Positions 1 through 64,000 of a stretch of DNA of 64,000 bases are shown here, one piece after another. Location of the stretch: positions 124,001-188,000 of IMG/VR virus record IMGVR_UViG_3300037502_003770, one strand, 5' to 3'. The position numbers were made by a program, and so were the translations under genes. The number at the start of each line of letters is the position of its first letter. The stretch's first letter is position 1. The notes under the pieces are model-generated. The model made no database searches. It saw nothing but the letters and a program-made list of their open reading frames with translations, and was not told the origin of the DNA.

Positions 1-2
1 TA

Positions 3-116
3 TATATTGCAGATGATTTTGAAACATATAATCATGGCAGCCTTTTATATTTTGAATCTAATGGTTTAAAATATTATACCAATCAAAAATTTTTAATTAC
101 TAAAAAAAGAAAATAA
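3..116 (+). CDS. 3' end of hypothetical protein (partial)
   Basis: Open frame YIADDFETYNHG...KKRK* runs in from the window edge and stops just before ORF 119. Confidence 0.6.
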   Translation, partial: YIADDFETYNHGSLLYFESNGLKYYTNQKFLITKKRK

Positions 117-118
117 TA

Positions 119-433
119 ATGAAATACATTTGTTCAGAAACAACTACAGTTTTAGAAAGTCTTCCTTTAATAAAAACAAGGCTTCATATTAATAATGAAA
201 ATGTTGAACATATTTGGATTAAATATGATAAGGCAACAAATAAAATGTGGTTACAAAATAACGCTATTAATTTATATCCTTTTCATAGTTGGGGAATGGA
301 GTTAGATTATTCTTCAAGTTTTGATTTAAACGATACTTTAAATCAAACAGAAATTAAAATTCATCCTGAAACTTTTAAATCAATGATTGTTAAAAATATT
401 ATTGATAATGAAGGAAATCTTATTAAAGAATAA
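119..433 (+). CDS. hypothetical protein
   Basis: 104 aa ORF followed by a terminator. Confidence 0.75.
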   Translation: MKYICSETTTVLESLPLIKTRLHINNENVEHIWIKYDKATNKMWLQNNAINLYPFHSWGMELDYSSSFDLNDTLNQTEIKIHPETFKSMIVKNIIDNEGNLIKE

Positions 434-449
434 AATGATTAAACCCTTT

Positions 450-480
450 AAAACTTATTTCTTTTAGAAATAAGTTTTTT
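450..480 (+). terminator. intrinsic terminator
   Basis: AAAACTTATTTC-tttta-GAAATAAGTTTT followed by a T-run. Confidence 0.75.
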
Positions 481-850
481 CTTTTATATAACACCTTTCC
501 GTTTATAGGTAGGAAACCTAACTAAGTCCGTTTAAGTGGTTGGAGGCTTTGAGGTAGTCCGAAAAAAAGTTCACTTTTTTCAGGTTTTTGAATAGATTAT
601 TCAATTTTGAAATTTTGAGTATATGAATCTAAGGTAAGGATAGTTTCATATAGAGGCTAGATTTTGGCTACATTATGTTAAGTAGAGGGTTAAAAAACCT
701 TAAAAACAGGCTCTTTCTTTAAAAGATTAAAAATTTCTTAAAGAAAGAGGGTTTTTATTAACAAAATAGTAGTAGCAAAGGTAGTATCTATATCAATGAA
801 ACAACGGTAGTACGGAGTTTTTCAGAGAGTAAAAAAAGTTTAAAAAAAGC

Positions 851-972
851 TTGCATACCTCAAAACGATTAACTACCTTTGTAATGTTGAAACAACAAAC
901 GGCAGACGGTCTGAAATAGCGAAAAAAATTAATAAAAAAACTTGCATACCTCAAAAACAATCACTACCTTTG
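851..972 (+). promoter_or_regulatory. two tandem Bacteroidota-type housekeeping promoters
   Basis: TTGCATACCTCAAAA...TACCTTTG at 851-881 and 942-972; matches the -33 TTG / -7 TAnnTTTG consensus. Confidence 0.8.
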
Positions 973-1079
973 TATGGTAGTAATCAAAGTAAGCAAAGCT
1001 TAACCATTAATAATAATAAAGCTATTCTTATTGAAAGCTACAAACAGTATTAACCTTTATAACATTTTAAACAAGTCTT

Positions 1080-2612
1080 ATGGGACAAAACACAAACAAC
1101 ACAGTAGCAAAAGCTACAAGTAATGCAGATGAAACTATTGCTGCATTTCAAAATGAATCAACACCTACTCAAGAAGTAGAAACTACCGAAACTCAAGAGG
1201 TAGAGGAAACTGAAACCAACAGGGATGAGGTTTTAAATGAATTAAAATCTAAGGCAGTTTCTATGCAATCGCACTTAGGTATCAATGCAGAAGAGCAAGA
1301 AATTGTTTCTAACATCATTAACGAAGCTTTCCCTGACCCAACTCAATATGGTTTAAAACAATACCAAGGTGGTAGCGAAGCAGCCAAAAAAGGTGATAAA
1401 GTTGGTTCAATCGCTCTTAGAATGTTAAAAACCACAGGTGAAAATCCTAGGTTTGGTACAAAAGATGCTTATGATGTTGAAACGTTGGCAGAACAAATTT
1501 TAACAATGAAAAGGTTAACCTCACCTATTCATGTTATTGAAAACAATCCAGAAATCACTGGGATTCAAAATCCTGGTTCAAAAGCAATTTATTATATTGT
1601 ACTAGATGGTCACCGCAGAATTAGTGCAATAGAATTATTATTAGCACAAGGTAAAATTGATGCTACTAGTAGTTTAGTAATGAATGTTCCAATTGTTAAA
1701 GTTCCGTTATCGTGGACTAAAGAAAATTGGAGAGAGCGTGTAACTGAATATATGTTAAAACAAAGTGGTTCAGTAAAACCTTTACATTTTGTAGAATTTA
1801 CTAACGCTCTTTTAAAGGTCACAAGATTAGCCAATAAAACAGCTGGCGAATGGTCTAAAACTTTATTAGTACCTATTACCAAAATGAAACAATACTTAGA
1901 TTTAGTTAAGTTTGTTGATTTTACTGGCGATTCTCAAGAAGAAGCACTAGAAATTGAAAAAACTAGAAGTGCATTATTCTTAATCATTCAAGAAAAAGAA
2001 TATACTTTAACTGATGTTTTAAATAAATTAAAAGAATTTAAAACATCTTTCACAAAGGAGAATAACATTGCTCCTGATTTAAATGATATTCTTATCTTCT
2101 TATCTGAAGCAAAAGTATCAAAAAGAGGTCGTATTTCTGAAAAGAATATGACTGAGGCAGAAAAAGAGCAATTTGAAAAAGACCGTTTGGCTAAGGCTCA
2201 GGCTGAAGCTCAAGAGGCTAATGCAAAAGTGGCAGCTTTAAGTGGCAATGCTTCTCAAGCTTCACAAAATTCATTATCAGAAAGTACAAACTCTACTTCT
2301 GAAAATGAAGGTAGTGCTGAAAGTGATGTTGCTCTAACTATGGAACAAAAACATAATAGAGCGAAAATTGAAGGTCGTATGGCATTATTTAGTGAAAATG
2401 CACCTACAATTTTAAACGAGAAATTAAGTCAAAACTTAATTACTCAAGAACAATATGACGCTGCAATTGTTGCACTTAATGTTGTTTCTAATTTGAATAT
2501 ATTAGTAACAACTGTCCTTACAAAAGGTAAGACTTTTGAAGAACAAGTTTTAGATGTTTTAGGAATTACTTTGCCAGTTCAAAGTGATACTGAAAACCCT
2601 GATACTATCTAA
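1080..2612 (+). CDS. ParB/Srx N-terminal (CTPase-like) domain protein with acidic low-complexity ends
   Basis: ENPR, LAEQI...LTSPIHV, YIVLDGHRRISA (ParB GxxR box). Confidence 0.75.
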   Translation: MGQNTNNTVAKATSNADETIAAFQNESTPTQEVETTETQEVEETETNRDEVLNELKSKAVSMQSHLGINAEEQEIVSNIINEAFPDPTQYGLKQYQGGSEAAKKGDKVGSIALRMLKTTGENPRFGTKDAYDVETLAEQILTMKRLTSPIHVIENNPEITGIQNPGSKAIYYIVLDGHRRISAIELLLAQGKIDATSSLVMNVPIVKVPLSWTKENWRERVTEYMLKQSGSVKPLHFVEFTNALLKVTRLANKTAGEWSKTLLVPITKMKQYLDLVKFVDFTGDSQEEALEIEKTRSALFLIIQEKEYTLTDVLNKLKEFKTSFTKENNIAPDLNDILIFLSEAKVSKRGRISEKNMTEAEKEQFEKDRLAKAQAEAQEANAKVAALSGNASQASQNSLSESTNSTSENEGSAESDVALTMEQKHNRAKIEGRMALFSENAPTILNEKLSQNLITQEQYDAAIVALNVVSNLNILVTTVLTKGKTFEEQVLDVLGITLPVQSDTENPDTI

Positions 2613-2624
2613 TATAATTAAATT

Positions 2625-2667
2625 TACCTTGCTAAGTATTTAATTATATTTAGCAAGGTATTTTTTC
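2625..2667 (+). terminator. intrinsic terminator
   Basis: TACCTTGCTAA...TTAGCAAGGTA followed by a T-run. Confidence 0.75.
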
Positions 2668-2688
2668 TTTAAGAAAGGAATAGTTATA

Positions 2689-2889
2689 ATGGCAGCAAAA
2701 AAAATATGTAAACCAATTTTTCATGGTTGGTTTATCAATAGTACTGATGGTACTTTAGAGGTAGTTAAAGTTAGAAGTAATAATTTATCTAACGCTAGAA
2801 TTCTAGCTATAAATAAATTTGAAAATCTCTTTAAATTTGAATCATCTGATTTTTATTTATCTAATGTAGTTCAGGCTACTTTAGGTTAA
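2689..2889 (+). CDS. hypothetical protein
   Basis: 66 aa ORF between two terminators. Confidence 0.65.
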   Translation: MAAKKICKPIFHGWFINSTDGTLEVVKVRSNNLSNARILAINKFENLFKFESSDFYLSNVVQATLG

Positions 2890-2967
2890 CCCTTACCAAT
2901 ATTAAGCCTATATTAAGTTATAGGTTTTTTTTCTTAACATAAAGATAACATTGCAGGTATTGATTTA

Positions 2968-2999
2968 TTAACAAAAAACCCTTATCTTTGTAGTATAAA
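2968..2999 (+). promoter_or_regulatory. composite promoter (host-type TATCTTTG overlapping class II TTAACA-N17-TAGTATAA)
   Basis: TTAACAAAAAACCCTTATCTTTGTAGTATAAA. Confidence 0.6.
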
Positions 3000-3019
3000 T
3001 ACCTTAAATCAGTTAAACG

Positions 3020-4267
3020 ATGTTAACACAGACCCAATTTGAAGAGCAGTTCAGAAATTTAGTAGCTATCATAGATATAGCAAAAACTAAGTTTCCATCA
3101 TATATTAATAATCCTTTCAAATTAAATATAATTGATGGTTTATTAAGTTTATCTTTTTATAAAATTTCTTTTTCAAAAGAAAAGACAATCACCAAATTTT
3201 CTCAAAAGATAAATAAAACTTTAACAAAAAAAGTTGTTGAAGATACTATTGATGTTATAAAAACTGTTCCTATAAATAGTTTTATTCTTTCAGAAGAATT
3301 TCTTTCTTATTTAGATAATAATCTTTTAATAAAGACTTCTGAAAAAAGTAATAAACTTTACTTTTTTAAATCATTAAATGAAGTAAAGCTTAATGATATT
3401 GATTTTACTTTTGATGGTAAAATTCTTAAAAAGAATAAGACTGGCAGTCTTTCAGAAAGAAACAGAAAACTATTTCTTTTAAATTATTTTTATGCTACAT
3501 CGAGCAATAAAACAATAAATAAAAAATATCTTCTTTCAAAGACAGATATTTCTCATATTGAAAATATTGCTTACAGGAAGTATTTTAAAAACAGAAGTAA
3601 AATTGAAATAGAAGATTTTATTTCTGATACTCAAGTAAGAGTATTTCAATATATTTGTTATTTTGATATAACAAAAGCCAATTTTAAAGCTTTCTTTATT
3701 TTTGTAATGAAAAATATTATTAACAGTAATAATGTTAATGATTATAAGAAAGGGAACTTTAGGCAAGTTTCAATTGAAATAGAAAATGAACAAGGCGATT
3801 TTTCACAAAATACAGCTTTAAATTCTTTATCAAGTGAAACTTTTAATTCTGATTTTGATAGGAATTTTAGTAATTCTTCTCAAAAGAATAAAAGGATGTT
3901 TGATTTAATAATAAATTTACCTTTAAGTAACCAAAGTAGAATTATTCTTAGGTCAATATATAACGTAGCTTTAATTGGTAATACTTCTATTCAACAAGAA
4001 GATAAAAGGAAAAAAAATCAGTTCAAAATATCCGTAATGGATGAGTTAAGAAAAACATTTAGAAAAGATATTAGCGATGATTCATATCGTGTATATCTTA
4101 CTAATATGAATAAATATCTTAAACAAATAGGTATTATTGAACCTGATAAGGAAACCCAACATATTCTAAATGAATATAAAAATGGTGAACTTGATATTAA
4201 GATTGCTTATGAATATATGGAGAACAAAATCAAAAACAGTCTTATTTCAGAACCTTGCATTTCTTAA
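3020..4267 (+). CDS. phage sigma70-like RNA polymerase sigma factor
   Basis: Region-2-like HIENIAYRKY..IEDFISDTQVRVFQYICYFDITKANFKAFFIFVMKNII; region-4-like LPLSNQSRIILRSIY...ISDDSYRVYLTNMNKYLK. Confidence 0.65.
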   Translation: MLTQTQFEEQFRNLVAIIDIAKTKFPSYINNPFKLNIIDGLLSLSFYKISFSKEKTITKFSQKINKTLTKKVVEDTIDVIKTVPINSFILSEEFLSYLDNNLLIKTSEKSNKLYFFKSLNEVKLNDIDFTFDGKILKKNKTGSLSERNRKLFLLNYFYATSSNKTINKKYLLSKTDISHIENIAYRKYFKNRSKIEIEDFISDTQVRVFQYICYFDITKANFKAFFIFVMKNIINSNNVNDYKKGNFRQVSIEIENEQGDFSQNTALNSLSSETFNSDFDRNFSNSSQKNKRMFDLIINLPLSNQSRIILRSIYNVALIGNTSIQQEDKRKKNQFKISVMDELRKTFRKDISDDSYRVYLTNMNKYLKQIGIIEPDKETQHILNEYKNGELDIKIAYEYMENKIKNSLISEPCIS

Positions 4268-4340
4268 CAATAAGATAATATTCAAGGCTTGCGAGTAACA
4301 GTAATAACCATTATCTTTGTAAACATTTTAATCTTTATAT

Positions 4341-4733
4341 ATGGAGCGTTATAGTTTCACAATTTCAAAATTTTCTGTAATTGTACAGAAATTAGTTAAT
4401 CCAAAATCTGTATTATTATGCAGGGAAGAGAAATCTTCTGATAGTAATGCAGTAAATTTCATAACAGCATTAATTGATGTTTGTTATGACGAAATAAAAG
4501 ATTTTTTAGAAAATAATAATGACCTTTTCTTAAAAGACTTATTTCTATTAGAAAATAATATTCTTTCTTGCAATCAAAGCAAAGTAAAAGAATTATTTTC
4601 AGTAGATAGTAACGATATTTTAGAGCCGTTTGGTAAAGGAAATATTACTGAGGTTTTAATTAAAAAGCTAGACTTTACTTTAACGATGATAAGTAAAACT
4701 AAATCTTCAGTTGTAATTCTTTTAAACAAATAA
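4341..4733 (+). CDS. hypothetical protein
   Basis: 130 aa ORF after TATCTTTG promoter at 4312. Confidence 0.7.
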   Translation: MERYSFTISKFSVIVQKLVNPKSVLLCREEKSSDSNAVNFITALIDVCYDEIKDFLENNNDLFLKDLFLLENNILSCNQSKVKELFSVDSNDILEPFGKGNITEVLIKKLDFTLTMISKTKSSVVILLNK

Positions 4734-4740
4734 TTTTCTT

Positions 4741-4866
4741 ATGGGAAAATCATATAATTCCAAAATTGAATCTTCTTCTAAAAGAAGTAGTGAGAACTCT
4801 AAAAAAAGAGATGAACAAAGAAAGATTCAAGAAAAAAGACAGTTAAAGAAAATGTTATATCAATAA
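4741..4866 (+). CDS. small basic protein (41 aa, not in ORF track)
   Basis: MGKSYNSKIESSSKRSSENSKKRDEQRKIQEKRQLKKMLYQ*. Confidence 0.5.
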   Translation: MGKSYNSKIESSSKRSSENSKKRDEQRKIQEKRQLKKMLYQ

Positions 4867-5011
4867 TATTCTTTAACAAAAGAACGTGATTTAGGTTACG
4901 GTTTAAGGTTGTATATAAGGAAAAAACCTATTTCTTTTAGAGATAGGTTTTTTATTTTAACAAAAAAGCTTTATTTCTGTAATATAAATAGTTCACTTAA
5001 ACAACTAAATC

Positions 5012-5389
5012 ATGTTAAACTATATCTTACTTTATATTTTCTTTACTTATGGTATTTCTTTTGCATACCATTTCTTATTGTTGATAACTCTTTTCTTTAA
5101 AAAAGATATTTTCCCTAAGATATATAATTTATATTATGGGAGAGAAACTGAAGAATTAAAATTAGAACAGCTAAGTAATAAAAGATATTATAAAAATGAA
5201 CTATTTAGTAGAGGTTATACCACTAAGAATAAAGAACTAACTTGGTTTATTGTAAGTACTTTATTATTTCCTATGTTACCTATAAGTGTTTTTATTATTT
5301 TAATAATACCTACTACTTTAATTTCTTTAATAGAAAAAGAATTTAAAAAATATAGGGATTCAACTAAGAATGGCAGTAACGAAAATTAA
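5012..5389 (+). CDS. membrane protein (2 hydrophobic segments)
   Basis: Hydrophobic N- and C-terminal stretches; class II promoter at 4957. Confidence 0.7.
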   Translation: MLNYILLYIFFTYGISFAYHFLLLITLFFKKDIFPKIYNLYYGRETEELKLEQLSNKRYYKNELFSRGYTTKNKELTWFIVSTLLFPMLPISVFIILIIPTTLISLIEKEFKKYRDSTKNGSNEN

Positions 5390-5395
5390 CAGAAT

Positions 5396-5441
5396 AGTAA
5401 CATTGCAGGTATTGACAAGTTCAAAAATAGTAGTACCTTTG
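5396..5441 (+). promoter_or_regulatory. host-type promoter with upstream TAACATTG box
   Basis: TAACATTGCAGGTATTGACA...TACCTTTG; near-identical copies at 9496 and 18021. Confidence 0.8.
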
Positions 5442-5494
5442 TAATGTAATCAATCACAATCGAGTTCTAAACAACCCTTAACCTTAATCATAGT

Positions 5495-5752
5495 ATGGCA
5501 ACTAAAATAGACAAAAACCTCAATACAGAGAAAGTAGGCACGTTTTTCGTTATGTATGATACAGACGTTAGACAAGCTATTCAGTTCAACCTTGAAGATA
5601 ATAATCTTGTGGAAATTAATAGTGCTGAAGTACAAAACTTTCTAGTAAAAAATATTTCAGAAGCCGAATTAGATGCTCTTTTGGAAAATCTAGTTGATAC
5701 CAAAAAAATCAATTGCTATTGTTATCATGAAGTTCAAGCTAATATGTTATGA
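5495..5752 (+). CDS. hypothetical protein
   Basis: 85 aa ORF directly after the promoter. Confidence 0.75.
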   Translation: MATKIDKNLNTEKVGTFFVMYDTDVRQAIQFNLEDNNLVEINSAEVQNFLVKNISEAELDALLENLVDTKKINCYCYHEVQANML

Positions 5753-5985
5753 GAAAGCCTTTCTTTAACAAATGGTGCTGGTGTTTTAATGATATTTTAA
5801 TTAATAAATATCATAAAACTAATAGTTCTAAAACTCTTGAAATTCAAACTAGGTTACATAAAAATAATTCTAGTGAAATAGTAAAATGTTCAGAAGTTTT
5901 CTTTCGTTATAAAAATGAAAAACCTAATGAACAAGGTCAGGCAATCTTTCGTTTAAAAACGTTAAACCTCAAAAATCTCAAATGA
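5749..5985 (+). CDS. hypothetical protein
   Basis: ATGA overlap with the upstream gene. Confidence 0.65.
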   Translation: MRKPFFNKWCWCFNDILINKYHKTNSSKTLEIQTRLHKNNSSEIVKCSEVFFRYKNEKPNEQGQAIFRLKTLNLKNLK

Positions 5986-6143
5986 AAAATCAAACTCTTT
6001 CAATAATTTGTTTTATTTATATAGTGCTAAATATTAGTATTATATTTATTAAACAAAATGAAGAATCAATTCTATTATTTCTACCTATCTTAGTATCTTT
6101 CTTTCTTGGCGCAAAGAGTCTTTCTTTAAAAAAGAGATATTAA
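5982..6143 (+). CDS. small two-TM membrane protein (53 aa, not in track)
   Basis: MKNQTLSIICFIYIVLNISIIFIKQNEESILLFLPILVSFFLGAKSLSLKKRY*, ATGA overlap. Confidence 0.6.
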   Translation: MKNQTLSIICFIYIVLNISIIFIKQNEESILLFLPILVSFFLGAKSLSLKKRY

Positions 6144-6183
6144 AATAAAAAAAACAGCCTTTCACCCTTAAACACATACCGTA

Positions 6184-6495
6184 ATGGCAGGAGAACCTAG
6201 TATAGTAAATAAAATCAAAGATATTATTTCTCACAAAGAAGCTGAATACTCATTAAGTATTTTAAATGATGTAATAGAAATTATATCAGAAATACTTTCT
6301 ATTACAGGAAAAGATTTTATCTTTATAAATGAAGATAATTTGAAAGATACCTCATTTGGAATGGATAAAGTAACAAGACCAATTAAAGTAAATAAAGATG
6401 TTATTATCTTTAAAAATACTTATCTTGGTGAGTTTACGCTTTTTTTAGATGAGTTACCTTTGCCAGTTTTGATAGAGTTATCAAAAGTGATTTAA
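6184..6495 (+). CDS. hypothetical protein
   Basis: 103 aa; leader CCCTTAAACACATACCG is shared with gene 9579. Confidence 0.7.
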   Translation: MAGEPSIVNKIKDIISHKEAEYSLSILNDVIEIISEILSITGKDFIFINEDNLKDTSFGMDKVTRPIKVNKDVIIFKNTYLGEFTLFLDELPLPVLIELSKVI

Positions 6496-6584
6496 AACTT
6501 TTTGTTTTATTTTGAATATTAAAACCTACTTTCTTTGAAGGTAGGTTTTTTTAACTTTATAAATATTTTTTTGTATTATAAATA

Positions 6585-6905
6585 ATGGAAGGTATTAAAC
6601 TAAAAGTAATTAATGAAATTATTGACTTAATAATATCTTGTAATAGAGGTAAGATTTATCATTTTGATAAATCATTTTTAACATATAATAAAATTAATAA
6701 TATTTATATTGAACATAAAATTATTGCTTTCTTAACAGGTGAAAATATGATTCGTTTTTATGATAATGGTAGTTTAATAGCAAGTGCGATATATTTTAGA
6801 AAATCTAATCAAAATTTAATTATTTATTTAAGTAAATTTACTTTACTTGATTTACAGTATTTAAAATTAATAATGAAACAAGCAAAAAATAGACCTTTTC
6901 AATGA
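6585..6905 (+). CDS. LLDLQ-family paralogue
   Basis: IKLKVINEII ... FTLLDLQYLK. Confidence 0.75.
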   Translation: MEGIKLKVINEIIDLIISCNRGKIYHFDKSFLTYNKINNIYIEHKIIAFLTGENMIRFYDNGSLIASAIYFRKSNQNLIIYLSKFTLLDLQYLKLIMKQAKNRPFQ

Positions 6906-7261
6906 CAGATATTAAAACAAAACAAATAGACATATTCATAAAAAATATTGAACTTTTAAGAAAAAGTCAAGAAAGAAAATATTCCGTAATTACATTTGAA
7001 TTAGATAATATTTATTTTAAATTTAGAGGTGAGAACAGAAAAAATAAGAATATATTAAAGAGAATAACTTACAATTTAAAAACATATAAATATCGAATTA
7101 TATATGGTGATAAAAATTGTATAACAAGTGATTTAATTATAAAAAAAGACTTTTTCTATATATTAGAAAATCTTTCAGTATTAGATTTATTTTATGTAAA
7201 TAACTGTTTAAAACAGGCTTTAATTAAAAAATTTAATTTTTCTTATGAAACCCTTGCTTGA
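6902..7261 (+). CDS. LLDLQ-family paralogue
   Basis: IKTKQIDIFI ... LSVLDLFYVN. Confidence 0.7.
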   Translation: MTDIKTKQIDIFIKNIELLRKSQERKYSVITFELDNIYFKFRGENRKNKNILKRITYNLKTYKYRIIYGDKNCITSDLIIKKDFFYILENLSVLDLFYVNNCLKQALIKKFNFSYETLA

Positions 7262-7298
7262 CCTCCAATACATACATTTAAAATTAACACAAAGTTAA
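7245..7298 (+). CDS. 17 aa motif-only micropeptide or remnant of the LLDLQ family
   Basis: MKPLLDLQYIHLKLTQS*. Confidence 0.4.
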   Translation: MKPLLDLQYIHLKLTQS

Positions 7299-7356
7299 CA
7301 TTGAAAGCTTGACAAAGTGCAAAATTCTTTATACCTTTGTAATAGGTAATTAAACT

Positions 7357-7614
7357 ATGGAAGACTATAAATTTGAGCCGATAATGATAGGAATACATGA
7401 CCGAATGTATCATAATTTGCTTGTTTCTACAATTATCCCTGAAATATATTCTAGTAAATTACCGATATTTATTCCATCGCCACCTGAAAAGATAAAACCT
7501 AATATTCCAAAAATAAAGCTTTCTGATATACTTTACTATCCAAAAATAAGTATAAAAGAACTAGTCTTACCTTACCACAAAACAAGCGAATTTAAAAACT
7601 TCTTTTTAACATAA
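7357..7614 (+). CDS. hypothetical Pro-rich protein
   Basis: Follows host-type promoter 7309-7339. Confidence 0.65.
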   Translation: MEDYKFEPIMIGIHDRMYHNLLVSTIIPEIYSSKLPIFIPSPPEKIKPNIPKIKLSDILYYPKISIKELVLPYHKTSEFKNFFLT

Positions 7615-7657
7615 AGAAGTCTTTTTTTGTAATATAAGTAACTTTTATTTTTAATAT

Positions 7658-7960
7658 ATGATTATGTCTTTAAAAGAAAAGATAATTAATAAAATAATAT
7701 CTTACATAAATAAGGTTGATAATTACATAAGATTAGTTTACTATATACCTGATTATTGTTATGATGAAAATATTTTATTGAGAACAGAAATTTTTATTTC
7801 TTTAATAGATGAATTTAGCTATTATTATAGTTTGTATCGTACTGAAGATAATAGAGAATTTGAAATTACTTTAACATATAAAGAACTTATTTCTTTATTA
7901 AATAAACTTTCTTTGTTGGAACTACAATTTATTTTAATAAAAACAAATGAAAAAAACTAA
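7658..7960 (+). CDS. LLDLQ-family paralogue
   Basis: LKEKIINKII ... LSLLELQFIL. Confidence 0.75.
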   Translation: MIMSLKEKIINKIISYINKVDNYIRLVYYIPDYCYDENILLRTEIFISLIDEFSYYYSLYRTEDNREFEITLTYKELISLLNKLSLLELQFILIKTNEKN

Positions 7961-8249
7961 ATTTTCTTTAAAAAAAGAACTTTCTTTGAAAATATATAAA
8001 TCTCTTTTTTCTCTTTTCGATTGTCAGAAAGATTATGCTATTGAAATTTTAGTTTTTAGTAAATTCTATATAAAAAGAAATAAATTTAATAGTATAGTAC
8101 TTTCTGGTGATAAAAAATTTGGTTTTTCATCTTTTTGTTATTCGTTTGCATATAATGAAAAAAAACAATTTTTAGATTTTATGGTTAAAGAATTTCATTT
8201 ACTTGAATTACAAGTTATATTAAGAACAGTAAAAAAATACGTATGGTGA
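7947..8249 (+). CDS. LLDLQ-family paralogue
   Basis: LKKELSLKI ... FHLLELQVIL. Confidence 0.75.
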   Translation: MKKTKFSLKKELSLKIYKSLFSLFDCQKDYAIEILVFSKFYIKRNKFNSIVLSGDKKFGFSSFCYSFAYNEKKQFLDFMVKEFHLLELQVILRTVKKYVW

Positions 8250-8530
8250 AAAAAACTAAATCTTATCTTAAAAAACAACTTTCTTTGAAAATAATTACTA
8301 TTTTGAATAAATTATTTTTAACAACTTCATTTCCTAAATATGTTGGTTTTAAATCTTTTAAAAATTATATATCTATTACTTACATAAGATTTAATTATTT
8401 AAAAATTGATATTGGTAATAACACAAGATATATGAGTAAAACCGAATTTATTTATACATTTATGACTGAATTTTCTTTAATTGAACTTCAATATATAAAA
8501 AATTATGTTAAAATATATTTTTCTTTTTGA
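8243..8530 (+). CDS. LLDLQ-family paralogue
   Basis: LKKQLSLKI ... FSLIELQYIK. Confidence 0.75.
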   Translation: MVKKTKSYLKKQLSLKIITILNKLFLTTSFPKYVGFKSFKNYISITYIRFNYLKIDIGNNTRYMSKTEFIYTFMTEFSLIELQYIKNYVKIYFSF

Positions 8531-8903
8531 AATAAAAACTTTTCCAATTATAGATTTTAATAAAAGAAATATTGATATTTTAAAAAAATCTCTTACTAAA
8601 GAAATATTATCATCTTTAAAAAAAGGTATTAAATATAAGTTTGCGATTTCTTATGCTTTAATATTTATTTTAGAAGAAAGAATACTCAGGGAATATCCTA
8701 AGTATTTATATGGCTTATTTAATGGTATATACCCTCCATCTCAACCACCAATATTAGATGAACATGGAAAAGAAGAAAAATATTATAATGAAATTAATAC
8801 TTTAGAAACATTTAAAAAAGACTTTTTAATAAATCAATCATTACTTGATTTACAATTTATTTTGAAAATAATTAAACAAACAAATGAAAAACATCTTAAT
8901 TGA
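8505..8903 (+). CDS. LLDLQ-family paralogue
   Basis: LKKSLTKEIL ... QSLLDLQFIL. Confidence 0.75.
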   Translation: MLKYIFLFEIKTFPIIDFNKRNIDILKKSLTKEILSSLKKGIKYKFAISYALIFILEERILREYPKYLYGLFNGIYPPSQPPILDEHGKEEKYYNEINTLETFKKDFLINQSLLDLQFILKIIKQTNEKHLN

Positions 8904-9498
8904 AAAGATTAAATATCTTTTAGAAGTAATTAAACTTAAAGAAATAACTATTTCTAATTGTAATTTTGTTTTAGATTTTTATAATATAAGTGGTTTTGAT
9001 TATAGATGTCCAAAATGGTATGATTTTTTTAATCATAATTATTATAGAAAATCTAACCCTGTTCTTGAAATAAAAATATTTACATCAAAAAAAGAAGTAC
9101 GTTTTAGAATAAAAGATTTACCAAGTATTTTTCGTAATGAAGTAATTACTTGTTATGTTTCTTTTGAAGCATTTTACAAAATCATGGAAAATATGTCTTT
9201 ACTTGATTTACAATTTATTAAAAGAAATCTTTCCAAAATAAAAAATCAACAGATTAAAAAAGATAAAAATAAAATAGTTAACAATATTATAGAAAAAATT
9301 AAATCATATAAAACTTATTTTTGTGTAAATAATGTTTATAATTCAACATTTGAATTTTATGTAAATAAAATTACTGTATTATCAATATCTTTATACATAA
9401 ATGATATACCATATAATTTTAAAGAATTAAAATGGGAACTAAAGAGGTTTCCGTTGCTTGACCTCCAATACATTGATAAAAGATTAACAATTTCTTAA
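8884..9498 (+). CDS. LLDLQ-family paralogue, two fused units
   Basis: MSLLDLQFIK and FPLLDLQYID, each preceded by its own N-helix. Confidence 0.75.
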   Translation: MKNILIEKIKYLLEVIKLKEITISNCNFVLDFYNISGFDYRCPKWYDFFNHNYYRKSNPVLEIKIFTSKKEVRFRIKDLPSIFRNEVITCYVSFEAFYKIMENMSLLDLQFIKRNLSKIKNQQIKKDKNKIVNNIIEKIKSYKTYFCVNNVYNSTFEFYVNKITVLSISLYINDIPYNFKELKWELKRFPLLDLQYIDKRLTIS

Positions 9499-9578
9499 CA
9501 TTGCAGGTATTGACAAACCGAAAAATAGGTTGTACCTTTGTAATGTAATCAATCACGAACCCTTAAACACATACCGAA

Positions 9579-10046
9579 ATGGCAGTAGGAAAAACTTTTG
9601 TCGAAAGTTTAATACATGAACAAAAAGACCTCAGACATAAAATTATATATTCGATAATTGGATATATAAATGATTCACCTCAAAAAAGGATTGAATTTTA
9701 TGGTACAGACCATGATATTAGGTTGAATATTAATCACCCTAATTATACTTCAGCAGTTCACGTAAAATTGCTGGAAATCTCAATGAATCCTAACTATGTA
9801 GTTACTACTAACTTATTTAGTGATTTAGATACTGATAGATATGATTTAGCTGATATTCATCACATTGATAATATTTTATCATTTAAAGTTAAAACTTTAG
9901 ATGATTTAAATCATTATTTAGTTTCTGATGAAGAATTTAGTAATGATTGGGAGAATGAAGATTCACCTTTAAGTTTCAATGATATATTCACAGATGATTT
10001 AATGGAGATATTAAATCGTTTGAGTTTATTAAACGAAACAGAATAA
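9579..10046 (+). CDS. hypothetical acidic protein
   Basis: Follows host-type promoter 9510-9540; terminator at 10063. Confidence 0.75.
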   Translation: MAVGKTFVESLIHEQKDLRHKIIYSIIGYINDSPQKRIEFYGTDHDIRLNINHPNYTSAVHVKLLEISMNPNYVVTTNLFSDLDTDRYDLADIHHIDNILSFKVKTLDDLNHYLVSDEEFSNDWENEDSPLSFNDIFTDDLMEILNRLSLLNETE

Positions 10047-10062
10047 ATATCTCTTTCAAAAG

Positions 10063-10103
10063 AAAATCCCTTTAACAAATAAAGGGATTTTTTATAATAT
10101 AAA
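10063..10103 (+). terminator. terminator hairpin with embedded class II promoter
   Basis: AAAATCCCTTT-aacaaat-AAAGGGATTTT; TTAACA at 10072, N17, TAATATAA. Confidence 0.7.
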
Positions 10104-10112
10104 TAATATATC

Positions 10113-10556
10113 ATGAAAACAACACTTTCCGAAAGAAAAGAATTACTTATTAAAGAAATAATATCTTTAATAAAAAACTTTGATTATTCAAAAATACATA
10201 ATTCAAGATGGAAGGGTATTCATTTTGTTGAAATTGATTATAATTTATCCGAAAGAGATACGTTTAAAATAAAATTAAATGATTTATTTAATATTCGTTA
10301 TAATTATTTTGAAAGAGAATATTATTTATATTGTATTGAATGTAAAGAAGATTTTTCATTTTTCATGAAGGAAAATAAATATAGAGAAGAAAGAAAATAT
10401 AAAATTTGGTACTACACTATAGAACCATATAAATCTGGAGAAGAACATCATTCAACCACTCTAACAATAAGACAATTTAAAAAGTTATTTAATAAAATGT
10501 GTTTACTTGAGTTATTTAGTATTAAGTTAAAAATAAAAAAATTAGGAAGTAAATAA
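10113..10556 (+). CDS. LLDLQ-family paralogue
   Basis: RKELLIKEII ... MCLLELFSIK. Confidence 0.75.
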   Translation: MKTTLSERKELLIKEIISLIKNFDYSKIHNSRWKGIHFVEIDYNLSERDTFKIKLNDLFNIRYNYFEREYYLYCIECKEDFSFFMKENKYREERKYKIWYYTIEPYKSGEEHHSTTLTIRQFKKLFNKMCLLELFSIKLKIKKLGSK

Positions 10557-10563
10557 TTTTACA

Positions 10564-10926
10564 ATGAAAAAAACTTTAGTTAAAATAAAACTAATTTTGA
10601 AAATTCTATTCTCAAGAATGGATAATACAAAAAGATTTATTATTGTAAGAATTAAACCTTACGATAATAATGTTTTTATTGTTAATGAAATACATATTGT
10701 TGAGAATTATGGTCGACATAAAGAAAAATATTTTAGATTTAGATTAACTTGTACCGATAATAATTACGATGAAATTTATCGTACCAATAATAGATTTAGA
10801 ATGTTTCCATATTTATATGATTTATCATTATCAGATTTACAGTTTATTAAAAAAAATATTGAATATGCTTATAGTAAAGATTATCTATCACCTAAAATTA
10901 ATGATTTCTTAACATTGAAACCTTGA
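10564..10926 (+). CDS. LLDLQ-family paralogue
   Basis: VKIKLILKI ... LSLSDLQFIK. Confidence 0.75.
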   Translation: MKKTLVKIKLILKILFSRMDNTKRFIIVRIKPYDNNVFIVNEIHIVENYGRHKEKYFRFRLTCTDNNYDEIYRTNNRFRMFPYLYDLSLSDLQFIKKNIEYAYSKDYLSPKINDFLTLKP

Positions 10927-10988
10927 CATTCTCAAGTAGATGTATTACCTTTACAGAAGTAATACAACCACTCAAACCCTTAATTCGT

Positions 10989-11741
10989 ATGTTAACCACA
11001 ATTGCACAGCCAAGCTTCTTAAAACTAGATTCTGACCTATTCTTGCCAGTATTTTATGTTAGTACTGAAGCAAATCCTACATATATGGATTTTTATCCTG
11101 AAATAATTAATTTCTTTTCAAGAAAATTACTTTTCTCAAAAAAAGAATTATTAAATCATATTGATTATGAAGATAATTATAAACTTCATAATCAAGATAT
11201 TCCTTTAGATAATAAAGGTTTCAGGAAACTTATTCTGAAAGGAATAAGAGAAGCTAGGGAATTAGAATCATATCAAAATCATATTTTCTATATTCATTTG
11301 AGAATAAAAGATGAAAGTTTTGAACCGAATCCTATACCTCATAAATTGTATATTGAAAATTTTGGCAACGAAAATATTGGTAATCGTTATGAAGTAACCT
11401 TTAATTTAACTTATCAAGATAGAGATATTAGTGAAGATATTTCTATTGTAAGAGCAGCTTTTCATAATATTGAAAACAATGAAAGAGTTACTAAAATTAA
11501 AGTTGTTAAACACTTTGATTTACCAATTAAATCACAAAAGTTTTTAATTTCAACAGAAAATAAAAATACAGGTTTAGTTCTTTATGTAGCTGGTAGTGAT
11601 AAACATAAATTCTTTCACTCAAGCAGTATAGACCAAGCAAGAAGATATACTCAAAAAGAAATAGATAAATTTCTCGATAAAGATATTCACTTTAAAGAAA
11701 AGTTTACTATTACAAAAGATTTCAACTCAATAAAATTTTAA
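10989..11741 (+). CDS. hypothetical protein (start moved to ATG 10989)
   Basis: The track's TTG start at 10923 is the TTGACA of its own promoter. Confidence 0.7.
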   Translation: MLTTIAQPSFLKLDSDLFLPVFYVSTEANPTYMDFYPEIINFFSRKLLFSKKELLNHIDYEDNYKLHNQDIPLDNKGFRKLILKGIREARELESYQNHIFYIHLRIKDESFEPNPIPHKLYIENFGNENIGNRYEVTFNLTYQDRDISEDISIVRAAFHNIENNERVTKIKVVKHFDLPIKSQKFLISTENKNTGLVLYVAGSDKHKFFHSSSIDQARRYTQKEIDKFLDKDIHFKEKFTITKDFNSIKF

Positions 11742-11745
11742 CCTT

Positions 11746-11922
11746 ATGGCAGAATTCCCTGAACACTTAATTAAATGGTTTAATAAAATAGATAGAGAAA
11801 ATAAACTTCATATTGAAATGAAGAATAAAAAATATGTGTTGTATTTTAATCGAAAAGATAAAAAACTTCAACCGATAACTCAATTTATTAAACTAACCAA
11901 AAAACACAGACGTAAATACTAA
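11746..11922 (+). CDS. small basic protein (58 aa, not in track)
   Basis: MAEFPEHLIKWFNKIDRENK...HRRKY*; fills the gap in an operon. Confidence 0.55.
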   Translation: MAEFPEHLIKWFNKIDRENKLHIEMKNKKYVLYFNRKDKKLQPITQFIKLTKKHRRKY

Positions 11923-11940
11923 ACAAAACATCTTTCAAAC

Positions 11941-12390
11941 ATGAAAAAATTAAAAAAAGAACTAATCTCTTCTTTAAATAATGATTTTACTTTAAAGGTA
12001 GTAGATTTTCTACAAGATGATGTAAATAAGATTTCTTTTTTAAGAAATTCTTTAAACTTAGATAAACTTGAATCTTACAAGTTTTGCAATACCCATCGAG
12101 GTTTAACATTATCTTTTCAAAAAAGACTTAATGATTTACCGATGACAATTCATATTGGAGTTAAAAGAATAGGTAAACCAAAACAATATGAACCTAATAA
12201 TTTTCATTATGAATTGAGGATTTATCATCGACATTTACATTTTGAAGATGAAAGATTAATCGAAACTTGTAAAAGAATTAAACGTTCTAAACATAGTCCG
12301 TATCATTATTATACAGTAAAAAAGCACCCTTATCTTGGTGCAACTCTTGAATCTTCAATAGAACGATTCTTAACTGAGTTAATAAAGTAA
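11941..12390 (+). CDS. hypothetical protein
   Basis: 149 aa ORF before a terminator. Confidence 0.7.
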   Translation: MKKLKKELISSLNNDFTLKVVDFLQDDVNKISFLRNSLNLDKLESYKFCNTHRGLTLSFQKRLNDLPMTIHIGVKRIGKPKQYEPNNFHYELRIYHRHLHFEDERLIETCKRIKRSKHSPYHYYTVKKHPYLGATLESSIERFLTELIK

Positions 12391-12395
12391 AATAA

Positions 12396-12451
12396 TTCTT
12401 TCCTTAAAAACCTTTCATTCTTAACAAATGAAAGGTTTTTTTGTATATAAT
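12396..12451 (+). repeat. ~55 bp terminator/class II promoter unit, duplicated at 19482-19536
   Basis: TTCTTTCCTTAAAAACCTTTCATTCTTAACAAATGAAAGGTTTTTTTGTATATAA in both places. Confidence 0.85.
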
Positions 12452-12454
12452 AGT

Positions 12455-12742
12455 ATGGAGGAGGTAAGACTTAATTTAATAAAAGAAATTGTAGAAAAAA
12501 ATAAATTATGTTATGTTTCTAATTTAGATTTATTTTATTTTTACAATATTAAATATAAAAATTCTTTAGTTATTGATATTAATAATCGTATTAATGAAAT
12601 AAAAAATATTTTTTATTTTAATGATTATTTTAAATCTTTTGATGATGAAAAAAATAACTTTAATAATATAAAATTATATCAGATATTAGAAACATTACCT
12701 TTATTAAAATTACAATTTATTAACCATTGTCTTTATGAGTAA
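12455..12742 (+). CDS. LLDLQ-family paralogue (start moved to ATG 12455)
   Basis: VRLNLIKEIV ... LPLLKLQFIN; track start lies inside the terminator. Confidence 0.7.
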   Translation: MEEVRLNLIKEIVEKNKLCYVSNLDLFYFYNIKYKNSLVIDINNRINEIKNIFYFNDYFKSFDDEKNNFNNIKLYQILETLPLLKLQFINHCLYE

Positions 12743-13163
12743 AGAACAACTTAAAACTAAAGAAATAGATTTAATAATTGATTTCTTTCTGAAAGAAAAT
12801 AGAAAGCTAGATATTATTAATAGACATACAAGCGCAAGTGGTCATGAATTTAAAGTAAAAAATCCTTTTAATCATAATAAATCAAATATATATAAACATT
12901 TTCTTTTTTCAATTAAATCAAAAGAACTACCGTATGATTTTGATGAAAGAAATATAAATGGTTTTATTTTTACTAAATTTAAAACTAGAAAAATATTTGT
13001 GTTAGAAATATGTTTAGTTAATGATAAAAATGAAAATATTGGAATTGATGATTATAATTATATAGAACTAGAAGTAAAAAAATATTTAAAATCAATGAGT
13101 TTACTTGATTTACAGTTCATTAAAAATAAATCTTTAAATGAAAATAACCCCTTACAAAAATAA
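12735..13163 (+). CDS. LLDLQ-family paralogue
   Basis: MSLLDLQFIK. Confidence 0.75.
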   Translation: MSKEQLKTKEIDLIIDFFLKENRKLDIINRHTSASGHEFKVKNPFNHNKSNIYKHFLFSIKSKELPYDFDERNINGFIFTKFKTRKIFVLEICLVNDKNENIGIDDYNYIELEVKKYLKSMSLLDLQFIKNKSLNENNPLQK

Positions 13164-13530
13164 TAAATTTCTTTTAAAGAAAAGAATTGTCAATCAAATA
13201 GTAAAACTTCTTGATGTTGTTTCTTTTGATAATAGAAAAAATAATTATAATTTATGGTTTAAGAGTACTATTATAAATGTTGAAGCTAAATTTGATTATA
13301 TATTACTTAATTATGTAGTAAATACTTACTTAAATGAAAAAAAAGTTGAATATACTTTTGTTGTTGAAGGTAAAAATGGTCAGTTTTTTGGTATGGAAAA
13401 TTATAAATACGTTACAATTTCTCAACTGAAAAAAATATTTAATTCCTTTAGTTTACTCATGTTACAAAAAATAAAAACAATTCTTCAAAATAAAAAAATA
13501 CAATATGAAAAAACTTCTTACTTAAAGTAA
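13138..13530 (+). CDS. LLDLQ-family paralogue
   Basis: LKKRIVNQIV ... FSLLMLQKIK. Confidence 0.75.
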   Translation: MKITPYKNNKFLLKKRIVNQIVKLLDVVSFDNRKNNYNLWFKSTIINVEAKFDYILLNYVVNTYLNEKKVEYTFVVEGKNGQFFGMENYKYVTISQLKKIFNSFSLLMLQKIKTILQNKKIQYEKTSYLK

Positions 13531-13838
13531 AACTTATAATAGAAATAAATAATTCTATTCAAAAATTTAAATCTGTTAATTATAAACTTGATATATTATT
13601 AAATTCAAATATAAAAATATCTAAAATATATTATAATCATGATAATAGCAGGAAAAGGAAGTTTGAATTTTATTACTCATATAGAAATAATTATGAACAA
13701 AATATGTGTTATTCAAAATTTGATTTTTTAAATTTTTTATTTAAATTAAAATTACAAGATTTACAATACATTCATAATATAATTACATCTGAAAAAGATT
13801 TAAGTGATTTACGTATTCAATTAAGAAAATTATTATGA
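13505..13838 (+). pseudogene. LLDLQ-family paralogue with a +1 frameshift in an A6 run after ATG
   Basis: Removing one A gives MKNFLLKVKLIIEI...LKLQDLQYIH...RKLL*. Confidence 0.7.
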
Positions 13839-14236
13839 TAAAAAACCTCTTTCTTAAAGTAAAGGAATATTTTCTTAAAAAGAAATCAATTAAAGAAAAT
13901 ATAAAACTAAAAAATAAATTAGTTAAAGAAATAATAAACTTCTTAGATAAGTTTCAAGATATTAATTATTCAACTTTTGAAATTAAAATTAATGATAGAT
14001 TAACTATTACTAAATTAAAATTACAGTATAGTGGAATTACTGAAACAACAAAATATGATTTATTTTATACTGCTCTAAACAGTAAACAAGAAGAACATAA
14101 TTTAGATAAATATACATTTAAACGTTTTTTGTTTACTTTAAATTTATTAGATTTACAAAGGTTTCATAAACATATTTTAGATGTAGAAAATATTTATTAT
14201 CATAAAGTTAAATTTAATAGATTGCTTGATATATGA
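13835..14236 (+). CDS. LLDLQ-family paralogue
   Basis: LKNKLVKEII ... LNLLDLQRFH. Confidence 0.75.
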   Translation: MIKNLFLKVKEYFLKKKSIKENIKLKNKLVKEIINFLDKFQDINYSTFEIKINDRLTITKLKLQYSGITETTKYDLFYTALNSKQEEHNLDKYTFKRFLFTLNLLDLQRFHKHILDVENIYYHKVKFNRLLDI

Positions 14237-14592
14237 AAAAACTTTTTATTAAAGTAAGACTGATTTATCAAATAGTCATTTCTCAAAGTGAAAGCTTTAA
14301 GAAAAATAATATCTGTTTAAATGAAGAAGATTATTCTTTTGCAAGTAAAAAACTAATTGAAACAAGGTATTTAAATAGATTTAATAATCCCTCATTTTAT
14401 GGTGGAATTCAAACATTTACTATACATAAATTTACAGGTGCTTTAAAACCTTTAATATTAGTTACACATGAAAAGAATATTGGTTCAAGTGATTATATTA
14501 CAATTTTTAAATTCTTATTAAAATTAAATATTTTAACCTTACAAAAAATAAAAATGGTTTTAAAAAATGTTACAGAAACAAAAACTAATTGA
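14233..14592 (+). CDS. LLDLQ-family paralogue
   Basis: IKVRLIYQIV ... LNILTLQKIK. Confidence 0.7.
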   Translation: MKKLFIKVRLIYQIVISQSESFKKNNICLNEEDYSFASKKLIETRYLNRFNNPSFYGGIQTFTIHKFTGALKPLILVTHEKNIGSSDYITIFKFLLKLNILTLQKIKMVLKNVTETKTN

Positions 14593-14857
14593 AGAAATAT
14601 ATTATTATTCAATATATAATGAAGATGTGATTGAACTTAATTTTAAATTTAATAATTTTGTATTATATAAAATTGAAGATAGAAAACTTCATTATCATAA
14701 AGAAACAAAGATTCATTCATTATTTTATTTTGAAATAAATAACTATCTTTATCTTAAAGATATACCTACTTTGACTATGTTCTTTAGCGAAAATAAAATC
14801 TCTTTACTTGATTTACAGTTTTTAACAAATAAAATTAGAAATAATGCAAACAATTAA
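14567..14857 (+). CDS. LLDLQ-family paralogue
   Basis: QKQKLIEEIY ... ISLLDLQFLT. Confidence 0.75.
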   Translation: MLQKQKLIEEIYYYSIYNEDVIELNFKFNNFVLYKIEDRKLHYHKETKIHSLFYFEINNYLYLKDIPTLTMFFSENKISLLDLQFLTNKIRNNANN

Positions 14858-15152
14858 AGAAAATTTTATTGAACAAATTGAATCCATTCTTTTAGAAAAG
14901 AATATTTCTCATTATAATAATTTATATAATATTTATATTAATAATTATTCTTCAAAAATATTAGAAATAGGTGTTCATTCCAGTAAATATATATTTGTTA
15001 TGTATTCTTTAAATGAAAATACAGATGAAGATACTAATATTAATAGTTTTGATGTTCAATTTTCTTTTGATAAAAATTTTTTATTAAACATTAACCTTCT
15101 TGATTTACAATATATTAAAAATAAATTATGTACATACAGCAATCACCATTAG
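14844..15152 (+). CDS. LLDLQ-family paralogue
   Basis: IKENFIEQIE ... INLLDLQYIK. Confidence 0.75.
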   Translation: MQTIKENFIEQIESILLEKNISHYNNLYNIYINNYSSKILEIGVHSSKYIFVMYSLNENTDEDTNINSFDVQFSFDKNFLLNINLLDLQYIKNKLCTYSNHH

Positions 15153-15469
15153 AAAAACTAAAATTAAAACTTATTGAAGAAATCTATCAAAAGATATTAT
15201 TTATATTAAATAATACTTCTAAGACTGTAAATTTTATTATTTTTAATTATGTTTTTAATAAAAAAACAATTAAAGGTGAATTTAAAACTATTCAATTAAC
15301 CAAAAATTGTATTGTTTTTTTATCACCATTAGGATATATTAAACATACTTCTGATATAAAACTTACTAAAAATTCATTTATTAAACTAAATTTATCTCTT
15401 CTTGAACTACAATATATTAAAATAAATATGAACTCGAGTCTAATCAATCCCGACTTTTGTAATTATTAA
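15128..15469 (+). CDS. LLDLQ-family paralogue
   Basis: LKLKLIEEIY ... LSLLELQYIK. Confidence 0.75.
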   Translation: MYIQQSPLEKLKLKLIEEIYQKILFILNNTSKTVNFIIFNYVFNKKTIKGEFKTIQLTKNCIVFLSPLGYIKHTSDIKLTKNSFIKLNLSLLELQYIKINMNSSLINPDFCNY

Positions 15470-15513
15470 AAAATAACCATCTTTAACAAAAGATATGGTT
15501 TTTTGTATTATAT

Positions 15514-15801
15514 ATGATGAATGAAATAAAAGAAAGCTTAATAAATAGAATTATATTAGAAGGTAAATTATATCATGCAGATACAGGTCATTTCGCTCTT
15601 AATATATTTTATTTTTATAATAAAAAAATTAAAATGTCAATTATTATTAACCCTAGTAAATATATTAATAATAAACCGTACATTTATACATACAATCATA
15701 ATTATCATTTTATGACAGAAATTCATAATGAAAAATTATATAAACTATTAAAACAATTACCTTTATTAGATTTACAATTTATCTTGTACTTTATTTTATG
15801 A
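15514..15801 (+). CDS. LLDLQ-family paralogue
   Basis: IKESLINRII ... LPLLDLQFIL. Confidence 0.75.
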   Translation: MMNEIKESLINRIILEGKLYHADTGHFALNIFYFYNKKIKMSIIINPSKYINNKPYIYTYNHNYHFMTEIHNEKLYKLLKQLPLLDLQFILYFIL

Positions 15802-16214
15802 AAGAAAACTTAATTAAAGAAATAATTGATAACCTTAGTTCAATAAAAGAATATTTTAATATAGGAAACGTAGATACAGTTATTAGAAGTATTTTATTTG
15901 AAAATAAAATCTTTTTTTCAAAAAAGAAATACTTTGATTATATAGAACTTGAATTTGGGGATGGCGTATATTCACATAATTTATTAGAGATAAGGTTTGG
16001 TGAACGTGAATCAAAATATGGTTTTTATATACATAAAGAAATTTATTTCTTAAATCCAAATAAAGTAAATAAATTTTTTAATAAACTAACAATTCTTCAA
16101 TTACAATCATTTCTTATTGAAATAAAACATTTTATTAAATATAATGAGTATTCAATTTATCGCTCTAAATATAGAAAAACAGGAAGAAAAACAAAAGCGA
16201 TTACATATTATTAA
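15798..16214 (+). CDS. LLDLQ-family paralogue
   Basis: MKENLIKEII ... LTILQLQSFL. Confidence 0.75.
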   Translation: MKENLIKEIIDNLSSIKEYFNIGNVDTVIRSILFENKIFFSKKKYFDYIELEFGDGVYSHNLLEIRFGERESKYGFYIHKEIYFLNPNKVNKFFNKLTILQLQSFLIEIKHFIKYNEYSIYRSKYRKTGRKTKAITYY

Positions 16215-16518
16215 AAAGCAGTTAATTAAAAAAATAAAGAAATCTATTTTTAAAAGTAAAACCGTTGACCCTTCAGTTATTATTATTTCAAATAAAATAT
16301 CTTTATTAAGAAATAAAGATTTAACATATTTTAATATGCTTTCAATAGAAAGAAATATTTCAAATAAAATAACTTATATTAATTTTTTTAAATGGTTAAA
16401 TGATAATAGTTTAATTAGAATAACATATCTAAAATATCCAAGTTTAAATTATTTTCTTAATAAATTAACGATTCTTCAATTACAATCAATTCTAATAAAT
16501 TTAAAAAATGATGACTAA
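16144..16518 (+). CDS. LLDLQ-family paralogue
   Basis: IKKQLIKKIK ... LTILQLQSIL. Confidence 0.75.
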   Translation: MSIQFIALNIEKQEEKQKRLHIIKKQLIKKIKKSIFKSKTVDPSVIIISNKISLLRNKDLTYFNMLSIERNISNKITYINFFKWLNDNSLIRITYLKYPSLNYFLNKLTILQLQSILINLKNDD

Positions 16519-16819
16519 AGAAGAACTAAAAACTAAACTTATTTTAGATATTTATTATAATTTAAGATGTTGCTATGATTTTCATTTAAATTCAATTTGT
16601 TTATATAATAATATTAATTATAAAGGTGTTAATTTTAATAAATTGTTTTTAACAGTTAGAGAAGATATTAAATTAAAATATACTACTTATGAACATGATT
16701 ATACAATTAGTGAGATATATAATAAATGTATTTTCTTCAATGAACTAACAATACTTCAATTACAATTGATTTTAGTACATTTTAAACGAGTGGTCAATGA
16801 AAGAAGAGATAAAAAATAA
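16508..16819 (+). CDS. LLDLQ-family paralogue
   Basis: LKTKLILDIY ... LTILQLQLIL. Confidence 0.75.
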   Translation: MMTKEELKTKLILDIYYNLRCCYDFHLNSICLYNNINYKGVNFNKLFLTVREDIKLKYTTYEHDYTISEIYNKCIFFNELTILQLQLILVHFKRVVNERRDKK

Positions 16820-17183
16820 CATTATCAATAAAATAATGTATATAATAGAAAAAGTATATCTTTATTCAAAAGGAAATGATTATATAAATATTCCTTTAAA
16901 TAAAAATCATTTTATTTCTATCAATAATAAAATTTTTAACCATATTATTATAGACCCTGAAGACTTTGAAATATTATTGGTGAACATATTTGACGGTTTA
17001 TACAAAACAAAACGTAATGAAGTTATTCTTAAATCCAATTACTCAACATTTAATGAACATTTATTTAAACAATTTACTTTACTCCAGTTACAATACATAT
17101 TAATTGATTTAATTTCAAAAGAAAATAATCCTTCATTATTAAAAAATAGAATCAATCAGATATGGGAAAAGTATCCACAATAA
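16797..17183 (+). CDS. LLDLQ-family paralogue
   Basis: IKNNIINKIM ... FTLLQLQYIL. Confidence 0.75.
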   Translation: MKEEIKNNIINKIMYIIEKVYLYSKGNDYINIPLNKNHFISINNKIFNHIIIDPEDFEILLVNIFDGLYKTKRNEVILKSNYSTFNEHLFKQFTLLQLQYILIDLISKENNPSLLKNRINQIWEKYPQ

Positions 17184-17653
17184 AGAAAAATTTAATAAAA
17201 GAAGTTATAATTAAGGAAGCAACTTATTTTGTTGAAGAATTTTTATTAAAAAGAAAAATAAAAAAATTTAGTTTTATTAGAAATCATGAATTACTTTTAA
17301 ATTGTAAAAATTTTAAAAGTAAGTTAATTGGTGCTTATGATTATTCATATAACTTTTGTGAATACATACCTAAATATAATAAAACTTTATATTATTTAGA
17401 TGATATAAATATTAATTATTCTCATCGTAATCTTGGTGATATTTTTGAAGTTAAATTAAGATGTTTACCTTTTAATATAAAACATTTCTCTAATGATAGA
17501 TTTAATATGGATAAAGACACCTTTATAGAATTATTATCCACAACAAAAAATTTATTATATTTACAATATATAAATAAGAAAATACAAAGTATCGAACAAA
17601 ATTCTAATTTAATTAATAAACATTATGAGTCTGAGTTCTATTTTAATTGGTAA
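17162..17653 (+). CDS. LLDLQ-family paralogue
   Basis: IKKNLIKEVI ... KNLLYLQYIN. Confidence 0.75.
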   Translation: MGKVSTIKKNLIKEVIIKEATYFVEEFLLKRKIKKFSFIRNHELLLNCKNFKSKLIGAYDYSYNFCEYIPKYNKTLYYLDDININYSHRNLGDIFEVKLRCLPFNIKHFSNDRFNMDKDTFIELLSTTKNLLYLQYINKKIQSIEQNSNLINKHYESEFYFNW

Positions 17654-18000
17654 TAAAAATGATTTTAATTTCTATTCTTAAAATAAAAACTATTTTTCTA
17701 ATAATATATCTTTTATTAAAGAAAAATATTCATACTTACTTTAAAGTAATTAAAATAAATAAAGAATACACATATAGATATATTATTATAGGTAATTTTT
17801 ATTTTGTTAAAAATATTATTTACCTTACTAGAGAAGAATTTTTAAGTATAAAATTTTTGCCTATATTATTTAGTTTACCCTTATCTGATTTACATTATAT
17901 AAAAATTAAATTATCATTAGAAAAACCATATAAAGTAAAAAATTTACCAACAAATAAAACAGTCACCTTTATTCAAGGAAGACGCTTTTTTGCAAAATAG
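17647..18000 (+). CDS. LLDLQ-family paralogue (ATG at 17659 is an alternative start)
   Basis: LPLSDLHYIK. Confidence 0.7.
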   Translation: MVIKMILISILKIKTIFLIIYLLLKKNIHTYFKVIKINKEYTYRYIIIGNFYFVKNIIYLTREEFLSIKFLPILFSLPLSDLHYIKIKLSLEKPYKVKNLPTNKTVTFIQGRRFFAK

Positions 18001-18098
18001 ACCATTTCTTAACAAAAAGATAACATTGTAGGTATTGACAAATCCAAAAATAGGTCGTATCTTTGTAAGGTATTCAGAAACAACCTTAACCGAGCCTT

Positions 18099-18164
18099 AT
18101 GCTAAAAGGAAGAACAATAACCAAAGAAAGATTCAATCTTATTGAAGAAATTATTGAATTATAA
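18099..18164 (+). pseudogene. 5' fragment of an early gene interrupted by the TnpB insertion
   Basis: Host-type promoter 18035-18065, then MLKGRTITKERFNLIEEIIEL* ending where an A/T-only stretch begins; possible 3' remainder at ~19410-19475. Confidence 0.45.
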
Positions 18165-19410
18165 TAAATTATATAATATTTATATTAATAATTATTTTTT
18201 ACTATTTAATAATATACATTTAAATTAATGAAATTAATTCACAAAGGTTATAAATATAGAATCTACCCAAATAAAGAACAAACTGAATTGTTAAATAAAC
18301 ATTTTGGTTCTTGTAGATTTGTATTTAATTATTTCCTTAATTTAAAAATGAATACCTATAAACAAGAAAAGAAAAATCTAAATAATAATTATCTATCTTC
18401 ATTATTAACCCTTCTTAAAAAAGAACAGAATTATTCTTGGTTAAATGAAATTAATTCTCAAAGTTTGCAAGCTTCTTTAAAAAATGTTGACGTTGCTTAT
18501 GATAGGTTTTTTAAAAAGATAAGTCAATATCCAAAATTTAAAAGTAAAAATGATAAACAAAGTTTTAAAGTACCACAGTTTTTAACTATTGAAAATGATT
18601 TATTATATTTGCCTAAATTTAAGAAAGGAATTAAAATAAATATTCATAGAGATTTTAAAGGAAAGATTTTATATGGAACTGTATCAAAAACACCAACAGG
18701 TAAATATTATGTATCTATCACTTGTAAACAAGAATATATTCCTTTTGAAAAGACAGGTTCTATTATAGGAATTGATACTGGTATTAAAGATTTAGCTATC
18801 CTTTCAGATAAAACTGTTTATGAAAATAAAAAGGTTTTAAAGAAGAGGATAAAGAAAATAAAATATAAACAAAGGCAATTAAGTAAGAAAGTAAAAGGTA
18901 GCAAGAGTAGGATAAAACAAAGGAATAAACTTGCAATAGAACATGAGAAAGTAGTAAATATTAGAAAAGATTATTTACATAAAGTAAGTACAGAAATTAT
19001 CAAAAACCACGATATTATATGTATTGAAGACCTTTCAATAAAAAACATGATGAAGAACCATAAATTAGCGCAAGCATTTTCTGATGCAAGTTTAGGTACA
19101 TTCTATGATATGTTAGAATATAAAGCTTCTTTTAATGAGAAGAAAATTATTAAGATAGGAAGATTTTTTGCAAGTAGTAAAACTTGTTCAAAATGTAATT
19201 ATATTAATGAGGAATTAACATTAAAGGATAGGGAATGGACTTGCAAAGGTTGTGGCACGTTGCATGATAGAGATTATAATGCAAGTATAAATATTAAAAA
19301 CGAAGGTTTAAAGATATTATCTGGTTTGGGTTGCAAGTCGGATATAAAACAAAAAGTGATGGAGGCGTTTCCGTTAGGAGAGTCAATGAAATCATATATT
19401 TAGAAATAAA
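18165..19410 (+). mobile_element. IS200/IS605-family element, solo TnpB (IS1341-like), boundaries approximate
   Basis: TnpB ORF without TnpA, interrupting a promoter-gene-terminator unit. Confidence 0.65.
18228..19403 (+). CDS. tnpB: RNA-guided endonuclease TnpB
   Basis: HTH_OrfB start YKYRIYPNKEQ..FGSCRFVFN; RuvC-I GIDTG, RuvC-II IEDL, zinc finger CSKC/CKGC, RuvC-III HDRDYNASINI. Confidence 0.95.
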   Translation: MKLIHKGYKYRIYPNKEQTELLNKHFGSCRFVFNYFLNLKMNTYKQEKKNLNNNYLSSLLTLLKKEQNYSWLNEINSQSLQASLKNVDVAYDRFFKKISQYPKFKSKNDKQSFKVPQFLTIENDLLYLPKFKKGIKINIHRDFKGKILYGTVSKTPTGKYYVSITCKQEYIPFEKTGSIIGIDTGIKDLAILSDKTVYENKKVLKKRIKKIKYKQRQLSKKVKGSKSRIKQRNKLAIEHEKVVNIRKDYLHKVSTEIIKNHDIICIEDLSIKNMMKNHKLAQAFSDASLGTFYDMLEYKASFNEKKIIKIGRFFASSKTCSKCNYINEELTLKDREWTCKGCGTLHDRDYNASINIKNEGLKILSGLGCKSDIKQKVMEAFPLGESMKSYI

Positions 19411-19542
19411 TACAACATGGAGAAAATCCTGATTTTAATATCAATAAAATAAGCCTTGAATTGAACCCTCAATAAAACAATTTCTTTCCTTAAAAACCTT
19501 TCATTCTTAACAAATGAAAGGTTTTTTTGTATATAAAATAGT

Positions 19543-19788
19543 ATGGTAAAGGAAAAATCCGATTTATTGAAAGAAAATCTTATTAAAGAAATAATATTGA
19601 TTAAGTCCGAATCTGAATCAAAAAATATTCCGTCAGGTTCTATTTTAAAACTTATTATTTTTTATAATCCAACTTATAATTTAACTGTTATAAAATTTAA
19701 AAATAAAAGTATTAAAATTATTAAAAATAAATTATTTACATATAATTATGGTCATAGTAGTTCAATACATAAAACAATCTATCATTAA
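19543..19788 (+). CDS. LLDLQ-family paralogue, probably deleted or frameshifted near the C-terminus
   Basis: LKENLIKEII present; C-motif missing in frame but VVQYIK...* appears in another frame at ~19757-19813. Confidence 0.55.
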   Translation: MVKEKSDLLKENLIKEIILIKSESESKNIPSGSILKLIIFYNPTYNLTVIKFKNKSIKIIKNKLFTYNYGHSSSIHKTIYH

Positions 19789-19812
19789 AGAAAATAAACT
19801 TTTGAATTCGTA

Positions 19813-20136
19813 ATGAAAGAAAATCTTATTGAAAAAATATTTTCCCTTGAATGGAAAATACCTAAAAATAATTATGTATATCTTAATAAAGGAAATTTTC
19901 GTTCAAACAAATATTCACTAAATGCAATAAAAATAGAAAATAAAGAAATACTCATACACTATAAAAATAAATATTATGATATATATTTTTATGATGAAGT
20001 AACAACATTAGAAAAAAAGAATGTTCTTAAATCTTTATCTATTTTAGATTTACAATTTATTTTTCTATTTCTAAATTCAGAAAAAAATCAAAAACCTATT
20101 AATATGAAATTAAATTTTGATTCCATACCTAGATAA
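19813..20136 (+). CDS. LLDLQ-family paralogue
   Basis: MKENLIEKIF ... LSILDLQFIF. Confidence 0.8.
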   Translation: MKENLIEKIFSLEWKIPKNNYVYLNKGNFRSNKYSLNAIKIENKEILIHYKNKYYDIYFYDEVTTLEKKNVLKSLSILDLQFIFLFLNSEKNQKPINMKLNFDSIPR

Positions 20137-20147
20137 AATATATTCTT

Positions 20148-20453
20148 ATGAAAGAAAAATTAATTCAAGAAATATTGAATCTTGTTAAAAATACAAGAAA
20201 AGATTTTATTAACGATATTACTAACCCTTTTATCACTAATATCTATTATATAGACCCTGTATATGGCACTCGTAAAATATATTTAATGGATATAGTTGAT
20301 ATAGATATATACCAAATTATTACTGTAAAAAATTTAAATCTAGGTGATGATTATCGTAGTATAATTAATAAAACAGAAATAATAAGAATATTAAACCTTG
20401 TTTCATTATTAGACCTGCAATATATTCTATTATTATTAAAAAAATTTTTATGA
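20148..20453 (+). CDS. LLDLQ-family paralogue
   Basis: MKEKLIQEIL ... VSLLDLQYIL. Confidence 0.8.
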   Translation: MKEKLIQEILNLVKNTRKDFINDITNPFITNIYYIDPVYGTRKIYLMDIVDIDIYQIITVKNLNLGDDYRSIINKTEIIRILNLVSLLDLQYILLLLKKFL

Positions 20454-20752
20454 AAGAAATACTCCTTAAAGAAATAACCTCACTCCTTAAAGAAAAAGAT
20501 TTTACTTTAAAAAGTAACAATTATTATACTATTAATCTAAACCTTAAAAAAATACAAAATAAAGAATATTATTATTTCCTAAGAAATATACATTATAATA
20601 AAAATAATAATTCCTATATTCTAACATACAGTTTTAAAAATCAAACTCATCTAACAGATGATTATATCACACTTAAAAATAAAAATATAACCAAATATAT
20701 AAAACATATTTCCCTTCTTGATTTGCAATTTATAAAATTATCTCTTTTATGA
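20450..20752 (+). CDS. LLDLQ-family paralogue
   Basis: MKEILLKEIT ... ISLLDLQFIK. Confidence 0.8.
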   Translation: MKEILLKEITSLLKEKDFTLKSNNYYTINLNLKKIQNKEYYYFLRNIHYNKNNNSYILTYSFKNQTHLTDDYITLKNKNITKYIKHISLLDLQFIKLSLL

Positions 20753-20982
20753 AAGAAAAACTTATTCAAGAAATAAAAGATATTATTGAAAAATATGACC
20801 TTCATTATATGACAATATATACAGATATATATAAATTATCAAACCATATAAAAACTAATCGTACTCTAATGAAAGAAGTTTTCCTTTCTGATTTAAAAGA
20901 ATTTAACTTACTTGAATTGCAATTTACTTCTATAAAAATAAAAAATGATGCAAATAAACAAAGAAAAAATATCTTTTCTTAA
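20749..20982 (+). CDS. LLDLQ-family paralogue (short insert)
   Basis: MKEKLIQEIK ... FNLLELQFTS. Confidence 0.8.
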   Translation: MKEKLIQEIKDIIEKYDLHYMTIYTDIYKLSNHIKTNRTLMKEVFLSDLKEFNLLELQFTSIKIKNDANKQRKNIFS

Positions 20983-21295
20983 AGAAAAATCTTTACTTAA
21001 ATTTAAAAACCTTTTGGAATCACATAATAATTATGAAAATATCCTTAATTTTAGATATTATGTAAAACAAAAACATGGAGAAATTATAGGATATCCAAAA
21101 CCAATTTTAATAAATAATTATTATACTATACTTGAACTAAGAAAAAAACATTATACCTTATATACCCTACTTTATAAAACCACAAAAGAAAATAAATATA
21201 TATTCAAAGATTATAACCTTAATAAAATTATGAAAATATTTAAAAATATATCACTTCTTGACCTCCAATTTATTCTAATTCATATCAAAAAATAA
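20945..21295 (+). CDS. LLDLQ-family paralogue
   Basis: ISLLDLQFILIHIK. Confidence 0.8.
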   Translation: MMQINKEKISFLKEKSLLKFKNLLESHNNYENILNFRYYVKQKHGEIIGYPKPILINNYYTILELRKKHYTLYTLLYKTTKENKYIFKDYNLNKIMKIFKNISLLDLQFILIHIKK

Positions 21296-21306
21296 AACTT
21301 AATTAT

Positions 21307-21651
21307 ATGGATATATCACTTCTTAAAGAAAACCTTTTTAATCAAATATATAACATACTTGAAAAACAAAAAGAATTAGAATTAACAACACCCAATATTT
21401 ATATAAAATTTTTAGATGCTCATTCTATACATAATAAAAACCTATACCTACTAAAACTAAAATATCTAAATTCAAATAAAAAATATGAACTCCATTATAA
21501 ATATGATTATGATGGTAGTAATTTAAACCATTATAGAGTAAATTATTTAACAATTCAAGGAAAAGATATTTTATTGAAATCTATATCCTTACTTGACTTG
21601 CAATTTATTCTAATTCATATCAAAAACCGCTCACAATCAATTCAAATTTAA
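21307..21651 (+). CDS. LLDLQ-family paralogue
   Basis: LKENLFNQIY ... ISLLDLQFILIHIK. Confidence 0.8.
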   Translation: MDISLLKENLFNQIYNILEKQKELELTTPNIYIKFLDAHSIHNKNLYLLKLKYLNSNKKYELHYKYDYDGSNLNHYRVNYLTIQGKDILLKSISLLDLQFILIHIKNRSQSIQI

Positions 21652-21702
21652 AAAGGATATTCCACTACCAAAATATATTCTTCTCTTAAAATAACCATTT
21701 TT

Positions 21703-21981
21703 ATGAAAGAAAAAGATTTTATTAAAGAAAAACTCTTTAAACAAATAAAATACTATATTAAAAAATATCAACTTTGTTATATCCCATACACAGGTATTAA
21801 TGATTTACATAATATAAATAAAAACTCACCAACATATAAAATGTTTATTCATAATATAAATGAACTCCTTTCAAAAATAAAAACATTCCCACTATCAGAT
21901 TTAATCTTTCTAAAAAACCAAATTAAAAATGATGCACTCAAAAATAAAACAAAAACTAATAAATCAAATTCTTTCACCTAA
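21703..21981 (+). CDS. LLDLQ-family paralogue
   Basis: IKEKLFKQIK ... FPLSDLIFLK. Confidence 0.75.
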   Translation: MKEKDFIKEKLFKQIKYYIKKYQLCYIPYTGINDLHNINKNSPTYKMFIHNINELLSKIKTFPLSDLIFLKNQIKNDALKNKTKTNKSNSFT

Positions 21982-22345
21982 TAATAATCTAGTTGATAAT
22001 AAACATAATGTAGTAATAAGATATACCTCCGTTAATAACCCTAAACTCTATAATATAAAATTCTTTAATAAAGAAAAAACAACACATTACTCACTAAATG
22101 AACTCTCAATTAATAAACTCTTTATTAATACAAAAAAAATTAAAAGACATATAATAATTTATCAAAATAATTACCACCTTAAACCAATAACAATATCTCA
22201 TAAAAAATATATACACTCTTACCTAAACCTTATCCCACTACTTGACCTGCTCTTTATTAAAAATCTAATAATAAAAGAAAATAATAGAATAAAAAATTCT
22301 ATATTAAGAAATACTTTACTACTAGATAAACTTAAAAATGAATAA
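21929..22345 (+). CDS. LLDLQ-family paralogue
   Basis: IKQKLINQIL ... IPLLDLLFIK. Confidence 0.75.
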   Translation: MMHSKIKQKLINQILSPNNNLVDNKHNVVIRYTSVNNPKLYNIKFFNKEKTTHYSLNELSINKLFINTKKIKRHIIIYQNNYHLKPITISHKKYIHSYLNLIPLLDLLFIKNLIIKENNRIKNSILRNTLLLDKLKNE

Positions 22346-22595
22346 AATAACCTTTATTAAAAATACTCTTATTAAAGATATAAATAATTATAAAAATAAA
22401 TCACTTTCTCTTAATATAGAAAATTGTACATTTAAAATAAATAATACCTTATATAAATTAGAATTTTTTCAATATGGTGAAATATGTTATAGTACAAATG
22501 GTTGCTATACTTTCTTAAAAGATGATATTTTTTTATCTAAAATATCTTTACTCGACTTGCAATATATCCTTTTAAAAATGAAATCTTCTTTATGA
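22338..22595 (+). CDS. LLDLQ-family paralogue
   Basis: IKNTLIKDIN ... ISLLDLQYIL. Confidence 0.8.
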   Translation: MNKITFIKNTLIKDINNYKNKSLSLNIENCTFKINNTLYKLEFFQYGEICYSTNGCYTFLKDDIFLSKISLLDLQYILLKMKSSL

Positions 22596-22825
22596 AAGAA
22601 AAACTTGCCCTAAATATCCTACATACTATAAATCATTATAACCTTTTAAATAAAAAAATCCTTTATAATAATTTAATTTATGATTTTAAATCTTTTTATA
22701 CCATACTAGATTTTCAAGACCTACCCTTACTTGAACTACAATATTTGAAAATATTCCTTAAAACGATTGCAACCTATGGAAAAAATTACTCTTATTGGAA
22801 AAATTCTATCCCTTCTGAAAAATAA
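22592..22825 (+). CDS. LLDLQ-family paralogue (short insert)
   Basis: MKEKLALNIL ... LPLLELQYLK. Confidence 0.75.
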   Translation: MKEKLALNILHTINHYNLLNKKILYNNLIYDFKSFYTILDFQDLPLLELQYLKIFLKTIATYGKNYSYWKNSIPSEK

Positions 22826-23078
22826 AAACTTCTCACTAATAAAAAATAATAACCTAAAATTTATTTTAACTAATCAATATAATGGCTCATTATATTTCAT
22901 CTCTTATAATAATGTAAACAGTTATTATTATATACATTATTTTTACAATAATGACACCCATTTAACTACTGACTCTATTACAGAAAAAGAACTTTATTCA
23001 TACCTACTCTCTATGAATCTACTTGATATTCTCTTTATAAAATCTTATCTTATTAAAAATTCTATATATTACAGTTAG
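22767..23078 (+). CDS. LLDLQ-family paralogue (ATG at 22776 likely)
   Basis: EKITLIGKIL ... MNLLDILFIK. Confidence 0.75.
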   Translation: MQPMEKITLIGKILSLLKNKNFSLIKNNNLKFILTNQYNGSLYFISYNNVNSYYYIHYFYNNDTHLTTDSITEKELYSYLLSMNLLDILFIKSYLIKNSIYYS

Positions 23079-23083
23079 TAACC

Positions 23084-24035
23084 TAAAACATTTATAACAT
23101 TCTTTTAAATAAAACAATGTTTCCAAAACATAAATAGTTAAATATCAAAGAGTTATGAAAAATAATGGTATGTAATAATCACAAAGATTGTTTATTGAAA
23201 AGAATGTTTATACAAAACATTCTTTACTTAATAAAAAGAATCTTCTTAATAAAAACATTGTTCCTGATGAAAACATTGTTTTTTTTTAACAGCACTTTTT
23301 TTTAATAAAACATTCTTTCTAATAAAAACATTCTTCCCTTATATATTACATACATTGTATATAAAACATTGTTCTTAATAAGTAATATATTCTATTACAA
23401 TTACTTATATATAATAAAATAAACTTTTCTTGAATAAAAAGTTGTTTTTATATAGTACTTTTTTTATTGAAACCTATTTTTTCTATAGCACTTTTTTTCT
23501 TTTATATTATAGTTTTTATCTAAAAAAGGTTATTTTACTTGAAAACCTAATTTTTTCTACAGTACTTTTTCTTTAAAGAAGATACTTTTTTAATAAAAGT
23601 TGTTTTTTTCTATAGTACTTTTTTTCTTTTAAAAAAGATTATTTTACTTGAAAACCTAATTTTTTCTATAGTACTTTTTTTCTTTAAGTAAGGTTATTTC
23701 TTTCAGAAGGGAAGCTGTTTATCCCCTCGCCCATCGAGACACTCTAATTTTTTGAAATAAGTTTTCTTAAAGAAGACTTTTTTTCAAAAAACATATATTT
23801 CTTTAAGAAAACTTATTTTTTTATACAGCACTTTTTTTCAGAAAGTAAGTTTTTTATACAGCACTTTTTTTCTAAAACATATTCTTTTTTAAAGGGATAA
23901 ATTTTTCTTAGTAATTATTTCTTTTACAAAGGTAAAACTTTTTTCTTTAAAAACAAAATATTTCTTTAAAGTTTTATTTTTTCCTACAGCACTTTTTTTC
24001 TAAAAGTAAGTTTTTTTCTATAGTACTTTTTTTCT
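23084..24035 (+). repeat. non-coding iteron-like array
   Basis: About 9 AAA(C/G)A(T/A)T(G/C)TT boxes (23084-23375) and 10 A(C/T)AG(C/T)ACTTTTT boxes (23289, 23452, 23485, 23559, 23612, 23668, 23825, 23858, 23986, 24020); ~55 bp duplication 23522/23631. Confidence 0.8.
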
Positions 24036-24236
24036 TTTACAAAGATAGATATAATTTTTATATATACAAAATATTTCTTTAAAAAATTTCTTACCTTATA
24101 TATAGGTATGTTATACCGCTATGTTCCTGATGCCTGAAAAAAAACTTAAAAAACTTTAAGAAAAATTTGGTGGTATGAAAAATTGCCTTTATCTTTGCAG
24201 TAGATAAACAACCCAATAACCTTAACCGCTACTAAT

Positions 24237-24917
24237 ATGGCAAGTGAACTTAAAAGAGTACTGCACAAAGAAAGTAAAATTTTGTTTGTTGCAACCTATT
24301 CTGAGGATGCAGAAAGTCCTCGCACAATGTATGACAACTTATGCACTATGTTATGTTTTCATAATAGGTATAATTTAGGTGATACTGATTCACTTTTAAG
24401 AAAAAAAGGTTTCAACTATGATAGTGATGATTATGATAGTTGGGAAGAGATGGAGAAAGCTATCATAAAGGAGAATGATATTGCAATAATATTGCCTTTA
24501 TGGTTATACGACCACAGTGGATTAACAATTTCTTTTGGTAGAACTTGCAGCTGGGATAGTGGACAGGTAGGTTTTATACTTGTTGATAAAGCAACTATAA
24601 GAAAAGAATATAGTTGTAAGAGAATAAGTAAGAAACTTTTACTTAAAGTAGAAGAAATTCTAAAAAATGAAGTAAAAGAGTACGATTCATATTTAAGAGG
24701 TGATGTATATGACCTTAACCAATATACAATTTCTGATGAATATATGTCAGAAATAGAATCTGAAAATATCGATATTGATGAAATAGATATTGATATGTTA
24801 GAAGAGGTTGAATCTTGTTCCAATTATATTGGAGAAAGTTGGTTAGATGATGCTATAAATAATAGTATATCTTATCTAAATAAAAAATATCTTTCTCAAA
24901 AAGCTGAAACAATTTAA
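24237..24917 (+). CDS. conserved-looking phage hypothetical protein
   Basis: LPLWLYDHSGLTIS...WDSGQVGFI...YDSYLRGDVY; promoter at 24166-24197. Confidence 0.8.
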   Translation: MASELKRVLHKESKILFVATYSEDAESPRTMYDNLCTMLCFHNRYNLGDTDSLLRKKGFNYDSDDYDSWEEMEKAIIKENDIAIILPLWLYDHSGLTISFGRTCSWDSGQVGFILVDKATIRKEYSCKRISKKLLLKVEEILKNEVKEYDSYLRGDVYDLNQYTISDEYMSEIESENIDIDEIDIDMLEEVESCSNYIGESWLDDAINNSISYLNKKYLSQKAETI

Positions 24918-24938
24918 AATAGGGTTATATTGAACTTT

Positions 24939-25040
24939 AAAGCCTATCTTTTTTAAAGGTAGGTTTTTTTTCTTAAAGGTATTGTTTTATTCAGAAAAAA
25001 GGTTTATCTTTGTAATAAGTAAAACGAACTAATAACCTTT
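24939..25040 (+). repeat. terminator+promoter cassette repeat (related copies at 25446, 26222, 26386, 27317)
   Basis: AAAGCCTATCTTTTTTAAAGGTAGGTTTTT; TTATTCAGAAAAAAGGTTTATCTTTGTAATAAGTAAAACGAACTAATAACCTTT repeated at ~26393-26446. Confidence 0.8.
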
Positions 25041-25056
25041 AACCCTTAGAAAAGCT

Positions 25057-25416
25057 ATGTTAAACCATATAGGCGTAAGAGTAAAAAATTTGAGTGAACT
25101 TGTAGGTATATTTTTTACCACAGGTGAGCAGGTACAAAGTATTTCTAATACTTGTACTTTACATGATAATCATTTTTATCCTGATTCAAGGATTGAATTA
25201 TGGTTATACAGAACTTGCATAGCAAGGATAACAAAAGATGGTAAGTTATTTATTACTTATGGTGAGTATGGTAATAGTATGACTACTTCCAAAAGATTAA
25301 ATACTATTTTAAAAGATAGTAGTTTGAACTTGAGTAGAGAAAAAATTGCTCATTACACTAAATTGGCAAGGGAAAAAAAGCCTAATGAAGTGGAAATAAT
25401 AGAGTACAAAAAATAG
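25057..25416 (+). CDS. hypothetical protein
   Basis: Promoter-gene-terminator unit. Confidence 0.75.
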   Translation: MLNHIGVRVKNLSELVGIFFTTGEQVQSISNTCTLHDNHFYPDSRIELWLYRTCIARITKDGKLFITYGEYGNSMTTSKRLNTILKDSSLNLSREKIAHYTKLAREKKPNEVEIIEYKK

Positions 25417-25905
25417 TATTAATGATTGGGATTTTGGTTTATTTAAAGCCTACTTTTTTTAAAGGTAGGTTTTTTTCTTATATACTGATTCTTACTTAAC
25501 ATAATGAAAGCCTTTAGAATTGAATAAAAACTTTTATCCTGAAAGAAAGGTCGAATACTTAAAAATTTTACTTATTAAAAAAAGTTAAGTTTTTTGGTAA
25601 GAGTATTGTTTATTGAAAAAAATATGTTTATCTTTGTAATAAGTAAAGCAGTTCAAAAGAAAGAGCCTTTACCCAAGATTAAAACTTTTTTTCTTAAAGA
25701 AGTAGGATATATCAAAAATAGTCCTTATCTTTACAGAAAGAAAAGTACCACAAAGAAAGAGGCTTTCCTCAAGGAACAAAAAAACTTTAAAAATATTTCG
25801 CTTAAAGTTTGGAAGTATCAAAATAAAGTCTTAACTTTGTATAAGTAAAAACAATCAACCCAACCAATTTACCTTATGGTGTAGAGGCTAACCAAAATAC
25901 ATATT

Positions 25906-26157
25906 ATGAAAAAGTACACAATCGAGTTTTCAGTAACTTCAAAGAAGTTAAACACTACTTTAAATTCCGAGATGGAAATGCAAAGTAGTTCTGAAAATAT
26001 GGTACAAGCTTTTAAAGAAGCTACCATATTAGTAAATAAGTTAGCACCTATGTTTTCTGGTGAGGTCGAGTTCGATGTTACCAACGTGAAAATGAATAAG
26101 GTACATACTAAACCACGTAAAAGCAAAAATGAACCAGCAGCACCAGTAACCGCTTAA
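25906..26157 (+). CDS. hypothetical protein
   Basis: Promoter TAACTTTG at 25832; terminator at 26222. Confidence 0.7.
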   Translation: MKKYTIEFSVTSKKLNTTLNSEMEMQSSSENMVQAFKEATILVNKLAPMFSGEVEFDVTNVKMNKVHTKPRKSKNEPAAPVTA

Positions 26158-26453
26158 TATGTCCTGAGTACCTTGTAAACTACTCACTTCATATATACAA
26201 GTCAATAATATTTTACTTTCAAAAAACCTATCTTTCTTTAAGGATAGGTTTTTTCTTATATAATTAATTTTATCCTGATACCTTACTTAACATAATGAAA
26301 GCCTTTAGAATTGAATAGATTTTTATTAGTAGGATATTTCCTTGAATAAAGAAATTTTATATAAGGAAAAAATATTTTCAGAAAGTTATTGTTTATTCAG
26401 AAAAAAGGTTTATCTTTGTAATAAGTAAAACGAACTAATAACCTTTAGAAAAT

Positions 26454-26687
26454 ATGAGAAAAAACTCAACCCTTAGCAGAATAATTACTAAAGTAAATTG
26501 TTTTTATGGTGCACCTATGGGAAGGCAAAATGTAGGTAATTTACCTGATAATAAAACTATCTTTGATTGTAAAGTACCTATGAATGGTGCTTATGACGTT
26601 GGTGGCGTTTATTGGGGTTTAGGTTCTGAATTAAGGGTGTCTTATACAAAAGATTTAACCTTTATACATTTTTACAGAAAAGAATAA
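26454..26687 (+). CDS. hypothetical protein, Gly-rich
   Basis: YGAPMGR...GAYDVGGVYWGLG. Confidence 0.75.
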   Translation: MRKNSTLSRIITKVNCFYGAPMGRQNVGNLPDNKTIFDCKVPMNGAYDVGGVYWGLGSELRVSYTKDLTFIHFYRKE

Positions 26688-26771
26688 AAATATTTCCTTA
26701 AAGATTAGGTTTATTCAAAAAAATACCTTATCTTTACAGTAAGTTAAAACCTCAAAAAACCCTTATTCCTT

Positions 26772-26939
26772 ATGAAAAAATTCCTTTCCATTATCCTGAT
26801 TGCAGTTGTACTTTCAAGTTGTGCAACTTATCAATATCAACAACCTTGCCCACCTACCTATAAAGGTACGAGCAAAAAACGTACTAAATATATTAGTACT
26901 GAAAAGAATTGTTTAACCTATAAAAGAAATTCTAACTAA
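26772..26939 (+). CDS. small lipoprotein (55 aa, not in track)
   Basis: MKKFLSIILIAVVLSSC: signal peptide II with LSSC lipobox. Confidence 0.75.
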   Translation: MKKFLSIILIAVVLSSCATYQYQQPCPPTYKGTSKKRTKYISTEKNCLTYKRNSN

Positions 26940-26940
26940 T

Positions 26941-27273
26941 ATGAGAAAGTTCTTGCAAAATTGTTATTACAATATAGGTGGAATTATCCTTTCAAAAGGT
27001 GTTTCTATCTTAAATAAGATTCCTTTTTTTAAGAAAAGAGTTTCTTATATGGTTAAGCAAACAATAGTAGCTATCATATTTGATAATATGGTGTTACTTG
27101 TTAGTACAATAATATTTATTAGAATAACTAATTTGATAGTTTCTAATAATATTGTTAGTCAATATGCTGAATATGTTATATTGTCTTTAATGGTAATATA
27201 TTTTGTACCTGCAATGTATATACTTTGGAGACGTATGGAAAGGCATAGATTAGCATCAAAAGAACTAGAATAG
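26941..27273 (+). CDS. membrane protein
   Basis: Two hydrophobic segments. Confidence 0.7.
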   Translation: MRKFLQNCYYNIGGIILSKGVSILNKIPFFKKRVSYMVKQTIVAIIFDNMVLLVSTIIFIRITNLIVSNNIVSQYAEYVILSLMVIYFVPAMYILWRRMERHRLASKELE

Positions 27274-27450
27274 AATTAAGGTATTTGGTTAAATTTGGTT
27301 TAAGTAAAACGTTATTAAAGCCTATCTTTTTTAAAGGTAGGTTTTTTCTTATATAAAATTTTTTTTCTTAAAGGTATTGTTTTATTCAGAAATTATGTTT
27401 ACCTTTACACTAGGTAATTAAACCAATAACCTTTAACCCTTTGGCAGTCT

Positions 27451-27903
27451 ATGAATACAGAAGTGGCAACCCTAACCAACAAAGAACGTATCAAAAAACA
27501 TTTCTTTCAGATAATGAAGGATGTAAAATTTGTAAATACTTCTGATAATTTTTTAGAAGTATTAAACAATTATGATACAGTAGATATTGAAGAAATATCA
27601 AAAAAGTTATTAAAAGAATTATCAAAAGTTAGTGATTTTCTAAGAAAAGAGAATATACATTTATTAGATTATGATATAAGTTTAAAAATTTATGAACTAA
27701 TAATTCAACATTCGTTAGTTTATTGTATTTTAAGAGAAAGTATATATCTTGACGTTTCAATTGCTAGATATTTTGCTAGTATTGCTAGATTAAATTATAG
27801 AAAAGAAAATAATTTAAGTGACACTTTTATTACTACTGAACAAACTAGAATAGAAGGTAAAGCTTATTTAGATGCAATTTCTAAATTTAAGTATAAAGAA
27901 TAA
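27451..27903 (+). CDS. hypothetical protein
   Basis: Promoter-gene-terminator unit. Confidence 0.75.
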   Translation: MNTEVATLTNKERIKKHFFQIMKDVKFVNTSDNFLEVLNNYDTVDIEEISKKLLKELSKVSDFLRKENIHLLDYDISLKIYELIIQHSLVYCILRESIYLDVSIARYFASIARLNYRKENNLSDTFITTEQTRIEGKAYLDAISKFKYKE

Positions 27904-27984
27904 CCTAGAAGAATCTTTTATTTGAGAAAAACCTATTTCTTTTAGAAGTAGGTTTTTTTGTATATGAGAATTTTTCTATTATAT

Positions 27985-28510
27985 GAAAAAAAGTGCTGTT
28001 GAAAAAAATAGAATTTTATTAAATAAAACAATCTTTTTAATAAAACATTGTCTCAAATAAAAGAATCTTTATCTTAAAAGAATGTTTTTATAAAGAATGT
28101 TTATATATTTTAAGAGAAAATCTTCTTTTATTAGAAAAAAGTACCGTTGTAAATGGAGTTTCTTTTAGAAACTACAATACAAAAAGTATAATATTCAAAA
28201 AAAGTGCTGTACTAAAAATAGAATTTTACTTAAAAAGATACCAATTTTCAAAAAAAGTGCTATACAAAAAGTATAATTATATCATAATGTATGTATATAT
28301 TTTAATAAAAAAGAGTTTTATTAAAAAAAAGTACAGTACTAAAAATAGAAAATTCTTATATAATGGAATATTTTGCTATACAAAAAGTGTAAAATTAAAA
28401 AAAGTACTGTAGTATTTTTTACTTTTAAAGAATTTTAGTCCAATATAAGAGAAAAATTCCCTTATTAGAGAATAGTTTTTCTTTAATAAGAGAATTTTTT
28501 TGCTGTAGTA
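27985..28510 (-). repeat. second iteron-like array, inverted relative to the 23.3-24.0 kb array
   Basis: AAAAAAGT(G/A)C(T/C/A)(G/A)T at ~27987, 28135, 28198, 28251, 28325, 28398, plus AAA(C/G)A(A/T)T(C/G)T boxes at 28025-28102. Confidence 0.7.
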
Positions 28511-28766
28511 TTTTTCTATATGAGAATTTTTTTCTTATGGTAGATTTTTTTTCTCAAAAAGTATTTTCTCATTTAGTAGAATTTTTCTCCTATTGTATAT
28601 TTCTTATTGTAGAAAAGAGGTTTTCTCAAAAAGTAGTATCATTTCTAGCAAAGTATATCATTTCTTTGAGAAAAAAATAATTAAAAAAAAGTTTGGATAT
28701 ATGAAAAATAGATGTTTACTTTGTCTTGTTATTGCAATGGTGCTTTAACATTAACCCTTAAACCGT

Positions 28767-29267
28767 ATGGCAACTGCATTGTTAACCTTAGAAAATTGTA
28801 TTTACGAAATTGTAAACAATGGAAAAAATATAATTTTCCCTAAAGAAATTGAATCATTCAGTAATATTCTGATTGATAAAGAAAAAATATTAAATGAATA
28901 TGATTTTAATAAATTTGGATATATTCCTAGTTTAGAAAATCAATCTTTAAAAACAATTATTCAACATAATACAGAATTCAATGAATATCCGAATTATTGT
29001 TTACGTTCAATAATTGCAAACTTAATTCAAAATGAATTTAGTAATTATTATCAAAGTATATTTGATAAAAATATTAATGACCATAAATACATACCTGATG
29101 CAGAATATTTAGGTACACAATATCATAATTTCGTTTACAATAAAACGATGTTAGAAGTAATACAACACTTCAAACTAAATTTTAACTATAATCATTATAT
29201 AAATGATTTAGTTTTTCTTACTGATTTATTATACAAATATTCAGATTATGAAAAAGTAAATAATTAA
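28767..29267 (+). CDS. hypothetical protein
   Basis: Promoter-gene-terminator unit. Confidence 0.75.
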   Translation: MATALLTLENCIYEIVNNGKNIIFPKEIESFSNILIDKEKILNEYDFNKFGYIPSLENQSLKTIIQHNTEFNEYPNYCLRSIIANLIQNEFSNYYQSIFDKNINDHKYIPDAEYLGTQYHNFVYNKTMLEVIQHFKLNFNYNHYINDLVFLTDLLYKYSDYEKVNN

Positions 29268-29352
29268 TTGAAAGTAAAGCCTATTTCTTAATGAAGTAGG
29301 CTTTTTTTATATCCTTACTTTTTCTTAATGGTTACTACTTGTTTAGGTAGTC

Positions 29353-29570
29353 TTATTTCTTTAAGTAAAGCAGTTTTAAAGGTTCCTGATACTGCAAAGG
29401 TAGTTTGATACCTTTAAACTTTACAGTTGCTTAGATAGTCTTTCTAGTGGTTCCTGATACCCTAGAAAAAAAGTTTACTGAAAATTTGGATAACTCAAAG
29501 TAAGGTTATATCTTTGCAAGTGAATAGTAATAAAGCTATTCAATAACCTTAAACCTGATTCCCTTATGAA
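29353..29570 (+). repeat. upstream regulatory block duplicated at 31721-31943
   Basis: TTATTTCTTTAAGTAAAGCAGTTTTAAAGGTTCCTGAT, GGTTCCTGATACCCTAGAAAAAAAGTTTACTGAAAATTTGGATA and AAACCTGATTCCCTTATGAA are shared. Confidence 0.8.
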
Positions 29571-31461
29571 GTACCAACTTAACCCAAGATTAGATAGCTG
29601 CCAACTTAATGCAGTTAATACAGTTGCTCAAGCTACTGAAAATGAAGTTGTAAAAGTTGAGGCTGTTGCTGGTTCAGGCAAAACTACTACAATCATTGAA
29701 TCTATTAAGGAACTTGTAAATAGGGACTTAATACAATACAATAATAATGTATTGGTTCAGTTTAATAAAAATATTGCAACTGAAACAAAAGAGAAAATTA
29801 TGTTCAATAAATTAGATAAGTTTATTGATTGCAGAACTATTCATTCTGTATTTTTTCCTGCATTAAATGTAGTAAAAAAGTTCTTTGGAAAATTGCAAGT
29901 TAAATTAGTTGAGGATAATTTTAAAGCTACCTCAATTGTGAATAAGTATGTAGATGCTTATTGTGAAAATAATAATATTGATTCAGAAAAATCAATTGAA
30001 TTATTTAATCTTTCTGATATGTCAAGATTATTCGATTTAATCCGTTTATTTGCAATTACTGATTATTCAGATGTGGATGCAATTAACGAAATAATAGAAC
30101 GTTACAGTTTAAATATTTCACCGATTGCATTACAATTAATGCAAAATATCTTTGAACTGCAATATCCAAGTAGATATAAAGATATTGAAGTATTTACTAG
30201 TGGTGCTTTTAAATATAGTTTCTATTCACGTTCTGATAAAAAAACTGTAACCGTTTTTGAAAAGAACTTAAATAATAATATTCCTTATATGTATTTTGAT
30301 TTTACCGATATGCTTTATATTGCATATAAGTATTATTCAAGCTTACAAAACGAGCTACCTAGTTTTGAATACATATTTATAGATGAGGCTCAAGACTTAT
30401 CTAAATTGGATTATTGTTTAATTCAATTGATTAAACAAAAAAATTCAAAACTTATTTATGTTGGAGACCACCTGCAAGCTATTAATATGTTTAAAGGTGC
30501 TTTACCTGAATTGTATAAAAATTTCGATGCTACATACAATTGTGAATTAAATTACAATTACCGTAGTGGTTCCGAAATAATTCAGTATGTAAATGAAAAT
30601 ACAGTATGTAAAAATATTGTAAGTGGTTTAAATACTCAAGGTATAATTAATACCGATTATTTAACTACTTCTGAAAATAAAAACAAACTAATATCTTTTG
30701 TAAATGAATTAAAATCATTTTCCGAAGATAAAAGTAATAAAGAAAAACATTTAATACTTTCTGAAAAAAACGATATTTTAATTTCGTTGTATATTCAGTT
30801 AGCAAAAAATAATGTTTCTGATATTACTTTAAAAGGTGTAGCCGAATTATTAACAAGTTACAATACTTGTTTAAACTTTCAGAATGATAAAATGAAAGTA
30901 AAAGCAGTTAAAGATACTGATTCAATCGATACCGTTTTAAATGCAATACAATTGCAATTAAATATGAAAAGAAAAACTTTGCAGTCTTTGTATAATTTCG
31001 ATAATGAAAACGATTATCTAAAAGATACTGATTACTTCAATTTTAGTATCATTGAATATTTAGTAAAAGAACTTACTTCAATGAAGGAATATAATTCTGT
31101 AAAAGAATTAAGTTTGCAAGTAAATAAAATATTGAATAGTTATGATAGTGGTAAGCTTAGTAATAAAATTACCCTAATGACTGTTCATAAAGCCAAAGGT
31201 TTAGAAAGTGATATTGTAACTATCGTTAATTCAGATTTTAAACCTAAAGAAAAATTAAATAAAAATACAGGCAAACCTTATCCAATACCTAACTGGTTAG
31301 TTGAACAGTTTGAAAATTTAAAATATGTTGCTTTTACTCGTGCAGTAAAACAATTAAATATTTTAACATTGCCACAAACTGAAAATGAAAAAACAGGTTT
31401 TAAAAATAGTGGTAGGATGTATAAGGAAAATAACAAAGGTCAAACAGTAAGGAATTTTTAA
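29566..31461 (+). CDS. UvrD/Rep-like superfamily 1 helicase
   Basis: AVAGSGKTT, FNKNIA, RTIHS, DFTDML, FIDEAQD, VGDHLQAI, NYRS, TVHKAKGLE, YVAFTRA. Confidence 0.92.
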   Translation: MKYQLNPRLDSCQLNAVNTVAQATENEVVKVEAVAGSGKTTTIIESIKELVNRDLIQYNNNVLVQFNKNIATETKEKIMFNKLDKFIDCRTIHSVFFPALNVVKKFFGKLQVKLVEDNFKATSIVNKYVDAYCENNNIDSEKSIELFNLSDMSRLFDLIRLFAITDYSDVDAINEIIERYSLNISPIALQLMQNIFELQYPSRYKDIEVFTSGAFKYSFYSRSDKKTVTVFEKNLNNNIPYMYFDFTDMLYIAYKYYSSLQNELPSFEYIFIDEAQDLSKLDYCLIQLIKQKNSKLIYVGDHLQAINMFKGALPELYKNFDATYNCELNYNYRSGSEIIQYVNENTVCKNIVSGLNTQGIINTDYLTTSENKNKLISFVNELKSFSEDKSNKEKHLILSEKNDILISLYIQLAKNNVSDITLKGVAELLTSYNTCLNFQNDKMKVKAVKDTDSIDTVLNAIQLQLNMKRKTLQSLYNFDNENDYLKDTDYFNFSIIEYLVKELTSMKEYNSVKELSLQVNKILNSYDSGKLSNKITLMTVHKAKGLESDIVTIVNSDFKPKEKLNKNTGKPYPIPNWLVEQFENLKYVAFTRAVKQLNILTLPQTENEKTGFKNSGRMYKENNKGQTVRNF

Positions 31462-31938
31462 AATATCCTTACCTCAATATAAAACCTATCTTTTTTAAAG
31501 ATAGGTTTTTTTATATCCTTACTTTATCCTGATACCTACCTTAGTTCTCTATATAGTCTTATTAACGTTTTAAAGCCTCGTTAAGCTACTCTAAATACTA
31601 AATGATAGTTTGATACCTTTATACTATCCTGATGCCTTAAAGATACCTTTATGTAAGGAATAGAACTACCTACCTAGATAACCTTACTTAGTTGTGAAGT
31701 AGTAACCCTATATAAATAGCTTTATTTCTTTAAGTAAAGCAGTTTTAAAGGTTCCTGATTAGTGGTAAAGTAATTTACTATTAAAATAGCTTAGGTTCGC
31801 TTAGAGAGGCTTTATATAGGTTCCTGATACCCTAGAAAAAAAGTTTACTGAAAATTTGGATATATGAAAATAAAGTATTAACTTTGCAGTAGTTAAAGCA
31901 ATCAAGCTTTAATCATAACCAATAAACCTGATTCCCTT

Positions 31939-32124
31939 ATGAAAAATTTAATCTATGTAACTAATTTCCTGATAGGTGCTTTAACCTTATTATTACCTAT
32001 TACTTTATATCGTTTTGGTTTAGGAAATAATAATGCAATAATAGTAACTATTTTCTTACTGATTGAATTATTCTTATTAGTAAGATTAAATATTATATTC
32101 AGAAAATTAAATACAACTAAATAA
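31939..32124 (+). CDS. small two-TM membrane protein
   Basis: Hydrophobic 61 aa ORF after a promoter. Confidence 0.7.
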   Translation: MKNLIYVTNFLIGALTLLLPITLYRFGLGNNNAIIVTIFLLIELFLLVRLNIIFRKLNTTK

Positions 32125-32154
32125 ACCTATTCACTTAAAAACAATTTAATCCTT

Positions 32155-32325
32155 ATGGAAAAGACTTTCAGAAAATCAATTGCCTTAATAATTGATTCAT
32201 TATTGTATTTAATACTTTTATTAGTATTGAATTATTCAATTGAAAACATATTTCTTTTAATAGGAAGTGTTTTATTAGGAACATATATATATTTAATTCA
32301 TATAATTAAAAAATATCCTGATTGA
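32155..32325 (+). CDS. small two-TM membrane protein (56 aa, not in track)
   Basis: MEKTFRKSIALIIDSLLYLILLLVLNY...IKKYPD*. Confidence 0.6.
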   Translation: MEKTFRKSIALIIDSLLYLILLLVLNYSIENIFLLIGSVLLGTYIYLIHIIKKYPD

Positions 32326-32357
32326 ACGATGTCGCAAATAGTATTCTCATATATGGG

Positions 32358-32373
32358 AGTTCCACGTGGAACA
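32358..32373. promoter_or_regulatory. parS-like centromere site
   Basis: AGTTCCACGTGGAACA: perfect 14 bp palindrome, 15/16 match to the chromosomal parS form TGTTCCACGTGGAACA. Confidence 0.7.
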
Positions 32374-32376
32374 GTA

Positions 32377-32437
32377 GGGGTGGGGGTGGGTATCCCCTAG
32401 GGGGAGGGGAGGGGAGGTGGGGAGGACAGGGGTGGGG
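32377..32437 (+). other. G-rich tract with G-quadruplex potential
   Basis: Nine runs of 3 or more G in 61 nt, in an otherwise very AT-rich genome. Confidence 0.75.
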
Positions 32438-32483
32438 ACTACATCGAAACATTTTTTCCAAAAAAACAGAATTTTTCTAAGGA

Positions 32484-32624
32484 ACTTTTTTTTAAAGAAA
32501 ATAACCCTTTCTTAAAGGAAGAAATTGATTTACAGATACTTATGTTTTATTTAAAAGACTTTTTTTTAAAGAAAATAAGCTTTCTTTAAGAAAGAAATTG
32601 ATTTAGAGATAGTTATGTTTTATT
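32484..32624 (+). repeat. tandem imperfect repeat, period 74 bp, 2 copies
   Basis: ACTTTTTTTTAAAGAAAATAA...AAGAAATTGATTTA.AGATA.TTATGTTTTATT twice. Confidence 0.8.
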
Positions 32625-32836
32625 CTAAATAAATCTTTTTCAGAAGGTTATAAAATTTTAAGAAAACAGAATTTTTCTAAAGTACTTTTTCTTTACAAGA
32701 ATATTCTTTATGTGTAGATTTTCTAATAGGGGAAGGGGGGGGGTATTTTTATGAGTGGTCAATAAAATTTTTTTGTGGAAAAATTATGATTTTATAAAGA
32801 GAGCTATTTATTTAGAAAGGCGAATAATATTTAAAG

Positions 32837-34345
32837 ATGAGAGATATTAAGAACATTGATAAGCTGAGTGATAATAATCATAAGATAGATATTTTATCTT
32901 TAAATAAATTTTTAATTGAGAGGGGAGATAATTTTTTAGAAACTATTATTACAAACAATTATACCTTTATTAAGAGGGAAGATATTACAAAAGAATTTTT
33001 TCAATTAAATTATAAAAAGATTTTTCATGGTGAAAGTATTGATGATTTGGATTTTCTTGGTAAAGATTTTCCTATTGAGTGGTATAATGTGGATATTTTT
33101 AAATATATTCTTGATACATATTTTATTTTATTTCCAGCTTTTAAAACAATAAAATTATTTCCAAAGGAGATATTCTATATTTATAATTATTGCGAATTAT
33201 TTATTAAATATAATACAGTATTTTTAGAATATATACCAAAAGATATTGAGAATTATTATGAACTTGTTAAACAAGCTTTTATCAAATATGATGAGATAAT
33301 ATGGAAAAATTGGTTTCCAAAGGAATATATTCCTCAATTAAGAAAAGACTTTCCTGATAATTTAACTGTTAAAGCTTATATTCAATTAAAAAATTTATCA
33401 GAAAATAAAAATTCTTTATTAAGGGAAGATTATCGTTATGTATTAACTAATAGTGATGTATATCTTACTAAGAAGATAGAAGCTGTAAGTGATAAAAATA
33501 AGTTTGATGCTATTGCTTTTGATAAGTATTTACTTTCTTTTGGAAATAATGATTTACACAAGATATTATTTAATAAAAGGTATATTATTCCTAGTAAGGA
33601 GAGATTTCAAAAAAATTACATGAATATTTTAAGAAAGAATAATACTGTTAAAAATATTCATGGTTATGATGATGAGAAATATGGTTATTTAAGTTCTTTA
33701 ATACCTAAAGAGTATTATACTAAAGAAATGGTAGATAAGATAGTTGAACATTTTGGTTTATTTACTGTGGTAAAAAAGAGTCTAATAAATCAAAATGTTG
33801 ATGGGTTTGCTAATTTGGTTAAGGAGTATATTACGAATAGGGCTGTTTATTCAATACTTGCCAACATTAATCCTTATATTGAGGGTTATTATGATTTATT
33901 TAAATATGCAATTGAGAAAAATCCTTTTTCGATTAAATATTTAAATACTGAATTTGATAGGTATGAAGAGCTTGCTTTATTTGCTGTTTCTATTAGTGCT
34001 GGTGTCTTATTTTATATACCAGAATATAAAAGAAGTTATTATGTTTGTTTAAAAGCTGTTTCTGAAAATGGTTTTTTAATAAAAAGAGTACCAGAAGATG
34101 TTGAAAACTATTATTCTTTAGTAAAAGTTGCTTATTTACAGAATAAAGATAGTATTAATGAAATTAATTTAAATCCTTATTATATTGATATGTTAAAAAA
34201 GGATTTTCCTGAAGACGAGGAGCTTCAAAAAAAGAAAGGTTTTGATGATGTATTTGATGACCCTTATAATTTTCTTAAAGAACATATTTCAAAACAGGTA
34301 AGAAAGTTATTAAAAGAAGCTATTTATAAGAAAGGAAATTTTTAA
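32837..34345 (+). CDS. two-module DUF4116-like repeat protein with L-x-E linker and C-terminal tag; putative internal head protein
   Basis: KIDILSLNKFLIERGD start, (I/V)PxD(I/V)ENYY repeats, linker LSENKNSLLRE, tail LKEHISKQVRKLLKE. Confidence 0.7.
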   Translation: MRDIKNIDKLSDNNHKIDILSLNKFLIERGDNFLETIITNNYTFIKREDITKEFFQLNYKKIFHGESIDDLDFLGKDFPIEWYNVDIFKYILDTYFILFPAFKTIKLFPKEIFYIYNYCELFIKYNTVFLEYIPKDIENYYELVKQAFIKYDEIIWKNWFPKEYIPQLRKDFPDNLTVKAYIQLKNLSENKNSLLREDYRYVLTNSDVYLTKKIEAVSDKNKFDAIAFDKYLLSFGNNDLHKILFNKRYIIPSKERFQKNYMNILRKNNTVKNIHGYDDEKYGYLSSLIPKEYYTKEMVDKIVEHFGLFTVVKKSLINQNVDGFANLVKEYITNRAVYSILANINPYIEGYYDLFKYAIEKNPFSIKYLNTEFDRYEELALFAVSISAGVLFYIPEYKRSYYVCLKAVSENGFLIKRVPEDVENYYSLVKVAYLQNKDSINEINLNPYYIDMLKKDFPEDEELQKKKGFDDVFDDPYNFLKEHISKQVRKLLKEAIYKKGNF

Positions 34346-34944
34346 TGAAGAATTTTAATAAATTAAATGATACTAAACATGAGATAGATTTAATTTCTTT
34401 AAGTGATTTTTTACTTGAGAAGGATGATGATTATTTAGATAAGTTTATAAAAAAAGAATTTAAAAAACCTGAAGATATAACAGAGACATATCTTAAATTA
34501 TGGTATAAGTATATATTTAATATAGATAGTTATTTTGGTGTATCATACACTGAGTTTGATTTTACTGGTGATGATTTTCCTATTGAGTGGTATATGGATG
34601 CAAAATTTTTAGATACTTTATTTGAAGAATCTGGTATTAAGTTTTTAATGTGTGTACCAAAAGTATTAAGATATGATTATGAAGTTTGTGAACGTTCTAT
34701 TAATAAAAACCCTATTTCTTTAAAGTATGTCCCAAAAGATATTGAGAATTATTATGGTTTAGTAAAGCTTGCTTTTAAGAAAAAACAAAATTTAATTGGA
34801 CAAAAATGGTTTCCAAAGGAATATATTCCTCAATTAAAGAATGATTTGGATGATGAATTATCTCAACATTATTTAAATCTTCAGGAGCATATTTCAAAAG
34901 AAGTGAGGAAACTTTTAAAAGAATACTATTTAAAGAAAATATAG
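34345..34944 (+). CDS. DUF4116-like repeat protein with C-terminal tag
   Basis: EIDLISLSDFLLEKDD ... LQEHISKEVRKLLKE. Confidence 0.7.
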   Translation: MKNFNKLNDTKHEIDLISLSDFLLEKDDDYLDKFIKKEFKKPEDITETYLKLWYKYIFNIDSYFGVSYTEFDFTGDDFPIEWYMDAKFLDTLFEESGIKFLMCVPKVLRYDYEVCERSINKNPISLKYVPKDIENYYGLVKLAFKKKQNLIGQKWFPKEYIPQLKNDLDDELSQHYLNLQEHISKEVRKLLKEYYLKKI

Positions 34945-34948
34945 TTAG

Positions 34949-36511
34949 ATGGGATTAGTGTATAATAATAAGAGGATTAAAAAAGATATAAGTGATATTC
35001 ACAATATTGATATTATTTCTTTAAATAAATTTCTTCTTGATAAGGGTGATAAATTTTTTGGAAAGTTATTATATTACAATTGGTGTTTACTTCCTGATAA
35101 GGAGACTTTTCAAAAGAATTGGATGTATTATATTGAAAAGTACGATAAATACAATGAAGATGGTTTTGGTAAAAAATCAAATTTAATACCAAAAGAATAT
35201 TATACAAAAGAGATAATTAATTCTATATTAAAAACTGATTTTGATAGTAATCATAGTTTTACTTTAATTAATCAATATGCTGATGGTTTTGCTGAAAGTG
35301 TTAAGGGTTATTTATTAGATAGAGTTATGTATACAAATTTGTTATATTTTATTAAATCTGATATACCTGGTTATTTTGAGTTATGTAAATCTTTAATAAA
35401 AAAGAACCCATCATATATTGACTATGTACCTAAGACTTATGATAATCAAAAATTAGTTGAGCTTTGTGCGTTAGCTGTTTCTATTGATGGTATGATTTTA
35501 AGATATGTTAGAGATAAAATTGATTTATTTTCAAATCCAAATGTTATATATACGGCAATTAAAAATAATACAATAGCTTTAAGATTTGTACCTACTAGTA
35601 TAGAAAATTATTATTCTTTTCTTAAAACAGCTTATACATTAAATAAAAGAATAATTTCAATAGATAGTGCAAAAGAATATCTTGATGATTTAAAAAGAGA
35701 TTTTCCTGAAGATATAGATTTTATTGAGAAGCGAATTAATCTTCAAGAAAATAAATCTTTATTAAAGGAAGAGAATTTTAATGAGGAGTCTTTTGTTTTT
35801 ACTTCAGATAGACATAAGATAGATATTAAATCTTTAAGCAATTTCTTAATTGAGAAGGGTGACAGGGTTTTAGATACATTATTATATGCTCGTGGTTATA
35901 AGGAAATAGATTATTATTCAGATTTTTTTAGGGAAGAGATTATAAAATATGTTAATTCTGATATTATTAAAAAGATTCCAAAAGAATTGTGGGATGATTA
36001 TTCTTTTTGTTTAACAGTTTCTTCAAGAAATGGTTATTATGCAATTGATTTTATTAATGAAGATTTTTTAAATGATTATAATATTGTAAAAAATCTTTTA
36101 ACTCAACAAGGTGAATTAATAAATAAAGTTAATCCTGATATTTTGGATGAGAAATTAATTAGATTAGCGAATAAAACAAATACTAGTGGAAAAGATTTAA
36201 CTGATACTTGTTATTTTTGGGAACATTATGATGGGAGGTATGAATTATTAAAGAAAATTATTTCTGTATACCCTGATAAAATAAGGTTTATTAGACCTAG
36301 TGATAGTAGATTTGCTGTTGATAAAAAATATTATGAATTATTAAAAATAGCTTACTTAAAGAATAAGAATATTTTAAGATATAAAGATATTAAATACAAG
36401 TATACACCTTATTATGAAAAATTAAAAAATGAGTTTGGTATTAAATTTTATTTAAAAGAGTATATTTCAAAACAGGTAAGAAAGTTATTAAAAGAAAAAA
36501 TCTCCTTATAA
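34949..36511 (+). CDS. two-module DUF4116-like repeat protein
   Basis: Two ID.xSL..FL..KGD starts, linker LQENKSLLKEE, tail LKEYISKQVRKLLKE. Confidence 0.7.
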   Translation: MGLVYNNKRIKKDISDIHNIDIISLNKFLLDKGDKFFGKLLYYNWCLLPDKETFQKNWMYYIEKYDKYNEDGFGKKSNLIPKEYYTKEIINSILKTDFDSNHSFTLINQYADGFAESVKGYLLDRVMYTNLLYFIKSDIPGYFELCKSLIKKNPSYIDYVPKTYDNQKLVELCALAVSIDGMILRYVRDKIDLFSNPNVIYTAIKNNTIALRFVPTSIENYYSFLKTAYTLNKRIISIDSAKEYLDDLKRDFPEDIDFIEKRINLQENKSLLKEENFNEESFVFTSDRHKIDIKSLSNFLIEKGDRVLDTLLYARGYKEIDYYSDFFREEIIKYVNSDIIKKIPKELWDDYSFCLTVSSRNGYYAIDFINEDFLNDYNIVKNLLTQQGELINKVNPDILDEKLIRLANKTNTSGKDLTDTCYFWEHYDGRYELLKKIISVYPDKIRFIRPSDSRFAVDKKYYELLKIAYLKNKNILRYKDIKYKYTPYYEKLKNEFGIKFYLKEYISKQVRKLLKEKISL

Positions 36512-37165
36512 AAGGAGATTAATTTTTATTTGTTTAATTTCTTCTTTAAGAATTTTCTTTACTTGTTTTTGTATATATTCTTCAAGATAATTTCTATCGA
36601 TTTTATTTGGATTAACAATATTTAGTTTAATATTTCTTTGATTACAAAGGTTTTGTAGTTCATCTATAATTTCTTGAGGGTCACGATAATCCACATCCTC
36701 ATAATAATTATCTACTTTTTTTATATCTATTTGAATAATGTATTTTGAAAAATTTTCAATTCTATCTTTATTTGATAAAATCCTATCTTCATACTCAAAA
36801 TTCCTATCATCTTTATTAGCAAATTTAAAATGGTTAAATGGTTGACCTTTATAAGTTTGTGAAAGTTTTCTACCATCTAATTTTAATCTAACAATAAAAT
36901 CTAAATCATATAATTCTTTTTCATTCCAATCATTATTTAATTTATAAAAACCAGTTTTTGATGATTTAGTTCTACTTAGTGATAAATAATTATATCCATT
37001 TATATAATCATCATCTTCACCATATTTTAAATAAAAAATATCATCTTTTAAAATACTTATAATACTACTTAACGTTGTAAAATGATATACTTCATCAGTT
37101 ACAGATTCTTTTAATAAACTCTTTACTTGTTTTTGTATATATTCTTTTAATAATTGATTTTCCAT
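36506..37165 (-). CDS. ADP-ribosyltransferase-like domain flanked by two tags
   Basis: VYHFT...LSLSR...LDGRKL...FEYEDRILS; LKEYIQKQVKSLLKE at the N-end and LEEYIQKQVKKILKE at the C-end. Confidence 0.6.
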   Translation of the reverse strand: MENQLLKEYIQKQVKSLLKESVTDEVYHFTTLSSIISILKDDIFYLKYGEDDDYINGYNYLSLSRTKSSKTGFYKLNNDWNEKELYDLDFIVRLKLDGRKLSQTYKGQPFNHFKFANKDDRNFEYEDRILSNKDRIENFSKYIIQIDIKKVDNYYEDVDYRDPQEIIDELQNLCNQRNIKLNIVNPNKIDRNYLEEYIQKQVKKILKEEIKQIKINLLL

Positions 37166-37236
37166 TAAAAATAACTCTTTTATATAAATAGGTTTTATTT
37201 TAAAATTACTATTTAAGAAAAAGATGATTATTTTTA

Positions 37237-40200
37237 ATGAAAGATATTAATGTAATAAATGATAATAATAAGATAGATTTAAGTTCTTTGAATAAATTTC
37301 TTATTAGTAAAGGTGATGAGTATTTAGAATATTTATTAATTAGTAATGTTTATAATAAAAATATTACAGAAGACAAAATTAGAGAATATGTTTTAAAAGG
37401 TTATAATATTAAAGAAGAATTATTAAAGTTTGTTACAAAAGATAAAGAATTATATTCATATATTAGTTTAATGAATAAAGTACTTGAAGAAATATATAAA
37501 GAAAATTCAAGCGAAGAAGATACTGAGTTTTATATATTACCTTTAGATTTTATTAAAAGTAATAAATATTTTTCAATAGATAAATTTTTTAGTGTATATG
37601 GTGGGTATGCTATTAGATTTATACCATATGAATTACAAACAAAAGAATTATGGGAATTTTCAGCTTTAAAATCACCTTATTTTATAAGTGATGATAGTTT
37701 TCCTCAAGAGTATAAAAGTTATAATTTATTTTTAAAATTAATTGAGATTGAATCATCTCTTATTTATGATGCAGCTGATAGTAATATTTTTAATAAAGAT
37801 GAGATTTATAATTTATTCGAGTTTACATACAAAAAATATATTAAAGAAAATAATGTATCTGAATTTTGGAAAACACATAGATATAACCCATTAGATTTTA
37901 AAGATATATATCTTAAATTAGCAAGTAATTTTAAACATGAATCATATTTAAAAAAATATGGGATTCCTGATATTCATGATGTACCTAGATTTGCATTTAA
38001 TGAAAGTAAGTCTTTATTAAAAGAAGAAACTTTATTGGATAAATTTAAATTAATGGATGAAAATAAGATTGATTTATTTTCTTTAAATAAATTTCTTCTT
38101 TCAAAAGAAGATAATTTATTAGAATATTTATTATTAGAGAATAATTTAATTTTTGGTTTAGATGAAAATAAAATTAGAAACTTTATATTAAAAGGTTATA
38201 AACCGTTAGAAACATTTCCTAATAATATAAAAATTGATATGGATTTAAAGGAGTATGTTAATGTATTATTAACTTTTGAATCTATTAAATATATTCCTAA
38301 TGAGAAATATACTGTTTCGTATGCTAAATTAAAAGATAATAAATATATTTCAATAGAAGGTCTTTTAAAATATAATTCTTTATTTATTAGGTATATCCCT
38401 GAAAATTTATTAACACAAGAAATATGTAATAATGTATATAATAAAAATTACAGAATTTTTAGAGAAATTCCAAATAGGTTTAAAACATATGAAATGTGTG
38501 AAAATGTTATAGGTAAAAACGCATATTTTTTTGTTTATTTACCTGACCCTTTGGATAATGGTACTTTAATTACGGTTCAGGAATGTTATAAATTATTAAA
38601 ACTTGCTCATACTTATTATATTGATAAAGATAAATTTTCAAATGGTGTTGAACAATTTTGGAGTGATGCTATTGTTTCAAAATTAGATAGAGATTATTTT
38701 GTTAGATTAATGTATGAAGTAAATGCACAAGAATATGTAGGAAAATACGGTCAGGGTGGTATTAAGAAAAATAATAATCTTCAAGAAAGTAACTCTTTAT
38801 TAAAGGAAGAAGAATTCTTTAATGTAGAACAACTAGAATATGATTCAGATAAAAATAAAATAGATTTACAAGAATTAAGTGAATTTTTATATAATAACGG
38901 AGATGATTATTTAGAATATTTATTAGCCAATAAAGAATATATTAAAGTTGATAGTAAAAATGTTTTTAGATTATATAAAAATAAAAATTTTAAAGATGTA
39001 ACTGAATTTTTAAATATTGGTTATGATTTTTTAAATGTAATATTAACTGACCCTATTGAAAAAAACAAAATAGAACAATTTTATTTAAAAAACCGATACC
39101 CTCATGATTATCCAGATATTTTATGGGAAAGTCGTGCATTTTGTGAGGCTGCTTTAATTAAACAAAAGAGTTGTTTATATAAAGTACCACTTAAATTTAG
39201 AGATTATAAAATGTGTAAGCTTGCTGTTAGTTTTGATGGTGATAATATAAAAAGTGTACCTGAAAATATTGAGAATTATTATTCTCTTTGTGAAATGGCT
39301 GTTTCTCAAAGGGCTTGGTCTTTGATGTTAATTGATAAGAATAAATGGGATTATAATTTATATGAAAAAGCTGTTTCTCAGAATGGTGGTGTTTTATTTT
39401 ATATACCTGAAAAATATAGAGACTATAATTTATGTGAAAAAGCTGTATCTAGTGAACCTAGTTCAATATATGATGTACCTAAAAATATTGAGAATTACTA
39501 TTCTTTAATAAAACTTGCTTACTCAAAGGATAAAACAGTTATATTAGATATGAATTTACCAAAAGAGTATTTTGATAAATTAAAAAATGATTTTCCTAAA
39601 GACTTTAATCTTCAAGAAAGTAAGTCTTTGTTAAAGGAAGGAATTACTGATGAGGTATATCATTTTACAACATATCAATCAGCTGCTGAAATATTACAAT
39701 ATAATAGATTTAAATTTTCTATTGAGACTGAAGGTGATTCTTTATCAAGGATGAATAATTACAAAAATTATATGTCTGTAAGTAGGACTAAGTCTTTAAA
39801 TAAAGGTTTTTTTAATACAATAAAGAATGGTGTTAATTTAGTTATTAGATTTAAACTTGATGGTAGAAAATTAGCTCAAAAATATAAAGGTATTCCATTT
39901 AATTATTTCCCTGCTTGGGGTAAAGAAAATTATGCTTTTGAATATGAGGATAGATTGCTTTCAAATGATGAATATATTGAAAATTTTTCAAAATATCTTT
40001 TATCTGTAGATATTATTGATTTAACTATTGGAAATAATATAAATAAAACAAAAATCCATACAATAAAAGAATTATCTCAAAAATTAAATCTTGTTTGCAA
40101 TGTTTATAAACATGATGATAATAATATTGTAAGAAAACAATTTCAATCCGACCCGATTAATTTTATTAAAAATAAAGGAACTTTTGTTTTAAATGATTCT

Positions 40201-42216
40201 TTTTTTACAAAAGAAATTGTTGATGAAATATATAATCATTTTAAAGAAAATATTTATACATATATTCGTTTATCTCAAATACCAGCTGAATTTAGAAATT
40301 ATGAGCTTTGTGAATTATATATAAAAAAGAACCCTATTAATATTATAGGAGTACCTTCACCAAATAATACTTTAATAAAAAACAATTTAATATCAAGAGA
40401 AGAATATATGTCTTTGGTAAGGATAGCTTTTTCTTTAGATAAAAATATAATAGATTATATCCCAGATGAATTTGAGAAAATATTAAGAGATGAAATTAAT
40501 AAAGCAAGTAATAATAATCTTCAAGAAAGTAAATCTTTATTAAAGGAAGGTATTACTGATGAGGTGTATCATTTTACAAGTTTAGAAAATTTTATTAAAA
40601 TAATGAATACAAATACATTTAGATTTTCAGATTTATTATATGATTTAAGTGATGTTATTCATAATACACCTTTAAAAAAATATAAATATTATATGTCTTT
40701 AAGTAGGACTGGTTCAATAAAAACAGGTTATGGTAACTATCAAAGTGATAATAGTAATTTTATTGTTAGATTAAAAATAGATGGTAGAAAACTTTCGCAA
40801 AGTTATAAAGGTCAACCAATAAATTATCATAATTATGGTAGAAAACAAAAATCTAGTAAAAAAACTAGTTTTAGATTTGAATATGAGGATAGAATATTAT
40901 CCAATAAACCAACTATTGAGAATTTTTCAAATTATGTTTTAAGTGTTGATATTATTAAAATTACTAATTCATCTAATAATTTTTTATTAGATGATGATAT
41001 GAAATCATTAGAATATATATTAAAAAATAAAGAAAATTATAACGCACCAATAAATTTCACAAATGAAAAAAATTCACCTCTTAATGAAAATAAATCTTTA
41101 TTAAAGGAAGGTATTACTGATGAGGTGTATCATTTTACAAGTTTAGAGAATTTAATTAGAATATTAAAAAGTAATTCTTTAAATTTAAGTTTTATGGATA
41201 ATGATATTAATCAGACTTGGAATAGGAAAGATAGCAATATACATAAAACTTTAAATAAATATATGTATTTTTTATCATTAAGTAGAACAAAGAGTATTGA
41301 TAAAGGTTATGCTCAAGTATTAAAATCACAAAATATACCTGTCATTACCAGAATTAAACTTGATGGTAGAAAACTTTCTTTTAATAATAAAATTATACCT
41401 TTTGATTATAATCAAACTATTAGCCGAAATGTTAATAAAAATGATAAATATTTTGAATACGAAGATAGATTAGTTAGTGATAAATCTTCAATTAAAAATA
41501 TAAATAATTATATTTTAGAGATTGATATTTTTATGTATTATAATTATGATTTTCAAAAAGATAGTTTTTTATTCTTAAAAGAATATCAAAATACCACAAA
41601 TATACCGATAAAAGTTTTTAATAAAGTAAAAAATAATTCTTTAAATGAAAGTAAATTATTATTAAAGGAAGATTATACAGAGGAAGAAGTTTTAGAAGAA
41701 ATAAGTGATAAAAATAAAATAGATTTAATTTCTTTAAATAAATTTCTAAAAGAAAATAATGATGATTATTTAGAATATTTATTATTTTATAATGATTTTT
41801 TAAATATAGAAAGAAATATTATAAAAATAGTAAAAAATAAATACATTACAGGTTTTGGTAGTTTCCCAATAAAATATTTATATCAACCAAAAGTAATAAG
41901 AGAAATAGTATTAAGAAATCCTGAATTATTAGAAAGATTGAATTTATATTACTTAGAAAGAATGGAAGATAGTAAACAGGAAATGAAAGATATTTACAAA
42001 TACGCTGTAATAAATAAACCAAATATGTTATCACGTATACCAACTAATCTACCTTATTATGATGAACTGCTTGAGGTGATGTTTCAAAAAGATAGAGGTA
42101 ACTTATTTGATTTATTAATTATTCAACCAAAATCTATTCAACAAAGTAATATGTTAAATAAAGTAATATCTTTTTTACAAAATAAAGGTTATACTTTAGG
42201 AAAAAATCCTTCTTAA
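37237..42216 (+). CDS. 1659 aa seven-module polyprotein (4 DUF4116-family-type modules and 3 ART-like modules)
   Basis: Six (L/F)(Q/N)E(S/N)(K/N)(S/L)LLKE linkers at 37996, 38779, 39610, 40519, 41080, 41641. Confidence 0.75.
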   Translation: MKDINVINDNNKIDLSSLNKFLISKGDEYLEYLLISNVYNKNITEDKIREYVLKGYNIKEELLKFVTKDKELYSYISLMNKVLEEIYKENSSEEDTEFYILPLDFIKSNKYFSIDKFFSVYGGYAIRFIPYELQTKELWEFSALKSPYFISDDSFPQEYKSYNLFLKLIEIESSLIYDAADSNIFNKDEIYNLFEFTYKKYIKENNVSEFWKTHRYNPLDFKDIYLKLASNFKHESYLKKYGIPDIHDVPRFAFNESKSLLKEETLLDKFKLMDENKIDLFSLNKFLLSKEDNLLEYLLLENNLIFGLDENKIRNFILKGYKPLETFPNNIKIDMDLKEYVNVLLTFESIKYIPNEKYTVSYAKLKDNKYISIEGLLKYNSLFIRYIPENLLTQEICNNVYNKNYRIFREIPNRFKTYEMCENVIGKNAYFFVYLPDPLDNGTLITVQECYKLLKLAHTYYIDKDKFSNGVEQFWSDAIVSKLDRDYFVRLMYEVNAQEYVGKYGQGGIKKNNNLQESNSLLKEEEFFNVEQLEYDSDKNKIDLQELSEFLYNNGDDYLEYLLANKEYIKVDSKNVFRLYKNKNFKDVTEFLNIGYDFLNVILTDPIEKNKIEQFYLKNRYPHDYPDILWESRAFCEAALIKQKSCLYKVPLKFRDYKMCKLAVSFDGDNIKSVPENIENYYSLCEMAVSQRAWSLMLIDKNKWDYNLYEKAVSQNGGVLFYIPEKYRDYNLCEKAVSSEPSSIYDVPKNIENYYSLIKLAYSKDKTVILDMNLPKEYFDKLKNDFPKDFNLQESKSLLKEGITDEVYHFTTYQSAAEILQYNRFKFSIETEGDSLSRMNNYKNYMSVSRTKSLNKGFFNTIKNGVNLVIRFKLDGRKLAQKYKGIPFNYFPAWGKENYAFEYEDRLLSNDEYIENFSKYLLSVDIIDLTIGNNINKTKIHTIKELSQKLNLVCNVYKHDDNNIVRKQFQSDPINFIKNKGTFVLNDSFFTKEIVDEIYNHFKENIYTYIRLSQIPAEFRNYELCELYIKKNPINIIGVPSPNNTLIKNNLISREEYMSLVRIAFSLDKNIIDYIPDEFEKILRDEINKASNNNLQESKSLLKEGITDEVYHFTSLENFIKIMNTNTFRFSDLLYDLSDVIHNTPLKKYKYYMSLSRTGSIKTGYGNYQSDNSNFIVRLKIDGRKLSQSYKGQPINYHNYGRKQKSSKKTSFRFEYEDRILSNKPTIENFSNYVLSVDIIKITNSSNNFLLDDDMKSLEYILKNKENYNAPINFTNEKNSPLNENKSLLKEGITDEVYHFTSLENLIRILKSNSLNLSFMDNDINQTWNRKDSNIHKTLNKYMYFLSLSRTKSIDKGYAQVLKSQNIPVITRIKLDGRKLSFNNKIIPFDYNQTISRNVNKNDKYFEYEDRLVSDKSSIKNINNYILEIDIFMYYNYDFQKDSFLFLKEYQNTTNIPIKVFNKVKNNSLNESKLLLKEDYTEEEVLEEISDKNKIDLISLNKFLKENNDDYLEYLLFYNDFLNIERNIIKIVKNKYITGFGSFPIKYLYQPKVIREIVLRNPELLERLNLYYLERMEDSKQEMKDIYKYAVINKPNMLSRIPTNLPYYDELLEVMFQKDRGNLFDLLIIQPKSIQQSNMLNKVISFLQNKGYTLGKNPS

Positions 42217-42236
42217 TTAGAAGGATTTATTTTTTT
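42203..42236. terminator. bidirectional terminator between convergent genes
   Basis: AAATCCTTCT-taatt-AGAAGGATTT. Confidence 0.7.
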
Positions 42237-42258
42237 ATAATAAGATACCTCGTTTATT

Positions 42259-43221
42259 TTATTTAAATTTTTCATTTTTTATACCCATTTTATAATATTT
42301 TTCAAAAGTAAATTTTGCTTTAGTTAGTTGTATTTTTAAAAATTCCCAATACTTTTTAAAAATCTTTTTTAATATAAAAGAAATTCTTTTATAATGTTTT
42401 AATTCCACATAAGAATATAGTTTATTAAAATCATTAGTTATTTGATTATCTTTAATATTATTAAATATTGGTTTTAAACTATCCAATAGATATCTTGTAA
42501 TACCATCATCATATACAACATCATCAATATTTTTATATAATTCATATTCATTATTTGTTAAAATATTTTCAATATCTTGATAATATATTTTATATATCTT
42601 TGTTTTAGTTTTATCAGCTTTACATCTACCAAATACATAAAAATTAATAGTATTTGCTCTAATTTCTTGGTCGGACAAATAATAAATCATCCTTTTATCT
42701 ATTACAAGTGTTAATTCTTGAATAATTTCTTTTTCATTATTATAAGATTTGTATAAGTTATTTAAATATTTATTAGATGTATTATTAATGTTTTCGATTT
42801 CATCAAAATAATGTCTTAATTCATGAAAAACTGTTCTATATAATCTTTTTAGATAAGCGTGTTTATAATTTATCTTATCATCAATATCTAAATCTATCGC
42901 ATCATTAATATAATAATTATTAATTATAATTTCATGTATCCTAGAGTTTTTAAAATAATTACCTAATAACTCTTCTTTTTTATCAGATATTACATTTATT
43001 CGTAAATCTTTTTCTTTATTAAATTTTATATTAAAAAAATCAGAGTTAAAATCATATATATTATTATTATCAAAATTATAATATAACGACAACCGTTTAT
43101 TTAATTCAAAAGTTTTTAAATTAATAACAGAAAATATTTTTTTTGTTATATTAAAAGCAAGTTCTTTAATTCTTTTATTTATAATATTTTCTGATACTTT
43201 ATATTCGTTTAATTTTTTCAT
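42259..43221 (-). CDS. HExxH zincin-like protein
   Basis: TVFHELRHYFD...QEIRAN; N-terminal MKKLNE. Confidence 0.55.
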   Translation of the reverse strand: MKKLNEYKVSENIINKRIKELAFNITKKIFSVINLKTFELNKRLSLYYNFDNNNIYDFNSDFFNIKFNKEKDLRINVISDKKEELLGNYFKNSRIHEIIINNYYINDAIDLDIDDKINYKHAYLKRLYRTVFHELRHYFDEIENINNTSNKYLNNLYKSYNNEKEIIQELTLVIDKRMIYYLSDQEIRANTINFYVFGRCKADKTKTKIYKIYYQDIENILTNNEYELYKNIDDVVYDDGITRYLLDSLKPIFNNIKDNQITNDFNKLYSYVELKHYKRISFILKKIFKKYWEFLKIQLTKAKFTFEKYYKMGIKNEKFK

Positions 43222-43224
43222 GTT

Positions 43225-45411
43225 TTATCTACGTTTAACTACATAATAAGTATTATTTTCAAATTCAAAATCACCTAAAATAGTTTCATAAGCTAATATA
43301 TCATGTGCGCTGTATTCATATATAGTATTACTTACTAATTCTGTAATATAATCACTATACTTAGAACTATTACCAGTAAAATCAATATATTGTATTAGAT
43401 TTGAATAGCCATATAATTCAGTTACATAATCATTTATTATATTAATCATTTTTCCTTGTAATACTTTTTCTTTTACTTTTTCTTTTAACAAATTTATATA
43501 GTCTTCATCTAATATATCAGAATTATTATTGTTATATGATAAATAAAAAGCAATAGGATATTTATATTTTTTTCTTTTACTATAAAGATAAAGGTTTAAT
43601 CGATAAATATAATTTGATAGATTATTACCTTTTGGTACAACAAGAATATTAGCTTTTTCAAAATAAAATGTACTCTTATATAATTTTTTTATTTTATCAC
43701 ATAATTCAATTATCTCAGAATTATTTTCTTTTTTAGCTATTGCTTTTACTGTATATAATAAATTTTTTATGAAAAAATCATTATTAGGTCCAGGTAGTCT
43801 TATTTCATAAAACATGTTTTCTTTTTGATTTAAATAAAATTCATTTTCTTTTTCATTATTATTTGAATAATTTAAATAATGTCTATTTAAAAGTTCGTAT
43901 AATTTATATGGTTTACTTTGATAATAATTTAAATATTCAAACGGAAAAATATTTCTATCTAATTCAAGAAATTCTGTATATTTTTTTAAATCATTAATAA
44001 AATTTTGTCTATTACCGTTATATAAATTTTTTATTATACCATTTATATTAAATATTTTTTCATTATAGAATATATCAGTAAATAAATTTAAATCATTAAA
44101 ACTATATTCTAAATTATCAATAATATACTGACGAATTTCATCTGAGTCAAAATTATCATTTATATTATCCTCATTCCATTCTAATTTATCTAAAAATTGG
44201 TTAATATATTTTTTATTTTCAGCAAAGTCATCATAATAAGAACCAAAATTATCACGATAGAAAGAATCATATAAACTATCATGTTCATATACTTCATATT
44301 TATCACCGTCATTATCTATATAAACATTAGGTTCTGGTTCATCTACGATTTTAACTCCTAGGAAATCAGCTAAAGCTTCTTCAAAAGTTTCACTTTCTAC
44401 TTCTAACCCATCTGGTGTTAAAAACTTAGCTTTTAAACCATTATCAAGATATGGTAAAGATAACCCTTTAACGGCTGTACCATGATATGTTTCAGTAGTA
44501 TTTGTTGTTACTTTAAAACCTAGATTATTATTAATATAATTTTTTATTAAGTCACTATCTAAAACACCGTAAGTTCTATCTAAATAAAATTCACCTTTTT
44601 CTTTATAAAGAGTTTCTATATAACGAATAATATTTCTACTTAAAGGTGTATAATTAACTTTATTACCAGCTTGGTCAATAAAAGGTTCATCATATATCAT
44701 ATAACAGACTTTCATATTTTTATCAAAAACATTATTAAGAAGTTTTTGATTATGTGAACCATTATATAAATTTTGACAACTATTAAAAAAACAACTTACT
44801 GACATATTTAATACGTCAATAGGTTTATCACTTATATAAATATAAGCTTTCTTTAATTTATTATTATTTACAATTAAAGTTAAATTTGTTATACCATTAA
44901 TAATACCGTTAATTGTTTTTTCTTCAGATTTTAAATCTTGTGAAGTATATGATAAATTAAAATTATTTTTTTCACAATGGGTTAAAAAATTATAAAGAGA
45001 TGTTTTATTATTAGATATCTCTAATGTTTGAAAATTCTTTATTAAATAATATTCTTTACTTAGTATTTTTCTAATTTCATCTACCATTAAATAATCATCT
45101 TCATCACTAACATTATGATTAATATTTTTTAAAACATTAATTTTTGTTAGATAATCAACCAATTCAGATTTAGCAAATTTAGTTTTACGCAATTGTTTAA
45201 TTATATTTTTACTATTCTGTTTAATAATCTGTTCTTTAATAACTGATAATAATTTTTGGTCAGTTATTTCTTTTTTAATATTAGGTATTATAGGATTTTT
45301 TTCAGGAACTTCTAAATCAAGAGCTTTATCACCATGTTTTACAGCTTTTTGCATGTATTGAGGTACTACATCTCTAAACTTTGCTTCATCTATATATTTT
45401 CTTTTCATCAT
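43225..45411 (-). CDS. large hypothetical protein
   Basis: 728 aa; DVLNMS..FFNSCQ..LDRTYG; no confident family. Confidence 0.75.
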   Translation of the reverse strand: MMKRKYIDEAKFRDVVPQYMQKAVKHGDKALDLEVPEKNPIIPNIKKEITDQKLLSVIKEQIIKQNSKNIIKQLRKTKFAKSELVDYLTKINVLKNINHNVSDEDDYLMVDEIRKILSKEYYLIKNFQTLEISNNKTSLYNFLTHCEKNNFNLSYTSQDLKSEEKTINGIINGITNLTLIVNNNKLKKAYIYISDKPIDVLNMSVSCFFNSCQNLYNGSHNQKLLNNVFDKNMKVCYMIYDEPFIDQAGNKVNYTPLSRNIIRYIETLYKEKGEFYLDRTYGVLDSDLIKNYINNNLGFKVTTNTTETYHGTAVKGLSLPYLDNGLKAKFLTPDGLEVESETFEEALADFLGVKIVDEPEPNVYIDNDGDKYEVYEHDSLYDSFYRDNFGSYYDDFAENKKYINQFLDKLEWNEDNINDNFDSDEIRQYIIDNLEYSFNDLNLFTDIFYNEKIFNINGIIKNLYNGNRQNFINDLKKYTEFLELDRNIFPFEYLNYYQSKPYKLYELLNRHYLNYSNNNEKENEFYLNQKENMFYEIRLPGPNNDFFIKNLLYTVKAIAKKENNSEIIELCDKIKKLYKSTFYFEKANILVVPKGNNLSNYIYRLNLYLYSKRKKYKYPIAFYLSYNNNNSDILDEDYINLLKEKVKEKVLQGKMINIINDYVTELYGYSNLIQYIDFTGNSSKYSDYITELVSNTIYEYSAHDILAYETILGDFEFENNTYYVVKRR

Positions 45412-46211
45412 TATTCAGGTTTATTAATATTATTTTTGATACTAAATAATTCTTGGTTATTAACACTATATTTATTAATAATTGAAGTTGGTGCTTTCAC
45501 TATTTGGAAATCTGATTTCTTAATAAGATAACCTCTTAAAACAACTTTAAATACTTTTACATAATATCTTTTTCCTTCAAGGTCATTTAATGTTCCATCG
45601 GAACTAACATCTTCAAGATTTAAAGGCATGTAATGACCGTTTACATTAATATATAATTGTCTTTCATTAAACTTATTTAAATAAAGTTCAACCATTTCAT
45701 TTACATCGGTTATAAAAGCTGATATTAATCTTATTTCATATTCAATATCTATTGGAGTTGGTTGAGTTATTTTATAATGAATATATGTTAACATATCATT
45801 TTCAATAACAGGCATTTTATAATAACTAAAAGCTTTTTTATTAGGAATATTAAATTTCTCTCCGTAGATAGTTCCTTTAAGAATATTGGTTCTTTCCATT
45901 GTTATAAATGGAGGAACAAGGTTTTTATTATCATCTTGCAAGTGCCAAGTTTTTTGAAATTCACCCCATCTTTCATTATTCATAAAAATTGTATCAACTT
46001 TAACTCTTTCATCATTTTCACTAAGAATTGATAATGATAAATCACCTTCATTTGTACAATTAAATACAGCAATATCCAAATCGGCAATATCAATACTTTG
46101 AGGTAAAAAAGTAGAGTTTTCATCTGTTTGATTTAACAGTTCTTCAACACGAACAATTCCAACATTTGTAGGGTATGTATTTCTTAAAGAAGTTTTTTTA
46201 GGTAGAGCCAT
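45411..46211 (-). CDS. tail completion / sheath terminator (T4 gp15-like)
   Basis: VPPFITMER and QPTPIDIEYEIRLISAFITDVNEMVE resemble gp15-family motifs; structural gene context. Confidence 0.55.
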   Translation of the reverse strand: MALPKKTSLRNTYPTNVGIVRVEELLNQTDENSTFLPQSIDIADLDIAVFNCTNEGDLSLSILSENDERVKVDTIFMNNERWGEFQKTWHLQDDNKNLVPPFITMERTNILKGTIYGEKFNIPNKKAFSYYKMPVIENDMLTYIHYKITQPTPIDIEYEIRLISAFITDVNEMVELYLNKFNERQLYINVNGHYMPLNLEDVSSDGTLNDLEGKRYYVKVFKVVLRGYLIKKSDFQIVKAPTSIINKYSVNNQELFSIKNNINKPE

Positions 46212-46965
46212 TTACTTTTCTTTTAAATAGTAATTCTTTTAAAAGTTTTTTTACCTCTCTTGAAATATATTCTCTTAAATTAAACTTCTCTTTTATTTGT
46301 TTTAATATCAAAGGGTCTTCTATATAGTAAATAAGGGTTTTATCATTAGAAACAACTATTTCCCAAAGGTGAAAATCTTGTAAATGTTTAGGTACATGAA
46401 ATATTGAATCAGAAAAACTTAAAACAGCTTTTTCACAAAGAGAGTAATCTATAATTTTTTTAGATACATATGGTAAACAACCATATTGAGACGTAACAGC
46501 TTTTTCACAAAGAGAGTAATAATTTTCAATATTATCAGGTACAAATTGTAAAGCTGTGCCATCTTGAGAAATAGCTTTCTCGCAAAGAGAATAATCTCTT
46601 AATTCTTCTGGCACAAATTCTAAAGCTGTTCCATTTGTAAAAACAGCTTTCTCACAAATAGAATAATCTCTTAAATGTTTAGATACAAATTCTAAAATCC
46701 AACCATTTTTAGAAACAGCTTTTTCACGAAAAGAATATATATTCCATAATTCTTTTGGTATACGTTTAATATCATCTTCTTCATTGCTGTATATTATACT
46801 TATATAATAATTTAGTAATCTTTTATTAGAAAGGTTTTTTTCTTTAAAACCATTTACTTGCAATAATATATCTATTAAATCATCTCCTTTCTCAAGTAAA
46901 AAATTATTTAAAGAAAGTAAATCTATTTTATGTTTATCACTTATATTTTCTAACTTATTATTCAT
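46198..46965 (-). CDS. DUF4116-like repeat protein with C-terminal tag
   Basis: 25 aa repeats VPEELRDYSLCEKAxxxGxALxF; tail LREYISREVKKLLKE. Confidence 0.8.
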   Translation of the reverse strand: MNNKLENISDKHKIDLLSLNNFLLEKGDDLIDILLQVNGFKEKNLSNKRLLNYYISIIYSNEEDDIKRIPKELWNIYSFREKAVSKNGWILEFVSKHLRDYSICEKAVFTNGTALEFVPEELRDYSLCEKAISQDGTALQFVPDNIENYYSLCEKAVTSQYGCLPYVSKKIIDYSLCEKAVLSFSDSIFHVPKHLQDFHLWEIVVSNDKTLIYYIEDPLILKQIKEKFNLREYISREVKKLLKELLFKRKVNGST

Positions 46966-47002
46966 TATAAAAAATTACTTTTCTTTTAAATAGTAATTCT
47001 TT
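46212..47002. repeat. 28 bp perfect direct repeat flanking gene 46198-46965
   Basis: TTACTTTTCTTTTAAATAGTAATTCTTT at 46212-46239 and 46975-47002. Confidence 0.85.
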
Positions 47003-47010
47003 ACTATTTA
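46987..47010. promoter_or_regulatory. divergent pair of putative late promoters (CTATTTA)
   Basis: TAAATAG at 46987 (minus) and CTATTTA at 47004 (plus); motif recurs before most late genes. Confidence 0.6.
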
Positions 47011-47025
47011 CAATAAACAATATTT

Positions 47026-47502
47026 ATGGAAATTTATTTCAAAATAAATTATGACAAAAATTTTGATTTTACTTTAGAAAATAAACAAGATAAAATGGAT
47101 TTCATAATAAGAAAAAACTCAACTTTACCAATATTAAGATTAGAACCAATTAGAGTTTTAGATTATAAAGATTTAGTTGAAAATATTGAGAACGCAGCTG
47201 TAACATTTTCTATGATTGATATAGAAAATGGTTCATATAGAATAGCAAATAAGGCTGGTTATATTGAAATAAATGAAAGAGATAATGATACAAAAGTTAA
47301 AACAGGTAATGGTGATATGAAACCTGATTTTTATATATGTTATAAATTTACTGAATTTGATACAAGAGTTAATGGAGTATTTAGAGGTGAATTTAAAATA
47401 GATTTTATTAAAGATAATTGTGTTAATTCTTTAATTGCTCCCATTAAAAATGATTTATATATTCATATATTAGATTCTATTACAAAAACAAGTTTTATTT
47501 AA
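47026..47502 (+). CDS. putative virion structural protein (Ig/BppU-like beta sandwich)
   Basis: FIIRKNSTLPILRLE...AAVTFSM...YKFTEFDT...GVFRGEFKIDF. Confidence 0.45.
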   Translation: MEIYFKINYDKNFDFTLENKQDKMDFIIRKNSTLPILRLEPIRVLDYKDLVENIENAAVTFSMIDIENGSYRIANKAGYIEINERDNDTKVKTGNGDMKPDFYICYKFTEFDTRVNGVFRGEFKIDFIKDNCVNSLIAPIKNDLYIHILDSITKTSFI

Positions 47503-47506
47503 GAAA

Positions 47507-48991
47507 ATGAAAATTAAAAATATAAAAAGAATTTTAAAGGAAGAAACCAAAGGTGAAAGATATTTGAATAGTAAACTATCTAATATGGGTCCTATGGGTA
47601 TATCAAGACAGATTAGTAATCTTGGTGGTTACGGTCAAATAGATACTTTAAAGAAAGCTGAAGAAGAATTTTATAAATTACATAGAGTAGAATTTAAATT
47701 AAATAATCAAAAATATGAGGGTTATTTTATTGTATATCCTCAAAGTGATAATACTCTTATTTTTTATGATGGTTTACCCTTTGCAAAAAAGAGAGATACG
47801 ATGTATACAGGCGGTGAATTAAATAAAGATAAATCTGTAATATTTACAGGTTCAAGAGTAGATTTACAACTTTTAAAAACATATCAAAACTTTCTAAAAA
47901 GATTTAATTTAAAAAGTATAGTGTTAAAAGGATTTCCTGATATTACTGAACAAATTAAAAAAAATATAATTGTTGATGTAAAATTATTTTTTGAACAATT
48001 ATATAATCTTTTTATTATAAAAAATGAATTTTATAAAGAAATAGATGATTTTATAAATATATTTACTCAATTAAAAAAATACCCAAAAAATAGTAGATTG
48101 AATCGTAATGTAATTGATAAATATACTAATTTTAGAAATAATTTTGTTAATAGTAATGTATTGGAAAATAATATATTTAATGTCTTTAATAGTTATAATG
48201 TTGATGAAGCTTTTAATACTAGTGATATATCTGGTTTGTATATATATTTTAATTTTATAAAAAATAATATCGAAGAAATAAGAAATTCATCATCACAAAT
48301 AATTAAATTTTTAGAAAATTTATCTAATAAAAATAGTACCAGAATTAGTCAACCGTTTATCAGTAGTGATAAATATGATGTTAGTTATATTGTTAACGTA
48401 AAAAATAATTTATTACCAGGTGTTAAATCAGAATTAAAAAATCAAATACTTGAATTTACCTATATTAGTGAAAACTTAATAGATAAATCTAACTATAAAA
48501 TGGGTAAATCTTTGGGTGTTATGAAAATTAATGGTATATCTTTGAATATGAGGGATAAAAATGATAAATATGAAATAATATTTGATGCTGAAAAAAGTAT
48601 TATTTCATTAACTATTAACGGTAATAAACAATCTGGTAGTGATAGGGATAATAGTCTTAAAAAAATATTAGATAATATTTTTATTCAAAAATTTAATGGT
48701 GAATTTAATTATATAAATACTAAATTAATAAATGATGCTATAAATAATAAAATGTATAATTTTAATTATATTGAAAATAATAATAGACATTATCGTTTAG
48801 GTAGGTCAGGCGCACCTTTTAAATTTGATATTCTTTTCTATAATGACTTAGATGGTACAATGTTTAAAGGTAAATTACCTAACATTAATATTATATCCTT
48901 ACAAATAAATGATTTTAAAATATTAAAAGAACAGACAACATATATAGATGAAATAAAAATAAATATTGAATTTATATCAACAAATAATTAA
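47507..48991 (+). CDS. hypothetical protein with N-terminal ILKEE tag
   Basis: MKIKNIKRILKEE. Confidence 0.7.
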   Translation: MKIKNIKRILKEETKGERYLNSKLSNMGPMGISRQISNLGGYGQIDTLKKAEEEFYKLHRVEFKLNNQKYEGYFIVYPQSDNTLIFYDGLPFAKKRDTMYTGGELNKDKSVIFTGSRVDLQLLKTYQNFLKRFNLKSIVLKGFPDITEQIKKNIIVDVKLFFEQLYNLFIIKNEFYKEIDDFINIFTQLKKYPKNSRLNRNVIDKYTNFRNNFVNSNVLENNIFNVFNSYNVDEAFNTSDISGLYIYFNFIKNNIEEIRNSSSQIIKFLENLSNKNSTRISQPFISSDKYDVSYIVNVKNNLLPGVKSELKNQILEFTYISENLIDKSNYKMGKSLGVMKINGISLNMRDKNDKYEIIFDAEKSIISLTINGNKQSGSDRDNSLKKILDNIFIQKFNGEFNYINTKLINDAINNKMYNFNYIENNNRHYRLGRSGAPFKFDILFYNDLDGTMFKGKLPNINIISLQINDFKILKEQTTYIDEIKINIEFISTNN

Positions 48992-48993
48992 AT

Positions 48994-51483
48994 ATGAGTA
49001 TATCAAAAAAAGAAATAGCTGATGCTTTAGCTAGAAGTAATGCTGAAATGGAAAAGTATTCACAAAGTCTGAATACTCAAATGGATATACACGAAAAAAT
49101 TGCTAATTTAATTGATAAATCTAATAGTTCAATAGCTTCTTATTTTAAAACTTCTAAGGATATTAATAATCTTGAAAAAAAGAATCTTCAATTAGCTAAT
49201 GAAAGAAAAAAACTTGAAGAACAATTAAATACTTTAAGAGAAGCTCAAAGTAAAATTGAAAAGAAGATATTAAAAACTGTTGATGAAGAAAAAGAAAAAG
49301 CACTTAAATCTCAATTAGAATTACTAACAAAAAATCTAACAGCTTTAGAAAAACAATCTCTTCAACTAGAAAATAATATAGACGCAAATAATGAAATAGT
49401 AAGAGGATTTAAAGAACAAACATCATTACTTGGAACAATTGGTCAATCTATTCAGGATAATCTAGTTAATAGAATGGTTAATTTTAGTAAATCTATTTAT
49501 GGTTATTTTAATGAAGCTGATAGAGCTATAAAAGACTTAAATTTATCATTAGGTAAATCAGGAGCTAATTCTGCTATGCTTAGAGATAATATGACTGATG
49601 TTGCTATGCAAGCAGCTTATTTTGGTTTAAGTGTTAAAGATTTAGCAAGTATTCAAGAAAGATATGCTGAGGCAACAGGTAAAGCTAACGGTTTAAGAAG
49701 AGATGAATTAAATTCAGTAATGTTAATTGCTAAAGGTACTTCTTTAGGAAGTGAGGCTGCTGGTGAAATGGTAGGTAATTTTGAAACTATTGGATTGTCT
49801 GCTGTTCAAACAAAAAACTTTGTAGAAAAAACTGTTAACTTAAATGAAAAATTTGGTGTTAATTCAGGAAAAGTTTTAAAAACCATTAATCAAAATTTTA
49901 GTAAATTAAATGAATATAGATTTCAAAATGGTGTAGAAGGTCTTGCAAAAATGAGTAGACTTGCAGAAATAACTAAAATTTCAATAGAAAGTACTTTTTC
50001 CGCAATAGATAAATTTAGAACATTACAAGGTACATTAGAAGCTTCTGCAAGACTTATGACTATGGGTGGTAAGTTTGCTCAAGCTGACCCTTTTAAACTA
50101 TCTTTCTTATCAAGAAATCAACCTGAAAAGTTTGCTCAATCAATAGCTGATATGACTAGAGGAATAGCTACTTTTAATAAAGAAACTAGGGAATTTGAAT
50201 TGTCAGCTTTAGATATGGATAGATTAAGAGAAGTATCAGAAGCTACAGGTATTTCAGTTAAAGAATTAGCTGCTTCAGCAAAAGAAGTTTCAAAAATAGA
50301 TTTAGCTAAGAAAAGTATATTTATTGGAACTAAAGAAGATAGAGATTTTCTTGGTAGAATGGCTAAGTTTGGTGATAATGGTAGAATGGTTGTTGAAATT
50401 GATGGTCAAAATGTTGATTTACAAAATGTTACTAAATCACAATTAGATGTTTTAAAAGGTTCAGCTAAAAATTTAAAAGAAAGAGCTGATGCTGCAAAAA
50501 CATTTGATGAAATTTTTGTAAATACTGTAAATGAATTAAAAGCTTCTTTATTACCTTTCTTAAAACAATTTAATGCGTTAGCAACAAGTTTAAATAGTTT
50601 TATAGATGGTATAGATAATAATAAAGGTGTTTGGCAAATTATGGGTTCTATTGCTGTTATTGCAGGTGCAACATTACCATTTATTGCTGCTGCTGGCGGT
50701 ATAAAATCTATTCTTGGTGGAATAGGTGATATGATAAGTAATACAAAAGATAAAATAGTTGATAAATTAATAGATAAAAGTGTTGATACCGCTGTTAATA
50801 GAGGAGGTTCTTTATTAAATTCAGGTGCTAGTGCAGGAGCAACTGCAAGTAATTATAGTTTTGCAGCATCACTCGCTGCTGTTGGTGTAGCTGCTGCTGG
50901 TATTGGTTTTGGTATTAAACAAGCAACAGAAGGATTTGCAAGTTTGGCTACAGCTATGAAAGGTTTAACTGGTTCAGAAATGGAAGGTTTAAAAGATATA
51001 TTATTAGGTGTAGGTATTGGTATTGTTGCAATTGGAGGTGGATTAGCTGCTTTAGCTTATAGTCCTGCTGGACCTGGAGCTTTACTTATGTTAGGCGGTA
51101 TAACAGCTTCATTTATGGGTATTAGTTGGGCAACAAGAAATGTATTAGATGGTATTACAGATGTTGTAACAGGAATAGGTAAATTATCAAATGTAAATTA
51201 CGCAGGTATATTAAGACCTATTAATGATTTAATAAATGTTGATTTAGGTAAATTACAAAAATTAGAAGATTTCTTCACTAATTTAAGTCAAATCAAATAT
51301 AATAATTTTGCTACATTAGAACAAATATCTAAAGATGGTATTAAATTAGTTTTACCTGATAAAGTACCATTTAATATAGAAATAGATTTTACTGCGACAT
51401 TAGATAAAACTCAATTATCTAAACAATTAGCAAAACAAATACAAGTAGAAATATATAAAGGAAAAACAGGAAAAAGTAGTTAA
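48994..51483 (+). CDS. tape-measure-like protein
   Basis: N-terminal coiled coil, Ala/Gly-rich helical body, hydrophobic Gly/Ala C-terminal segments; next to the spike gene. Confidence 0.7.
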   Translation: MSISKKEIADALARSNAEMEKYSQSLNTQMDIHEKIANLIDKSNSSIASYFKTSKDINNLEKKNLQLANERKKLEEQLNTLREAQSKIEKKILKTVDEEKEKALKSQLELLTKNLTALEKQSLQLENNIDANNEIVRGFKEQTSLLGTIGQSIQDNLVNRMVNFSKSIYGYFNEADRAIKDLNLSLGKSGANSAMLRDNMTDVAMQAAYFGLSVKDLASIQERYAEATGKANGLRRDELNSVMLIAKGTSLGSEAAGEMVGNFETIGLSAVQTKNFVEKTVNLNEKFGVNSGKVLKTINQNFSKLNEYRFQNGVEGLAKMSRLAEITKISIESTFSAIDKFRTLQGTLEASARLMTMGGKFAQADPFKLSFLSRNQPEKFAQSIADMTRGIATFNKETREFELSALDMDRLREVSEATGISVKELAASAKEVSKIDLAKKSIFIGTKEDRDFLGRMAKFGDNGRMVVEIDGQNVDLQNVTKSQLDVLKGSAKNLKERADAAKTFDEIFVNTVNELKASLLPFLKQFNALATSLNSFIDGIDNNKGVWQIMGSIAVIAGATLPFIAAAGGIKSILGGIGDMISNTKDKIVDKLIDKSVDTAVNRGGSLLNSGASAGATASNYSFAASLAAVGVAAAGIGFGIKQATEGFASLATAMKGLTGSEMEGLKDILLGVGIGIVAIGGGLAALAYSPAGPGALLMLGGITASFMGISWATRNVLDGITDVVTGIGKLSNVNYAGILRPINDLINVDLGKLQKLEDFFTNLSQIKYNNFATLEQISKDGIKLVLPDKVPFNIEIDFTATLDKTQLSKQLAKQIQVEIYKGKTGKSS

Positions 51484-51488
51484 TTAAT

Positions 51489-52418
51489 ATGGATTTATTT
51501 TTTGATAAACAAACATTATTGGATAGAGAAACTAGTAATCCTACTAGTTCAAACCCTACTGGTCTTAGAAGTACTAAGACTATACATAAGGGTATTGTTG
51601 TTAGTGTAGATGATAGTGAGAATGGTAAAAGAATTAAAGTTCGTTTAACTGGTTTTGATGATGGCGTTACTGATGAAAATTTACCTTATTGTTATCCTTT
51701 ACTTCCTTTTAATATTACAATTACACCAACAGAAAAGAGTATTGTAAGAGTAATTATTTCTGATATTTCAGCTCCTTATCAAGATAGATTATATATTTCA
51801 GAAGTTATTTCACAATTTCAAAATTTAAATGGTCAACCGTTTTTTATTGATACTAAAAATAAATATAGTGAAGAAGCTTTATTTAATCAAAATAAAAATC
51901 AACCAATAAAAAATATACCAACAGTAGGTGATTTATACCCTAAAAATAAAAAAGAATTATTAGATACAATTTCATTTAATAGTAAAAACGGTAAAACCGA
52001 TTTATTATTAAATGAAAACTATTATTCTTTAAGGACAAATAAATTTAAAGTAAGTAATACTGAAAAGAATTTAACTAACCCTTGTTATATAAACGGTTTT
52101 TTAGAACCAAAGAAAAATGTTAACTATAATATAATTAATTCTGATAAGATATTTTTACTTTCAAATAAAACCAATCTTAATTATAATAAGAATTTAATAG
52201 AAAGTAAAGACTCTCAAGAAATAGATAATTTATTAAAACAAGTTCATAATGTTGGTTATGGTGATACCATTGCAGAGTTTTTAGATTTATTTAGAAAGGC
52301 TTTTACAAACCACGTTCATTCTTATGATGGTAAAGAACCAATTAATAGTGATTTTATTAAAAAATTAAATGAATTTGATTTATCAAGAATATTCTCAAAA
52401 GATATACATATTAATTAA
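51489..52418 (+). CDS. baseplate central spike (gp5/gpV/VgrG-type OB-fold)
   Basis: GIVVSVDD..GKRIKVR...LPYCYPLLP...RLYI; C-terminal NHVH metal-binding motif. Confidence 0.7.
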   Translation: MDLFFDKQTLLDRETSNPTSSNPTGLRSTKTIHKGIVVSVDDSENGKRIKVRLTGFDDGVTDENLPYCYPLLPFNITITPTEKSIVRVIISDISAPYQDRLYISEVISQFQNLNGQPFFIDTKNKYSEEALFNQNKNQPIKNIPTVGDLYPKNKKELLDTISFNSKNGKTDLLLNENYYSLRTNKFKVSNTEKNLTNPCYINGFLEPKKNVNYNIINSDKIFLLSNKTNLNYNKNLIESKDSQEIDNLLKQVHNVGYGDTIAEFLDLFRKAFTNHVHSYDGKEPINSDFIKKLNEFDLSRIFSKDIHIN

Positions 52419-52455
52419 AATAATATACTATTTATAATTAAAATAATTAATAATT

Positions 52456-53211
52456 ATGATTAATTTAGGTATTATAAAAACAAATCTGAGTAGAGTTGTA
52501 GCTGAGAATCTATTATCTGAAAATAAAGATATTAATAAAGTTGATTTATATAAAAATTTTTTAAATATTCTTAAAACATCAGATATTCTTATGTTGGAAT
52601 ATAATATATTTAAAAATTTTGAACAAAAGAATCATTCTATTGAATCAGCTTATAATTTAATATCTGAAAATTTAAGACCGATAAAGTCTTTTACAAAGAA
52701 AGAAATTATTAATGAGAATAAAAAAATAAAAGATTTTAATTTAAAAAATAATCTTTCTCAAAAAGAAAACACTTTTTATAATGCTATTCATAATTTAATT
52801 ATGGAATCAACAGCTAAATATCCTGATATTAATCTTTTACATGAATCACATGAAATTATATTAAATTCTTTACTTGAAAAAAAATCTCTTATTAAAGAAG
52901 AAAGACAAATTAATAAAGTAAATAATGCTGTTATAAATTTGGCTACTAAAAAAATTAATGAAGAGATAGGTAAATTCTCTTCTAAAGAAAAAGATATATT
53001 GCAAACTTTATCTAAAGGAACTTTTAATGATAAAGTAATGTTGCTTGAAAATATTAAAGGTGAGTGTAAGATATTAATAGAAGATTCTAAATCTTTAATA
53101 GAAGATTATGTTTATGAAAATACTATTAATAAAATAAATAATATTGATGCAACGCCTGAAACTATAAATGAATCAATACTTGATTTATATTCTTTGTTAA
53201 GTGATGAATAA
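52456..53211 (+). CDS. hypothetical late protein
   Basis: 251 aa with many L/I-x-E sites; CTATTTA at 52428. Confidence 0.75.
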   Translation: MINLGIIKTNLSRVVAENLLSENKDINKVDLYKNFLNILKTSDILMLEYNIFKNFEQKNHSIESAYNLISENLRPIKSFTKKEIINENKKIKDFNLKNNLSQKENTFYNAIHNLIMESTAKYPDINLLHESHEIILNSLLEKKSLIKEERQINKVNNAVINLATKKINEEIGKFSSKEKDILQTLSKGTFNDKVMLLENIKGECKILIEDSKSLIEDYVYENTINKINNIDATPETINESILDLYSLLSDE

Positions 53212-54007
53212 ATTAAAAGTAATTAATGATAATAATCAAATAGATTTACTTTCTTTAAGTAATTTTTTATTAAGAAAAAAAGATGATTATCTTGAAGCTT
53301 TATTAAAAATAAATGGTTATAAAAAATTAATTATTGATTATAATAGTGATTTCTTTTTTGATAGAATTTTACCATACGGAGAATCAAAATATTTTAATGT
53401 AAATATAATACCAGACCAATATTGGTATAATTATGATTTTTGTATGAGAGCCATTTCGTCTAATGGCTGTGGTTATTTATTATCTTATGTACCGAAAGAA
53501 TTAAGAGATTATAAACTTTGTAAGAAAGCTGTATCTGATAAAAATAGTGCTGGTATTATTTTAGGTTTTGTTCCAAAAAAATTAAGAGATTATTCTCTTT
53601 GTGAAATAGCTGTTTATAGTGATTGGATGAATTTAGAATATGTACCAGAAAATTTAATAGATTCTTCTTTATGTGAAATAGCTATCACTCAAAATGGTTA
53701 TTCTTTAAAATTTGTACCGAAAGAATTAAGAGATTATTCTCTTTGTGAGAAAGCTGTTAATAATAATGCTTTCGCTTTACAGTTTGTTCCTAAAAATATT
53801 GAAAATTATTATTCTTTACTAAAAATAGGTTTTAAACAATACGATTCAGCTTTAGTTAGTAATGAATGGTTTCCAATAAACTATATTCCTCAATTAATCA
53901 AAGATTTTCCACAATATAAAGAATCACTTGAATCGTATCTTCTTCAAGAATATATTAAAAAAGAAGTAAAGAAATTATTAAGGGAGTACTATTTAAAAGA
54001 AAAATAG
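53201..54007 (+). CDS. DUF4116-like repeat protein with C-terminal tag
   Basis: VPKELRDYSLCEKAV repeats; LQEYIKKEVKKLLRE. Confidence 0.8.
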   Translation: MMNKLKVINDNNQIDLLSLSNFLLRKKDDYLEALLKINGYKKLIIDYNSDFFFDRILPYGESKYFNVNIIPDQYWYNYDFCMRAISSNGCGYLLSYVPKELRDYKLCKKAVSDKNSAGIILGFVPKKLRDYSLCEIAVYSDWMNLEYVPENLIDSSLCEIAITQNGYSLKFVPKELRDYSLCEKAVNNNAFALQFVPKNIENYYSLLKIGFKQYDSALVSNEWFPINYIPQLIKDFPQYKESLESYLLQEYIKKEVKKLLREYYLKEK

Positions 54008-54008
54008 T

Positions 54009-55250
54009 ATGTCGTTTTTCAATTGTAACCTTGATGAAATCAATAAATATAAGATAGTAGATATTGATATATCAGATAATAAATCATGGAATTTAAATAC
54101 TGGTTTAACTATTAATTCATTAAAAAAATATAATGATGCAATAACATCTACTTTTGAATTACCTACTTATGGATTAACAGCGTTTGATTATGGTTTAGTT
54201 AATTCATTAACAGCAACAACTACCATCAATTATACAGATAATAAATTAAAATTACAAAGAGTAGGAGAAAATGATTTTACTGGTAATACAAGTTATACTG
54301 GGTATAGTATTACACCTGTAACAACAGCTACTACTGTAGGGAATTATTTTCTTTTAGAAGGAGGATATTTTACAGGGTTTTATAAACTTCATGATTATGA
54401 ATATGAAATATTACCTTATAGATATAACGAAGGTTTAACTATTTCAACATGGATTAATGTACAATCAGGTATTACTTTTGAAAATATTTTATCTGAAAAA
54501 GATGGTTTCTTTTTTTATATGGGTGCTTTAGCTGAGAATAAATATTCATTAGCTTATTCAGGTGATACAATATATTCTTCTTTTACTGGAACAAATATCA
54601 CAAAAAATGTAGATTTATCAGGAAATACAACAGGTTTAACAAATATTTTTTTAAATGACCATACTGATTTAGAATCAGGTATTACTAAAAATATAATAGC
54701 TTTTAGAATAAATCAAAATAAACAGATAGGTTATAGATTTTTAGATTATACTGGAAATACAATAGAAAATTATTCTGATAAAGAAATTTCTTATGGATGG
54801 AATAATATTACAATAACATTTAAACCAAAAGAATTAATTAAAGATAAAGATTTATTAAATTGTTATAAAGATAGGGATATGGTATTGACAATTTATTTAA
54901 ATGGGATTATTATTTATGAAGAAATAGATTTTAAAGAAATATGGTTTAAAGAAATGTTTACTGAAAGAGAAAAACAATTACATATACCATATGTTATTAA
55001 TTGGGGTGGAGGTAGTTTTGGTTTAAAACATTCTTGGCATTTCAATAATTCATTAAATGAGTTTATTCAAGATGAAAGAAAAAAAGATTTATTAATTGAG
55101 AAAAATTTTGATGGTTCTTTTTATGGTGGTATTCAAAAATTGGAATTATATAATAAAGCGTTAAATTTTATTGAGGTAAGAAAAATTATTGAATATTATT
55201 CAAAATATAATATAAATAATTTTAAAGGCGGAAGATTGATTAATATATAA
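54009..55250 (+). CDS. LamG/concanavalin-A-like virion protein
   Basis: LTISTWIN, GWNNITITF, TIYLNG, FYGGIQKLELYNKALNFIEV. Confidence 0.65.
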   Translation: MSFFNCNLDEINKYKIVDIDISDNKSWNLNTGLTINSLKKYNDAITSTFELPTYGLTAFDYGLVNSLTATTTINYTDNKLKLQRVGENDFTGNTSYTGYSITPVTTATTVGNYFLLEGGYFTGFYKLHDYEYEILPYRYNEGLTISTWINVQSGITFENILSEKDGFFFYMGALAENKYSLAYSGDTIYSSFTGTNITKNVDLSGNTTGLTNIFLNDHTDLESGITKNIIAFRINQNKQIGYRFLDYTGNTIENYSDKEISYGWNNITITFKPKELIKDKDLLNCYKDRDMVLTIYLNGIIIYEEIDFKEIWFKEMFTEREKQLHIPYVINWGGGSFGLKHSWHFNNSLNEFIQDERKKDLLIEKNFDGSFYGGIQKLELYNKALNFIEVRKIIEYYSKYNINNFKGGRLINI

Positions 55251-55837
55251 TGAAGAATATTGATAAGGTTAGTGATAGAAATCAAATAGATTTACTTTCT
55301 TTAAATAAATTCTTTATTGAGAAAGGGGATGATGAATTAGAATATTTATTATGGAATAATCAACTTATAGATACTAATTATTCAAATGAACGTATACAAA
55401 ATTATATTATAAAAAGATTTCAACCTAATGAAATAAAGAATGAGTTTTATTTATCATATAAATTTTGTGAAAAAATAGTTACTAAAGATGGTATGGCTTT
55501 AATGTATGTACCCGAACATTTAAAAGATTATAATCTTTGTGAGAAAGCTGTTAATAATGAACCATATGCTATACATTTTATACCAAAAACAATAGAAAAT
55601 TACTATGAATTAGTAAAAATTGTTTTTAAATTAGCAGTTAAATGGAAATTAAAAGAGTCTGAAATTTTTAAATATATATCAAGAGATGATTTAATACAAT
55701 TAAAAAAAGATTTTCCAGAACATATAGATTTTTTTGATGAGCTTAACTTAAAAGAATATATTTCCAAAGAAGTAAGAAAATTATTAAAAGAACAAATTTT
55801 TAAAAATAAAAACTATTTAATTAAAAATATAAAATAA
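55250..55837 (+). CDS. DUF4116-like repeat protein with C-terminal tag
   Basis: QIDLLSLNKFFIEKGD ... LKEYISKEVRKLLKE. Confidence 0.75.
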   Translation: MKNIDKVSDRNQIDLLSLNKFFIEKGDDELEYLLWNNQLIDTNYSNERIQNYIIKRFQPNEIKNEFYLSYKFCEKIVTKDGMALMYVPEHLKDYNLCEKAVNNEPYAIHFIPKTIENYYELVKIVFKLAVKWKLKESEIFKYISRDDLIQLKKDFPEHIDFFDELNLKEYISKEVRKLLKEQIFKNKNYLIKNIK

Positions 55838-58236
55838 TGAATATTAAGAAATATTTAGAAGGTAAATCAATTACAGAAGCCGAATATAAAGGAAGAAAAG
55901 TAAGTTTAAATAAACCTTTCAGAACACCAGGCGGACCTAAGAAATTTAGTGTGTATGTTAAAAATGAAAAAGATAATGTAGTTAAAGTTAATTTTGGAGA
56001 CCCAAATATGAGGATTAAAAGAAATTCCCCTGAAAGAAGAAAAAGTTTTAGAGCAAGACACAAATGTGATACACCAGGTCCAAAAACAAAAGCAAGATAT
56101 TGGAGTTGTCAAGCAGGTTGGAATAAAACAAAATCTGTAAAGGATTTAATTAAGGAAGAATATAAAAGTAAATCATCTCATTTTAGATGGGAAGATACTT
56201 ATAAGAGTGAAGAACAGGCTTGTAGTGATTATATGGCTGGTGTTAATTCTTCAAGTGGGACTATACAAATAGTAGACCCAAAAATTTCTTGTTATTATGA
56301 ATTATGTAAAATATCAGTTTCAAAAAATTGGTCAAATTTAAAATTTATATCAGGTGCTTATCTTGAAAATTATGATGATATATGTTTAATTGCTATTAAA
56401 CAAGATGAGAGTGCTTTTCGTTTTATTGAAATTAAATTTGTTAAATCTAATAATTTAAAACAAATGTATAACGAATATCATCAGAAATATTTAGATAGAG
56501 AAACAACTTGGGATAATAGTACTAAAGAAGATTATAGGAATTATTACGGATTAAATAATATTAATGAAAGTAAAACTTCAATTAAAAAAATAATTACTGA
56601 AGAAATACTAAAACAATTAAAAGAAAATACTCAAACAAAAGAATATGAAAATCATTTAAAAGATAAATTAAGAAAAAATGGTTTAGCTTTACAGGATGTA
56701 CCAAAAGATATTATTAATTATGATTTATTATGTAAGATAGCTCTTACACAAAATGGTCATGCTATTCAATTTATAGACCCTTCAAACGAATCATATTATC
56801 AGTTTTGTCAAATTGCAATTAGACAAAATCCTTATTCAATATCTTTAATTGATGAAAATAGTTTTTCTGAAAAAGAACTTTATTTCCGTCTTTGTGAAAG
56901 AGCTTATTTAATTAATCCTGATGTAATTAAATCTATTCCGCAAGAATATCAAGAGAAATTAAAAACTTCTTTTAATAATCCAGAATATAGAAAAGAAAAA
57001 GAAAATCAATTTCCTCAATCTGGTGATATTATGGAATCAGATGACCTTCAAGAAGGTTGGAGAGATAATATAACAAAAGTATTAGCTGGTTTGTCTTTAA
57101 TTACAACTTTAAATACAGGTGTTTCTTTTGCAAAAGGTGGTGAAAAAGATAGGGCTGTTAAAGAATATATTTCAAAGAAATTTACTGGGAATATTGAAGA
57201 TGTTGCTGGCTATACAAAAGGTGGTTATCCTGTTTATAAAAAAGATTCTCCTTCAGCAAAAGAATTCAATGCTAAATATAATAATGCTATTGAAAATAAA
57301 ATTCCTTCTTTTGAATATAACGGTTTTACTTATCAAGTAAATAATAATAGTAGGGAAAAATTAGATATTTTAGGTATTGCTCAATTAGGTCTTAAAACCG
57401 ATTTAAAACAACCTGAAATTAGTAATAAGCGTTATGATGTACCAGCTGTTAAAAGTGTCTCTGAGCCTGAAAGTGGGGGTAATTCAGTAGATAATAGTAA
57501 GAGTACAAACATATCCAAATTTAATAAGAATAAAATTTATGATTTATCGGCAGAAATAAATAATAATATTCGTAATAGTGATAATGAATGGTTTGAATTA
57601 CCTGATGATTATATGAAGTATTTAAAATCGTATGGTAAAGAAATCCAATCAACTTACAACGTTAAAGGTTTAAGAGATACAAAAACAAATAAGATTTATT
57701 TAGCTTTACCAAAAACTAAAGAAGGTGTTAATTCATACATACAAATATTTAAAAAATATATTTTACCAAAAATGAAAGGTATTGAAGCCGTTAAAACTTT
57801 AGATGGTAAAGTTGTTTCAGTACAAGATTTCTTAGGTGGTCAATTAAATGAATTATTGTTATTTAATAAAGATGCAAGGAAAAAAGGTTTTGACGCTGAA
57901 CAAGAAAAATATAAAGATAATCCAAACGCTATTCATTATAAATCAGAACCTCAACCCACAGCAAAATATAAACCTAAAACAAATTCAATATACGATGTAG
58001 TGGATAGTAAAAAATTAAAAGAGGAAAATGAGTCTAATAATTATGTAAAAGAAATTTTATATAGACATAAACGTGGTAATAAATGGCATGAATTACCATT
58101 ATTTCTACATGGTAAACCTATGAATCTTACATATGAAAAAGCATTAAAATATGTTGAAGAAAATTTTGGCGTTTTTAAAGTTATTAATAAAAATATTTTA
58201 AAAAGTCAAGATGATATAATTAAAATAAAATTCTAA
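55837..58236 (+). CDS. multi-module protein: basic RRKSFRARH(K/N)C domain, DUF4116-like modules and others, separated by x-x-E sites
   Basis: ITEAEYKGRKVSLNKP...FGDPNM..RRKSFRARHKC..KARYWSC; LIKEE, INES..ITEE..LKEN, LQEG, LNE, LKEE. Confidence 0.7.
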   Translation: MNIKKYLEGKSITEAEYKGRKVSLNKPFRTPGGPKKFSVYVKNEKDNVVKVNFGDPNMRIKRNSPERRKSFRARHKCDTPGPKTKARYWSCQAGWNKTKSVKDLIKEEYKSKSSHFRWEDTYKSEEQACSDYMAGVNSSSGTIQIVDPKISCYYELCKISVSKNWSNLKFISGAYLENYDDICLIAIKQDESAFRFIEIKFVKSNNLKQMYNEYHQKYLDRETTWDNSTKEDYRNYYGLNNINESKTSIKKIITEEILKQLKENTQTKEYENHLKDKLRKNGLALQDVPKDIINYDLLCKIALTQNGHAIQFIDPSNESYYQFCQIAIRQNPYSISLIDENSFSEKELYFRLCERAYLINPDVIKSIPQEYQEKLKTSFNNPEYRKEKENQFPQSGDIMESDDLQEGWRDNITKVLAGLSLITTLNTGVSFAKGGEKDRAVKEYISKKFTGNIEDVAGYTKGGYPVYKKDSPSAKEFNAKYNNAIENKIPSFEYNGFTYQVNNNSREKLDILGIAQLGLKTDLKQPEISNKRYDVPAVKSVSEPESGGNSVDNSKSTNISKFNKNKIYDLSAEINNNIRNSDNEWFELPDDYMKYLKSYGKEIQSTYNVKGLRDTKTNKIYLALPKTKEGVNSYIQIFKKYILPKMKGIEAVKTLDGKVVSVQDFLGGQLNELLLFNKDARKKGFDAEQEKYKDNPNAIHYKSEPQPTAKYKPKTNSIYDVVDSKKLKEENESNNYVKEILYRHKRGNKWHELPLFLHGKPMNLTYEKALKYVEENFGVFKVINKNILKSQDDIIKIKF

Positions 58237-58256
58237 ATTATAAAAAAAATAATAAT

Positions 58257-58862
58257 ATGAAAATTAAATCAAGTGAACTAAAAAAATTAATTAATGAAGC
58301 TATCGATACTGAAATGAAAGCTTTACTTAAAGAGGGTTATACCCAAGAACAATTAGATGAAATTGATTTTTCTAAAGTAGGGAACTTTTTCAAAGGTGCA
58401 GCTAGAGGTGTAAAAGATTTAGCTGTTGATACAAAGAAAAATTATTTTGATAATTCTGATTTAAATTTAGAAAGTGAAATAAAAAAACTTACTAAAATAT
58501 ATATGACTTTAAGTGAAGAAGTAGCTGATTTAACAGAAAATCTTTCTTCTATGAAGCAACAATTAAAAGATTTACAAAGAACAATTAAAGAAAAGAAATC
58601 TCAATTAGAGAAAATTAAAAAAGAAAGAGGTTCAGACCCTTACTTTAAGAAATATTCTCATGAAGATAGATATAAAAATGAGAAAAAACCTGTATCTAAA
58701 AAAGAACCTGAATCTAAGGAATCAACACCAGAAACAGAAAAAAGTAAACCTTCAATTGATGTAAATAGAGATGCTTCTACTTTTGAAAAAGACCCAAAAT
58801 CAGGACAAAGATTTAGAAGAAAAATGCAAGAAATGAAATTAAAAAGAAGTTTAAATAAATAA
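58257..58862 (+). CDS. coiled-coil protein with L/I-x-E leader
   Basis: LKKLINE...LLKE...LDEID. Confidence 0.7.
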   Translation: MKIKSSELKKLINEAIDTEMKALLKEGYTQEQLDEIDFSKVGNFFKGAARGVKDLAVDTKKNYFDNSDLNLESEIKKLTKIYMTLSEEVADLTENLSSMKQQLKDLQRTIKEKKSQLEKIKKERGSDPYFKKYSHEDRYKNEKKPVSKKEPESKESTPETEKSKPSIDVNRDASTFEKDPKSGQRFRRKMQEMKLKRSLNK

Positions 58863-58953
58863 ACTTTTATATTAAAAATAATTTACAATAAAAAAGCATA
58901 TATTCGTAAAAAATATATGCTTTTACTATTTAATAAAAAATATTGTACATACA

Positions 58954-60156
58954 ATGGATAACAAATTAAAACAAAGATTAAGAGCTTTAGGTGATGTAGA
59001 TAAAGTTAGAGTAAATGAAAATAAACTTTCTAATCTAATTTATCGTAAAAACACTATTAAAGGTGAAACTTTTGGTATTATAAATGAAAGTGGTAAATAC
59101 TTTATAAAAAAATCAAATAAATTAAATTCAGAAGATTCTAAAGATTTTGAATATATCGGTGGTTTAAAAAATAAATTACAAGAAAGTTATTCATCATATA
59201 ATTCAGCTTTACATAGATTAAATGAAAAAATTAAATTAATAAATGAATCCACAAAAGAAGAATTTATTGAAGATAAGAAAGAAGAAAAAACTGAAAAAGA
59301 AACTACTTCTGAAACAAAGAACACTATATTAGAAAAACTTTTATCTAAAATAGAAAAAAATGAAGGTAAAGAATGTGATTTATACAAAGATTTAGAAAGT
59401 GAAACTAAATCTATGTTAAATAAAGAAACTTTATCAAAAGACGATATTGATGATATTAAAAATATTTTAGATGACCACGATTGTTTAGATGAATATAGTT
59501 ATTTATTAAAGAAAAAAGTAAAAACTTCTGACAAAAAGGAAGAACCTTCAACTGATAAAGAAGAAAAGAAAGAAGAGCCTTTGGAAGAAAAACTAACTAA
59601 AGATGCTCGTGAAGAAAAACTTTTAAATAAATTAGATAAAGAAAAAGAAGATAATAATAAGCCAGTTCAACCAGCTGCGCCCGCACAACCTTCAGCTCCA
59701 GATATGATGGGTGGTGATTTACCTCCTGTTGATGATAAACCAATTGATACTAACGAACCTCAATTTGATTTGGGTGGTGAAGAAGGTGAATCGGAAGAAA
59801 GCATTGATACAACTGATAGCGAATCAGATGATGAAGAAAGTGAATCTGATGACCCAGCTAATGAAGCTTTAAAATTAATGGGTAAGATTACTAAGAATTG
59901 GGGTAAATTACAATCACCTGATAAAGACACCGCTAAAAATCTTTTTGGTCAATTAATTACTGCAACCAAAGAAGAAATTGGTGAAATGGATGATGAAGAA
60001 AAAACTAAAATTATCAAAAGAATTGAAAAGAATGGTGAGAAAATAGAGGAAGGTAAAAACTATACTATTCCAAGAGTTTCTATTAATGAAAATGTTAAAA
60101 ATTTAGTTAAAAAAATTGTTTCTGAAGAGATAAATAAATTTAAAGGTAAATTATAA
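58954..60156 (+). CDS. acidic/Pro-rich putative prohead core or scaffold-like protein
   Basis: Highly charged, PAAPAQP linker, many L/I-x-E sites, tail VKNLVKKIVSEE. Confidence 0.45.
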   Translation: MDNKLKQRLRALGDVDKVRVNENKLSNLIYRKNTIKGETFGIINESGKYFIKKSNKLNSEDSKDFEYIGGLKNKLQESYSSYNSALHRLNEKIKLINESTKEEFIEDKKEEKTEKETTSETKNTILEKLLSKIEKNEGKECDLYKDLESETKSMLNKETLSKDDIDDIKNILDDHDCLDEYSYLLKKKVKTSDKKEEPSTDKEEKKEEPLEEKLTKDAREEKLLNKLDKEKEDNNKPVQPAAPAQPSAPDMMGGDLPPVDDKPIDTNEPQFDLGGEEGESEESIDTTDSESDDEESESDDPANEALKLMGKITKNWGKLQSPDKDTAKNLFGQLITATKEEIGEMDDEEKTKIIKRIEKNGEKIEEGKNYTIPRVSINENVKNLVKKIVSEEINKFKGKL

Positions 60157-60165
60157 TTAGAAAGA

Positions 60166-60594
60166 ATGGATATAACATTATTACTTAGTATACTAGGTCC
60201 GATTATCTTGAGTGAGAGTATTACTTATTTTAAGGTTATACCTGAATTAAAGGGTAAAATAATTTCTTTAGAAGAAAAAACTTTAAACTTGGAAGCTGAA
60301 TATAAAAGTAATACAGATAACAGTAATGAATCAACTAAAGAATTAGTTAAAATTACAGAGAAGTTAGAAAACTTAGAAAAATCTAACAACGAACAAAAAC
60401 AAGAGAATAAAGAGTTATCTAAAATTGTTACAAAATTTGAAAATTTAGAAAAAAATTTTGACGAGCAAAAAAAAGAGAATAAAGAATTATATAAAGAAAT
60501 GCAAAAAACTTTAGAATTAAATACTTTAGCAATTGGTAAATTAGATACTACTTTAAAGAATTTAGAAAAAATGATTGATAGAACAAATAGTTAA
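60166..60594 (+). CDS. membrane-anchored coiled-coil protein
   Basis: Hydrophobic N-terminus, internal repeat (T/N)KELxKIxxKxENLEK. Confidence 0.65.
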   Translation: MDITLLLSILGPIILSESITYFKVIPELKGKIISLEEKTLNLEAEYKSNTDNSNESTKELVKITEKLENLEKSNNEQKQENKELSKIVTKFENLEKNFDEQKKENKELYKEMQKTLELNTLAIGKLDTTLKNLEKMIDRTNS

Positions 60595-61006
60595 TTTATT
60601 TATGAATGATTTATATTTAATATATGTTAAGGATTGTGGGGAAAATTTTAGAAAGGAAAGACTTTATGAATTTATTTTCTCCACAAAACCTGACGAAGCT
60701 ACAGGTGTTAACTGGCATTTAACATGTAAATATGGTGGGGTTGAACCTCCAGCTGATGAATTTATTGATTTTGTTTTAAAAGTTGAAATACCTGAATCAG
60801 AATTTACTTTAGAATTATTAGAAAATAGTACTGAATTTACATATTTTGATGGTGTTTATAATATTGTTGCTTTAGCTTGGGAATATATTGAAGACTATAA
60901 AGTATTTAATTTTGATAAGAAATTAACTGTATTTAAATACAGGGATTCATTAGAAAATATTAAAGAAATATTAGAAGATAAAGAAATAAATTTTTTAGAA
61001 TATTAA
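60575..61006 (+). CDS. hypothetical acidic protein (ATG at 60602 likely)
   Basis: ORF track. Confidence 0.7.
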   Translation: MIEQIVNLFMNDLYLIYVKDCGENFRKERLYEFIFSTKPDEATGVNWHLTCKYGGVEPPADEFIDFVLKVEIPESEFTLELLENSTEFTYFDGVYNIVALAWEYIEDYKVFNFDKKLTVFKYRDSLENIKEILEDKEINFLEY

Positions 61007-61061
61007 GATAATTACATTAAAATAATAAAAATCTCTATTTATAATAAAATAGAGATTTTTT

Positions 61062-62408
61062 ATGAAAAAACCAAAAATGTTAAAAAAAGCAGTAGAAGGA
61101 AGAGAAGATGCTACTGATATGATTGTACCTGATTATGTGTACACAGATAATGGGATTGAATTTGTAGATAGTATAAATTCTTTTCAGTATAATAATAAAG
61201 AGTATAAATTAAAAGAATTAACTGGTACTAGTTATAACGTACAATTTAGTATATCAAGATATATGAAAGTTGAACCTGATTTTGTATTTCATATATATGA
61301 TTTACAAACAAGAGAATTTACTTATAGAAAAGCTAAAGATTTAAAACTAGGTGATTATGTAATTCATAAAGACGAAATAAAACCTTATGTAAATAAAAAT
61401 AATAAAATAAATAAACTTTTTATTTTAGAAAAAGACTTTCTTTATTTTTATGGTTTAACTCTTAGAAATTTAGATAAATTAAATAAAAAAAACAATGACT
61501 TTGTAATTAAAAGAATTGGTAGATTTTCGTATATAGATGATATATTAAATAAAATAGACCCTGATTTTAAACATGATTCAATAAGTGATAAATTTACAGT
61601 AACACACCCTAGATTTAGAAAATTATTTAAAAGATTTCATATTAATTATAATGATAAAGTTTTAAAGGAATGGTTATTTACTTTAGATAAAGAAGCTATT
61701 ATAGATTTTTTAAGCGGTTACGCAGAAGGTCATATTAAAATAAGTGAATTTGATGGTGGATTAATGTCAACTAGTAATAATTTAGACAATATGTTAAAAA
61801 TTGCTTTACTTTTTAGACTAGTTGGTATTGAATGTACTGTTTTATCAAGACCTAGAAGACATTATAAGGGGAGATTAGATTTTCAATACTATCATAAATT
61901 TACAAGTGAAGGTGTTCAAAACTTTTATAATATAATTAAATTTAAAATACCTTCTAATAAAAAGAAGATAAGTAGAAGACCTAGAAAATTAGATAGGTCA
62001 ACAATTTTACCTGATATATTTTATCAAATACAAAAAGGTTTAGAACCAACAGATAAAAATATTTTAAGACCTATATTTCATGGTTATAGTAAACATAAAT
62101 GGTTTAAAGCTTTATATGGTTATAGTGCAAATATACAAAAAGCTTTAACTAGAAATTCATTTAAAAAAATATATTATGAACAGTTTTTACAACCTAATTT
62201 AGATAAAATAACTCTTTCTCAAGAATTTAAATCTAATTTAGAAAAATATTATTTAAGTGAAGAATACTCATTTATGGAAGTATCAAAAATAAGAATAAAA
62301 GAAAATGATGTATGGAAAAAAGTAGATAATGACGAACCATATTCATTTAGTGAATTTAGTTATATAGATTATATAGAAGAATGGAAGAAATTGCAAATAA
62401 AAAATTAA
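61062..62408 (+). CDS. free-standing degenerate intein (HINT) plus LAGLIDADG-like protein
   Basis: VYTDNG..I, KAKDLKLGDYV (HINT-N), FYGLTLRN and FLSGYAEG (LAGLIDADG-like), LLFRLVGIEC, FMEVSKIRI (HINT-C); no Cys1, block-B His or terminal HN. Confidence 0.6.
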   Translation: MKKPKMLKKAVEGREDATDMIVPDYVYTDNGIEFVDSINSFQYNNKEYKLKELTGTSYNVQFSISRYMKVEPDFVFHIYDLQTREFTYRKAKDLKLGDYVIHKDEIKPYVNKNNKINKLFILEKDFLYFYGLTLRNLDKLNKKNNDFVIKRIGRFSYIDDILNKIDPDFKHDSISDKFTVTHPRFRKLFKRFHINYNDKVLKEWLFTLDKEAIIDFLSGYAEGHIKISEFDGGLMSTSNNLDNMLKIALLFRLVGIECTVLSRPRRHYKGRLDFQYYHKFTSEGVQNFYNIIKFKIPSNKKKISRRPRKLDRSTILPDIFYQIQKGLEPTDKNILRPIFHGYSKHKWFKALYGYSANIQKALTRNSFKKIYYEQFLQPNLDKITLSQEFKSNLEKYYLSEEYSFMEVSKIRIKENDVWKKVDNDEPYSFSEFSYIDYIEEWKKLQIKN

Positions 62409-64000
62409 CAAAAGCTCAGATTACTGAAGAATTTATAAAAATTTCTTTGGATATAGAATATTTCGCTTTAAATTATTGTAAAGTAAAAGATAAAGCTAAA
62501 GGTGTTATAGGTCCTTTTAAAGTTATGCCTACACAAAAAAAGGTTTTAAAAGCTTATATGGAAAATGATTATGTAGGTGTTTTAAAATATAGGCAAGGAG
62601 GTATTACAACAGTAACTATTTTATATGTGTGTTGGTTAATTTGTACTCAAAATGATTTAAAAATTGCTATTGTTGCTGATAAACTTAAATTATCAATAAC
62701 AGATATTGTAATGCCAATACATAATATGTTAATGGATTTACCAGAGTGGCTTAGACCCACTTTATCAATCGATAGACAAGAGTTAAAACAATATAGTAAT
62801 GGATGTGTGCTAAAAGCAGTTGCAGCTTCTAAAGACGGTTTAAGAGGTATGTCTCCTGATTATTTAATAATTGATGAAGCAGCTTATTTACAATATGGTG
62901 AAGCATTTTGGACATCAGCATCAGGTACATTATCTGTCGCAGGGAAATGTATTATGATTTCAACACCTAATGGTCAAGACCCTGTTTATTTTGCTCAATA
63001 TGAAGCATCAAGAATAGGTGAAAGCGGATTTCATTTTGTGGAAATTAAATGGTATGAAGATATAAGATTTAATAAAGGGTTAGTTTGGAAACAAGGTAAT
63101 GAAATTATGGTTGAAGGTGAGGAAGCATTAGATGAAACAAAATTTAATGAATATATACAACTAGGTTATAAAGCTTCTTCTCCTTGGTATGTTACTATGT
63201 GTAAAACTTATTTTGGTGATAAAAAACGTATTGCTCAAGAAATTGAAAATAGTTTTATTGGTTCAGGTGGTGCAATGATACATGATGAAGATTTAATTAG
63301 ACATGAAAGAATTGCAAAAACTTTTCCATTTAGAGAATTAAATAGAGAACCGAATTTATGGATTTTTGAAGACCCTATTCCAACAGAAGATTATGTATTA
63401 TCAGCTGACGTTGCATCTGGAGGAGAAGATTATTCAACTTTTCAGATAGTTAGAATAGATAAAGTTTCAGGAAAATTAATTCAAGTTGCAGAATATCAAA
63501 ATAAAGTAAAAAATGATGTTTTAGCTCCAACTGTTTTTGAATTTGGTAGATTATATAATTTTGCTTATCTTGTTGTCGATGTTACAGGTTCACATGGTTT
63601 ACCTTTAGTTGAAAGATTAATAGAATTAAAATATCCTAACCTTCATTATAGTGATTATTCAACATCAGCTATTTCTGAAAGAATAGAAGGTTTAGAAAGT
63701 TTTGATGGTAAAAAACCTGGTTTTATTGTAGGGGGTGGTCAAATTAGACAATTAATATTGGCTAAATTTGAAGAAATGGTAAGACTTGATACTTTACAAA
63801 TTAGGTCAGTTAGATTAATTTCAGAAATGAAAACATTTGTATGGATGCCTTCAAAAAATAGATATGACCACACAAGAACTAAACACGATGACTTATTATT
63901 TGCTATGGCAATAGCTTGTTATGTTGTTGAATATTCTATTATTAAAAGTAAAAATAATAAAGAAGGTGTTAAAAATATGTTGGATAGTTGGACTTTTGTT
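62381..64000 (+). CDS. terL: terminase large subunit, T4 gp17-like (partial, runs off the window; not in track)
   Basis: MEEIANKKL...; adenine motif PTQ, Walker A KYRQGGITT, Walker B LIIDEAAY, coupling motif ISTPNG, nuclease ADVASG..DYS and HDDLLFA. Confidence 0.92.
   Translation, partial: MEEIANKKLTKAQITEEFIKISLDIEYFALNYCKVKDKAKGVIGPFKVMPTQKKVLKAYMENDYVGVLKYRQGGITTVTILYVCWLICTQNDLKIAIVADKLKLSITDIVMPIHNMLMDLPEWLRPTLSIDRQELKQYSNGCVLKAVAASKDGLRGMSPDYLIIDEAAYLQYGEAFWTSASGTLSVAGKCIMISTPNGQDPVYFAQYEASRIGESGFHFVEIKWYEDIRFNKGLVWKQGNEIMVEGEEALDETKFNEYIQLGYKASSPWYVTMCKTYFGDKKRIAQEIENSFIGSGGAMIHDEDLIRHERIAKTFPFRELNREPNLWIFEDPIPTEDYVLSADVASGGEDYSTFQIVRIDKVSGKLIQVAEYQNKVKNDVLAPTVFEFGRLYNFAYLVVDVTGSHGLPLVERLIELKYPNLHYSDYSTSAISERIEGLESFDGKKPGFIVGGGQIRQLILAKFEEMVRLDTLQIRSVRLISEMKTFVWMPSKNRYDHTRTKHDDLLFAMAIACYVVEYSIIKSKNNKEGVKNMLDSWTFV

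What the first reader, a model, noticed from the sequence alone, without database searches (positions are those of the whole stretch)
23084..28510. Two opposed two-motif iteron-like arrays about 4 kb apart
About 1 kb of non-coding DNA has ten same-strand A(C/T)AG(C/T)ACTTTTT boxes, several spaced 33-34 or 53-56 bp apart (about 3 or 5 helical turns), plus a cluster of quasi-palindromic AA(C/G)AnT(G/C)TT boxes. At 27985-28510 both motifs recur, with the first on the opposite strand. Phased boxes with A-tracts suggest a wrapped nucleoprotein complex, such as an initiator, centromere or DNA-injection stop signal.
Basis: partly seen in the sequence, partly recalled or inferred. Interest (0 to 1): 0.6.

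Follow-up and report, generated by a model that had tools for sequence, protein, structure and literature searches.

The report
Opposed phased repeat arrays, jumbo phage
Two long non-coding stretches in an uncultured 313-kb phage hold conserved short DNA boxes, one kind pointing in opposite directions in the two stretches, that look like docking sites for DNA-binding proteins, perhaps a replication origin, but their function is unproven.

Summary
AYAGYACTTTTT occurs 14 times in the window (0.17 expected): ten on the + strand at 23289-24031 and four on the - strand at 27988-28410, plus two one-mismatch - copies. The 312,694-bp IMG/VR phage genome (22% GC) has only two more copies. The palindrome AAAACAWTGTTTT clusters in the same two places. 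These are the two longest ORF-free regions of the genome.

Relatives from other metagenomes keep both motifs and their orientation. Array 2 is as conserved as the neighbouring genes. Box number and the exact place of the + boxes vary. Box spacings (31-34, 53, 63, 73-74, 147-148 bp) fit multiples of about 10.6 bp, so the boxes lie on one face of the helix. Generic A/T tracts are not phased.

The arrays lie inside the only region with host-type (Bacteroidota-like) promoters. Two conserved leftward promoters fire into array 1.

The genome has no ParA, tubulin, integrase, resolvase, Rep_3, lambda-O, Tus or RTP homologue, and the window has no ParB.

Best reading, at low confidence (about 0.3): paired protein-binding arrays of a replication origin or control region, in the style of P4 ori/crr or Vibrio ori2. 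Polar barrier, early-gene silencing and packaging or injection roles remain open.

The parts
23079..24236 (.). Array 1: an ORF-free region of 1158 bp between a block of small + strand ORFs and the first gene of the early cassette.
   Evidence: No ORF of 60 aa or more; second-longest raw gap of the genome scan and longest true ORF-free stretch. Sequence read.
23096..23373 (.). Motif-2 cluster of array 1: ten AACAWTGTT-type palindromic boxes (AAAACAWTGTTTT and the half-variants AACATTCTT / AAGAATGTT). Centres are 16-18 or 37-38 bp apart, apart from one 71-bp gap (23117 to 23188).
   Evidence: TRF finds period 18 with 6.6 copies at 23214-23335. The cluster is kept in relative L009 at 5003-5220.
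23289..24031 (+). Ten motif-1 boxes, all on the + strand, with first bases at 23289, 23452, 23485, 23559, 23612, 23668, 23825, 23858, 23986 and 24020. The extended box of about 32 bp reads AAAAYYTAWTTTTT-NN-AYAGYAC-T7.
   Evidence: TRF finds 56-bp and 73-bp units. Copy number differs in relatives: contig joints 23444>23977 and 23449>23994.
23706..23744 (+). The only GC-rich island inside array 1 (..TATCCCCTCGCCCATCGAGACACT). It is kept in L009 at 5458-5490. A longer, G-rich version lies at 32310-32460.
23927..23956 (-). Leftward host-type promoter-like site (TTG-N19-TACCTTTG) that fires into array 1.
   Evidence: Kept in L009 at 5826 on the - strand. It is one of only four - strand sites of this kind in the genome.
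24040..24069 (-). Second leftward host-type promoter-like site (TTG-N19-TATCTTTG). The box at 24020 begins a few bases downstream of its -7 element, close to where transcription would be expected to start.
   Evidence: Kept in L009 at 5904 on the - strand.
24237..27903 (+). Early gene cassette between the arrays. It holds eight small genes of 226, 119, (84), 83, 77, 55, 110 and 150 aa. Most have their own host-type promoter, and several a hairpin terminator.
   Evidence: Gene order is kept in L009 and L048. The 226-aa product folds with confidence (pLDDT 90.7) but matches no solved fold and no Pfam family.
27904..28766 (.). Array 2: an ORF-free region of 863 bp. It is the conserved array.
   Evidence: It is 72% identical to L009 over 792 aligned columns, the same level as the neighbouring genes (66.7-75%). 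In the pairwise alignment the identities are: motif-2 boxes 89%, motif-1 boxes 79%, spacers 77%, right part 81%.
27988..28410 (-). Six motif-1 boxes on the - strand: exact copies at 27988, 28199, 28252 and 28399, and one-mismatch copies at 28136 and 28326. Spacings are 148, 63, 53, 74 and 73 bp. The last box is nearly palindromic (AAAAAAAGTACTGTAGTATTTTTT).
   Evidence: L009 has eight - boxes at 9657-10101 with spacings 31, 148, 32, 53, 74, 74 and 32.
28027..28101 (.). Motif-2 cluster of array 2: four to five boxes 15-17 bp apart, just right of the first - box. The asymmetric variants are mostly in the opposite orientation to those of array 1.
   Evidence: L009 has six boxes at 9731-9824 with 16-17 bp spacing.
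28280..28301 (.). Short alternating purine/pyrimidine tract (TATCATAATGTATGTATATAT) in the middle of the - boxes. It is kept in L009 as TATCATAATATGCGTGTATATA.
28420..28690 (+). Right part of array 2. It holds repeated GAGAATTTTT(Y) boxes (motif 3, also at 27962-27976 and as the distal half of the motif-1 box), a conserved inverted repeat AGAAAAATTC..GAATTTTT, and long unique conserved stretches.
   Evidence: TRF finds period 19 at 28511-28554. L054 and L009 carry the same stretch.
29566..31461 (+). UvrD/Rep-type SF1 helicase. In relative L009 it directly follows array 2.

Best explanation
The two arrays are cis-acting assembly sites for at least two sequence-specific DNA-binding proteins.

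A dimeric protein would sit on the palindromic motif-2 boxes, packed about 17 bp apart. A second protein would bind the asymmetric motif-1 box of about 32 bp. These boxes lie at whole numbers of helical turns from one another, so the bound proteins line up on one face of the DNA.

The core module (a motif-2 cluster plus an AACAGCAC box) is present in both arrays in opposite orientation. The two complexes could therefore pair and loop out the 4-kb early gene cassette.

The most likely job is a replication origin with its control region. Array 2 would be the conserved core, next to the SF1 helicase gene. Array 1 would be the partner array, opened or primed by the two conserved leftward promoters that transcribe into it.

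Shown here: the motifs, their restriction to these two places, their orientation, the phasing, the conservation, the promoter-like sites and the gene context. Inferred: that proteins bind, that the arrays pair, and that the function is replication.
For: - Statistics and restriction to two sites.
- The arrays are the two longest ORF-free regions of a densely coding 313-kb genome.
- Box positions peak at a period of 10.5-10.7 bp in each array taken alone.
- Array 2 is conserved at the level of coding DNA, although neighbouring proteins are only 33-70% identical.
- Both motifs and their orientation are kept in L009, L048 and L054, and in contigs from two other studies.
- Several further conserved elements are present: motif 3, a purine/pyrimidine tract and a GC island. 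This complexity is typical of origins.
- Two tandem conserved promoters point into array 1. From my own knowledge, the T7 primary origin has two promoters followed by an AT-rich stretch, and the T4 and ColE1 origins use R-loops.
- A helicase gene lies beside array 2.
- There is precedent for origins with two kinds of initiator site split into an initiating part and a controlling part that handcuff: Vibrio cholerae ori2 (PMC6090056). From my own knowledge, P4 ori/crr lie 4.5 kb apart, and P1 incC/incA flank repA.
Against: - No initiator was recognised: Rep_3 and Phage_rep_O are absent.
- The gene next to array 1 does not look like a DNA-binding initiator.
- The DNA polymerase B and DnaB-like helicase genes lie about 130 kb away.
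- Cumulative GC skew follows gene direction and shows no origin-like turn at the arrays.
- Motif-1 spacing is irregular (3, 5, 6, 7 and 14 turns), unlike the regular spacing of about two turns in classic iterons.
- In L009 the motif-1 part of array 1 is replaced by unrelated repeats. The + boxes sit instead between genes 1 and 2 in L009 and L048. This behaviour fits transcription-unit accessories better than a fixed origin.
- The phasing tests use few points, and homologous arrays are not independent.
Confidence: 0.3

Rival explanations
1. Polar barrier or insulator. The asymmetric motif-1 box (a conserved 7-mer followed directly by T7) would be an orientation-dependent stop site for polymerases or replication forks. 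It could act bound by a protein, as at Tus-Ter, RTP-Ter or the ten TTF-I Sal boxes of mouse rDNA. It could also act on a phage RNA polymerase directly, like the T7 class II signal ATCTGTT followed by a U run. The two opposed groups would fence off the early cassette.
For: - All boxes within an array share one orientation, and the two groups are opposed.
- The boxes are redundant, and their copy number varies between strains.
- The + boxes lie right after the terminator of gene 1 in L009 and L048.
- In the window they lie after an upstream operon for which the scan of 22500-29500 shows no hairpin terminator after its last gene.
- The box ends in a T run on the strand a polymerase would copy into U. 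The comparison systems are cited from my own knowledge.
Against: - No Tus or RTP homologue is present.
- No leftward transcription unit lies near array 2 for its - boxes to stop; the nearest - strand gene is 8 kb away.
- A barrier does not need helical phasing.
- It does not explain the conserved spacers or the motif-2 palindromes.
- No hairpin precedes the T runs.
Confidence: 0.2
2. Regulatory operator arrays for the early region. A phage or host repressor would coat motif 2, and a second factor would bind motif 1. Pairing of the opposed arrays would loop and silence the host-transcribed early cassette and the leftward promoters. Protein p6 of phi29 is a comparable case, since it both represses early promoters and activates replication.
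For: - The arrays lie inside the only part of the genome with host-type promoters: 20 of 22 sites fall in window 0.8-32 kb.
- The box at 24020 begins a few bases downstream of the -7 element of the leftward promoter at 24040-24069.
- Palindromic 13-bp sites in tandem are typical of dimeric repressors.
- The + boxes move together with gene cassettes.
Against: - None of the rightward early promoters overlaps a box.
- The 300-bp motif-2 cluster of array 1 is about 600 bp from the nearest promoter.
- Array 2 contains no promoter-like site at all, yet it is the better conserved array.
- Ten or more sites per array is far more than an operator needs.
Confidence: 0.2
3. A site tied to genome ends or DNA entry: a terminase (pac) recognition region, a boundary of a terminal repeat that carries the host-takeover genes, a T5-like injection stop signal, or Chi-like protective sites facing the ends.
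For: - From my own knowledge, small early genes with strong host promoters and terminators are typical of terminal-repeat host-takeover modules in SPO1 and T5.
- Opposed polar sites would suit enzymes that enter from two ends.
- Contigs of relatives often end in or beside the arrays (L054, L052).
- The record is linear, and both its ends lie in what reads as coding sequence, so the true ends are unknown.
Against: - The large terminase gene is 34 kb away.
- In the source run the arrays lie inside contigs without breaks, and no pile-up of molecule ends could be seen. Only contigs, not reads, were available.
- Contig breaks at repeats are expected in short-read assemblies.
Confidence: 0.1
4. Partition centromere of a plasmid-like prophage, in the style of parS, parC or tubC.
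For: Two-motif arrays of tandem short repeats resemble P1 parS, R1 parC and tubC (from my own knowledge).
Against: - No ParA (AAA_31, CbiA) or tubulin/TubZ is found, beyond weak P-loop matches in the DnaB-like helicase. ParM was not searched.
- No integrase is present.
- ParB_N matches only below its cut-off, 160 kb away in the genome.
- The gene content is that of a lytic jumbo phage.
Confidence: 0.04
5. The arrays encode non-coding RNA, or are selfish or neutral expanding repeats without a cis-acting DNA function.
For: - Spacers in array 2 are conserved almost as well as the boxes.
- Folding z-scores range from -2.4 to -3.7.
- Leftward promoters transcribe array 1.
- Copy number varies.
Against: - There is no Rfam match.
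- No promoter-like site serves array 2.
- The predicted stems come from A-run/T-run repeats, and no compensatory changes were seen in the one relative examined, by inspection of the alignment and fold only.
- Strict orientation, phasing and conservation argue against neutral repeats.
Confidence: 0.1

Closest known systems
Iteron origins with a separate control array: Vibrio cholerae chromosome 2 ori2 (ori2-min plus ori2-inc; 11/12-mers and 29/39-mers, PMC6090056). From my own knowledge also P1 incC/incA, F ori2/incC, and P4 ori/crr (4.5 kb apart).
   Same: Both have clusters of short repeated sites of more than one kind, in non-coding DNA. The sites are split into two arrays up to a few kb apart, with same-orientation head-to-tail sites inside an array and spacing tied to the helical repeat. 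Pairing or handcuffing between arrays is a known mechanism in these systems.
   Different: No initiator gene is recognisable here. Spacing is irregular (3 to 14 turns) rather than 1-2 turns. The arrays are 0.9-1.2 kb long. There is no sequence similarity to any known iteron. Replication function is untested.
Polar arrest sites in opposed groups: Tus-Ter of E. coli, RTP-Ter of B. subtilis, the TTF-I Sal-box arrays of rDNA, and T7 class II terminators (all from my own knowledge).
   Same: Both use asymmetric sites repeated in tandem, with two groups in opposite orientation around a segment. The conserved core of the box is followed by a T run, as in class II signals.
   Different: No Tus or RTP homologue is present. 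The sites are helically phased and come with palindromic motif-2 clusters. No arrest has been shown.
Phage phi29 protein p6 nucleoprotein complex, and the phased repeat boxes of SPP1 and lambda origin or pac regions (from my own knowledge).
   Same: These are phased multi-site protein-DNA complexes in a phage genome. They can serve replication and early-promoter control together.
   Different: p6 binds with low sequence specificity every 24 bp at genome ends. Here there are well-defined sequence boxes at internal positions, as far as the record shows.
Partition centromeres with two motifs or tandem repeats: P1 parS, R1 parC, tubC (from my own knowledge).
   Same: Both show tandem short repeats and two motif types, and a wrapped complex is expected.
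   Different: No partition NTPase or centromere-binding operon was found (ParM not searched), and no sign of plasmid maintenance.

Membership tests
Iteron-type replication origin | Several copies of one short site, in the same orientation, in non-coding DNA. | tested here: met
   Array 1 has 10 of 10 boxes on the + strand and array 2 has 6 of 6 on the - strand. Only 2 other copies exist in 312.7 kb.
Iteron-type replication origin | Regular spacing of about one or two helical turns between sites. | tested here: inconclusive
   Spacings are multiples of about 10.6 bp but irregular: 3, 5, 6, 7, 12, 14 and 15 turns.
Iteron-type replication origin | A cognate initiator gene (Rep, lambda O or RctB type) at or beside the iterons. 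| tested here: not met
   There are no Rep_3 or Phage_rep_O matches in the genome. The adjacent 226-aa protein has no Pfam family and no solved-fold match. The other cassette proteins have no family match at usable thresholds.
Iteron-type replication origin | A second array of the same sites nearby that can pair with the first (incA, crr or ori2-inc type). | tested here: met
   A second array lies 3957 bp away with both motifs, inverted. Only the arrangement was tested, not pairing.
Iteron-type replication origin | Supports initiation of replication. | not testable with these tools
   No culture is available, and only contigs, not raw reads, could be laid. GC skew is dominated by transcription direction.
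Partition centromere (parS / parC / tubC) | An adjacent operon for a partition NTPase and a centromere-binding protein. | tested here: not met
   AAA_31 and CbiA give only weak P-loop matches in the DnaB-like helicase. There is no tubulin. ParB_N matches below its cut-off at genome position 310.5 kb. ParM was not searched.
Polar fork or transcription barrier (Tus-Ter, RTP-Ter) | Asymmetric sites in two opposed groups. | tested here: met
Polar fork or transcription barrier (Tus-Ter, RTP-Ter) | A cognate terminator protein of the Tus or RTP family. | tested here: not met
   There are no PF05472 or PF02334 matches. A protein of another family cannot be excluded.
Invertible segment or transposon ends (Gin/Hin, Mu/Tn7 type) | A recombinase or transposase acting on inverted end sites, and both orientations or mobility of the segment. 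| tested here: not met
   No resolvase or tyrosine recombinase is present. The TnpB gene at 18228-19403 lies outside the segment. No strand-changing joints appear in contigs of four runs. The cassette has the same orientation and the same flanking helicase in relatives.
T5-type injection stop signal or terminal-repeat boundary | A position at a fixed distance from a physical genome end, inside or beside a terminal repeat. | not testable with these tools
   The record is linear without end repeats, and both its ends lie in what reads as coding sequence. Only contigs could be laid, so no molecule ends are visible.
Known RNA families (Rfam 15) | A match at the gathering score. | tested here: not met
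   There are no matches in the window at gathering score, and only chance-level matches at E up to 5 in 22900-28900.

The most novel reading that the evidence does not exclude
The two arrays form a phage-encoded polar trap. Sixteen oriented, helically phased sites in two opposed groups would be bound by an unknown protein that stops replication forks or RNA polymerases in one direction only. This would isolate the host-transcribed early cassette from the rest of a jumbo genome that is transcribed by other machinery. It would be a Ter-like or Sal-box-like system with no relation to Tus or RTP, and the first of its kind in a phage.
Probability: 0.15. Interest if true: 0.8.

Novelty: new variant of a known kind. 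Interest (0 to 1): 0.55.

Why it matters
Almost nothing is known about cis-acting control DNA in jumbo phages, such as origins, boundaries and packaging signals. This holds above all for uncultured phages of Bacteroidota.

This case offers a sharply defined and conserved set of sites: two to three motifs, strict orientation and helical phasing. They sit at the edge of the only host-transcribed region of a 313-kb genome.

The set gives a concrete handle for finding the proteins that bind it, for example by DNA affinity capture or by screening expressed phage proteins. It also gives a way to locate the origin or the early/late boundary in this phage group. If the arrays act as paired or polar elements, they would add a new example to a small class of long-range DNA control devices.

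Tried and rejected
- Motif 1 as a general phage or host promoter: rejected. Only 2 of 18 genome copies lie outside the arrays. The C variant (ACAGCAC) destroys the TA of a Bacteroidota -7 box. The spacing to upstream TTG is inconsistent.
- A third array at genome 120-122 kb, suggested by motif-2 counts: rejected. That region reads as coding sequence.
- Close relatives in IMG/VR, sought by box patterns and by the 226-aa and helicase proteins: none found. The double-box pattern found only unrelated phages with a different palindromic box.
- The single metagenome DNA scan gave a chance hit.
- The 166-aa protein after array 2 has no relatives.
- Phage DNA database search of the region: no match.
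- The 226-aa gene as initiator: it folds with confidence, matches no solved fold, and its invariant residues look like those of an enzyme. The 119-aa protein only resembles viral families of unknown function.
- RNA families: none.
- Intrinsic curvature from phased A/T tracts: not supported.
- GC-skew origin signal: not informative.
- The striking identity of the G-rich element at 32.3 kb with L052 is part of a 2.8-kb block that is 92% identical, so it is not special to the element.
- Relatives of a virus record cannot be drawn by the genome search.
- Literature searches for P4 crr and for jumbo-phage origins gave nothing usable. The statements about P4, P1, F, T7, T4, phi29 and Ter rest on my own knowledge.
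- Read laying was given 5,901 letters. No other genetic code was used.

Full report
CONTEXT

The window is bases 124001-188000 of a single 312,694-bp IMG/VR virus record. The record is linear, has no end repeats, and CheckV puts it at 96% complete. Its GC content is 22%.

The genome encodes a family B DNA polymerase at 17.8 kb, a DnaB-like helicase at 280.5 kb, six tRNAs, and a large terminase at window position 62381. Nearly all genes are on the + strand. It is a very divergent jumbo phage: most large proteins match no PHROG family.

Promoter-like sites of the Bacteroidota type (TTG, 18-22 bases, TAnCTTTG; the type is named from my own knowledge) occur 22 times in the genome. Twenty of them lie in window 0.8-32 kb. 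This is evidently the host-transcribed early region, and the host is probably a member of the Bacteroidota (inference). The source run is labelled a subsurface metagenome.

AYAGYACTTTTT occurs 14 times in the window against 0.17 expected. Ten copies are on the + strand between 23289 and 24031, and four on the - strand between 27988 and 28410. Two further one-mismatch - copies lie at 28136 and 28326. Only two other exact copies exist in the whole genome, both in coding DNA.

The second motif is a palindrome, AAAACAWTGTTTT, with half-variants AACATTCTT and AAGAATGTT. Fourteen of its 15 window hits lie in the arrays, against 3.9 hits expected for the whole window. Centres are 15-18 or 34-38 bp apart, with one 71-bp gap in array 1.

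The two regions, 23079-24236 and 27904-28766, are the longest ORF-free stretches of the genome.

Aligning 40 copies from the window and two relatives gives about 32 bp: AAAAYYTAWTTTTT, two bases, AYAGYAC, then seven T. Its distal half (TAGAATTTT / GAGAATTTT) also occurs alone as a third motif in the right part of array 2 and at 27962.

The arrays are not simple mirror copies. What is inverted is a core module, a motif-2 cluster plus an AACAGCAC box. The boxes at 23280-23302 and 27986-28008 are 96% complementary, and the asymmetric motif-2 variants mostly flip as well. In both arrays further motif-1 boxes follow on the right, in the orientation of the local core.

PHASING

Neighbouring motif-1 boxes are 31-34, 53-56, 63, 73-74, 128, 147-148 and 157 bp apart. 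A Rayleigh periodogram over periods of 8-14 bp peaks at 10.5-10.7 bp for each array taken alone.

For the band 10.4-10.7 bp chosen in advance, random placement reaches the observed value in 0.5% of trials for array 1 and 0.3% for array 2. For the L009 homologue of array 2 it did so in none of 3000 trials. With free choice of period, the window arrays are only borderline (p = 0.05-0.07).

Homologous arrays are not independent, and tandem duplication could contribute. I therefore treat phasing as supported but not proven. A/T tracts as such show no 10-11 bp period, so the arrays are not simply curved DNA.

CONSERVATION

The first gene right of array 1 encodes 226 aa and belongs to a large viral family without a Pfam model. 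Through its closest homologues I reached two syntenic contigs from other samples.

L009 (10,991 bp) has:
- a 1.2-kb non-coding region with a motif-2 cluster;
- gene 1 (63% identical);
- three + boxes 32 bp apart;
- gene 2 (70% identical) and three more shared genes;
- a non-coding region of about 1 kb (9558-10595) with eight - boxes and six motif-2 boxes;
- then the helicase.

L048 (2,557 bp) has five + boxes between genes 1 and 2. L054 starts inside the array 2 homologue.

Array 2 aligns with L009 at 72% identity over 792 columns. This is the same level as the genes around it (66.7-75%), although their proteins are only 33-70% identical. In the pairwise alignment, motif-2 boxes are 89% identical, motif-1 boxes 79%, spacers 77% and the right part 81%.

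In array 1 only three things are kept: the motif-2 cluster, a GC-rich island (23706-23744) and two leftward promoter-like sites. The motif-1 part is replaced in L009 by unrelated repeats of roughly 35-60 bp.

Contigs of two further studies (X3 aquatic, X4 freshwater) cover both arrays at 80-95% identity. They carry different numbers of boxes, shown by the joints 23444>23977, 23449>23994, 28142>28199 and 28210>28409. One X3 contig lacks gene 1.

In short, both motifs, their orientation and array 2 as a whole are under selection. Box number, and the position of the + boxes relative to the gene 1 cassette, are free to vary.

SURROUNDINGS

The 4-kb segment between the arrays holds eight small genes. 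Most have their own host-type promoter, and several a hairpin terminator. None has a recognisable DNA-binding or replication domain. The 226-aa protein folds with confidence but matches no solved fold.

Two of the four - strand host-type promoter sites of the genome lie at the right end of array 1 (23927-23956 and 24040-24069). They point into the array and are conserved in L009. The box at 24020 begins a few bases downstream of the -7 element of the second site.

A UvrD/Rep-type helicase gene follows array 2, directly so in L009.

The genome has no ParA-type ATPase, tubulin, integrase, resolvase, Rep_3, lambda-O, Tus or RTP homologue. ParB_N matches only below its cut-off, at 310.5 kb.

WHAT IT MOST LIKELY IS

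Several features point to sequence-specific proteins bound in a higher-order complex: the restriction to two sites, strict orientation, phasing on one helix face, tandem palindromes at 17 bp, several further conserved elements, and conservation at coding level.

Among functions, I rank a replication origin with a paired control array first (about 0.3), for these reasons:
- the complexity of array 2;
- the neighbouring helicase;
- the tandem promoters that fire into array 1;
- the precedent of origins built from two site types in two domains that handcuff (Vibrio ori2, PMC6090056; P4 ori/crr, P1 and F from my own knowledge).

Four points weigh against it. No initiator is recognisable. The replisome genes are distant. 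The spacing is irregular. The + boxes are mobile relative to gene 1.

A polar barrier (0.2) explains the opposed orientation, the redundancy and the T run. It does not explain the phasing, the motif-2 clusters, or the lack of leftward transcription near array 2.

Early-gene silencing by looping (0.2) fits the location, but no rightward promoter overlaps a box.

Genome-end functions (0.1) cannot be tested without raw reads. A centromere (0.04) is unlikely. An RNA or neutral repeats (0.1) fit poorly with the orientation and phasing. These figures leave a small remainder for something not considered.

NOVELTY AND VERDICT

The sites resemble no catalogued element. Nothing related was found in the phage, IMG/VR or Rfam collections. 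In kind, they are a new variant of phased multi-site protein-binding arrays, in a phage group where no cis-acting element is known. The finding is real and conserved and worth an experiment. Its mechanism remains open.

Noticed in passing
window 32310-32760: The only G-rich stretch of the 22% GC genome. It holds the palindromes GTTCCACGTGGAAC and TCCCCTAGGGGA, then many GGGG runs (G-quadruplex-like), and ends in CATCGAAACATTTT. A short version of the same element is the GC island of array 1. It is followed by two 73-bp repeats with ACTTTTTTTT boxes and a second G run at 32718-32745. It is near-identical in L052 and L055, but the whole 2.8-kb block is 92% identical there.
   Followed up: partly
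window 19543-23078: About a dozen tightly packed small + strand ORFs with strongly negative GC skew (-0.25 to -0.47), opposite to the + strand genes elsewhere in the genome. They are not shared with relative L009.
   Followed up: no
window 18228-19403: A TnpB / IS605 OrfB-type gene (Cas12f-like TNB domain) inside the phage early region.
   Followed up: no
window 800-31900: Twenty of the genome's 22 host-type promoter-like sites (TTG-N18-22-TAnCTTTG) lie here, in two sequence classes (TTGACAA.. and TTGGATATATGAAAA..). The rest of the 313-kb genome must use other promoters. A weak sigma-factor-like protein is encoded at 3020-4267.
   Followed up: partly
L035 12540-12960; L044 11960-12209; L021 150-560: Unrelated IMG/VR phages (38-41% GC) carry arrays of a palindromic box, TTATTGTAAAAAGTACAATAA, at 32-33 bp spacing. 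The arrays sit next to long purine/pyrimidine (GCGTGTG)n tracts, ahead of a gene with a Bacteroidota-type promoter. The layout parallels that of array 2.
   Followed up: partly
window 32837-42216 and 46495-46737, 53577-53797: A run of large DUF4116-repeat proteins with internal 72-75 bp DNA repeats. The family is expanded in this phage and in L052.
   Followed up: no
window 24237-24917: The 226-aa protein belongs to a viral family with more than 2000 members, no Pfam model and no solved-fold match. Its invariant residues (P28, R29, N34, C40, H42, D92, H93, D107, S108, G109, E145, Y149, D150) look like those of an enzyme. The gene is absent from one close relative.
   Followed up: partly
window 24939-24967, 25445-25473, 27317-27345: Nearly identical hairpin terminators (AAAGCCTAYYTTTTTTAAAGGTAGGTTTT) and nearly identical promoters (TTATCTTTGTAATAAGTAAA at 25004, 25628 and 26410) are reused between the cassette genes. 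The short-read contigs of the source run break at or near such repeats.
   Followed up: no

What the first reader, a model, noticed from the sequence alone, without database searches (positions are those of the whole stretch)
32358..32373. Bacterial chromosomal parS site in a phage genome
AGTTCCACGTGGAACA is a 15/16 match to the palindromic chromosomal parS and is GC-rich against the background. It lies in non-coding DNA at the early/late boundary near the inferred origin, as parS does on chromosomes. Inference: the phage recruits host ParB/SMC, or its own ParB-like protein, to position or segregate its DNA.
Basis: partly seen in the sequence, partly recalled or inferred. Interest (0 to 1): 0.75.

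Follow-up and report, generated by a model that had tools for sequence, protein, structure and literature searches.

The report
Conserved parS-like palindrome in jumbo phage
A very AT-rich 312-kb phage carries one conserved copy of the bacterial centromere sequence parS, fused to a G-quadruplex-prone tract at the junction of its small-gene and structural-gene blocks, and also encodes a divergent ParB-like protein, so a ParB-type DNA clamp probably loads there, though binding has not been tested.

Summary
AGTTCCACGTGGAACA lies at 32358-32373 and occurs once in the window. About 1e-4 such matches are expected per 64 kb. It matches 15 of 16 bases of TGTTCCACGTGGAACA, an established parS.

The site is not an isolated motif. 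It forms the 5' edge of a conserved non-coding block (about 32314-32483), and its 3' flank is the only G-rich, quadruplex-prone tract in the 64 kb. Iteron-like AT-rich repeats follow, then a second conserved block (32692-32822), then the first gene of the structural cluster.

A relative from another sample is 100% identical over 147 nt across the site. In a more distant relative, the 55 nt up to the contig end inside the palindrome are 98% identical, next to a coding region at 54-76%.

ORF 1080-2612 is a divergent, solitary ParB-like protein. The hits are all sub-threshold but convergent. No ParA and no canonical ParB were found in the window. Promoter motifs hint at a Bacteroidota host.

Best reading (0.45): a loading site for a ParB-family clamp, either host ParB or the phage protein. 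Rivals are an origin or packaging element, an unrelated operator, and a small ORF. Binding is untested. Contig ends cluster at the block in four assemblies, which is unresolved.

The parts
32358..32373 (.). parS-like 16-mer AGTTCCACGTGGAACA (perfect 14-bp palindrome at 32359-32372)
   Evidence: Identical in L123. The left 11 nt are present at the end of contig L132.
32314..32483 (+). Conserved non-coding block A, from the stop codon of the 56-aa ORF through the palindrome and the G tract to ...ACATTTTTTCCAAAAAAACAGAATTTTTCTAA
   Evidence: A 147-nt perfect run (32334-32480) against L123 is the longest in 3.5 kb. The 55 nt at 32314-32368 are 98% identical to L132, against 54-76% in the adjacent ORF. 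The 3' end, GGGTGGGGACTACATCG..ACATTTTTTCCAAA, is kept in L128.
32374..32442 (+). G-rich tract with eight runs of at least 4 G. It holds the only canonical quadruplex motif in the window (32400-32437) and the palindrome CCCCTAGGGG (32394-32403).
   Evidence: G4Hunter peaks at 2.96. The quadruplex motif is retained in L123 and, with diverged sequence, in L128.
32462..32679 (+). AT-rich repeat zone: AAAACAGAATTTTTCTAA twice (32462, 32662) bracketing two 73-bp tandem units (32487-32632), each with a CTTTCTT(N)AAGAAAG inverted repeat
   Evidence: Copy number and spacing differ in L123 and L128, but the motif CTTTCTTnAAGrrAAG is kept.
32692..32822 (+). Conserved block B with GGGGAAGGGGGGGGG (32729-32743), directly upstream of the first gene of the rightward cluster
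   Evidence: A 131-nt perfect run against L123. The core TAATAGGGGAAGnGGGGGGGTnTTTTTATGAGTGGTCAATAAAATTTTTTT is kept in L128. It is single copy in IMG/VR.
1080..2612 (+). Solitary divergent ParB-like protein (P0017, 510 aa): ENPR ... LDGHRRISAIELL N-terminal domain followed by an HTH-like region
   Evidence: Homologues P0018 (72%) and P0019 (44%) occur in the same samples as the two relatives that keep the palindrome.
32155..32325 (+). 56-aa hydrophobic ORF ending 33 nt before the palindrome. It is the last gene of the leftward small-gene block.
   Evidence: It is present in L123, L132, L203 and L204.
32837..34345 (+). DUF4116 protein, the first gene of the cluster that runs on to baseplate-like and terminase genes
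31855..31886 (+). Host-type promoter match TTTG-N20-TAACTTTG upstream of the small ORFs. No such motif lies between the island and the DUF4116 gene.

Best explanation
The palindrome is a functional protein-binding site of the parS type, that is, a nucleation site for a ParB-family HTH clamp.

Setting (shown): the phage is a 312-kb, 23% GC jumbo phage from subsurface water. Promoter motifs suggest a Bacteroidota host. It keeps a single copy of the site at the junction between its small-gene/replication block and its structural block.

Who binds (inferred): a dimer of either the host's chromosomal ParB or the phage's own solitary ParB-like protein (ORF 1080-2612). The host protein fits better, because the site is a canonical chromosomal parS.

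What it does (inferred): with no ParA partner, the likely outcome is not classical ParA-driven partition. More likely it marks or organises the phage DNA in cis. This could be ParB spreading with SMC loading or positioning. It could also be KorB-like long-range control or insulation of the adjacent late cluster.

The abutting quadruplex-prone G tract is a second, co-selected part of the same element. It may act as a one-sided barrier or as an R-loop/quadruplex structure. That role is speculative.

Shown here: the sequence, its rarity, its single-copy status, its conservation, its context, and the ParB-like gene. Inferred: who binds and what follows.
For: 1. The match is 15/16 to an established parS, with a perfect 14/14 core. 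About 1e-4 such matches are expected per window. The same 16-mer sits upstream of canonical parB (three copies, L126) and parA (L127) in metagenome contigs, and it is the P. aeruginosa parS.

2. If the site were an unrelated operator or cut site, any of 16,384 possible 14-bp palindromes would serve, so identity to the parS core would be a coincidence.

3. In IMG/VR, 54 of 119 distinct hits to the 14-mer core carry the extra T..A flanks, against 8 expected (p = 3e-31). Most such cores in viral contigs are therefore selected as full parS sites. Some sit in replication modules with no ParB nearby (L050).

4. Conservation: the site lies in the longest perfect run against L123. Against L132 the region is 98% identical next to coding sequence at 54-76%. 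A contig from a third sample (X2) covers 32239-32492 with 3 substitutions.

5. The phage lineage encodes a ParB-like protein with an HTH:
- Atlas feature score 0.94 and structural TM 0.5-0.6, measured on the matched cluster models, to ParB_N/HTH_ParB clusters.
- The ENPR...DGHRR motif.
- GmrSD_N, which I place in the ParB clan from my own knowledge, at E = 0.025.
- HTH_ParB at 0.022 in P0019.
- PHROG 'ParB-like partition protein' at 1.4e-4.
- TIGR00180 at 0.004 and 0.016.
- hhalign places DGHRR on GERR and the HTH in the right order.
- Homologues co-occur with the palindrome in all three lineages.

6. Bacteroidota-style promoters. Bacteroidales in PMC10197239 have ParABS and consensus-type parS.
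Against: - No binding test was possible. The DNA-protein complex job was not folded.
- Conservation covers the whole 170-nt block, so it does not single out the palindrome.
- There is no sequence variation within the palindrome among the three relatives, so its own constraint cannot be measured.
- Position 1 is A rather than T.
- Only one site was found, and there is no ParA.
- P0017 lacks GERR, the LG(R/K)GL motif and any above-threshold ParB hit. Its gene lies 30 kb away with no site nearby.
- The host is only inferred.
- The remaining 248 kb of the genome were not examined.
- The G tract, the repeats and the contig-end clustering have no established place in ParB biology.
Confidence: 0.45

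Rival explanations
1. The island is a replication-origin or packaging/terminus element (ori, pac or cos-like). The palindrome would be recognised or cut by a phage initiator or terminase. The G tract would form a quadruplex or R-loop, and the AT-rich repeats would serve as iterons or TerS sites. The likeness to parS would be coincidental.
For: - The architecture fits: a unique GC-rich block, then repeats with variable copy number and inverted repeats, then a second conserved block.
- GC skew steps up at about 32 kb.
- Four contigs from independent assemblies end or start within about 100 nt of the island: L132, L203, L204 and L128.
- Run X3 has zero depth at 32316-32703.
- The palindrome centre is 18 bp from the midpoint of the source contig.
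- The element is single copy in the 312-kb contig.
Against: - The contig ends are spread over 22 nt (window 32347, 32350, 32369), not at one position. This fits sequencing dropout in G runs.
- Two assemblies and a Logan contig read straight through.
- TerL is 30 kb away.
- The cumulative skew minimum is at about 24 kb.
- This reading gives no reason for an exact parS core.
- A self-complementary cohesive end would be unusual.
Confidence: 0.25
2. The palindrome is an operator, insulator or terminator-like site for a phage transcription factor unrelated to ParB. It would separate early from late transcription, with the G tract stalling RNA polymerase.
For: - The site lies between the last small ORF and the late cluster.
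- There is no host-type promoter between the island and the DUF4116 gene, whereas host-type promoters precede the upstream genes.
- The phage encodes a sigma-like protein.
- Block B, next to the gene start, is equally conserved.
Against: - Identity to the parS core would be a coincidence of about 1 in 1e3-1e4.
- No intrinsic terminator is predicted at the site.
- RNA folding of the block is no better than shuffles on either strand.
Confidence: 0.17
3. The block encodes a small Gly/Trp-rich peptide (TTG ORF 32322-32480, 52 aa). The palindrome would simply be codons for SSTWNS.
For: - The frame is open.
- By hand translation of the aligned sequences, the single substitution against L123 and L132 (C to T at 32333) is synonymous in that frame.
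- By the same hand translation, L128 keeps the frame open to a nearby stop, with CGA to CGT silent and N to D.
Against: - The only start is a TTG directly after an in-frame stop.
- GGG-rich glycine codons are out of keeping with a 23% GC genome.
- Nucleotide identity of 98-100%, beside coding regions at 54-95%, points to selection on the DNA or RNA itself.
Confidence: 0.06
4. The site is a chance match or a sequencing/assembly artefact (poly-G).
For: G-run-rich sequence is typical of two-colour chemistry artefacts, and contigs break here.
Against: - The same sequence appears in independent samples and assemblers.
- The chance expectation is about 1e-4.
Confidence: 0.03

Closest known systems
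Chromosomal ParABS centromere parS (TGTTNCACGTGAAACA family; TGTTCCACGTGGAACA in Pseudomonas and Bdellovibrio)
   Same: The 14-bp core is identical and the full site matches 15/16. It is palindromic, non-coding and conserved. A ParB-fold HTH protein is encoded by the same genome.
   Different: The site is on a phage with structural and terminase genes, not a chromosome. It is a single site, not a cluster. No ParA was found and the ParB-like protein has no ParA-binding motif. That protein is far from canonical (DGHRR instead of GERR). The origin was not located. The site is fused to a G-quadruplex-prone tract.
KorB-OB of IncP plasmid RK2 and Noc-NBS of Bacillus (ParB-family clamps used for regulation or positioning, not ParA-driven transport; from my own knowledge)
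   Same: A ParB-fold HTH protein acts at a palindromic site. The site sits upstream of an operon rather than beside its own gene.
   Different: The site sequence is chromosomal parS, not OB (TTTAGCSGCTAAA) or NBS. No KorA-like partner is known here. Nucleotide binding by P0017 is unknown.
Prophage-plasmid partition systems (P1, N15, mycobacteriophage parABS)
   Same: A phage-borne centromere with a phage-encoded ParB-family protein.
   Different: Those systems have parA-parB operons with their own, non-chromosomal parS sites next to the genes. Here the ParB-like gene is solitary and 30 kb away, and no sign of lysogeny was seen in the window.
G-rich origin or packaging signals (mitochondrial CSB II and ColE1 R-loop origins; herpesvirus pac1 G/C runs; from my own knowledge)
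   Same: A unique run of G tracts on one strand, next to T/A runs, in a cis-acting non-coding block.
   Different: No priming transcript, initiator or terminus has been shown here. None of those elements includes a parS palindrome.

Membership tests
chromosomal-type parS | 16-bp inverted repeat matching TGTTNCACGTGAAACA / TGTTCCACGTGGAACA | tested here: met
   15/16 and 14/16; the 14-bp core is perfect. The reference 16-mer was seen beside parB and parA in L126 and L127 and in the literature.
chromosomal-type parS | Specific binding by a ParB HTH dimer (CTP-dependent clamp loading) | not testable with these tools
   The complex job with DNA was not folded. No experimental data exist.
chromosomal-type parS | A cognate ParB is available (same replicon or host) | tested here: inconclusive
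   A divergent ParB-like ORF lies at 1080-2612, with sub-threshold but convergent hits. The host is inferred as Bacteroidota only from promoter motifs and TnpB relatives. The other 248 kb of the genome were not examined.
ParABS partition system | A ParA ATPase partner and the ParA-interaction motif LG(R/K)GL in ParB | tested here: not met
   No ParA/CbiA-type family appears among the 25 of 27 Pfam families listed for the 74 window ORFs; the two unlisted families have weaker E-values. The motif is absent from P0017. This holds within the window only.
ParABS partition system | parS sites clustered near the replication origin | tested here: not met
   One site in 64 kb. The origin was not located, and the skew minimum is at about 24 kb.
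ParB-CTPase fold protein (for ORF 1080-2612) | Box I / Box II (GERRxR) / Box III nucleotide-binding motifs and a Pfam ParB_N hit above threshold | tested here: not met
   No Pfam hit at the gathering score. The protein has DGHRR in place of GERR. Only weak hits to families of the ParB clan were found.
ParB-CTPase fold protein (for ORF 1080-2612) | ParB/Srx-like N-terminal domain followed by a ParB-type HTH, by fold | tested here: inconclusive
   The Atlas model gives TM 0.5-0.6, measured on the matched cluster models, to ParB clusters over residues about 98-354. My AlphaFold2 model had pLDDT 43 and was unusable.
G-quadruplex-forming element | At least four runs of at least 3 G with short loops; high G4Hunter score; motif kept across relatives | tested here: met
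   The motif at 32400-32437 is the only one in 64 kb, with a peak score of 2.96. It is retained in L123 and in the diverged L128. Whether it actually folds is not testable here.
cos/pac terminus | Virion DNA ends at a fixed position (pile-up of read starts) | not testable with these tools
   Only contigs could be laid, and no pile-up was reported. Contig ends cluster at the island but are spread over 22 nt.

The most novel reading that the evidence does not exclude
A jumbo phage lineage may use a host-type parS as the loading site for a ParB-family sliding clamp, either host ParB or a solitary phage ParB-like protein. The abutting G-quadruplex tract would act as a built-in one-sided barrier. 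ParB spreading would then cover only one flank, giving a clamp-based switch or insulator between the early and late gene blocks.

More broadly, host-type parS sites, often with G-run partners and often without a nearby parB, may be a widespread and undescribed feature of phage genomes. In IMG/VR, 54 of 119 core matches are full 16-mers, and G runs are about 3-fold enriched beside them.
Probability: 0.15. Interest if true: 0.8.

Novelty: new variant of a known kind. Interest (0 to 1): 0.58.

Why it matters
If a ParB-family clamp really loads here, a virus would be borrowing, or copying with its own divergent protein, the bacterial centromere code. This would occur in a genome that shows no ParA and no plasmid-style partition operon within the window.

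That would extend ParB/parS biology from chromosome and plasmid segregation to phage genome organisation or gene timing. It would also give solitary phage ParB-like proteins, so far uncharacterised (PMC10286716, PMC12704722), a testable DNA target.

The IMG/VR census done here hints that host-type parS sites are common in viral contigs, which could be tested at scale.

The tight pairing with the only quadruplex-prone tract in 64 kb, preserved as G runs despite sequence drift, is a separate and easily tested oddity.

Tried and rejected
- **Known phage relatives.** There is no nucleotide relative in INPHARED phages.
- **Known RNAs.** There is no Rfam family and no tRNA in the window.
- **Structured RNA.** The block folds no better than shuffles on either strand (z = +0.8 and -0.2).
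- **Intrinsic terminator at the site.** None is predicted; the only one is at 31481-31509.
- **Metagenome protein scan with the DUF4116 protein.** It found nothing.
- **Metagenome DNA-pattern scan.** It found only two unrelated high-GC bacterial parS loci.
- **IMG/VR scans for the island and block B.** They found only the source contig.
- **Second palindrome GCTAGAATTCTAGC (2794).** It lies inside a 66-aa ORF and is not conserved in L133, so it was dropped.
- **Ankyrin-repeat hits of P0017.** These are spurious.
- **AlphaFold2 model of P0017.** The pLDDT was 43, so no fold search was run.
- **Complex prediction with DNA.** The job was not folded and gave no verdict, so it is no evidence either way.
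- **'Two laps of two strains in one contig' as the cause of the midpoint coincidence.** This is not supported: the homologue P0018 is on other contigs, and no second DUF4116 or helicase copy from the 312-kb contig was seen.
- **ECF-type GGAAC promoter reading.** By eye, there is no matching -10 element on either side (sequence).
- **ParB half-site heptamers.** GTTTCAC occurs 5 times against about 3 expected by my own hand estimate, so it is not enriched.
- **Further relatives through the 56-aa ORF.** The two contigs found stop 21-24 nt before the palindrome.

Full report
**What is there.** The window is the central 64 kb of IMGVR_UViG_3300037502_003770, a 312,694-bp viral contig from a subsurface metagenome. 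Window position equals contig position minus 124,000. The window is 23% GC. It carries a T4-type large terminase, a baseplate-hub-like gene and many orphan ORFs, so it is a jumbo phage with no close relative in INPHARED.

AGTTCCACGTGGAACA is at 32358-32373. It is the only site in the window within 3 mismatches of TGTTCCACGTGGAACA. The inner 14 bp are a perfect palindrome. Under a first-order Markov model, 5e-5 to 1e-4 matches with at most one mismatch are expected per 64 kb. About 0.03 GC-containing perfect 14-bp palindromes are expected.

**Is the reference sequence really a parS?** Yes. A search for the site plus its 3' flank in metagenome contigs returned two unrelated high-GC bacterial loci. 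One has three copies of TGTTCCACGTGGAACA upstream of a canonical ParB (LGRGL, NPYQSR, GERRFRAS). The other has one copy upstream of a ParA. The same 16-mer is the P. aeruginosa parS in PMC4368675 and related papers.

**The site is part of a larger element.** Directly 3' of the palindrome lies the only G-rich stretch in the window, at 32374-32442, with eight runs of at least four G. It contains the only canonical quadruplex motif in 64 kb (32400-32437, G4Hunter peak 2.96).

Downstream come several further features:
- AT-rich direct repeats: two 73-bp units, each with a CTTTCTTnAAGAAAG inverted repeat, bracketed by two copies of AAAACAGAATTTTTCTAA.
- A second G run at 32729-32743.
- The first gene of the rightward cluster, a DUF4116 protein at 32837.

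Upstream are a UvrD-type helicase and two small hydrophobic ORFs.

**It is not an artefact.** An independent Logan contig from the source run spans 31833-33340 with no differences. A contig from a different aquatic sample (X2) covers 32239-32492 with 3 substitutions.

**Relatives.** Protein searches with the flanking genes gave three related lineages.

- *L123* is a 27.6-kb contig from another sample. It is syntenic, with the helicase at 57% and the DUF4116 protein at 89% amino-acid identity. Its alignment to the window has its longest perfect run (147 nt, 32334-32480) across the palindrome and G tract. The second longest (131 nt, 32692-32822) covers block B. The repeats between them carry indels, and the coding flank is about 95% identical.
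- *L132 and L128* come from a more distant phage in a single sample; its helicase is 60% identical. L132 ends inside the palindrome (...GGGAGTTCCACGTGG). Its last 55 nt are 98% identical to the window, although the adjacent 56-aa ORF is only 54-76% identical. L128 begins in the G tract. There the sequence has drifted but is still a quadruplex motif, whereas GGGTGGGGACTACATCG..ACATTTTTTCCAAA and the core of block B are kept.

The block is therefore under selection at the nucleotide level, and the G tract is selected for its G runs. The limitation is that the palindrome shows no variation at all among the available relatives. Its conservation cannot be separated from that of the roughly 170-nt block.

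**A ParB in the phage?** My first motif search and the Pfam/PHROG scans found no ParB or ParA in the window.
- Language-model features (score 0.94) and the Atlas structure (TM 0.5-0.6, measured on the matched cluster models, over residues about 98-354) point to ParB_N/HTH_ParB clusters.
- It carries ENPR and, 55 residues later, YYIVLDGHRRISAIELL, a ParB/Srx-type box.
- Pfam gives GmrSD_N at E = 0.025. I place that family in the ParB clan from my own knowledge.
- Its 44% homologue P0019 hits HTH_ParB (0.022) and PHROG 'ParB-like partition protein' (1.4e-4).
- TIGR00180 is matched sub-threshold in the N-domain (P0019) and in the HTH part (P0018).
- hhalign against the canonical ParB of L126 places DGHRR on GERR and the HTH in the right order, with P = 0.07.

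The family is tiny: two homologues among 1.8 billion representatives. Those homologues occur in the same samples as the two relatives that keep the palindrome. I accept 'divergent ParB-like HTH protein' at roughly 80%. It lacks GERR and the ParA-binding motif, has no parS-like site near its own gene, and is solitary. My AlphaFold2 model was too poor to use.

**Host.** Matches to TTTG-N19-21-TAnnTTTG number eight, against three expected. They sit upstream of + strand genes at 24166, 25808, 29485 and 31855. From my own knowledge this is the Bacteroidota promoter style.

The window's TnpB has its best relatives (68-70%) on short MAG contigs. Three of the top five are labelled Bacteroidales, Flavobacteriales or Sphingobacteriales, and the other two Sedimentibacter and Acholeplasmataceae. 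This is a weak hint of a Bacteroidota host. Bacteroidales genomes in PMC10197239 have ParABS and consensus-type parS.

- Among 119 distinct sites, 54 carry the extra T..A that completes the 16-mer, against 8 expected from composition (p = 3e-31). Most such cores in viral contigs are therefore selected as full parS sites.
- A quick phmmer search with one canonical ParB found a neighbour in only 2 of the 54. This test is insensitive.
- One AT-rich example (L050) has two full sites flanking an 89-aa ORF next to a 5'-3' exonuclease gene, with no ParB family nearby.
- G-run tracts lie within about 100 nt of these sites about three times more often than at control positions: 14% against 4.6%. The excess holds when sites are split into intergenic and open-frame classes. 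Some of the contigs are related to one another, so this is suggestive only.

**Weighing the readings.**
- *For an unrelated operator, cut site or origin element,* any 14-bp palindrome would do. Identity to the parS core would then be a coincidence of about 1 in 1e3-1e4.
- *For a ParB-family site,* identity to the parS core is expected. A ParB-like gene is present, and the IMG/VR census shows that such sites are selected in viral contigs. I therefore put 'ParB-family loading site' first, at 0.45.
- *Host or phage protein:* a canonical chromosomal parS argues somewhat for host ParB as the binder. The co-conserved phage protein is the alternative.
- *Consequence:* without ParA, I favour marking or organising the DNA in cis, or KorB-like control of the adjacent late cluster, over classical partition. 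This step is inference only.

**The main rival (0.25)** is an origin or packaging/end element. Four contigs from independent assemblies end or start within about 100 nt of the island. Run X3 has no depth there. The palindrome centre is 18 bp from the midpoint of the source contig. That would follow if the original assembly broke here and the circularised contig was later rotated by half its length.

Several points argue against this rival:
- The contig ends are spread over 22 nt.
- Two assemblies read straight through.
- TerL is 30 kb away.
- G-run dropout explains the breaks.

**Minor rivals.** These are an unrelated operator or insulator (0.17), a 52-aa Gly/Trp-rich ORF (0.06) and an artefact (0.03). 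The ORF reading is disfavoured by its TTG-only start, its GGG codons in a 23% GC genome and its nucleotide-level conservation.

**Verdict.** The likeness to parS is real, rare and conserved, and the ParB-like gene is plausible. Binding, SMC recruitment, segregation and origin proximity are all untested. The element is larger and stranger than a bare parS.

I rate it a new variant of a known kind, with interest 0.58. The decisive tests are binding assays and read-level end mapping.

Noticed in passing
window 32340-32445; L132 end, L203 end, L204 end, L128 start: Contigs from four independent assemblies stop or start at the island, at positions equivalent to window 32369, 32347 and 32350, and inside the G tract. 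The cause could be G-run sequencing dropout or a physical DNA end.
   Followed up: partly
window 32365 (contig position 156,365 of 312,694): The palindrome centre lies 18 bp from the exact midpoint of the source contig. One possible cause is an assembly that broke here, was circularised and was then rotated by half its length. This is unexplained.
   Followed up: partly
IMG/VR loci L003-L122: Of 119 distinct GTTCCACGTGGAAC sites in viral contigs, 54 are full TGTTCCACGTGGAACA 16-mers, against 8 expected. Few have a detectable ParB nearby. G-run tracts are about 3-fold enriched within about 100 nt (for example L055, L066, L065).
   Followed up: partly
L050:1506-1816: A 31% GC viral contig has two full parS 16-mers 297 bp apart. 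They flank an 89-aa ORF beside a 5'-3' exonuclease gene, and no ParB family was found in the seven neighbouring ORFs.
   Followed up: partly
window 24166, 25808, 29485, 31855 (+); 23927, 24040 (-): Promoter-like matches to TTTG-N19-21-TAnnTTTG share a longer consensus (TTTGGnnnTATnAAAA...TTAnCTTTG). This is the Bacteroidota promoter style and hints at the host. There is a divergent pair near 24 kb, where cumulative GC skew is lowest.
   Followed up: partly
window 18228-19403: An IS605-family TnpB (OrfB_IS605, Cas12f-like TNB, HTH) sits inside the small-gene block. Its best relatives (68-70%) are on short MAG contigs labelled Bacteroidales, Flavobacteriales, Sphingobacteriales, Sedimentibacter and Acholeplasmataceae.
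   Followed up: partly
window 20000-24000: GC skew is strongly negative (-0.25 to -0.47) although the listed ORFs are on the + strand. This is unlike the rest of the window.
   Followed up: no
window 29381, 29449, 31750, 31819; also 31463, 31513, 31678: The repeated motifs GGTTCCTGATAC and ATATCCTTAC lie in the non-coding stretches before the helicase and the small ORFs. A Logan contig shows a similar element upstream of 29600. They are probably phage promoter or regulatory repeats.
   Followed up: no
window 29600-33340 (run X1): Assembler word depth drops from about 43 (29600-31751) to about 20-24 (31833 onward). A two-variant bubble sits at 31730-31848. This suggests co-occurring strains that share the left flank.
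   Followed up: no
window 32837-36511 and elsewhere: DUF4116 repeats occur in 8 of the 74 ORFs scanned, including three adjacent paralogues just right of the island. Relatives carry similar arrays (L123, L129).
   Followed up: no
window 3020-4267: A 415-aa protein has weak Sigma70 region 2 and PHROG sigma-factor hits. It is conserved next to the ParB-like gene in L201, L202 and L133.
   Followed up: no
window 32322-32480: A 52-aa TTG-start ORF rich in Gly and Trp spans the palindrome and G tract, and stays open in the relatives. It is probably not coding.
   Followed up: partly

What the first reader, a model, noticed from the sequence alone, without database searches (positions are those of the whole stretch)
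32377..32743. Dense G-quadruplex-type tract abutting parS
GGGGTGGGGGTGGG-TATCCCCTA-GGGGGAGGGGAGGGGAGGTGGGGAGGACAGGGGTGGGG starts 3 bp after parS and has nine G-runs, enough for two G4 units. An internal CCCCTAGGGG palindrome could compete with G4 folding. A second tract GGGGAAGGGGGGGGG is at 32729. No terminator hairpin is evident between the upstream membrane genes and the tract, so transcription into it could make a G4-stabilised R-loop primer, as at mitochondrial CSB II. The SF1 helicase is 1 kb upstream.
Basis: partly seen in the sequence, partly recalled or inferred. Interest (0 to 1): 0.7.

Follow-up and report, generated by a model that had tools for sequence, protein, structure and literature searches.

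The report
Phage parS site beside G-quadruplex tract
An uncultivated 313-kb, very AT-rich giant phage carries one conserved non-coding locus that joins a bacterial-type centromere site (parS) to the only G-quadruplex-prone stretch in its genome; it looks like a DNA replication or organisation site, but its function is not proven.

Summary
A 61-nt tract with nine G-runs (32377-32437) starts 3 nt after a parS-type palindrome, and a second G-run lies at 32729-32743. These are the only two G4-prone loci in the 312,694-bp, 22% GC phage contig, far beyond chance. The tract is not an artefact: an independent assembler and two independent samples carry it, and three relatives' contigs break just before it. 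It belongs to a 511-bp intergenic locus: conserved leader, parS, G tract, 291-nt AT-rich spacer with local direct repeats, second G-run, conserved block. A host-type promoter-like module reads into it with no terminator between. The genome-wide minimum of cumulative third-codon GC skew, an origin-type signature, falls in the 147-157 kb interval holding this locus and a related 1-kb repeat array. A distant relative (G001) has the same design, but with the G-rich strand reversed and no skew switch nearby. My best reading (about 0.4) is a cis-acting genome-maintenance site: host ParB loading at parS beside an origin-type region, with the G/C islands acting regardless of strand.

The parts
23100..24100 (+). 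About 1 kb of non-coding repeat array. It holds 6 of the genome's 8 copies of the motif TTTYCTANRGNACTTTTT, plus 16-, 18-, 56- and 73-nt tandem units. It is a companion locus to the G-tract region.
   Evidence: A homologous array, inverted, lies upstream of the helicase in relative L275.
29566..31461 (+). UvrD/Rep-type SF1 helicase gene (631 aa).
   Evidence: PF00580 at 6.5e-26 and phrog_1967 at 1.4e-62. Syntenic in L119, L240 and L275.
31481..31509 (+). Intrinsic terminator after the helicase gene (13-bp stem followed by a T-run).
31820..31886 (+). Promoter-like module: GTTCCTGAT, then TTTG-N20-TAACTTTG (the Bacteroidota -33/-7 pattern). It faces the two small ORFs and the tract.
   Evidence: The same module stands before the helicase gene (29450-29516) and before the gene at 24237. 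There are 8 GTTCCTGAT copies in the genome, all on the + strand.
31939..32124 (+). 61-aa hydrophobic ORF.
   Evidence: Conserved in L240.
32155..32325 (+). 56-aa hydrophobic ORF directly upstream of the locus.
   Evidence: Conserved in L119, L240 and L275.
32317..32358 (+). Conserved non-coding leader (CCTGATTGAACGATGTYGCAAATAGTATTCTCATATATGGGA). It is about 98% identical across lineages whose adjacent 56-aa gene is visibly less conserved and whose helicase is 60% identical in protein.
   Evidence: Alignment A2.
32358..32373 (.). parS-type site AGTTCCACGTGGAACA. It matches the palindromic parS TGTTCCACGTGGAACA at 15 of 16 positions and has a perfect 14-bp core. It is unique in the genome.
32377..32437 (+). 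G tract 1: nine G-runs, 41 of 61 bases G, G4Hunter up to 2.96. It contains CCCCTAGGGG at 32394-32403.
   Evidence: Identical in L119. It carries small indels in run X2.
32438..32728 (+). AT-rich spacer (20% GC) with local direct repeats: two 73-nt units (32484-32629), each with a CTTTCTT(T)AAGRAAG dyad, and two copies of the shared motif at 32473-32490 and 32673-32690. It varies, with indels, between strains.
32729..32743 (+). G tract 2: GGGGAAGGGGGGGGG, the second of only two loci with G4Hunter 1.5 or more (2.12).
   Evidence: Present in L119, and in variant form in X2.
32692..32822 (+). 131-nt block identical to L119. It contains G tract 2 and the leader of the downstream gene.
32837..34345 (+). 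First gene of a run of DUF4116 genes (502 aa). Third-codon GC skew jumps to 0.59-0.76 here.

Best explanation
The tract is real. It is one module of a conserved, single-copy, non-coding genome-maintenance locus of an uncultivated jumbo phage, probably of a Bacteroidota host. The locus joins the phage's only host-type parS site, the genome's only two G4-prone G-run islands, and a 291-nt AT-rich spacer between them that carries local iteron-like repeats shared with a 1-kb repeat array 8 kb upstream. I infer that host ParB is loaded at the parS site, as phage phi29 does with Spo0J. I also infer that the G/C-run islands act in a strand-independent way, as stable GC or non-B-DNA boundaries or as protein-binding islands, framing the AT-rich repeat region. 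That region would lie in or beside the replication-origin zone, as parS sites lie beside oriC in bacterial chromosomes. Shown here: the presence, uniqueness, conservation and recurrence of the design in a distant relative; transcription-compatible polarity; and a strand-bias switch in this interval. Inferred only: ParB binding, G4 or R-loop formation, and origin activity.
For: Uniqueness and non-chance. Independent samples and assemblers. Conservation is stronger than in flanking genes. A 147-nt block (32334-32480) and a 131-nt block (32692-32822) are identical to L119, whose helicase gene is only 71% identical in DNA. The leader and the left half of parS are about 98% identical in L240, where the neighbouring 56-aa gene is visibly less conserved and the helicase is 60% identical in protein. 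The repeats in the spacer occur nowhere else except the array at 23.1-24.1 kb, and all 8 motif copies are on the + strand; that array is conserved in L275. The same design recurs in a distant relative, G001, which shares 41 ORFs at 24-47% identity. G001 has one perfect 16-bp parS, the record's only locus with |G4Hunter| of 1.5 or more directly beside it, and then AT-rich DNA with two local direct repeats. Strand bias: + strand genes have GC3 skew 0.015 left of the site and 0.269 right of it (z 8.9). - strand genes show the mirror image, 0.232 and -0.016 (z 4.4). The cumulative residual has its global minimum at 154.5 kb, and the best change point lies between gene centres 154,511 and 157,589. 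Homologous genes have different skew in G000 and G001, so the skew depends on position, not gene family. A precedent for a lytic phage using host ParB through host-type parS is phi29 (PMC2731898).
Against: No ParA and only a sub-threshold ParB_N hit were found in the phage, so any ParB would have to come from an unknown host. Polymerase B (17.8 kb) and DnaB (280.5 kb) are far from the locus. No initiator-like gene was recognised next to it. Only one relaxed DnaA box lies nearby. In G001 the strand-bias switch is at about 135 kb, 107 kb from its parS locus. Near the site GC3 skew differs strongly between gene clusters: the DUF4116 genes reach 0.39-0.76. The sharp step may therefore partly reflect that gene family, and the skew cannot separate this locus from the array at 147-148 kb. 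Across 119 parS 16-mers sampled in IMG/VR, G/C runs are not generally enriched nearby. No experiment has been done.
Confidence: 0.4

Rival explanations
1. Early transcription from the upstream promoter reads through parS into the G tract. The G-rich RNA and the displaced G-rich strand form a hybrid G4 or a stable R-loop that stops RNA polymerase, and the RNA 3' end primes leading-strand synthesis into the AT-rich repeat region. This is how CSB II in mitochondria and ColE1 RNA II work.
For: The G-rich strand is the non-template strand. A promoter-like module lies at 31855-31886 and no terminator lies before the tract. With G4 energies the RNA fold is -79.8 against -32.6 kcal/mol without them, and the competing DNA hairpin is no better than shuffles. 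An AT-rich repeat region lies directly downstream. The GC3-skew minimum falls in this interval. G-run length varies between strains, as at CSB II (PMC5027508, abstract listed).
Against: In G001 the G-rich strand is the template strand for the flanking genes, and its polarity relative to the AT-rich repeats is reversed. G001's skew switch is elsewhere. No RNase H was found in the phage. The 1-kb repeat array at 23.1-24.1 kb is an equally good or better origin candidate. No RNA-DNA junction data exist.
Confidence: 0.18
2. The tract is a transcriptional insulator between an early block (small ORFs and helicase, host-type promoters) and a late block (DUF4116 and tail or baseplate genes). It would stop early read-through by G4 or R-loop formation. 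On this view parS is a separate, adjacent element.
For: The early-type promoter modules lie only to the left. A baseplate-hub-like protein and large virion-type genes lie to the right. No classical terminator follows the 56-aa gene. A conserved 131-nt block precedes the downstream gene.
Against: The phage uses ordinary hairpin terminators elsewhere. This model does not explain the unique parS, the local iteron-like repeats or the second G-run. The design recurs in G001 with the opposite strand polarity, before a homing-endonuclease gene.
Confidence: 0.12
3. The locus is a packaging or DNA-end-related site: a pac or cos region, or a cluster of Chi-like G-rich motifs protecting an end from host exonuclease. 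Contigs of relatives would end there because molecules end there.
For: Three independent contigs of relatives stop within about 50 nt upstream of the tract. Several other IMG/VR contigs with parS plus G/C runs also end at the motif. One such parS lies beside terminase genes in L269.
Against: The three contigs stop at different positions: inside the palindrome in L240, 16 nt before it in L275, and 21 nt after the 56-aa stop codon in the third, for which no DNA was held. This fits assembly failure at a hard, length-variable G tract better than a defined end. Other assemblies read straight through. No pile-up of molecule ends was reported, although only contigs, not reads, were available. I did not look for a terminase gene.
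Confidence: 0.1
4. The G tracts have no function. They would be a slippage-grown, G-rich, low-complexity insertion carried along next to a functional parS.
For: G-run lengths differ between strains. Phage parS sites in general have no G/C runs nearby.
Against: The tract is identical in L119 despite 8% divergence of the region and 29% divergence in the helicase gene. A genome with 12% G holds two such tracts, and only here. An analogous island sits beside the single parS of a relative sharing only 24-47% protein identity.
Confidence: 0.1
5. The tract is a sequencing or assembly artefact, such as poly-G dark-cycle reads or a chimeric join.
For: G-rich junk is a known artefact of two-colour Illumina chemistry (my own knowledge). 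The site lies 11-60 bp from the exact centre of the contig.
Against: The tract is present in an independent assembler's unitig, in an unrelated 2025 sample and in an ENA scaffold from a third sample, with conserved synteny on both sides.
Confidence: 0.02

Closest known systems
Chromosomal or plasmid parS centromere (ParABS), and its use by lytic phage phi29 through host Spo0J/ParB
   Same: The site is a 16-bp palindrome of the tGTTNCACGTGAAACa type (15 of 16 here, 16 of 16 in relative G001). It is single-copy, intergenic and strongly conserved. In phi29 a virulent phage carries host-type parS sites without its own ParAB (PMC2731898).
   Different: phi29 has five sites and a spore-forming host. 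Here there is one site, welded to a G4-prone tract and to iteron-like repeats. The host and its ParB are unknown, and binding is untested.
Mitochondrial CSB II (hybrid G4 or R-loop termination and priming at OriH)
   Same: A G-run tract lies on the non-template strand downstream of a promoter in a compact genome, and the G-runs vary in length (PMC3488243, PMC4176368 and PMC5027508, from their abstracts listed).
   Different: This tract is much longer (nine runs) and sits beside parS and iterons. No primer ends are known, and the polarity is not conserved in the distant relative.
ColE1 RNA II origins and the RNA-based prophage origins next to parABS in mycobacteriophages (RedRock group)
   Same: Replication is primed by a transcript, and in the mycobacteriophages the RNA origin lies beside the partition cassette (PMC7157519).
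   Different: Those phages encode their own ParA and ParB and are extrachromosomal prophages. Here I found no ParA, integrase, resolvase or RNase H. No structured RNA family matched.
Iteron-type origins with a second iteron cluster (P1 oriR/incA, F, RK2)
   Same: One repeat motif occurs at only two loci, always in one orientation: an array of 6 or more copies and a pair of copies 8 kb away. The context is AT-rich and parS is adjacent.
   Different: No Rep initiator gene was recognised. The repeat units are long (about 35-73 nt) and degenerate. The comparison with these plasmids rests on my own knowledge.
Yeast mitochondrial ori/rep elements (GC clusters A, B and C separated by AT stretches, transcription-primed)
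   Same: GC islands bracket AT-rich spacers in a genome of about 20% GC, with a promoter reading in.
   Different: This is an unrelated lineage, and the resemblance is recalled from my own knowledge, not tested.

Membership tests
parS (ParB-binding centromere) | 16-bp inverted repeat matching tGTTNCACGTGAAACa | tested here: met
   AGTTCCACGTGGAACA matches TGTTCCACGTGGAACA at 15 of 16 positions and is the only such site in 312.7 kb. Relative G001 has the perfect 16-mer.
parS (ParB-binding centromere) | Bound by a cognate ParB (with an HTH domain and CTP clamp) | not testable with these tools
   The phage has only a sub-threshold ParB_N hit (20.5 bits against a cut-off of 26.3) in a 507-aa protein 154 kb away. 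The host ParB is unknown.
parS (ParB-binding centromere) | Partner ParA ATPase encoded with it | tested here: not met
   PF13614 gave only a weak hit, inside the DnaB-like gene. A host ParA cannot be excluded.
Canonical G-quadruplex motif | Four or more G-runs of 3 or more bases with loops of 1-7 nt | tested here: met
   32400-32437 matches the regular expression and the tract has nine runs in all. G4Hunter reaches 2.96.
Canonical G-quadruplex motif | Folds in K+ (CD, melting, DMS protection) | not testable with these tools
   There is only an energy-model prediction for RNA: -79.8 against -32.6 kcal/mol.
R-loop or G4-primed origin (CSB II, ColE1 type) | Promoter upstream, G-rich non-template strand, no terminator between | tested here: met
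   Promoter-like module at 31855-31886 and no terminator-like site up to 32377. The promoter itself is inferred from a consensus only.
R-loop or G4-primed origin (CSB II, ColE1 type) | RNA-to-DNA transition, or nascent strand starts at the tract | not testable with these tools
   Only assembled contigs of public runs were available.
R-loop or G4-primed origin (CSB II, ColE1 type) | Strand polarity conserved in relatives | tested here: not met
   The tract in G001 is C-rich on the sense strand (G4Hunter -2.2), so its polarity relative to the AT-rich repeats is reversed.
Replication origin (any type) | Switch of strand compositional bias (minimum of cumulative skew) | tested here: inconclusive
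   The global minimum of cumulative residual GC3 skew is at 154.5 kb, and + and - strand genes show mirror-image shifts. However, skew differs between gene clusters, the resolution covers 147-157 kb, and the switch in G001 is not at its parS.
Iteron-type origin | Array of direct repeats next to an initiator (Rep) gene, with DnaA boxes | tested here: inconclusive
   Repeats are present. No Rep-like family was found in the flanking genes. One relaxed DnaA box is nearby but there is no cluster.
Intrinsic terminator | GC-rich hairpin followed by a T-run | tested here: not met
   No such site was found in 32326-32836. The tract's best hairpin is -8 kcal/mol, z -0.48.
Known structured RNA family | Rfam covariance-model match | tested here: not met
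   No hit at gathering thresholds in the window, and none at E up to 5 in 31500-33000.

The most novel reading that the evidence does not exclude
The locus is a new kind of phage replication origin in which a host-type parS site is physically coupled to a G-quadruplex or R-loop element. Early host transcription would create a G4-stabilised R-loop that both primes DNA synthesis into the iteron-bearing AT-rich spacer and positions the origin through ParB. This would be a bacterial-virus counterpart of mitochondrial CSB II, present in a family of Bacteroidota jumbo phages.
Probability: 0.15. Interest if true: 0.8.

Novelty: new variant of a known kind. Interest (0 to 1): 0.55.

Why it matters
Origins and DNA-organising sites of jumbo phages are almost unknown, and none is described for this deep-branching, 22% GC lineage. 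If the locus works as proposed, it gives a compact, clonable candidate of about 500 bp for origin and centromere function in uncultivated phages. It would extend phi29-type use of host ParB to giant phages outside the Firmicutes. It would also be a natural bacterial system for testing whether G4 or R-loop structures act at replication or segregation sites. There is a practical point as well: the tract breaks short-read assemblies of this phage group, so contig ends there should not be read as genome ends.

Tried and rejected
1. Rfam found no RNA family in the window or the locus.
2. A DNA search of 50,697 phage records found no match.
3. Protein-seeded searches of IMG/VR with the helicase, the 502-aa protein and polymerase B, and of JGI metagenomes with the helicase, found no relatives. 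An exact search for the conserved leader in metagenome contigs also found nothing. Relatives came only from the protein-cluster database.
4. I tested whether G/C runs flank parS in phages generally. In 119 sampled parS 16-mers there is no enrichment. Only a subset of lineages shows it; there are 34 hits with two G4 runs within reach, many of them in GC-rich contigs where chance suffices.
5. The 73-nt and 21-nt repeats are not genome-wide promoter motifs. They are local, apart from the shared motif in the array at 23.1-24.1 kb.
6. The strict Bacteroidota promoter pattern is not enriched genome-wide in this phage: 7 on the + strand against 6.3 in shuffles, and TAnnTTTG upstream of genes 31 against 25. 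It is strongly enriched in relative G001 (57 against 18.6). Host assignment for this phage is therefore indirect.
7. I found no DnaA-box cluster, and no integrase, resolvase, RNase H or family A DNA polymerase.
8. The hairpin-competition idea fails: the CCCC run gives no structure better than shuffles.
9. The 52-aa and 51-aa ORFs that overlap the tract were treated as spurious. They would need to read through the palindrome and the G-runs in a genome with 12% G.
10. Read-level checks (molecule ends, coverage profile) could not be done. Only assembled contigs of the runs were served, and both read-laying runs were used.

Full report
**What the window is.** The window is bases 124,001-188,000 of a single 312,694-bp IMG/VR virus contig. 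The contig is classed linear, has no end repeats, and CheckV rates it 96% complete. It is 22.3% GC with 11.9% G. It encodes a family B DNA polymerase at 17.8 kb and a DnaB-like helicase at 280.5 kb. I found no integrase, resolvase, ParA, RNase H or family A polymerase. Most proteins have no family match. The region right of the finding holds many DUF4116 proteins and a baseplate-hub-like protein. This is an uncultivated jumbo phage.

**Observation.**
- AGTTCCACGTGGAACA lies at 32358-32373, with a perfect 14-bp palindrome at 32359-32372.
- After GTA comes a 61-nt tract at 32377-32437 with nine G-runs and 41 G.
- CCCCTAGGGG is at 32394-32403, and GGGGAAGGGGGGGGG is at 32729-32743.
- The SF1 (UvrD-type) helicase gene ends 916 nt upstream.
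- No terminator-like site lies between the two small hydrophobic ORFs (61 and 56 aa) and the tract.

**Not chance.** The whole contig has one canonical G4 motif and one G-rich 40-mer, both here. Only two loci reach G4Hunter 1.5 or more, namely the two tracts, at 2.96 and 2.12. Forty Markov-simulated genomes never exceeded 23 G or C per 61 nt, against 41 observed, and gave no G4 motif. The palindrome is also unique in the genome.

**Not an artefact.** Logan's independent assembly of the probable source run has a 1,508-nt unitig covering 31833-33340 without any difference. A 247-nt unitig from an unrelated aquatic metagenome of 2025 covers 32239-32492 with 3 substitutions and small indels, including a 2-nt deletion in a G-run. 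An ENA scaffold from a third sample (L119) has the palindrome, the tract and their flanks letter for letter. Three other contigs of relatives stop just upstream of the tract at different positions. L240 stops inside the palindrome and L275 stops 16 nt before it. The third contig, for which no DNA was held, stops 21 nt after the 56-aa stop codon. I read this as assembly failure at a difficult, length-variable G tract rather than as a defined DNA end.

**Anatomy of the locus.** A classical terminator (31481-31509) follows the helicase gene. Next comes a repeated intergenic module, GTTCCTGAT followed by TTTG-N20-TAACTTTG at 31855-31886, which fits the Bacteroidota -33/-7 promoter pattern. The same module precedes the helicase gene and the gene at 24237. 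All eight GTTCCTGAT copies in the genome are on the + strand. Transcription from this module would pass the two small ORFs and enter the 511-bp intergenic region 32326-32836. That region consists of:
- a conserved leader;
- parS;
- G tract 1;
- a 291-nt spacer of 20% GC;
- G tract 2;
- a conserved block up to the start of a 502-aa DUF4116 gene.

The spacer holds two 73-nt direct repeats, each with a CTTTCTT(T)AAGRAAG dyad. It also holds two copies of a motif, TTTYCTANRGNACTTTTT, 200 nt apart. That motif occurs eight times in the genome, always on the + strand: twice here and six times in a 1-kb non-coding repeat array at 23,100-24,100. A homologous array, inverted, stands upstream of the helicase gene in relative L275.

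**Conservation.** Between this phage and L119 the helicase gene is 71% identical in DNA and the 32.1-34.9 kb segment is 92.5% identical. Even so, 32334-32480 (147 nt: leader, parS, tract and 43 nt beyond) and 32692-32822 (131 nt, with G tract 2) are identical. The AT-rich middle has substitutions and two large indels. In L240 the helicase is 60% identical in protein and the 56-aa gene is visibly less conserved. There the leader and the left half of parS are about 98% identical up to the contig end.

**A distant relative with the same design.** IMG/VR record G001 (219,817 bp, 28% GC, 56% complete) shares 41 ORFs with this phage at 24-47% identity, including the helicase and a DUF4116-like protein.
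- It has one parS, the perfect TGTTCCACGTGGAACA.
- This is followed at once by an 80-nt tract of C5-C6 and G3-G5 runs, the only locus of that record with |G4Hunter| of 1.5 or more (score -2.2).
- AT-rich DNA follows, with two locally unique direct repeats, TCCAGAAAATTTTT, 91 nt apart.

The design of a single parS, the genome's only G4-prone island and an AT-rich repeat region is therefore older than the split of these two phages. In G001, however, the G-rich strand is the opposite one, relative both to the flanking genes and to the repeats.

In that sample G/C runs are not enriched beside it. A targeted scan found 34 contigs with two G4 runs next to the palindrome. Among them are several moderately AT-rich lineages, including a phi29-like phage whose parS is flanked by GAGGGGTGA repeats. 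The association belongs to some lineages and is not a rule.

**Strand bias.** I decomposed third-codon-position GC skew over 245 ORFs of 120 aa or more.

| Genes | Left of the site | Right of the site (to 260 kb) | z |
|---|---|---|---|
| + strand | 0.015 (113 genes) | 0.269 (44 genes) | 8.9 |
| - strand (coding strand) | 0.232 (9 genes, all positive) | -0.016 (35 genes) | 4.4 |

This fits one coding-strand bias of about 0.12 plus a strand bias that flips from about -0.11 to about +0.14. The cumulative residual has its global minimum at the helicase gene (154.5 kb). The best change point lies between gene centres 154,511 and 157,589, which bracket the locus. This is the classical origin-type signature.

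Three caveats apply.
- The DUF4116 genes just right of the site have extreme values (0.39-0.76), and other gene clusters also differ strongly.
- The data cannot separate this locus from the repeat array at 147-148 kb.
- G001 shows the same kind of flip, but at about 135 kb, 107 kb from its parS.

In favour of a positional rather than gene-family cause, genes homologous between the two phages have skew of about 0.3 in this phage's right arm and about 0 in G001.

**Structure predictions.** As single-stranded DNA, the tract's best Watson-Crick fold is -8 kcal/mol, no better than shuffles (z -0.48; C-rich strand z -1.08). The internal CCCC run is therefore a weak competitor. With G4 energies, the RNA copy folds at -79.8 against -32.6 kcal/mol. 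These are model predictions only.

**Interpretation.** The tract is real, unique, conserved and part of a composite cis-acting locus. What is conserved over the largest distance is the parS site with an adjoining G/C-run island and an AT-rich repeat region, whichever strand is G-rich.

I therefore favour, at about 0.4, a genome-maintenance site. In this reading parS loads host ParB, as phi29 does with Spo0J (PMC2731898). The G/C islands frame an AT-rich, iteron-bearing region in or beside the origin zone and act in a strand-independent way, as GC or non-B-DNA boundaries or as protein-binding islands.

It is weakened by the reversed polarity and separate skew switch in G001 and by the competing repeat array, so I put it at about 0.18.

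The remaining possibilities are an early/late transcription insulator (0.12), a packaging or DNA-end site (0.10) and a functionless slippage product next to parS (0.10). An artefact is essentially excluded (0.02).

**Comparison with known systems.** The palindrome meets the sequence definition of parS. ParB binding and a ParA partner are untested or absent in the phage. The tract meets the sequence definition of a G4 motif. It works like, but cannot be filed under, CSB II or ColE1-type primed origins: priming is untested and the polarity is not conserved. The two-locus repeat system recalls iteron origins with a second control cluster (P1, F; my own knowledge), but no Rep gene was recognised. 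RNA-based prophage origins beside parABS in mycobacteriophages (PMC7157519) are the nearest described phage analogue, though those phages encode their own ParAB. Two full-text searches of the paper library, one combining G-quadruplex with parS and ParB and one combining it with phage genomes or jumbo phages, showed no description of a G4 tract joined to parS among the listed papers.

**Verdict.**
- Observation: confirmed.
- Interpretation: partly supported.
- Novelty: a new variant of known kinds (phage use of host-type parS; G-rich origin-associated elements).
- Interest: 0.55. It is a clean, testable, conserved non-coding element in a poorly known phage lineage, but every functional step is still inference.

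Noticed in passing
window 32347-32408 (contig 156,347-156,408): The contig midpoint (156,347.5) lies 11 nt before the palindrome and 29 nt before the G tract. If the contig break were random, this would have a chance of about 2-4 in 10,000. The contig ends cut an ORF with a GSFNPLHNGH nucleotidyltransferase motif, and there is no terminal overlap. I have no explanation. An assembly or curation rotation, or a genome broken opposite this site, cannot be told apart.
   Followed up: partly
window 23100-24100: A 1-kb non-coding array of tandem units (16, 18, 56 and 73 nt) holds 6 of the 8 genomic copies of TTTYCTANRGNACTTTTT and is flanked by two GTTCCTGAT promoter-like modules. It is conserved, inverted, in relative L275. 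It is an alternative or partner origin candidate.
   Followed up: partly
window 19813-23078: Seven tandem ORFs of about 100-138 aa on the + strand have strongly negative GC skew (bulk -0.25 to -0.47, third positions down to -0.70). This is unlike the rest of the genome.
   Followed up: no
window 18228-19403: A TnpB / IS605 OrfB-type gene (OrfB_IS605, Cas12f1-like TNB and HTH domains) sits inside the phage genome. Its GC3 skew is +0.42, unlike its neighbours.
   Followed up: no
window 32837-58236 and 46198-46965: There is a large expansion of DUF4116-containing proteins (at least nine in the window, up to 1,659 aa). A DUF4116-like protein also lies 6 kb from the parS locus in relative G001.
   Followed up: partly
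window 29382-29516, 31751-31886, 23260, 24123; contig 6184, 10730: A repeated intergenic module, GTTCCTGAT followed by TTTG-N20-TAnnTTTG, occurs eight times on the + strand only and is probably a host-type early promoter. The -7 motif is not enriched upstream of genes in this phage, but it is threefold enriched in relative G001. A sigma-factor-like protein (phrog_1740, weak) lies at window 3020-4267.
   Followed up: partly
G001 (L276-L286), about 135 kb: The distant relative shows the same mirror-image GC3-skew flip for + and - strand genes at about 135 kb. No conspicuous non-coding feature lies there, and the flip is far from its parS at 28,063.
   Followed up: partly
L264 (IMGVR_UViG_3300045988_110956), parS at 3717 and 7992: A phi29-like phage contig (Phi29 capsid and connector families) has two parS palindromes, one of them flanked on both sides by GAGGGGTGA-type repeats. 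Other IMG/VR phages use the same palindrome repeatedly just upstream of genes (L018, L058), where it looks like an operator.
   Followed up: partly
contig 309,832-311,355 (L001:772-2295): A 507-aa protein has a sub-threshold ParB_N-like segment (residues 245-312) and is followed by a NUDIX gene. It is the only ParB-fold candidate in the phage.
   Followed up: partly
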